Source: Candidatus Eiseniibacteriota bacterium
Lineage (GTDB): Bacteria; Eisenbacteria; RBG-16-71-46; JABDJR01; JAWXBZ01
DNA: 23,672 nt
Direction of reading: 5' to 3'
Assembly: GCA_034440375.1 (NCBI GenBank)
Contig: JAWXBZ010000134.1
Coordinates: 1 to 23,672 of the forward strand
Made by a program: the position numbers and the translations under genes. The notes under the pieces were generated by a model. That model was not told where the DNA came from. It was given only the letters and a program-made list of their open reading frames with translations, and ran no database searches. How positions within the stretch are numbered: the stretch's first letter is position 1; every line of letters begins with the position of its first letter. Shown in pieces: positions 1 through 23,672 of this stretch.

Positions 1-1005
1 CCCCTGATCCGGGCCCTGCGTGATCGGATTCGTCGGGCGGAGCAATCCATTCTGTTCCTTAACCGCCGGGGTCATTCCACGGTGGTCCGATGCGATGATT
101 GCGGGTGGGTGGCCCGCTGCCCGCACTGTGACATCTCGCTGACCTGGCACGCCGACCGTGTCGAGCTTCGTTGCCACTACTGTGCCTACCGGAGTCGCTC
201 CATCGAGGTCTGCCCTGATTGCAAAGGCGCCTGCTTTGTCTATCGCGGGATCGGGACCCAGAAGGTTGAGGCGGAAATCGCCCGCCTCGTGCCGGAGGCG
301 CGCCTCGCGCGGATGGATTTCGACAGTACGCGCCGCCGCGGCTCAATGGAGAAGATCATCGATGATTTTCGCCACCGTCGGGCCGACATCCTGCTCGGTA
401 CTCAGATGGTGGCCCGCGGTCTCGATTTTCCGGGCGTCACGCTCGTCGGTGTCATCAACGCCGACACCCAGCTCAACCTTCCGGACTTCCGAAGCGCCGA
501 GCGAACCTTCCAGCTCCTGACGCAGGTGGCCGGGCGTGCCGGCCGCGGTTCCATCGCGGGCGAGGTCATCGTTCAGTCGTACGCAGCCGGGCACTACGCG
601 GTCGAGGCGGCCCGCGGACACGACTTTCCCCTGTTTTTCGCCACCGAAATGGTTTTCCGGCGCGAGGTCGATTATCCGCCACTCAGCCGGATGATCAGCC
701 TCTTGTTCGATGGCGTTGACGAGGCGCGTGTGATTGCCCGCGCGGAGGAGACGGCCCGGCAACTCAAGGCGTGGCTCGAGCTGCCGAGCTCGGGCAATTC
801 CCCCGGGCGGATAGAGCTACTGGGTCCCGCGCCGCGTTCCCTCTCCCGCCTCAAGGGGAAGCACCGGTGGCATCTCACCTTGAAGGGACACGACCACCGG
901 TCGCTCCGGCGTGCCGCTGAGGCAGCCCTGGCCCTGCCGTTCGATGGAAAAGGGAAGAGCGCGGTACGGCTGGCGGTCGATGTCGATCCGGTCAGCCTGC
1001 TCTGA
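1..1005 (+). CDS. priA: Primosomal protein N' (replication restart helicase), 5'-truncated by window edge
   Basis: Frame is open from base 1 (PLIRALRDRIRRAEQSILFLNRRGHS). It has the Cys-rich region CDDCG..CPHC..CHYC..CPDC and the motifs GTQKVE, ILLGTQMVARGLDFPGVTLVG, LPDFRSAERTFQLLTQVAGRAGR and C-terminal VDVDP. Confidence 0.97.
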   Translation, partial: PLIRALRDRIRRAEQSILFLNRRGHSTVVRCDDCGWVARCPHCDISLTWHADRVELRCHYCAYRSRSIEVCPDCKGACFVYRGIGTQKVEAEIARLVPEARLARMDFDSTRRRGSMEKIIDDFRHRRADILLGTQMVARGLDFPGVTLVGVINADTQLNLPDFRSAERTFQLLTQVAGRAGRGSIAGEVIVQSYAAGHYAVEAARGHDFPLFFATEMVFRREVDYPPLSRMISLLFDGVDEARVIARAEETARQLKAWLELPSSGNSPGRIELLGPAPRSLSRLKGKHRWHLTLKGHDHRSLRRAAEAALALPFDGKGKSAVRLAVDVDPVSLL

Positions 1006-1762
1006 GGAAGTTGGCCAGCTCCCCGTTAAACGCGGCCGGTCGCTCGATATTCGACAGATGTGCGGTGTCGGCCATCACGACCAATCGGCCCTGCGGGATG
1101 GCGGCGGCCATGGCCTCGATGTCGGCCCGCGGGATCAGGGGGTCGTCATCCCCGGCGAGGACAAGCGCAGGAGCGCGAAGTCCCGCCAGGATGGACGTTC
1201 GATCGGGGCGTGCGGCCATTGCCCGTTGCGCGGCGGCCAGTGCCTCCGGCATCTGATCGAGCATGAGTTCACGCAGGCGGCCGACAAGATTCGGCTGGTT
1301 CGCTTGGGTGGCTCCGGAGATCATTTTCTCGGGTAGACCGAGCGTGACCGCCGCCACCCCCTCGGCCGTCACCTGCTGCGCCGACTTGAGACGCGTGGCG
1401 CGCCCTTCGTCGGTATCCGCCTGGCTTCGCGTGTGGCCGAGGACCAACCCGGCCACCCGTGCCGGCCACTGTTCAAGGAAGGCGAGCGCGATATATCCCC
1501 CCATGGATACGCCGCACAGAACGGCCTTGTCGATCTGGTGATGATCGAGAAGCGCCGCGAGATCTGCGGCGTGCGCTTCGAGCGAATCCACCGGCGAAAG
1601 AGGAGCGGAACAACCGAAGCCGCGGAGGTCCGGGATGATCAATCGCGCCACCCGGGACAACTCCTCGCGCTGTTCGTGCCAGAACCGTCCATCGAACGGA
1701 TAGGCGTGGATCAGGAGGAGCGGGGGGCCCTCACCGAGAATGTCGTGCGCCAGGATCGCCAT
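992..1762 (-). CDS. Alpha/beta-fold hydrolase (3-oxoadipate enol-lactonase-like family)
   Basis: LLLIHAYP oxyanion region, DLRGFG, nucleophile elbow GVSMGG, acid in GDDD, catalytic His in AHLSNIE. ATG at 1762 preferred over the TTG at 1777. Overlaps the priA 3' end by 14 bp (convergent). Confidence 0.88.
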   Translation of the reverse strand: MAILAHDILGEGPPLLLIHAYPFDGRFWHEQREELSRVARLIIPDLRGFGCSAPLSPVDSLEAHAADLAALLDHHQIDKAVLCGVSMGGYIALAFLEQWPARVAGLVLGHTRSQADTDEGRATRLKSAQQVTAEGVAAVTLGLPEKMISGATQANQPNLVGRLRELMLDQMPEALAAAQRAMAARPDRTSILAGLRAPALVLAGDDDPLIPRADIEAMAAAIPQGRLVVMADTAHLSNIERPAAFNGELANFLRAG

Positions 1763-1804
1763 GTGCCGAGGATACAACGTGGCGGCCGAAGGGAACCCGT
1801 GGAA

Positions 1805-2851
1805 TTATCGGCCGCCCCGGCCACCACCGCCGGTACCCTGGCCGCGCCCGCCCCGACGCCCACGGCGTCCCGGGTCGTCCAGGGTGGGCGGACCACCGCG
1901 ATCGCGCCGGCCGCCCGGAGGATCGATGCCGGGGGGCGGTCCGTTTGGATTCTTGCCACCCCGGGCCCGATCCCGGATGGCCCGAAGGATCTGGCCGGGC
2001 GGAATACCGCGGTCCAGCGCGCTCTTGATCTCCTTCTGGATCTCCATCGGATTGGCGCCCTGCTTGATGGCCTGCGCCACGCCGAACCCCAGGTCCTCAA
2101 GGGCCGGCCCACGGGCCCCGCCGGCATGAAGTTCGCGGACGAAGGCGAGACCCTGATCGGGGGGGAGGCCCTCGGCTGTCAGGCTGGTCAGGGCCAGGAG
2201 CGGCGCTCGTGTCGAGATGAGCCGGTCGGTCGGCGTGGGGCCGGCGGCAAATTCGGTCAATGTCGTCGTCAACGCCGTCGGCGGCACACCTTGATCGAGG
2301 GCAAAGGCGGTCTGATCGATCAGCCGGCGGCGCGCCTCGAAGGCCGTTGGAAGTGGGTTGCCCGCCGCGGGGCTCTTCGGGGGATGTCCCGCGTCGATAT
2401 CCGGAAACGCCGCGTCCACGAGCCGGCCGCTTTCCCGCAGGCGGCGATCGAGTTTGGTCACCGCGAAGTCGATTCGTTCCGGCGACGCCTTCTTGACCAG
2501 GCCCTGCCGCATCCGATCGAGCATCGGTTTGAGCGGCAGGCCGTCCTGTGCCAGGCCCGTCAGGGTGTTGACGAAACGTTCGAGTTGCTCATCCGACAGC
2601 CCCGCCGTCCGGCCGCGAACGAGCAGGTCATTCAGATCAGCCGCGGCGATGCCGGCGGTCGTGGCCCGTGCCGTCATGGTGCTGATGTCCCCGCCGGAAA
2701 CCGGCGATGATGCGGAACTCGGTTGTCCAAAGGCCAGCCGGGCCGGCAGGGGCATGAGCAGCACGACGAGAAGCACGACGATCCTTGTCGTCGCCGTGTT
2801 TCGTGTGGAACGTGATCTTGATGTCGTGGTGGCCAGTTTCATGTGCGTCAT
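1805..2851 (-). CDS. Secreted hypothetical protein with short helical repeats and Gly/Arg/Pro-rich tail
   Basis: Basic N-terminus plus hydrophobic segment IVVLLVVLLMPLPARLAFG (signal-peptide-like). Recurring helix-G(L/V/I/A)P-helix units. ATGA overlap with the upstream gene; alternative start ATG at 2842. Confidence 0.75.
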   Translation of the reverse strand: MTHMKLATTTSRSRSTRNTATTRIVVLLVVLLMPLPARLAFGQPSSASSPVSGGDISTMTARATTAGIAAADLNDLLVRGRTAGLSDEQLERFVNTLTGLAQDGLPLKPMLDRMRQGLVKKASPERIDFAVTKLDRRLRESGRLVDAAFPDIDAGHPPKSPAAGNPLPTAFEARRRLIDQTAFALDQGVPPTALTTTLTEFAAGPTPTDRLISTRAPLLALTSLTAEGLPPDQGLAFVRELHAGGARGPALEDLGFGVAQAIKQGANPMEIQKEIKSALDRGIPPGQILRAIRDRARGGKNPNGPPPGIDPPGGRRDRGGPPTLDDPGRRGRRGGRGQGTGGGGRGGR

Positions 2852-4239
2852 CTCGGGTTGGTGACACTGCTTGGACCGCCGCCGGCACCATCCGTTACAG
2901 GGGCGGCCACATCCAGCACGCCGTTCCGCTGGCCGAAGTCATCGTCCTCGTAGAGGTGGGCACCTTCCGGGGTGCGCCATTCCGTTGTATCTATATGAAA
3001 AATATAGCGATAGAGCCCCGGATCCAACTTGAGCGTCGTTTCCCAGACGCCATCCGGCGTGGGCCCGGTCATCGGGTGCGCCCCGGTTAACCAGTCGTTC
3101 ATGGTTCCGACCAGGTGAACCGAGGTGGCCCGGGGGGCCCGGCACCGGAAAGTGACGCCGTTGGCGCCGACGGTGGGCGACAGCGGATTCCGGGCGGGGG
3201 TCGTCGACCCGAATATCCCGGTATCCCATGGCCCAGGCGCCGCGGCCGCCGGCTGACCGAAGCGAAAACTCACTCCGCCGCTCAGCCGTGTCCGATCAAA
3301 GGCGTAATCGTCGAGGCTCGAGGCGTAATCGAGGTACGCCAGCCCGGCGAACAGCCTGGTATTCCCGACGATCCTGCGCTCCAGGTCGATTGCCAGCGAG
3401 ATGGAGACGTCCTCGCGGCCCACGCCGGGGCGGACGGCACCGGAGGGAAGTTGAATCGGATAGAGGAATCGATCGTAGTTGCGCCGTTCCCGTGCAATCT
3501 CTCCGCCAACGGCCCAACTTCGGCCAATATCGCCACTGATCCCGAAGGAGATTCGATCGCCGCCGTACTCGTACTGCCGGGAATTGCTGTCGACCGCGAG
3601 CCGGGCCACCATCGTGGACAGGCGCCAGCGCTCATTAAAATCGAAGCCGACCGCGAGTTCAAGTTCGTCCGGACGATCGATCTGTGTCTCTCCCCCGAGT
3701 GCCTGCGTGGTCCGTTCCGGGTAGGCGATGCGGGCCCGGCGCCAGGTGCCATGCAAGCTCCAGCGGTCGTCCATTTGCCAGATGGCCGCGGGCGCGGCTT
3801 CCTGTCGATTGAAGTCGTAGTCCTGAAACTCCGTTCGATGAAACCACTCGACTTCGCCGTCCAGGCGAAGCTGGACGTCCGGGGCGACACGAAAACCGAA
3901 ACCGGCCTGACCGCTGTTGTCATGGTAGGCGCCGGCTTCTTCGGATTCATAGGCGTTCAGCACATAGCTCCACCCCCCCGACAAGGAACAGCGTCCGGGG
4001 GCCCAGACGGCCCACAACGACGGTGCCAGGTTCATGTAGCCGGTTGCCAGAATAGGGAAGGAGCTGTTTTCGCCCGGACGGCCGAGGACATCATCGTCGT
4101 ATCCCCCGCCGGCCGACAGCTCGGCGCGCCAGGTGGAGGCTGCCATGGCAGTTGGGATGCCGAGCGGGGTCAGGGCCATCAGCCCGCCGACCAGAAAACC
4201 GCTGGCAGGGGAGGTACGGGTGAATCGAGTCAGGATCAT
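2848..4239 (-). CDS. Predicted outer-membrane beta-barrel protein with C-terminal CBM48/AMPK-beta-like glycogen-binding domain
   Basis: Signal peptide ending ...TAMAA. About 290 aa of alternating aromatic/Gly beta-strand pattern ending RLSGGVSFRF, then an Ala/Pro linker. C-terminal domain VTFRCRAPRATSVHLVGTMNDW...DGVWETTLKLDPGLYRYIFHIDTTEWRTP...DDFGQRNGVL. Confidence 0.8.
   Translation of the reverse strand: MILTRFTRTSPASGFLVGGLMALTPLGIPTAMAASTWRAELSAGGGYDDDVLGRPGENSSFPILATGYMNLAPSLWAVWAPGRCSLSGGWSYVLNAYESEEAGAYHDNSGQAGFGFRVAPDVQLRLDGEVEWFHRTEFQDYDFNRQEAAPAAIWQMDDRWSLHGTWRRARIAYPERTTQALGGETQIDRPDELELAVGFDFNERWRLSTMVARLAVDSNSRQYEYGGDRISFGISGDIGRSWAVGGEIARERRNYDRFLYPIQLPSGAVRPGVGREDVSISLAIDLERRIVGNTRLFAGLAYLDYASSLDDYAFDRTRLSGGVSFRFGQPAAAAPGPWDTGIFGSTTPARNPLSPTVGANGVTFRCRAPRATSVHLVGTMNDWLTGAHPMTGPTPDGVWETTLKLDPGLYRYIFHIDTTEWRTPEGAHLYEDDDFGQRNGVLDVAAPVTDGAGGGPSSVTNPR
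2871..2899 (-). promoter_or_regulatory. Candidate internal ECF promoter for the 1805-2851 gene (TGTAAC-N16-GGTCCAA)
   Basis: Minus strand reads TGTAAC GGATGGTGCCGGCGGC GGTCCAA, inside the unstructured 3' tail of the barrel gene and 20-30 nt before the next start codon. Confidence 0.5.
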
Positions 4240-4250
4240 CCTGACCGAGC

Positions 4251-4847
4251 TTACAGGAAGATGACTGCGTTACGGTTGCCGAAGCCGTCGTCGGTATGAA
4301 GCTCGGCGGCGGGGTCGGTGACCCACCCCTCGTCCACGACAAACATGTATTCGTGGCGCCCGGGAGGAAGATTCATCTGGATGCTCCACGTCCCTTCGGC
4401 TTCGTTCCGCACCAGCGGGACCTCGCAGACGGTCCAGTCGTTGAAGTCGCCGACGAGACAGACGCGCTGCGCAGTTGGCGCCTCGATCATGAACTGATGA
4501 GGAATGGACTCGCCGGCCTCGGCCTCGAGCCCCGGCGCGTTGGGCAGATCGGACGGCGTCCCCGGCTGGAGCGTCGCTTTCACCAGCCAGAGCGCCAGCG
4601 CGGCCGTGGCGAGGCCGGAAGTGAGGCGAACCACCGGAATACGCCACAGGGCCACCAGATGCGAGATCCATCCGCCGGTGGATTGGGTCACTGCCGGCTC
4701 ATCCTCGATGCGGGCCATGACCCGCGAGGCGAAACCGAGAGGTGCCTCGGCGCCATCGCCTCGACGGGCGGCCAGCGCCAGGCGCTCCAGTTGTTCGAGT
4801 TCCTGCCCGGTGGGCTCGGAGCCGCGGTTCGTCGTTTTGTCCGTCAT
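4251..4847 (-). CDS. Putative anti-sigma factor: cytoplasmic N-domain, one TM helix, C-terminal CBM48/AMPK-beta-like domain
   Basis: Directly downstream of an ECF sigma. Contains the anti-sigma-like segment APLGFASRVMARI and TM-like LTSGLATAALALWLV. C-terminus is HQFMIEAPTAQRVCLVGDFNDW...GTWSIQMNLPPGRHEYMFVVDEGWVTDP...DDGFGNRNAVI. ATG 4847 preferred to the start at 4910 that overlaps the sigma gene. Confidence 0.82.
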   Translation of the reverse strand: MTDKTTNRGSEPTGQELEQLERLALAARRGDGAEAPLGFASRVMARIEDEPAVTQSTGGWISHLVALWRIPVVRLTSGLATAALALWLVKATLQPGTPSDLPNAPGLEAEAGESIPHQFMIEAPTAQRVCLVGDFNDWTVCEVPLVRNEAEGTWSIQMNLPPGRHEYMFVVDEGWVTDPAAELHTDDGFGNRNAVIFL

Positions 4848-4875
4848 GGTCGTTACTTCGTTTCCCGGTTTCCCG

Positions 4876-5478
4876 CTAAAGGACGCCCCGCGCGCGGAGT
4901 GCCTGAACAATCATCTCGCGTGCCCGGTGCAATCGCACCTTTGCGTTGCCGACGCTGATACCCAGCACGCCGGCGATTTCTTCATACGGCCGTCCTTCGA
5001 TCTGCCGAAGGACGAAGATGACTCGATACGTTTCGGCCAACCCCGCCACCACCGTTTCGAACTCGCGAACGGCCTGCCGATCGAGCACGGCCTCGTCGCT
5101 GCCGAACCCCGGATCGGCGACGGGTACGAACCCCTTCGTCATCACTTCTTCGAGGGGGATTTCACCCGAGCGCTTCCGCCGACGCCCCAACCGGTCGTAA
5201 CACACATTCAAAGCGATCCGGTGGAGCCACGTCGACACGCGGGCCCGGTGCTCGAACCGCTCGAGCGCCCGCCAGGCCTTCACGAACACGTCCTGAGCTG
5301 CTTCCAGCGCCTCATCCCGGTTTTTCAGGAGCCGGAGCGTGACACCGACGATACGATCCTGATGTCGTTCGACCAGGCGGCGAAAAGCTTCTCCATCGCC
5401 GTTCCGGGCCAGTTCCACCAGTTGGTCATCGCTTTCAGCGGATTCGATTGGGCCCCCGTTCCTCGCCTCGTTTGTCAT
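4876..5478 (-). CDS. ECF (sigma-70 group 4) RNA polymerase sigma factor
   Basis: Region 2: DDQLVELARNGDGEAFRRLVERHQ..EAAQDVFVKAW..STWLHRIALN. Region 4: LAETYRVIFVLRQIEGRPYEEIAGVLGISVGNAKVRLHRARE. ATG 5478 is preceded by GAGG. Confidence 0.95.
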   Translation of the reverse strand: MTNEARNGGPIESAESDDQLVELARNGDGEAFRRLVERHQDRIVGVTLRLLKNRDEALEAAQDVFVKAWRALERFEHRARVSTWLHRIALNVCYDRLGRRRKRSGEIPLEEVMTKGFVPVADPGFGSDEAVLDRQAVREFETVVAGLAETYRVIFVLRQIEGRPYEEIAGVLGISVGNAKVRLHRAREMIVQALRARGVL

Positions 5479-5540
5479 GCCTCGGTCTGCCAGGGGCCCT
5501 CGACCCGCCGATCGATTAGAAGACCGGCGTCCACCCCGTA

Positions 5541-5568
5541 AGACCACCCCAACCCGGGCCCGGTTACA
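5541..5568 (-). promoter_or_regulatory. Candidate ECF promoter for the sigma operon (TGTAAC-N17-GGTCT)
   Basis: Minus strand reads TGTAAC CGGGCCCGGGTTGGGGT GGTCTTA, about 60 nt upstream of the ECF start. It fits the general ECF pattern of -35 AAC and -10 GTC. Confidence 0.6.
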
Positions 5569-5607
5569 GTTTTGCCCTTCCGGGCCGATCTTATTTCATG
5601 GCCGTGT

Positions 5608-5635
5608 TGTAACCTGGGCCGCACGGCGCGGTCAA
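5608..5635 (+). promoter_or_regulatory. Candidate ECF promoter for the lipoprotein gene (TGTAAC-N16-GGTCAA)
   Basis: Plus strand reads TGTAAC CTGGGCCGCACGGCGC GGTCAAA, about 55 nt upstream of ATG 5691. Confidence 0.62.
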
Positions 5636-5690
5636 AGGCAGCGGTATCACACACCCTAACCGATTGCCGCACCTCAAGAAGGAGACATCA

Positions 5691-6818
5691 ATGAATTTCA
5701 AGAAACGCTCCCCGGGACCGCTGGCCGCCGCGGTGGCCCTGCTGGCAGTCCTCAATGGCTGCGGCGACTCATCGACAAACGTAACCCCCGACGGATTCGG
5801 GCGGGTGACGGTGAGGATCACCGACGCGCCCGCCGTCGACCTGACCGACATTTCCAATCTCTATGTCACTTTCGATCGCCTGGTGGTTTTCCCCGAGGCG
5901 GACAGCATTCCCGCCGACACCACCGGTGACGGCCCGGAGCGGATCGAAATTCTGACATCCCCCATCACGTTTGACCTCCTCAGCCTGACCAACGGGCTCT
6001 CGGAAGCCCTGGGCCAGGCGGACCTGCCGGCGGGCAACTATCGCCGACTGGTTCTGGATCTCGCGCCGGATGGCGCCTGGTTGATTGAGGCCAACGGTGA
6101 CTCGCACGACGTCAAGGTGCCCTCGGGGCGCCTGATCATCAAGACTGACTTCACGGTGGAGGACGGCGAAAACACCGAGGTGCTGCTCGATTTCGATGTG
6201 GCGGCCTCCCTGCGCCTCAAGCAGACCGGCAACGGCAAGTACATCCTTCGTCCGGTTCTGCGCCAGCTTCCGGCTCTCCGGGATGCCGGCTCGATCGCGG
6301 GACAGGTTCTGGTGCAGACCGCCACCGGCCTGGTGTCGGCCGGCGACATCCTGGTGCCGAATCCATGGCGCGGAAGGCCGGGGCACAATAATGGCAACGG
6401 CCGTCGCCCCGGCGACAGGGGCAATCATGGCCGCCGTCCGGATGACCGGGCGATGGTGCCGCTCACGGTGGCCTTTCCGATGGTCGTGCATGCCCATGTC
6501 TTCGGCGATTCCGACGATGTCGGTGAGGATCATGACGACGACGGAGAAGACGAGGCGGTCCGCCCCGGCCTGAACCCGCTCGACCACCCGAATGACGGTA
6601 ATGACGATGTTCACCGCCCGCGCGGCCGTGGCACGCTGGTCGACAAGGACGGCGATTACCTGATCGCCCGCGTTCGGAAGAACGTCGAGTATGACCTGCG
6701 GCTCCTCGTTCACCCGCGTTCCGGCTTCGAGGTTGTTTCCGCACCGGCCAACATCCTGGTTGACGGCGACGAGACCGGTCAGGACTTCATCATCCGGGCC
6801 AAACCCGAAGCTCCTTGA
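5691..6818 (+). CDS. DUF4382-like lipoprotein with C-terminal beta-sandwich interrupted by low-complexity inserts
   Basis: AAGGAG RBS and lipobox LAVLNG-C. Family-like motifs GRVTVRITDAP, FDLLSL, LPAGNYRRLVL, VKVPSG, VLLDFDVAASL and GNGKYILRPVL. Confidence 0.82.
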   Translation: MNFKKRSPGPLAAAVALLAVLNGCGDSSTNVTPDGFGRVTVRITDAPAVDLTDISNLYVTFDRLVVFPEADSIPADTTGDGPERIEILTSPITFDLLSLTNGLSEALGQADLPAGNYRRLVLDLAPDGAWLIEANGDSHDVKVPSGRLIIKTDFTVEDGENTEVLLDFDVAASLRLKQTGNGKYILRPVLRQLPALRDAGSIAGQVLVQTATGLVSAGDILVPNPWRGRPGHNNGNGRRPGDRGNHGRRPDDRAMVPLTVAFPMVVHAHVFGDSDDVGEDHDDDGEDEAVRPGLNPLDHPNDGNDDVHRPRGRGTLVDKDGDYLIARVRKNVEYDLRLLVHPRSGFEVVSAPANILVDGDETGQDFIIRAKPEAP

Positions 6819-6872
6819 AGCATGCTGCCGTCGGGACGATAATCCCGACGGCGCATGTGATCCGCTTTGCCG

Positions 6873-6912
6873 AAACGAAACGGCGGCCCGCGTGGCCGTC
6901 GTTTCGTTTTTT
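6873..6912 (+). terminator. Intrinsic terminator after the lipoprotein gene
   Basis: Stem AAACGAAACGGCGGCC / GGCCGTCGTTTCGTTT with a 5-nt loop, running into a T tract. A second hairpin precedes it at 6821-6857. Confidence 0.8.
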
Positions 6913-6982
6913 CGTTTCCCCGGCCGGTGCCGCCCCATCGATTGCCGGACCGCCGCCGACCATCCCCCTGGACGCCGAACCG

Positions 6983-8530
6983 ATGACCGTGATGCTGGAC
7001 AGCTCAAACCGTGCGCTCCTTGCGCCGTATGTCACCAACCTCGACGGCCCGGTCTATGCGCTGCAGAACCTCCCCGAGGAGGTCGTGGCCGTCCTGTTCG
7101 CCTATTACAGCCGGAGCCGGGAGAGTCTGCGGGACAATCTTCTCCGGCTGATCAAGGAGGGGGATCTGGCGCTGACCCGGTCGGACAGTCCGGCCACGGA
7201 GTCCGCCAACATCGCCAGCGCCGACTTTCTGGCCCGCGCTGCCGAGAGGGCGCGGGCTTTCCACGAGAAGTGGGTGGTAGGCTACGGACACTCGTCGGTG
7301 GCCGAACATGCCGTGGTTCACCTGGCCATCGAAGAGGTGTCGATCGTGGCCAGCAAGGTCATTGAGGATGCCCGGCTTGCCTCGTACACGGAAAAATCGA
7401 CGCGCTATGTGCCGTTTGATACATCCTGCTATCACACCCCTGTTGCTTACACTGGCTCGACGCCCGCGGCCGGGGCGTGGCACCACGCCATCGATGCGTT
7501 GATGACAACCTACGACGGCTCCATGCCCCGCCTCGTCGATTGGTTCGTGGCCAACCGCGTGCCAAAAGAGGGCCAGAGCGACAAGGCCCACCTGTCGGCC
7601 TGCCGGGCCCAGGCTTGCGATGTCCTCCGCTACCTGCTGCCGGCCGCCACTCACACGAACCTGGGGCTCACGGCCAATGCTCGTGTGCTCGAAGCCATGC
7701 TCTCCCGGCTTTTATCTCACCCGCTGACCGAGGTGCGCGACATCGGTGGGCGCATGAAAACCGAGGCACTGCGCATCGTGCCAACGCTGATCAAGTACGC
7801 GGAACCATCGGTGTATCGAGCCGAAACGTCGGCCGCCATGCGGGAGCGGGCGGCAATGATCTTCGATAGTGCGCCGACGGGTGGCACCGAACTGAAACCC
7901 GCACGACTCGTCCGCTGGGATGACGATGCCGAAGAGCGGGTGGCCGAAGCGATCCTGGCCGGCGTGTCGAACCGCCCGGCGGAGGTCATTCGCGCCGCGG
8001 TGGCCGTCATGACCGCCCCGGCCCGCCGTGAGCTGCTGGCCGATTACGTCTCGCGCCGTGGCCGACACGATCCGCCGCTCCGGGCTCTCGAAGCCACGAC
8101 CATGACCTTTGAGATAGTCGTCGACTACGGTGCCTGGCGAGATCTGCAGCGCCACCGCCTGATGTCGGTGGAGGAGCAGCCGCTCACGCCTCATCTCGGA
8201 TACGAACGGCCGGATGTCCTCACTTCAGCCGGCCTCTCGGACGACTACAACCGGGCAATGGCGGCCGTGGAGGAGTCCTATCCACTTCTTCTGGCCGAAT
8301 CACCCGATGATGCCGCCTATGTCATCCCGCTGGCGTTTCGGAAACGGGCCTTTCTCACCCTCAATCTGCGGGAACTCCACCACATGGTTCAGCTCCGTTC
8401 GGCGCGGCAGGGGCACGCCTCCTACCGCCGGGTCGCCCAGGCAATGCACGCGGAATTTGCACGAATCCAGCCGGTTCTTGCGTCGGACATCCGCGTGGAT
8501 GGGAGTGATTATGACCTCAGCCGGGCCTGA
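6983..8530 (+). CDS. thyX: FAD-dependent thymidylate synthase, long tandem-domain form
   Basis: Motifs GYGHSSVAEH, SYTEKSTRY, DVLRYLLPAA and NARVL in the first half; DYGAWRDLQRHR, AAYVIPLA, NLRELHHMVQLRS and GHASYR in the second half. Start placed at ATG 6983, downstream of the terminator, and uncertain by a few codons. Confidence 0.88.
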   Translation: MTVMLDSSNRALLAPYVTNLDGPVYALQNLPEEVVAVLFAYYSRSRESLRDNLLRLIKEGDLALTRSDSPATESANIASADFLARAAERARAFHEKWVVGYGHSSVAEHAVVHLAIEEVSIVASKVIEDARLASYTEKSTRYVPFDTSCYHTPVAYTGSTPAAGAWHHAIDALMTTYDGSMPRLVDWFVANRVPKEGQSDKAHLSACRAQACDVLRYLLPAATHTNLGLTANARVLEAMLSRLLSHPLTEVRDIGGRMKTEALRIVPTLIKYAEPSVYRAETSAAMRERAAMIFDSAPTGGTELKPARLVRWDDDAEERVAEAILAGVSNRPAEVIRAAVAVMTAPARRELLADYVSRRGRHDPPLRALEATTMTFEIVVDYGAWRDLQRHRLMSVEEQPLTPHLGYERPDVLTSAGLSDDYNRAMAAVEESYPLLLAESPDDAAYVIPLAFRKRAFLTLNLRELHHMVQLRSARQGHASYRRVAQAMHAEFARIQPVLASDIRVDGSDYDLSRA

Positions 8531-8581
8531 CCGAATCGGCTCCGTCGCCCGGAAGTCACGGTTCCTCCTGAAAATTGACGG

Positions 8582-8611
8582 TTGACAGTGTTCGGTTCGG
8601 CTGATTAGGAT
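8582..8611 (+). promoter_or_regulatory. Sigma-70 promoter of rho
   Basis: TTGACA-N18-TAGGAT in the thyX-rho intergenic region. Confidence 0.72.
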
Positions 8612-8773
8612 TGCTCCACCAGTCACGAGAACACGGTTTGCTTCGTTCTCGCCAACCCCCGTTCATTCACGCGCCGGCTCCCAGGTTTAAGGCCCAAATC
8701 ATCGCTCGCAATACACAGTCGCGGGCCGGGCCGGTCGCTCAACAAGGTTCATCCACTCACGAGGTTCATTCCG

Positions 8774-10159
<1,386 letters not shown>

Positions 10160-10271
10160 GAACGCCGAGGTTCGCGTGAGCGAACCGAGGGCGGGAAGCG
10201 GCCGGGTGGTCCGGCAAGTCAAGCACTGACCACAGCTTACCCCCCGTCATCGGTTTTACCACCAGCCCCCA

Positions 10272-10280
10272 TGCTATAGT
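10272..10280 (+). promoter_or_regulatory. Extended -10 promoter candidate for rpmE
   Basis: TGCTATAGT (TGn-TATAGT) about 110 nt upstream of the rpmE start. Confidence 0.55.
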
Positions 10281-10389
10281 TCCCGCCCCATCTGCCGGCA
10301 GGGTTTGCCCCACCGGCCCCGGAGCCGGCCCGACCTCGAACGAGCTCGAGTGGCCCCGGACCCAAGGAAATGAAGGAGCAGGTAACACC

Positions 10390-10635
10390 ATGAAAGAAGG
10401 CATTCACCCCGCGTATCACGACACCACCATCACCTGCGTCTGCGGCAACATCTTCCAGACCCGGTCGACCAAGAAAGACTTCCACGTCGAAATCTGCAAC
10501 GCCTGCCACCCCTTTTTCACCGGCAAGCAAAAGCTGATCGACACCGCCGGCAGCATCGACAAATTTAACAAGCGCTACGGCAAGAAGACCGTGGTTGAGC
10601 CGGTTGTCGAGCCTGCTGCCGCGCCATCCAGCTAG
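10390..10635 (+). CDS. rpmE: 50S ribosomal protein L31, Zn-binding (C+) type
   Basis: [42 protein letters not shown], with AAGGAG upstream. Confidence 0.98.
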
Positions 10636-10675
10636 CTGCTGCAGTCGATCCGTCGGGAATCACCGATGGATCAGT

Positions 10676-10710
10676 GCCGCCCGCCTCTTTTGAGCGGGCG
10701 GTTTTATTTT
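10676..10710 (+). terminator. Intrinsic terminator between rpmE and prfA
   Basis: GC stem CCGCCCGC(C)TC / GAGCGGGCGG followed by TTTTATTTT. A hairpin precedes it at 10647-10672. Confidence 0.8.
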
Positions 10711-10758
10711 GGGCTGGATCCCAGTCGTTGACCTACTGATGATCATGAAGGAACCCGC

Positions 10759-11868
10759 ATGAGCTCCACCAACTACCACGAAGCCCTCGATCGCTATCGC
10801 GAAAGGGTGGCGGCGCTCGATCAGCGGATGTCGGATCCGGCGGTGCTGGCCAATCCGTCCGATATCCGGAAGGTGGGCAAGGAGCGGAGCGAGGCGGCGG
10901 ATATTCTTGTCGTTCTCGAGGATCTGGTCCGTGTTCAAACAAGTGTCGATGAAGCCAACGAAATTTTGAATGGCTCGCGGGATCCCGATCTGATGGAGCT
11001 GGCGCGGGCCGAAGCGGCTGATGGACTGGCGCGGCTTGTTGATCTGCAGAAACGGGCCGATGACTTTCTTTTTCCGCGCGATCCGAACGATGCCAAGGAT
11101 GTCATCGTGGAAATTCGGGCCGGGACGGGGGGGGAGGAGGCGGCGCTGTTTGCTTCCGAGCTATACCGGATGTACAGCCGGTGGGCGGAGCGGCAGGGGT
11201 GGACCATCAACGTGCTGAATCTCAGTGAGACGGGGATCGGGGGGCTGAAGGAAGTGATCTTTGGCCTGGCGGGGCGTGGGGTGTACGGGCGCATGAAATA
11301 CGAGAGCGGCGTTCATCGCGTGCAGCGGGTGCCGGCCACCGAGGGGTCCGGCCGGATTCACACATCCGCGGTGACGCTGGCGGTCATGCCGGAAGCCGAA
11401 GACGTTGATATTTCGATCGAGGAGAAGGACTTGCGGGTCGACGTCTATCGTTCGTCCGGTCCCGGCGGGCAGGGGGTCAACACAACCGACTCGGCCGTCC
11501 GCATCACTCACATCCCGACCAACACGGTCGTCACCTGCCAGGACGGGCGGAGTCAGATCAAGAACAAGGCGCAGGCGATGATCATCCTCCGCAGCCGGCT
11601 GCTCGATGTGAAGATCCAGGAGCACGACAGGGCCATGGCGGCCCAGCGGAAGAGTCAGGTTTCGAGCGGCGATCGGAGTGCCAAGATCCGCACCTACAAC
11701 TTTCCACAGGGGCGGTTCACCGACCACCGGATCGGCCTCACGCTGTACAACCTGCGCAATATCATGGAAGGCGATCTGGACGGGGTCGTCGATGCCCTGG
11801 TGGCCGCGGACATCGAGCGGCGCCTCGGCGATGGTCCAGTCGGCGACAGCCCGGACGACGACGAGTAG
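10759..11868 (+). CDS. prfA: Peptide chain release factor 1
   Basis: EIRAGTGGEEAALF, ESGVHRVQRVPATE (PxT tripeptide of RF1), SSGPGGQGVN, RSAKIRTYNFPQGR. Lies next to prmC. Confidence 0.98.
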   Translation: MSSTNYHEALDRYRERVAALDQRMSDPAVLANPSDIRKVGKERSEAADILVVLEDLVRVQTSVDEANEILNGSRDPDLMELARAEAADGLARLVDLQKRADDFLFPRDPNDAKDVIVEIRAGTGGEEAALFASELYRMYSRWAERQGWTINVLNLSETGIGGLKEVIFGLAGRGVYGRMKYESGVHRVQRVPATEGSGRIHTSAVTLAVMPEAEDVDISIEEKDLRVDVYRSSGPGGQGVNTTDSAVRITHIPTNTVVTCQDGRSQIKNKAQAMIILRSRLLDVKIQEHDRAMAAQRKSQVSSGDRSAKIRTYNFPQGRFTDHRIGLTLYNLRNIMEGDLDGVVDALVAADIERRLGDGPVGDSPDDDE

Positions 11869-11870
11869 TC

Positions 11871-12758
11871 GTGATGACGGAGTCGTGGACGGTGGGCCGA
11901 TGGCTGGCCGATGCCTCGCGGCGCCTGCTCGCTGAAAGTCCTGAAGGCCCGCGGGAGGCCCGACTCCTGGTGCTCGCGGTGCTGGCGCTGCCACCCGCCG
12001 CGGTGCTGGCCAACCCCGATCGCGAACTCTCCGAGGAGCAGTTCACCCGGCTTGAAGAGATGGTCGGTGAGCGGCTGCGGGGAACACCGCTTCAGCATCT
12101 GACCGGCCAGGCGCCGTTTCGACATCTCGAATTGTCGGTTGGCCCGGGCGTGTTCGTGCCGCGGCCGGAAACCGAGGGGCTGGTCGATATGGTGCTTTCG
12201 CACCTGCGACGCGGCGCCGCGGGCCTTGTGCCGCGTGTCCTGGAACTGTGCGCCGGCACGGGGGCCATCGGCCTGTCGTTGATCCGCGAGGCGCCCCCCA
12301 CCGAGGTTGCGGCCATCGAACTCTCCGAACTGGCGCTGGCGTGTGCCCGTGGAAATGCGCGTCGCCTGCTCACACCGGAGGAATCGCCTCGATACGTCCT
12401 GTACCCGGGCGATCTCTACGCGCCACTCTCCGGACGGCAGATGCCGAATTCGTTCGATGTCGTCGTCGCGAATCCGCCCTACATTCCGGATGGGATGTGG
12501 GGCACGTTGCCGCGCGAGGTGCGGGTGCATGAATCGCCATTGGCACTTCTTGGCGGGCCCGATGGCACGTCGGTTGTGGCTCGGATTTCGGCGGGGGCGC
12601 CATCGTGGCTTCGGCGCGGGGGGCTCCTGGCGATGGAAATTGATGAGAGTCATGGGGGGCGGGTGTGCAAACTGCTTGGCGATGATGGCTACGTGGATGT
12701 CCGGATTGAGGATGATTTGACGGAGCGGCCTCGCTACGCGTTGGCGAGGGTGCGGTAG
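11871..12758 (+). CDS. prmC: Release factor glutamine methyltransferase
   Basis: PLQHLTG, VFVPRPETE, SAM motif LELCAGTGAI, NPPY, ALLGGPDG. Directly follows prfA. Confidence 0.96.
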   Translation: MMTESWTVGRWLADASRRLLAESPEGPREARLLVLAVLALPPAAVLANPDRELSEEQFTRLEEMVGERLRGTPLQHLTGQAPFRHLELSVGPGVFVPRPETEGLVDMVLSHLRRGAAGLVPRVLELCAGTGAIGLSLIREAPPTEVAAIELSELALACARGNARRLLTPEESPRYVLYPGDLYAPLSGRQMPNSFDVVVANPPYIPDGMWGTLPREVRVHESPLALLGGPDGTSVVARISAGAPSWLRRGGLLAMEIDESHGGRVCKLLGDDGYVDVRIEDDLTERPRYALARVR

Positions 12759-12845
12759 CTTCACTAAATAATTGTTAAATTATTGCAATTTAGATAGTTA
12801 TAAGATTTTAATACTCGTGGGTAAAATACGGCGTAAATTACCCAC

Positions 12846-13087
12846 ATGTATGAACGGCTGGTGGCTTCCGAATTGAGAGAGGGGAAGAAGAGCCTTCTGC
12901 TTCTTGGACCGCGGCAGGTCGGGAAGTCGACGCTGCTTCGATCCCTGAAGCCGGATACGGTCCTCAATCTGGCCGATCCGGAGCTGTTTCGAGCCTTCGT
13001 GGCCCGGCCGGAGCGATTGCGCTCGGAAGAGCCGAGGGAGTGGAGATCCTGCCGGTCGAGGACTTTCTTCGATCCTTGGGGCGGTGA
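12846..13087 (+). pseudogene. Internally deleted remnant of an AAA_14/DUF4143-type ATPase gene
   Basis: N-terminus MYERL..KKSLLLLGPRQVGKSTLL (Walker A) loses family character after about 58 codons. A different frame at 13037-13087 reads GVEILPVEDFLRSLGR*, resembling the extreme C-terminus of that family. Confidence 0.72.
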
Positions 13088-13099
13088 GCTGTTTTTGCC

Positions 13100-14347
13100 C
13101 TACGCGCTGGCTGCCATCCGCCGGCGGTAACGTCCGCCGATCGTCGCCACGGTGGCGATGGCTCGCCTCAGGATGCGTCGGCGGACGGGGCGACGGAGCA
13201 GACGTCGGTACAGTTCGAGCAGGCGCTCGGCCTGGTAGCGGCTGCTCCACTGCGCCGCGGCTTCTCGACCGAGGCGGGAGTATTCCCGGCGCTGGTCGTC
13301 GTTCGACAGCAGCTGTCGAATTGCCTGGAGAAATTTCGCCGGGTTCGGCTCGGTTAAAATGCCGCCGTTTGCGGGCTTCACGATGTCGCGGACGCCGGGG
13401 CCATGCATCGCCACCACCGGTAAACCGGCCGAAAGCGCCTCGGCCACGACCAGCCCCTGCGTTTCGGTCTGTGAGGCGAAGAGGAAGAGGTCGGAGGCCG
13501 CGTACCATCGCCATACTTCCTCATGCGGAAGGCCGCCGACGAAACGGACGATGTCGCACAGGCCAAGGCGGGTCACCTGCTCCTCGAGCGTGGCGCGATA
13601 GGGTCCTTCGCCGACCAGCGCCAGCCGGGCCGTCGGGTGTTCGCGCCGGATGACGGTTACCGCATCGAGGACGATGTCGATGCTTTTCTCGAGGGCCAGT
13701 CGGCCAACGAAGAGAAATTGTCTTGTGTTTGCCGCGATGCCAAGCTGGCGGCGCGCCTCCTCACGCGATTCGAGATTGTCCGGTACCCGCAGCCCCGTGG
13801 GGATGACTTCGATTCGCGCGTTGATCCGGTACGAGCGGAGCACTTCGATGAACTCCGACGAGGGCACGACGATGGCGCGGCAACGGTTGCAGTAAAGGCG
13901 GCTGTACTGCACCACGAAGGCGCGGCCGAAATCCTCGCCAACCTTGAGGTAGTGGGCATACTCGGCGAAGAAGGTGTGATAGGTGTGCACCAGCGGCCGG
14001 CGGGTCATCCGGGCCAGGGCCGCGCCCCAGAGGCCGAGGCCGAACGGCGTCTGGGTATGGATGATGTCGAACCGGGAGCGGGTGAACTTGAGAAGCAGGG
14101 AGCGCGGAAAGGGCAGCGCCACGCGGCAGTTCGGTTCGGTCGGAAAGGGCACGGAGGCAACGCGGGTGATGCCCGGTTCAGCGGGCAGGCCCGGTGCGGC
14201 CGGAGCAAAGACATGGACCTGGTGACCCAGGTCGATCAGCTCCTGGCGAAAGGTGGCGGTCGAGGTGACCACCCCATTGTGGCTCGGATGCCAGGTGTCG
14301 GTGAAGAAGGCGATCTTCAGCGAGGCCCGGTTGGCGGGGCGCTCCAT
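13100..14347 (-). CDS. Glycosyltransferase family 4 (diacylglycerol glucosyltransferase-like)
   Basis: LKIAFFTDTWHPSHNGVVTS, DIIHTQTPF, VHTYHT, FVGRLALEK, and the GT-B E-x7-E motif ETQGLVVAE. Confidence 0.92.
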   Translation of the reverse strand: MERPANRASLKIAFFTDTWHPSHNGVVTSTATFRQELIDLGHQVHVFAPAAPGLPAEPGITRVASVPFPTEPNCRVALPFPRSLLLKFTRSRFDIIHTQTPFGLGLWGAALARMTRRPLVHTYHTFFAEYAHYLKVGEDFGRAFVVQYSRLYCNRCRAIVVPSSEFIEVLRSYRINARIEVIPTGLRVPDNLESREEARRQLGIAANTRQFLFVGRLALEKSIDIVLDAVTVIRREHPTARLALVGEGPYRATLEEQVTRLGLCDIVRFVGGLPHEEVWRWYAASDLFLFASQTETQGLVVAEALSAGLPVVAMHGPGVRDIVKPANGGILTEPNPAKFLQAIRQLLSNDDQRREYSRLGREAAAQWSSRYQAERLLELYRRLLRRPVRRRILRRAIATVATIGGRYRRRMAASA

Positions 14348-14391
14348 CGGAGGCTGATTCTAGCAGGAGCACCCCGCCAGGGGTCTATCGA

Positions 14392-15921
14392 CTAGAAAAC
14401 GATGAACAGGTAGTTGTCGTCACGCAGAATGCGCAGTACCGGGGCCCCGCCGGCCTTCTTGACCTCGTTTCGGAACTCATCGGCACTCTGGACCGGATTC
14501 TTGTTGACCTCGAGAATGACGTCGTCAGGGCGGAGCCCGGCCTGGGCGGCCGCACTGTTTGGCCCGATGCCGGTGACCAGCACGCCGCGCCGCTCCTTGA
14601 TCTCCAGTTCGCGGGCCTTGTCGGTGGTCAGGGTGGCAACAGATAAGCCCAGCTCGCGGTCGACCTGCGGGGTGTCGGACTCCTCTTCCTCGGCTTCCGG
14701 GGTCCCCCGGCCGGTATTTTCGGCCAGGTTGCTCGGCAGCTCGTCCAGTTTGACGCTGACGTCAAGCGTCGATCGATCGCGCAGGAGTGAGAGCTCGACG
14801 CTCGTGCCGGGTTTGGTAGTCGCGACCCGGTTGCGCAGGTCGGCGATGTCATCCACCGGGTGGCCGTCGAGCTTGGTGATGACGTCGTTGCTCCTGATCC
14901 CGGCGCGGTCGGCCGGGCTTCCTTCCGTAACGCCGGATACCACGACGCCGGTGGCATCCTTCGGGAGTCCAAGTCCCCTGGCGATTTTTTCGTCCACGTT
15001 GGCGATGTTCACGCCAATCCAGCCACGGGTGACTTTGCCGTCCTCGATCAGACTCTTCATGATGTAGCGGGCCATGTTGATTGGAATCGAGAACCCGACA
15101 CCGTTCGAGCCACCGGTCTGGGTGGCGATGGCCGTATTGATCCCGACCATCTCACCCCTCAGGTTGATGAGGGCGCCTCCCGAGTTGCCACGATTGATGG
15201 CCGCGTCGGTCTGGATGAAGTCTTCGTAGTCGGTGACGCCGACGTTACTGCGCCCCTTGGCGCTGACAATGCCGACCGTGATGCTGCGCTCGAGTCCGAA
15301 CGGGGCGCCGCAGGCGACGACCCATTCGCCGATCTTGACGTTGTCCGAGTTGCCGAAGGGAAGGGCCGGCATGTTGGTTCGGTCGACCTTCAATACCGCC
15401 AGGTCGGAACGGGGGTCGGTGCCGACGATGGTGGCATCCAGCAGCGTGTGGCGATCGAGGCGTACCTGAACCTTGTCGGCCTCGTTGACCACATGGTTGT
15501 TCGTCAGGATGTAGCCGTCGGCGCTCACGATGACGCCGGAGCCAAGGCCCCGGACTTCCTCGTCCTTCGGCTGATCGCCGTCCTGGAACGGGTTGCCGAA
15601 AAAGCGGCGCATGAATGGATCAGTGCCGCCGAACGGGAGGGGGGTCGACGCATTCTGAATTGTCCGCGAACTCGTGATGACCACGATCGAAGGCATCACG
15701 AGTTCGGCAACGTTCGAAAAGGTGGTCGTGGTCAGCGGGATTCCTGGATCGCCGCCCACCGGGAAATTGACCGCTTCGACCTGGGCCCCGATAGGGCTCG
15801 CCGTGGCGCTCGTTCCGGGAGACACCTTGCCGCCCATCTCGCCGAAAAGGAAGAGGCCGACAAAGGCGCCGAGAAATGCTGAAAGCGCCGCAACACCCAT
15901 TAACTCCCTGCGTTTGATCAT
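14392..15921 (-). CDS. HtrA/DegP-DegQ family serine protease with two PDZ domains
   Basis: N-terminal TM/signal segment. Catalytic triad motifs TNNHVV, DLAVLK and INRGNSGG, plus IQTDAAI. Two PDZ domains (GSPADRAGI, NSAAAQAGLRPDDVILEVN). Confidence 0.96.
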   Translation of the reverse strand: MIKRRELMGVAALSAFLGAFVGLFLFGEMGGKVSPGTSATASPIGAQVEAVNFPVGGDPGIPLTTTTFSNVAELVMPSIVVITSSRTIQNASTPLPFGGTDPFMRRFFGNPFQDGDQPKDEEVRGLGSGVIVSADGYILTNNHVVNEADKVQVRLDRHTLLDATIVGTDPRSDLAVLKVDRTNMPALPFGNSDNVKIGEWVVACGAPFGLERSITVGIVSAKGRSNVGVTDYEDFIQTDAAINRGNSGGALINLRGEMVGINTAIATQTGGSNGVGFSIPINMARYIMKSLIEDGKVTRGWIGVNIANVDEKIARGLGLPKDATGVVVSGVTEGSPADRAGIRSNDVITKLDGHPVDDIADLRNRVATTKPGTSVELSLLRDRSTLDVSVKLDELPSNLAENTGRGTPEAEEEESDTPQVDRELGLSVATLTTDKARELEIKERRGVLVTGIGPNSAAAQAGLRPDDVILEVNKNPVQSADEFRNEVKKAGGAPVLRILRDDNYLFIVF

Positions 15922-16020
15922 GTTTGGACTCCGTTGAACCGGTGGGACCGGCCGTCATTGAGGATCGCGCCATTCCCCGCCCCGATGGCGGCGGCGCCTG
16001 ACGTGGCGCGACATTGAGCA

Positions 16021-16029
16021 TGTTACACT
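16021..16029 (+). promoter_or_regulatory. Extended -10 promoter candidate for murA operon
   Basis: TGTTACACT (TGn-TACACT) 35-40 nt upstream of the murA start. Confidence 0.5.
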
Positions 16030-16063
16030 GCGCGCCTCGGACTGGTTTCACAACATCTCCTGG

Positions 16064-17332
16064 ATGAACATGGACAAGATTGTCGTCCGCGGTGGCCGCC
16101 CCCTCGAAGGGACGATTGACGCCGCCGGGTCAAAAAACGCGGCTCTCCCAATCCTGACGGCCGCCATTCTGGCGCCCGGCGCCTACCGATTCACCAACGT
16201 CCCCCTCCTGCGGGACGTGACCACGATGGCCCGACTCCTCGAAACGCTCGGCGCCCGGTTTCATCAGGAGGGGCACGAACTTCATCTCGATACGACCGGG
16301 GTGGAGTCGATCGAGGCTCCCTACGACCTGGTTAAGACGATGCGGGCCTCTGTTTATGTTTTAGGTCCATTGCTGGCCCGGTTCGGTTCAGCCCGAGTTT
16401 CCCTCCCAGGTGGCTGCGCCTGGGGGCCCCGCCCGATCGACCTCCATTTAATGGGGATGAAGGCCCTGGGGGCCGAGGTGACCCTGGAGGAAGGATATGT
16501 CGTAGCTCATGCGGAAAAGTTGACGGGTGCGGATATCGACCTCGGAATTGCCTCGGTCGGCGCCACCGGCAATATCCTGATGGCGGCCGTGTCCGCCCGG
16601 GGCACGACGCGGATCCGCAACGCCGCCCGCGAGCCGGAAATCCCCGCCCTGGCCGAGTTTCTGAATGCCATGGGGGCCCGGATCAGCGGAGCCGGTACCG
16701 GTGAGATCGTGATCGAGGGGGGGGCGCCCCTGAAACCGGCTCCAGCCCGGATCATCCCGGACCGCATCGAGGTCGGGACCTACCTGATAGCCGGGGCCAT
16801 GACCGGAGGCGATGTCACGCTGACCGGCTGCCGGGTCGACCACATTGCCGCCCTCCTGGGCCGCCTCGTCGAGATAGGCGCCCGAATCGAGGAGCGGGAC
16901 GGAAACATCCGGGTCCGCGGCCCCGCGCGGGTCGGAGCGTTCGTGCTCAAGACCGATTACTACCCGGGTTTTCCGACCGACCTGCAGGCTCAGATGATGG
17001 CCATGGCCGCCGTGGCATCCGGACGAAGCGTCCTGACCGATACGGTCTACACCGATCGCTTCACGCATGTGGCCGAGCTTCAGCGGCTCGGCGCCGACAT
17101 CCAGATGGAAGGGAACATGGCGGTCATCAACGGGATCGAACGGCTCTCCGGCGCACAGGTCATGGCCACGGATCTCCGTGCCTCCGCCGCGCTCATCCTG
17201 GCCGGACTCGTGGCCGAGGGCGAGACGCATGTCTCCCGGGTCTATCACATCGACCGGGGCTACGAACGGATCGAAGAGCGGCTGACGAAGCTGGGCGCGG
17301 ACATCCGCCGCGAAACCGAATCAGGGCCGTGA
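16064..17332 (+). CDS. murA: UDP-N-acetylglucosamine 1-carboxyvinyltransferase
   Basis: GSKNAALP, APYDLVKTMRAS, LPGGCAWGPRP (active-site Cys present), NAAREPE, PGFPTDLQAQ, ATDLRASAAL, HIDRGYE. Start is 16064 or 16070. Confidence 0.99.
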   Translation: MNMDKIVVRGGRPLEGTIDAAGSKNAALPILTAAILAPGAYRFTNVPLLRDVTTMARLLETLGARFHQEGHELHLDTTGVESIEAPYDLVKTMRASVYVLGPLLARFGSARVSLPGGCAWGPRPIDLHLMGMKALGAEVTLEEGYVVAHAEKLTGADIDLGIASVGATGNILMAAVSARGTTRIRNAAREPEIPALAEFLNAMGARISGAGTGEIVIEGGAPLKPAPARIIPDRIEVGTYLIAGAMTGGDVTLTGCRVDHIAALLGRLVEIGARIEERDGNIRVRGPARVGAFVLKTDYYPGFPTDLQAQMMAMAAVASGRSVLTDTVYTDRFTHVAELQRLGADIQMEGNMAVINGIERLSGAQVMATDLRASAALILAGLVAEGETHVSRVYHIDRGYERIEERLTKLGADIRRETESGP

Positions 17333-19263
17333 GCCCACGCCGCTTCGCGGTCTTCGGCACCGCCGGCCACATCGATCACGGCAAGACCGCGCTCGTCCGC
17401 CTGCTGACCGGCGTCGACACCGATCGGCTCAAGGAGGAGAAGGAACGGGGCATTTCCATTGACCTGGGGTTCGCCAGCCTCGTCCTGCCGGACGGTACCG
17501 AGTGCGGCCTCGTCGATGTTCCCGGGCACGAACGCTTCGTCAAGAACATGCTCGCCGGCGTTGGAGGCATCGACGCGGTCCTCCTGGTGATCGCGGCGGA
17601 TGAAGGGGTCATGCCGCAGACCCGGGAGCATCTGGACATCATCCGGTTGCTCGATATTCACCGCGGCGTGATCGTGCTGACCAAGTCGGACCTCGTCGAG
17701 GCGGAGTGGCTCGAATTCGTGACCGAGGAAGTGCGCGAGTACCTGGCGGATGGGCCGCTGGCACACCTCCCCATCGTGCCGGTTTCCTCGAAGACCGGCG
17801 CCGGCCGCCTGGAACTACTCTCCACGCTCGCCACGGTTCTGGCCGACCTTCCCGAGCGACCATCAGATCGACCGGCGCGATTGCCGATCGATCGAGTCTT
17901 CAGTGTGGAAGGGTTCGGCACGGTCGTCACCGGTACGCTGTGGCAGGGAACCCTGCGGCCGGGCGACCGCATGATGGTTGAGCCCGGTGGGATCATGACC
18001 CGGCTGCGGTCGGTCCAGGTTCACGGTCACGATGTCGAGGAGGCTCGAGCCGGCCAGCGCACCGCGGTGGCGCTTCACGGGGTGGAAAAATCCGCCATCG
18101 AGAGGGGGCACTGGGTCGTGGCGCCCGATTCCGTGACGCCGTCGTTCATGGTGGATGCGCGGGTCCATCTCGTGGCGGATGCCGCGAAGTCGCTCAAGAA
18201 TCGCCAGCGAATCCGATTCCACCTCGGCGCCAGTGAAATTCTTGGCCGGGTTGTTCTCCTCGACCGGGAGGAACTTGAGCCGGCGACATCGGCCATGGCA
18301 CAGATTCGGCTGGAGGGCCCCGTTCTCGCCGAACGGGGCGATCGATTCGTGTTGCGAAGCTACTCGCCCCAGCGGGCCATCGGCGGCGGTGTCATTGTGC
18401 TGCCGAACCCCGTCAAGCACCAAAGGCACGACGCGACCACGGTGGCCCGGCTAGAGGTTGAAGCCGAAGGGGGGCCGCTGGAGCGAACCATCCAGGCGCT
18501 GGCCGAATTCACGATGGCGGTTGACTCGACACGCGTGGCGCGCGCCGCCGGACTCGAACCAGAAACGACCGGGGAGGCGCTCGACCAGCTGGCGGGAGAG
18601 GGGCGCGCCTGGCATCTTGACGATGGCCGCTTTCTGGCGGCATCGACCGGGGAGCAATTGGAGGCCCGACTTCTCGATGTGGCCCGCGCCTGGCAGTCCG
18701 GCTCACCGTATCGCTGGGGTCTTGCCAGGGGCGATCTCAAGAGTCAACTGCCGAAGGATGTCGATCCAGCCCTGTTCGATCATCTGACCGGCCGCCTGCT
18801 GGCGGCGAAAAAGCTCCTCGAACGGGACGACCGGTTTCGGGCCGATGGTGAGCCCGCGCCGCTTGGGGAACGGGATGCCGCAAGGCTGTTGCGGATTCGC
18901 GAGGCGATCACGGCGGGCGGATATGCGCCACCGACGGTCAAGGATCTGGAAACGGAAATGGCAATGGGCGGGGTGCTCGTCGAAATTCTCACCTCGTTGA
19001 CAGCGGAGGGAGAACTGGTCAAGGTGGCCGCGGATTTCTACTATCCACGCGCAAGGCTCGAGGCGATGGCCGCGGGCCTCCAGGGATTTTTTGCCAAACG
19101 AAGCGAGATGCGAGTGGCCGATCTCAAGGATCTCTTCGGGATATCCCGTAAGCATGCGGTGCCGGCACTCGAATATTTCGACCGGTTGGGCGTCACGCGT
19201 CGACTCGGCGATGTCCGGGTGGCCGGACGGCTTCTGACCGCCGCCGATACCGGGACTCCGTGA
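17329..19263 (+). CDS. selB: Selenocysteine-specific translation elongation factor
   Basis: [72 protein letters not shown]-terminal winged-helix SECIS-binding motif [16 protein letters not shown] start overlaps the murA stop. Confidence 0.97.
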
Positions 19264-19838
19264 CCGCGCTTCCCCCATCGACTCCCCGCGTGGACGGTCC
19301 GAGCGATTCGACGCTGGCGGTCCGGGCCCGTGACGGGGATGGCCACGCCTTCACCGAACTGGTTCGCCGCCACCAGGAACGGGTGTTCCGGATCGTCTAC
19401 CGGATGCTTCGAAACCGCGACGAAGCCGAGGATGTCACCCAGGTGACATTTGTCCGGGCCTTCCGAAGCCTCCTCAAGTTCAAGGAGGAGTTCGCTTTTC
19501 ACCCCTGGCTTTATCGAATTGCTGTGAACGCGTCACTGACGCATATCGAAAAACGGAAGCGGGAGAAGCTGGTTGACATCGAACAGGTGCCCGAGCGTTT
19601 GGTGCTCCGGCCGTCCGGGGAAGAATCGCCACTGGAGGCGGTCGGGCGCCGGGAGATGATCGACCGTATCCAACGGGCCCTGCCGGAACTGCCGGAGGAG
19701 CAGCGACTTGTCTTTCTCCTCCGGGTCAATGAAGGGCTCAGCTATGAGGAAATAGCCGAAACGCTGGATATCCCGCGCGGGACAGTCATGTCCCGATTGT
19801 CACGAGCCAGGGAAGCTTTGAGGAAAATGCTGGTATAG
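19260..19838 (+). CDS. ECF sigma factor
   Basis: Region 2: ARDGDGHAFTELVRRHQ..AEDVTQVTF..WLYRIAVN. Region 4: LPEEQRLVFLLR..GLSYEEIAETLDIPRGTVMSRLSRARE. GTG overlaps the selB stop. Confidence 0.95.
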   Translation: MTALPPSTPRVDGPSDSTLAVRARDGDGHAFTELVRRHQERVFRIVYRMLRNRDEAEDVTQVTFVRAFRSLLKFKEEFAFHPWLYRIAVNASLTHIEKRKREKLVDIEQVPERLVLRPSGEESPLEAVGRREMIDRIQRALPELPEEQRLVFLLRVNEGLSYEEIAETLDIPRGTVMSRLSRAREALRKMLV

Positions 19839-19891
19839 GCTTTTCCGGTCCACCGCCGGGAGCTGATCTGCGACGGAAAGGAACATGAGGC

Positions 19892-21163
19892 GTGTCCGAG
19901 GCGAAGTTCGAGGGAAGTCATCCTGGCCCGGAGTGGCTGTCGGCCTGGCATGACGGGGAATTACAAGATTCGGCAGCGGCCGCGGTGGGAGCGCATCTCG
20001 AAGCCTGCGCCGATTGCCGCAACGCCATTGAGGCGTTCCGCCAGCTTGACCAGTCGGTCCGGCAGGGGGACGACGCCCGCCCCGCGCCAGAGGCCTGGGA
20101 GGCCATCGAGCGGCGCCTCCGGTTGCGGCTCGAGGACGAGCTGGGTCTTGGCGTTCCGATGGGGGCAACCAGGCGTTACGTCGAATCGGACGCCGAGCTG
20201 GTGCTCCTCCCCACACCTCGCGAAATCCAGACCGGCCGCGGCGCCCGCCCATTCCGACTCCGGTGGGCCATGGCCACGGCGGCCGGCCTGACCGTGGCTC
20301 TCCTGACGATTCGGACGATCAGTGACCGCGACTGGACGGTCGGAAAGGTGATCAATCCGGTTCCGGACCGACATCGCGAGGTGGCCGCCGTCGAGCCGCT
20401 TCCCTCAACCCATCAGGAAGCGGAGGAGCGCCTCCGGAATATGAAAAGTGCCAACGCGACATCAGGCGGAAATGCGCCAGTCGTTGCGGCGCCCAGCCCC
20501 GCGGCCTCCAGCCCCGCGGCGCCAAACCTCGCCGGGCCACCGGCCACCGCTCCCTCCGAAACCGAGGTCGCTCGGCCCGAAAAGGCGCTTGAGAAATTCG
20601 AGGTAGCCACTTCGCCCCGCGAGTACCTGGCCGAAGTGGATCAGGTGATTCGCAAGGAGGCGGCACTCGGTTCCACCCAGTCGGCGCCCGCATCGGACCT
20701 GTCGATGGATGAATCTCGATCATGGGGCGTCGCGGCCAGGAACTCGGCCGAGGCCGGGAAGACGAGCGCACAATCGAGCACGGATCCCGAATACGCCATG
20801 GTGTTTGCCGCGGCCAGTCGGGCCCGTGAGGCCGGCAATCAGGCCCTTGCCCGGCGCGGATTCGCGCTGGTTCGCGCCGGGATTCCCGAAGATGATCTCG
20901 CTCGCGAGGCGGAATACGAGGAGACTCTGGCCACGGCCCGCATGGAGATTGCGAATGGTGGTGACCAGGTGGTCATCACCCAACGACTCAACGATGACGC
21001 GGCCTCCTCATGGGACGCCCACGCCCCGGATCAGAAGCTGACCTGCCGAACGGCACTGGCCGACCTCCGCGCCGCGATGACCCTGGCCAGGGAACTGGGT
21101 CGACCGCTACCCCTGGAAGACGTGGACACCCGCCTGCAGCAACTTCGTTCGTGTGCCCGCTAG
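19892..21163 (+). CDS. Zinc-binding (ZAS/zf-HC2) membrane anti-sigma factor with long extracytoplasmic region
   Basis: HP..WLSAWHDGEL..HLEACADC (HxxxCxxC), TM segment WAMATAAGLTVALLTI, Pro/Ala linker and helical C-terminus. Follows the ECF gene. Confidence 0.88.
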   Translation: MSEAKFEGSHPGPEWLSAWHDGELQDSAAAAVGAHLEACADCRNAIEAFRQLDQSVRQGDDARPAPEAWEAIERRLRLRLEDELGLGVPMGATRRYVESDAELVLLPTPREIQTGRGARPFRLRWAMATAAGLTVALLTIRTISDRDWTVGKVINPVPDRHREVAAVEPLPSTHQEAEERLRNMKSANATSGGNAPVVAAPSPAASSPAAPNLAGPPATAPSETEVARPEKALEKFEVATSPREYLAEVDQVIRKEAALGSTQSAPASDLSMDESRSWGVAARNSAEAGKTSAQSSTDPEYAMVFAAASRAREAGNQALARRGFALVRAGIPEDDLAREAEYEETLATARMEIANGGDQVVITQRLNDDAASSWDAHAPDQKLTCRTALADLRAAMTLARELGRPLPLEDVDTRLQQLRSCAR

Positions 21164-21209
21164 CGCCGACGCCAACTCGACGCCTCGCTCCGTTGTCCCG
21201 TCCCCTGTC

Positions 21210-23363
21210 ATGATCCGCGCCACCCTGGCCATGCTGTTCCTGCTCGGCGGAGCTACCACCCCCGCCCGGCCGGCACGCGGCGACGATGTCACCCGGGCGC
21301 CCTCACCGATCGAAGCATCCAACTGGCCGCTGGCCGCCGGCGATACCTGGCGTTACACGATCGAACGGATCGAGCGCCGACCGGGGGAAGACGCCGTCCT
21401 GACCGACTCGGCCGAGGTGAGGGTCCTGGCCTCCTGGCTCCATGGAACACGACGCGTGGCCGTGCTCATGCGGAACCGCCCCGACTTCGATCGTCTCGAT
21501 GCGCTCCGCGCCACCCGGGAAGAAGCGCCGATCGCCCCCCGGCTCGTCGAGGTGGAGTATCAAGTGCTGGAAACCGATCGACTGACGATCATCGACGATC
21601 CGGATCGGTTGGGAGCGGTTCTGGCCTCAACGGTGAACGCTGTTGGCGCCAAACCGGAAGTGGACGCATTTGGTGAGATTCCTCTCCCACTGTCACCCGG
21701 TCGCCGGTGGGGTTCCCCGGAGATGCTGGCGCGATCGGACGGGCTTTACGTGGGAACGGCTGGCCCCCGGACCGATCTCGATCTGCCAGGCGGACAGGTA
21801 AGCGCCATTCCGGTCAGCTACCAGACCCTGCCCGACCGGGACGATCGCTGGATGGCCCCCGGCCTCGGTCTGGTGCGTCGACAGTATCGCCACCGGGGCC
21901 TCGACCTTCTTGAGACCTGGGAGATGACCGGATTCACCCATGAGGCAGTGGACACACTGGCGCTGACGGCGCACTTGGAATCGCGTTTTCGGCTGCTATT
22001 ACTGGGCGAGGGTGCCTGGTCACGTCGGTCCCTGCTGCCGTCGGATCCGGTGCTGACGGCGTTGCTCGGACCGACTGCTCTCGCCGACTCGCCCGAGGAC
22101 GACGAAGGGATCCGGCGCCTTTACCTTCGTGGAAGCGGGGGGCTAGTCACGCTCGAACGACTGCCGGACGGACCAGGGCGTGCCTGGCTGGTCACCTGGG
22201 CGGTCCGCGGACTTCGTCGCCATCGTTTCGCGGTGACGGCGGACCCGTCAAGCCGATCGAACGTGGCCGGAGCCGGTCTCGACCTGGCGGCGGTGCACCG
22301 GCTTGCCGTTCCGGCGAGCCGGCTCTCCGGATTGTCCAATGGCGCCGGCGTGGTTGGCGAGGCCGCGGCGGCGGCCCGAATGGAATTGGCCATGCAGCTT
22401 CTCGTCAGACAACTGGGCGACGCGGCTCCCACGGACGCCGCCGCGCGGGGATCGGCCGAGGCGTGGCGGAAGGCGCTTGGAGCCGCCGTGGGCGATTCCG
22501 TCCTGGTCACTCGTTACGGCTCACGCATTCGCATCGATGACGGCGATCTCCGGGTTGATCTCGAAATTCTTCCCGGGGCGTGGGCCGTCACGGCCCGACT
22601 GGCTCTGCCGGATGGCAGGGCCAGGGGAGGCGCGCCGCGATTCATCCGCGGCGAGGCACCACCGATCGTTCTGTCCGATCCAGGTGATTCAAGCGGTCGT
22701 CTGGCGGTCCGACGGTGGCTGACGTTGAACTGGCTGGCCGACCGACCTGGCGAAGAAGTGCTCATCCTGTCCGAACGAGCGGCCGGGGTCCCCTTGCGGC
22801 TTGAGCTGTATCAGCTGGATGCAACGAGCGCCTCCCGCGGATGGACCCGGCTCCTGCCCGCCGGCCGCGTCCGACTGCGCCCGCACAGCGGGCTTCTCGA
22901 TATCGATTCGGAGCGCCCCGATACGCGCCTCCCACTCGCGGCCCAGCACTGGCGCGAGACCTACGGTCCGCCCGAATCGCCCGGTGCCTCCTCGCCGACA
23001 CCGCTTCGCCGCGAGCGCCTCGACCCATGGCTCGATACGGGCGTGACGGTCATCGAGGCCTTGCGACGCCGCGAATCCGGTCCCCTGTCGGAATGGGTAC
23101 GCGGCGCGGGCCTGGCCGTGCGACTGGCCTCGACCTGGCTGGCCCGTCCCGAGGTGTCGATCGCACGAATTGATTCATTCCAGCAGGTTGGCGGAAACGA
23201 CCTGCCATCGGCGGTGGCCGTTGTCACCTTTCATCGCAATCGGGCCGCCGGGCCGGTGGAGGCGGAACCATTGGCGCTCTCCTTCCGTCTCGTTCAGGAG
23301 CGGGGGCGTTGGGTCGTCGTCGACCTGGTGGCGGACTCGACCGTCGGAGATTGGGAGCCGTGA
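21210..23363 (+). CDS. Large secreted hypothetical protein
   Basis: ORF of about 717 aa in the operon direction. Signal-peptide-like MIRATLAMLFLLGGATTPARPARG. N-terminal beta-rich domain bounded by WPLAAGDTWRY and WMAPGLGLVRRQY. Confidence 0.7.
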   Translation: MIRATLAMLFLLGGATTPARPARGDDVTRAPSPIEASNWPLAAGDTWRYTIERIERRPGEDAVLTDSAEVRVLASWLHGTRRVAVLMRNRPDFDRLDALRATREEAPIAPRLVEVEYQVLETDRLTIIDDPDRLGAVLASTVNAVGAKPEVDAFGEIPLPLSPGRRWGSPEMLARSDGLYVGTAGPRTDLDLPGGQVSAIPVSYQTLPDRDDRWMAPGLGLVRRQYRHRGLDLLETWEMTGFTHEAVDTLALTAHLESRFRLLLLGEGAWSRRSLLPSDPVLTALLGPTALADSPEDDEGIRRLYLRGSGGLVTLERLPDGPGRAWLVTWAVRGLRRHRFAVTADPSSRSNVAGAGLDLAAVHRLAVPASRLSGLSNGAGVVGEAAAAARMELAMQLLVRQLGDAAPTDAAARGSAEAWRKALGAAVGDSVLVTRYGSRIRIDDGDLRVDLEILPGAWAVTARLALPDGRARGGAPRFIRGEAPPIVLSDPGDSSGRLAVRRWLTLNWLADRPGEEVLILSERAAGVPLRLELYQLDATSASRGWTRLLPAGRVRLRPHSGLLDIDSERPDTRLPLAAQHWRETYGPPESPGASSPTPLRRERLDPWLDTGVTVIEALRRRESGPLSEWVRGAGLAVRLASTWLARPEVSIARIDSFQQVGGNDLPSAVAVVTFHRNRAAGPVEAEPLALSFRLVQERGRWVVVDLVADSTVGDWEP

Positions 23364-23672
23364 CCGCGCGAATACCGAGGCTCATCGTGCTCTTCGGCGT
23401 GGCAATGGGCTTCCTCGAGGCCGCGGTGGTGATTTACCTGCGGCTTCTCTATTACCCCGGCGGCTTCGACTTTCCGCTGGTGCGTCTGCCGGACCTGGTG
23501 GTGGTGATCGAACTCGGACGCGAAGCGGCCACGATCGTCATGCTGTGGGCCGTGGCGGCGCTGACCGGCAAAACGGGCGTGGCGCGATTCGCCTGGTTCG
23601 CAATCCTGTTCGGGATATGGGATCTCGTCTACTACCTGGCGCTGAAACTGGTGCTTGGCTGGCCGGCCAGCC
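23360..23672 (+). CDS. Conserved hypothetical multi-pass membrane protein, 3'-truncated by window edge
   Basis: Not in the ORF track. GTG overlaps the previous stop and the frame is open to the end: MTARIPRLIVLFGVAMGFLEAAVVIYLRLLYYPGGFDFPL..ELGREAATIVML..FGIWDLVYY..LGWPAS. Confidence 0.8.
   Translation, partial: MTARIPRLIVLFGVAMGFLEAAVVIYLRLLYYPGGFDFPLVRLPDLVVVIELGREAATIVMLWAVAALTGKTGVARFAWFAILFGIWDLVYYLALKLVLGWPAS

Follow-up and report, generated by a model that had tools for sequence, protein, structure and literature searches.

ECF sigma factors are among the major signalling routes of bacteria, and beyond the model organisms the signal of most ECF groups has yet to be identified. The locus described here raises the question of what such a sigma factor might respond to when its gene stands beside genes for two envelope proteins that each end in a CBM48 domain. 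It lies in the window, by which is meant the whole 23,672-nt stretch of Candidatus Eiseniibacteriota DNA that was analysed, and an ORF check confirmed its reading frames at the coordinates first assigned to them (1805..6818). The initial annotation had described a minus-strand series of sigma factor, transmembrane (TM) CBM48 protein, barrel-CBM48 protein and helical protein, and this order is borne out by the ORFs, Pfam and AlphaFold2; the three families that it had named (CBM_48, AMPK1_CBM and DUF4382) were all matched in Pfam. The module is a real, widely conserved and so far unstudied bacterial signalling gene set.

An ECF sigma gene followed by two CBM48 genes

In the product of the sigma gene (4876..5478, minus strand), Pfam recognises Sigma70_r2 (2.2e-17, at 58-125) and Sigma70_r4_2 (1.8e-16, at 162-212) but does not match region 3, so that regions sigma2 and sigma4 are the only ones present. 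The NCBIfam model TIGR02937 (sigma70-ECF) scores 96.9 bits (cut-off 42.9), and no NCBIfam equivalog model rises above its own cut-off. By these matches the protein is a member of the ECF (group 4) sigma-70 factors, of 200 aa when read from the ATG at 5478. This ATG is most likely the start, rather than the GTG at 5547, because a promoter motif occupies 5542-5568 and the frame opened by the GTG would contain the sigma's own promoter. The nearest solved sigma factors are of the SigH/AlgU type, SigW and RpoE (E 7e-26 to 1e-21). The terms glycogen, CBM, isoamylase, DUF4382, Gemmatimonad and Nitrospir are all absent from the main text of the 2021 ECF reclassification.

The next gene (4251..4847, minus strand), identified through Pfam, hydropathy and a family alignment, follows the sigma stop after a gap of 29 nt, and its product most likely starts, as in its closest relatives, at the ATG at 4847, giving a protein of 198 aa. 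The C-terminus matches AMPK1_CBM (5.2e-12, 46.2 bits against a cut-off of 26.8) and CBM_48 (8.7e-08, 32.8 bits against 22.4) in Pfam. There is a single hydrophobic stretch, of moderate strength (KD19 1.55), at residues 70-88 of the 198-aa form, and the predicted layout is a cytoplasmic N-part (~1-70), a hydrophobic segment (~70-92) and a periplasmic CBM48 domain (~125-198).

The third gene (2848..4239, minus strand) encodes a protein of 463 aa. In its AlphaFold2 model (mean pLDDT 81.5) a helix at the N-terminus precedes 14 strands (36-328), and a disordered linker (331-350) leads on to a beta-sandwich (356-444). Residues 357-446 of the protein match CBM_48 (1e-08, 35.8 bits against a cut-off of 22.4) and AMPK1_CBM (1.5e-06, 28.7 bits against 26.8) in Pfam. 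It is thus predicted to be an outer-membrane protein with a signal peptide, a 14-stranded beta-barrel, a linker and a C-terminal CBM48 domain. The best Foldseek match of the barrel is OmpG (2iwv, E 3.6e-08, TM by target 0.69) and the second named barrel is CymA (4d5b, TM by target 0.61), a likeness of fold only, with 8-14% sequence identity and no Pfam membership for the barrel. Foldseek matches among barrels largely reflect strand number. Pfam reports no glycoside hydrolase on either CBM48 protein, and no FecR or TonB-dependent receptor domain on any of the five proteins, both as the initial annotation had held.

The gene for the putative secreted helical-repeat protein (1805..2851, minus strand) begins with an ATG that overlaps the barrel gene stop by 4 nt. 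AlphaFold2 (pLDDT 82.4) models the 348-aa product with a hydrophobic N-terminus, then a run of 13 helices (54-298) and last a disordered C-terminal tail rich in Gly, Arg and Pro (G19, R10 and P9 of 50). It belongs to no family in Pfam or NCBIfam and has no Foldseek match at E<=0.001; in a further structural comparison the best matches (VIA Z 9.7) were designed repeat proteins, with no natural relative. Its sequence relatives form 128 representative clusters at E<=0.001. The divergent gene (5664..6818, plus strand), previously taken to encode a lipoprotein, lives up to that description, with a Pfam match to DUF4382 (1.3e-26) and an LNGC lipobox recognised by eye (...LLAVLNGC...). Its product, whose probable start is the ATG at 5691, carries an insert rich in Asp, Gly, Arg and His and has no solved relative at E<=1.

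Recurrence across lineages and the tethered second domain

The gene set recurs in 9/9 Candidatus Eisenbacteria genomes of the same order, where tblastn located the sigma, the anti-sigma CBM and the barrel in all nine, the helical gene in eight and the DUF4382 gene in seven; the ninth helical gene was detected by HMM on the same contig (L028). The genes flanking the module in the window are shared with only one of these genomes, G001. A wider survey (408 candidate stretches, 338 relatives, the best 80 kept, at least eight named lineages) found the core also in Gemmatimonadota, Vicinamibacteria, Nitrospirota and other lineages. The module is common in Eisenbacteria and the three phyla named, which abound in soils and sediments and have hardly been cultured. 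Among the best 80 of the 338 relatives, the sigma gene lies directly upstream of the TM-CBM48 gene in every locus (80/80), a helical homologue lies downstream in at least 70 (56 of the 62 with at least 2.5 kb of room), and the second CBM48 gene is present in 67. Conservation of gene order elsewhere, on which the initial annotation had made its proposal depend, thus holds both among the Eisenbacteria relatives and across lineages.

It might be argued that the TM-CBM48 protein is no anti-sigma factor, and that together with the barrel protein it is a structural component of the envelope, the two being co-transcribed targets of an ECF sigma that is controlled in some other way. The window protein has no anti-sigma match in Pfam (zf-HC2, RskA) and its N-part is truncated, being some 35 residues shorter than that of most relatives in the family alignment, as such a role would allow. 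Its place directly after the sigma gene in all of those 80 loci, in many phyla, tells against this. So do the longer relatives, which have an LHxxLDGE-type N-terminus and sub-threshold zf-HC2 matches (three of five tested, at 20.4 bits for P0014, 14.0 and 13.2, against a cut-off of 22.2), features typical of class I anti-sigma factors, and so does an AP-x-x-F-x-x-R-V-M helix conserved before the membrane stretch, in which P36 and V43 are invariant. No HxxxCxxC motif was seen. A purely structural role appears very improbable on this evidence. An anti-sigma role is preferred here; given the short N-part and the missing Pfam match, that the 198-aa protein inhibits the sigma is therefore something that we infer solely from where its gene stands and from the family to which it belongs.

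The second CBM48 protein does not everywhere have a barrel. In Vicinamibacteria and Nitrospirota it is just ~105-135 aa long and consists of the domain behind a hydrophobic leader ending in Cys, with LAAC in two Nitrospirota loci (leaders identified by eye, a scripted pattern having given none), and this short form is probably lipid-anchored. In Gemmatimonadota the N-domain did not match the barrel when their profiles were compared (hhalign probability 1.6%). Since a short form replaces the barrel in other phyla, the conserved feature, as far as sequence can tell, is a tethered second CBM48 domain and not a channel.

Such an arrangement could signal by protein contact, with the tethered outer-membrane CBM48 touching that of the anti-sigma, or with the helical protein bridging them, after the model of FecA-FecR or RcsF-IgaA and with no sugar as ligand. 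In keeping with this, the second CBM48 appears membrane-tethered wherever it was examined, through a barrel or a Cys-ending leader; the two CBM48 genes occur together in those 67 of the best 80 loci; and the anti-sigma CBM48 is very strongly conserved, holding most of the 22 columns that are invariant among 25 aligned sequences. Set against it are the 13 of 80 loci with no second CBM48 gene within reach, although some of these end at contig ends, and the conserved surface Trp residues, which are more typical of sugar platforms. We regard contact without a sugar as rather unlikely.

Predicted promoters and a probable small local output

One motif, TGTAAC-N16/17-(C/G)GTC, precedes the sigma, helical and DUF4382 genes, and all three sites lie in the window. 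Upstream of the sigma gene it reads TGTAAC-N17-GGTC (5542..5568, minus strand) and stands 63 nt before the ATG; a TGTAAC-N16-GGTC copy at 2874..2899 on the minus strand lies 22 nt before the helical ATG, within the 3'-terminal part of the barrel gene; and another at 5608..5633 on the plus strand precedes the DUF4382 gene and points away from the sigma promoter. ECF autoregulation typically involves a promoter whose -35 element is of the AAC type and whose -10 element is of the CGT type, and the predicted sigma promoter fits this pattern. With a single motif before these three genes, the switch seems to activate itself and to have a small output close by.

Against this reading, all three motifs in the window end in GGTC, where those of its relatives have CGTC. 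In Eisenbacteria-type loci the motif TGTAAC/CGTAAC-N16/17-CGTC precedes the sigma gene in 14 of 14, and an equivalent precedes the helical gene in 12 of the 13 that hold it and the DUF4382 gene in eight of nine, as well as in both Fodinibius loci (2/2). The looser pattern GT[AG]AC-N16/17-CGTC occurs before 46 of 79 sigma genes and 30 of 71 helical genes, set against a background, taken across all loci, of 0.02 matches per 250 nt. Over the whole genomes of five relatives, 12 of 26 strict matches fall inside the module, and a reversed control pattern gave 13 matches. In the window's own genome the loose pattern has 40 matches against ~60 expected by a rough hand estimate, which is near chance, and therefore no wider regulon could be defined. 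The helical protein is a candidate output of the switch through its promoter motif only.

Ligand, mechanism and relation to known systems

Both CBM48 domains keep the two tryptophans of the AMPK glycogen site (equivalents of W100 and W133), as W138 and W175 in the anti-sigma-like protein and W383 and W421 in the barrel protein. Where AMPK has K126, all 25 aligned members of the anti-sigma-like family have Met, and the second CBM48 has Ile or Ala. According to passages of PMC6274970, the substitution K126Q in the AMPK beta1 module abolished glycogen binding. An alpha-glucan is only a candidate ligand here. Of the interpretation in the initial annotation, the architecture is supported, whereas the reading of an alpha-glucan and contact between the two CBM48 domains are candidate mechanisms.

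The module might nevertheless serve in sensing and uptake of alpha-glucan as a nutrient: the barrel would be an OmpG/CymA-like channel for maltodextrin or cyclodextrin, the CBM48 domains would bind the imported chains, and the sigma would induce use of starch or glycogen. The intact aromatic platform would suit this, as would the scores of both domains above the Pfam cut-offs for CBM_48 and AMPK1_CBM and the fact that structural comparison places 14-stranded sugar channels nearest to the barrel. Yet these matches largely express strand number; the barrel is missing from the short Vicinamibacteria and Nitrospirota proteins and is unlike the Gemmatimonadota N-domain by profile; the K126 equivalent is replaced in both domains; and the promoter motif marks the helical and DUF4382 genes, with no glycoside hydrolase or sugar transporter. 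A nutrient sensor is, on these grounds, decidedly unlikely.

Our preferred reading is a self-activating ECF sigma/anti-sigma module for envelope signalling. The 198-aa single-pass protein would hold the sigma at the inner membrane through its short cytoplasmic N-part and expose its CBM48 fold to the periplasm. The second CBM48 would be suspended in the periplasm by a flexible linker attached to the 14-stranded outer-membrane barrel; in an even-stranded barrel both ends face the periplasm. Both domains would most likely bind a single glycan of the envelope or periplasm, not necessarily a food alpha-glucan, and altered binding of this glycan might expose the anti-sigma to stepwise proteolysis, the last step falling to an RseP-type protease. 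Such a protease is encoded in the genome, which has three Peptidase_M50 matches (best 208.9 bits). Against this step, the conserved gene set includes no site-1 protease. The freed sigma would then transcribe from the three predicted promoters, namely those of its own operon, the helical gene and the DUF4382 gene, and the helical protein and DUF4382 lipoprotein would form the output, with the envelope as its target. The evidence leans modestly towards this mechanism taken as a whole. A bolder version, which we put forward tentatively as possible though doubtful, is that of a trans-envelope integrity sensor found across many two-membrane phyla and comparable with RcsF-IgaA and RseA-RseB: the inner- and outer-membrane-tethered CBM48 domains would hold the same glycan or each other, loss of the bridge on damage or remodelling of the envelope would free the sigma, and the sigma would induce, as repair or protection factors, the DUF4382 lipoprotein and the helical-repeat protein with its disordered Gly/Arg/Pro tail, the latter representing a new class of secreted protein.

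RpoE-RseA-RseB of E. coli and AlgU-MucA-MucB of Pseudomonas each combine an autoregulated ECF sigma, an adjacent single-pass anti-sigma, a periplasmic partner and stepwise proteolysis. The module resembles them in its predicted autoregulation, adjacent anti-sigma and extra periplasmic partner, and presumably in proteolytic release; but RseA has no CBM fold in its periplasmic domain, RseB is not made of helical repeats, and, unlike the module, these operons encode no outer-membrane partner. In FecA-FecR-FecI, the gene for the inner-membrane regulator of an ECF sigma has as its neighbour a gene for an outer-membrane barrel that extends into the periplasm, and the module likewise places a predicted barrel protein with a periplasmic extension beside such a putative regulator. 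It differs in having, by Pfam, no FecR, TonB-dependent receptor or signalling domain, in a barrel modelled with 14 strands rather than 22, and in the short forms that replace this barrel in other phyla.

The literature found, in which ECF overview papers are represented by main-text passages, contains no description of the module, in line with the statement in the initial annotation that no characterisation was known, and the module is a variant of ECF sigma/anti-sigma signalling not described there. Its combination of a sugar-binding-type fold in an unexpected compartment, an outer-membrane partner and a small predicted output of two uncharacterised proteins could bring to light either a glycan signal of the periplasm that is new or a novel role for the CBM48 fold, and its study would give first functions for the helical family and DUF4382. 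The module lends itself to direct tests, since its sigma, promoter and anti-sigma, as well as both binding domains, are transferable to a laboratory host.

According to abstract-level descriptions, the polysaccharide-sensing RsgI anti-sigma factors of the RsgI/SigI systems of Clostridium (Acetivibrio) thermocellum are likewise single-pass proteins with a carbohydrate-binding-type module outside the membrane, and the final step of signalling is RseP cleavage in the membrane helix (PMC10328401, PMC4711584, PMC12203970). Those are Gram-positive systems, however, with SigI-type sigmas, CBM3- or PA14-like sensors facing the medium and cellulosome genes as targets, whereas the module joins an ECF sigma, in a two-membrane cell, to a predicted periplasmic CBM48, to another CBM48 that is probably tethered and to a helical partner; Pfam reports no RsgI domain on its proteins. 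The ECF52 factor SCO4117 of Streptomyces coelicolor, as a passage of PMC8999054 describes it, has its extension fused to the sigma itself, whereas here the extension is on a separate protein, with a second copy on an outer-membrane protein. The CBM48 of the AMPK beta-subunit (PDB 4y0g, 1z0m and others) belongs to the same Pfam families and shares the W100 and W133 equivalents, but it works in the cytosol as a component of a kinase, whereas the module's domains are predicted to be periplasmic and membrane-tethered and have K126 replaced. The monomeric sugar channels OmpG and CymA share strand number and overall fold with the predicted barrel but, unlike it, have no C-terminal CBM48.

Gene set, structural models and conservation of the module

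Contig C134, part of a 3.96-Mb genome in 264 contigs whose closest named relatives are Candidatus Eisenbacteria, carries four close-packed minus-strand genes within positions 1805-6818, as judged from the ORF list and from Pfam and NCBIfam scans. The first (4876-5478) encodes an ECF sigma factor (Sigma70_r2, 2.2e-17; Sigma70_r4_2, 1.8e-16; TIGR02937 above cut-off). A 29-nt gap separates it from the gene (4251-4847) for a 198-residue protein with a single moderately hydrophobic stretch (residues 70-88) and a C-terminal domain matching AMPK1_CBM (5.2e-12) and CBM_48; then, after an 11-nt gap, comes the gene (2848-4239) for a 463-residue protein ending in a second such domain (CBM_48, 1e-08, and AMPK1_CBM), which overlaps by 4 nt the gene (1805-2851) for a 348-residue protein that matches no Pfam or NCBIfam family. 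The divergent gene (5664-6818, plus strand) specifies a DUF4382 protein (1.3e-26) with a lipobox-like LNGC at its N-terminus. The module is flanked by housekeeping genes encoding PriA, an alpha/beta hydrolase, ThyX and Rho. ORFs, domains and models agree with the architecture proposed in the initial annotation, namely an ECF sigma factor, a membrane-spanning CBM48 protein, a barrel-CBM48 protein, a helical protein and a divergent lipoprotein; likewise, no glycoside-hydrolase domain was matched in these scans on either CBM48 protein, as had been claimed.

The model of the 463-residue protein, built with 21 homologues (mean pLDDT 81.5), consists of a leader helix and 14 strands between residues 36 and 328, which a disordered linker (331-350) joins to a beta-sandwich (356-444). 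Its nearest Foldseek neighbours are OmpG (2iwv; TM-score by target 0.69) and CymA (4d5b; 0.61), with FadL, TodX and general porins ranking next, and these matches to the model indicate a 14-stranded barrel and nothing as to function. The 348-residue protein, modelled with 65 homologues (pLDDT 82.4), begins with a hydrophobic leader, continues with 13 helices (54-298) and closes with a disordered tail in which Gly, Arg and Pro are abundant. Foldseek returned no natural structural relative of this model at E<=0.001; the best VIA matches (Z 9.7 and 8.4) are designed repeat proteins and lie below chance level for helical repeats, and an Atlas search gave unnamed clusters only. Relatives of the DUF4382 protein align with it chiefly across the first 200 residues; its residues from about 215 to 320 form an insert rich in Asp, Gly, Arg and Pro, with several His, whose composition looks like that of a metal-binding or disordered acidic region.

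Each of the nine genomes from the same family or order has a full-length match to the barrel protein with an adjacent second CBM48 match. When 14-kb stretches of these genomes were searched by tblastn, the sigma factor, the CBM of the 198-residue protein and the barrel were each found in 9/9, the helical protein in 8/9 (the ninth gene, at locus L028, was recovered by HMM) and DUF4382 in 7/9. The matched genes follow the same order; the flanks of the module are common only to the window and its closest relative. A wider scan, with one genome per species, yielded 408 candidate stretches, 338 of them relatives, and the best 80 were analysed using HMMs built from ten Eisenbacteria sets. All 80 loci come from metagenome-assembled genomes, and the labels of such bins may be wrong; the titles of the loci name Eisenbacteria, Gemmatimonadota, Vicinamibacterales, Nitrospirota/Thermodesulfovibrio, Latescibacterota, Krumholzibacteriota, Rokubacteria, Fodinibius and a few others. 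Among these best 80, the sigma gene lies directly upstream of the gene for the membrane-spanning CBM48 protein in every case, so that the gene order is kept well beyond the family; a helical homologue follows downstream in 70 (in 56 of 62 where 2.5 kb or more was available), and a second CBM48 gene is found in 67, downstream in 58 and upstream of the sigma gene in 8. The barrel N-domain and DUF4382 were matched in 16 and 11 of the same 80 loci, respectively.

The second CBM48 protein occurs in two forms. In the long form about 300 residues precede the CBM; the short form, found in Vicinamibacteria and Nitrospirota, is only about 105-135 residues long, with hydrophobic N-termini ending in Cys (LAAC in two Nitrospirota loci). 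Lipobox assignments were made by eye, a scripted pattern having given 0 matches among the N-termini. Comparison of profiles for the Gemmatimonadota long-form N-domain and the Eisenbacteria barrel gave a probability of only 1.6%, and because of this a barrel is not claimed for Gemmatimonadota. The short form and this dissimilarity together indicate that the conserved core, as read from sequence, comprises the sigma factor, the membrane-spanning CBM48 protein and the helical protein, along with a second CBM48 that is tethered.

The putative anti-sigma factor and the CBM48 domains

A sequence search with the 198-residue protein returned 522 relatives of similar length, 25 of which were aligned. 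An LHxxLDGE-type helix opens most of the 25, and all share an AP-x-x-F-x-x-RVM helix ahead of the membrane stretch. The window protein and its closest relatives do not have the first 35 or so residues, for which there is no space upstream of the gene; zf-HC2 gave sub-threshold matches in three of five longer relatives. No anti-sigma domain was matched in the window protein or its closest relatives, and its profile does not place it among the class I anti-sigma factors, because the N-terminal part is short and such a match is absent. The initial proposal of an inner-membrane anti-sigma factor is thus upheld in part: the position of the gene after that of the sigma factor, the family and the conserved juxtamembrane helix suggest this role, but no anti-sigma profile match accompanies them.

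The CBM48 of this protein is extremely conserved in the 25-sequence alignment (GDFNxW, W154, G163, YMF, D172, W175, DP and DDGFGN). HMMER aligned it to the CBMs of AMPK beta subunits (E 3e-07), placing W138 on the Trp of FNNW, M168 on the Lys of QYKF and W175 on the Trp of GQW. In the AMPK beta1 module, according to the review PMC6274970, glycogen binding is abolished by W100G and by K126Q, and weakened by W133L. Both glycogen-site tryptophans are invariant in the two CBM48 families of the module, and sugar binding is plausible from the sequences; but where AMPK has its lysine, the anti-sigma family invariably has Met, and the second CBM48 has Ile or Ala. Specificity for alpha-glucan, the ligand originally put forward, is not supported. 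A complex prediction for three periplasmic parts, with that of the putative anti-sigma factor as partner, scored 0.00 in a run without controls, a value that speaks for neither binding nor its absence.

CBM48 was also matched in four other long frames elsewhere in the window genome, and genomes of the same order contain frames of 1175-1267 residues with four or five tandem CBM48-like repeats outside any sigma context (for example, G003:C14:1633275-1634921, G005:C7:1243599-1244897 and G004:C4:1800-3119). These frames indicate that, at the level of predicted domains, the CBM48 fold is a common extracytoplasmic building block in this lineage.

A shared promoter-like motif and the predicted regulon

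The upstream regions of the sigma genes have in common the motif TGTAAC-N16/17-CGTC. In Eisenbacteria-type loci it precedes the gene for the sigma factor in 14/14, for the helical protein in 12/13 and for DUF4382 in 8/9. The three window copies, all ending in GGTC, lie before the sigma gene (5542-5568, minus strand), the helical gene (2874-2899, minus strand) and the DUF4382 gene (5608-5633, plus strand). Nitrospirota, Rokubacteria and Fodinibius also have the motif before the sigma gene, as does one locus labelled Chromatiaceae; in Fodinibius it stands ahead of DUF4382 as well. Gemmatimonadota have the variant TGTGAC-N16-CGTCTA. A site fitting the pattern GT[AG]AC-N16/17-CGTC stands ahead of the sigma gene in 46 of 79 cases and ahead of the helical gene in 30 of 71, against an overall 0.02 matches per 250 nt.

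In the whole genomes of five relatives the strict pattern matched 26 times (reversed control, 13); the module itself accounts for 12 of these, and the remainder fall mostly within long reading frames or repeats. A looser pattern matched 40 times in the window genome, where a rough hand estimate gave about 60 expected by chance, and yielded nothing secure. No conserved further target was found in these six genomes, and a small, local regulon is predicted.

A 427-residue protein on contig C221 carries a T9SS sorting tail that scores below threshold. A motif-bearing gene in G001, the closest relative, has only that tail in common with it, and the protein was therefore not accepted as a conserved target. 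In G001 a lipoprotein gene (contig C24, 1554-2369, plus strand; locus L128), with sub-threshold LTXXQ and DUF4890 matches (Spy/CpxP-like), begins 27 nt beyond a strict motif. It may be a further target, and was seen in G001 alone. Perfect TGTAAC-N16-CGTC copies are present at three contig ends of the window genome (C57, 9-40, and C59, 9-40, both minus strand; C178, 9282-9313, plus strand), within about 100 nt of near-identical sequence, the sequence downstream of the motif not being assembled; they could belong to a repeat, or mark a target, present in several copies, of this sigma factor or one related to it. Three identical 27-nt matches in another relative (G002:C1, at 568933, 889875 and 906758; loci L106, L111 and L116) probably mark a mobile element or a gene that is repeated in the genome, and not a promoter, because at least one copy lies within a long reading frame.

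Known systems, proposed mechanism and neighbouring genes

The module resembles RsgI/SigI in pairing a putative anti-sigma factor with a carbohydrate module, RpoE-RseA-RseB in having a periplasmic partner, and there is a hint of FecA-FecR in the outer-membrane partner; beyond an ECF sigma factor and a single-pass regulator, however, it shows the defining features of none of them. Literature searches found no description of anti-sigma factors with CBM48/AMPK1_CBM or glycogen-binding domains, nothing relevant on Eisenbacteria sigma factors and, for DUF4382, only archaeal glycoproteomics unrelated to the module. Term searches in three ECF overview papers found no description of the module, though one may be given where the supplements of PMC7826278 describe the ECF groups.

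The gene set is best read as an ECF switch that activates itself. The CBM48 protein of the inner membrane would sequester the sigma factor; its periplasmic CBM48 and the outer-membrane-tethered CBM48 might sense an envelope glycan or one another; and proteolysis, with an M50 protease as the last step, would release the sigma factor, which would raise expression of its own operon and of the genes for the helical protein and the DUF4382 lipoprotein. The parts list, its conservation and the motifs are observations, and the remaining steps are proposed by analogy with RseA, RsiW and RsgI. Peptidase_M50 has three matches in the window genome. About 8 kb from the module, and outside the conserved set, an HtrA/DegP-like serine protease with two PDZ domains (14392-15921, minus strand) is a possible candidate for the site-1 protease.

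The window contains a second ECF system (19260-23363, plus strand), comprising a sigma factor with Sigma70_r2 and r4_2, a 423-residue protein with an N-terminal zf-HC2 domain (29.3 bits) and a 736-residue protein without a Pfam match. The ThyX frame (6815-8530, plus strand) encodes 571 residues with two Thy1 stretches by Pfam, much longer than a typical single-domain ThyX, and its start codon is uncertain because the alignment with relatives begins at residue 71. A SelB-type selenocysteine elongation factor is encoded at 17329-19263 (plus strand), and the organism therefore probably uses selenocysteine.
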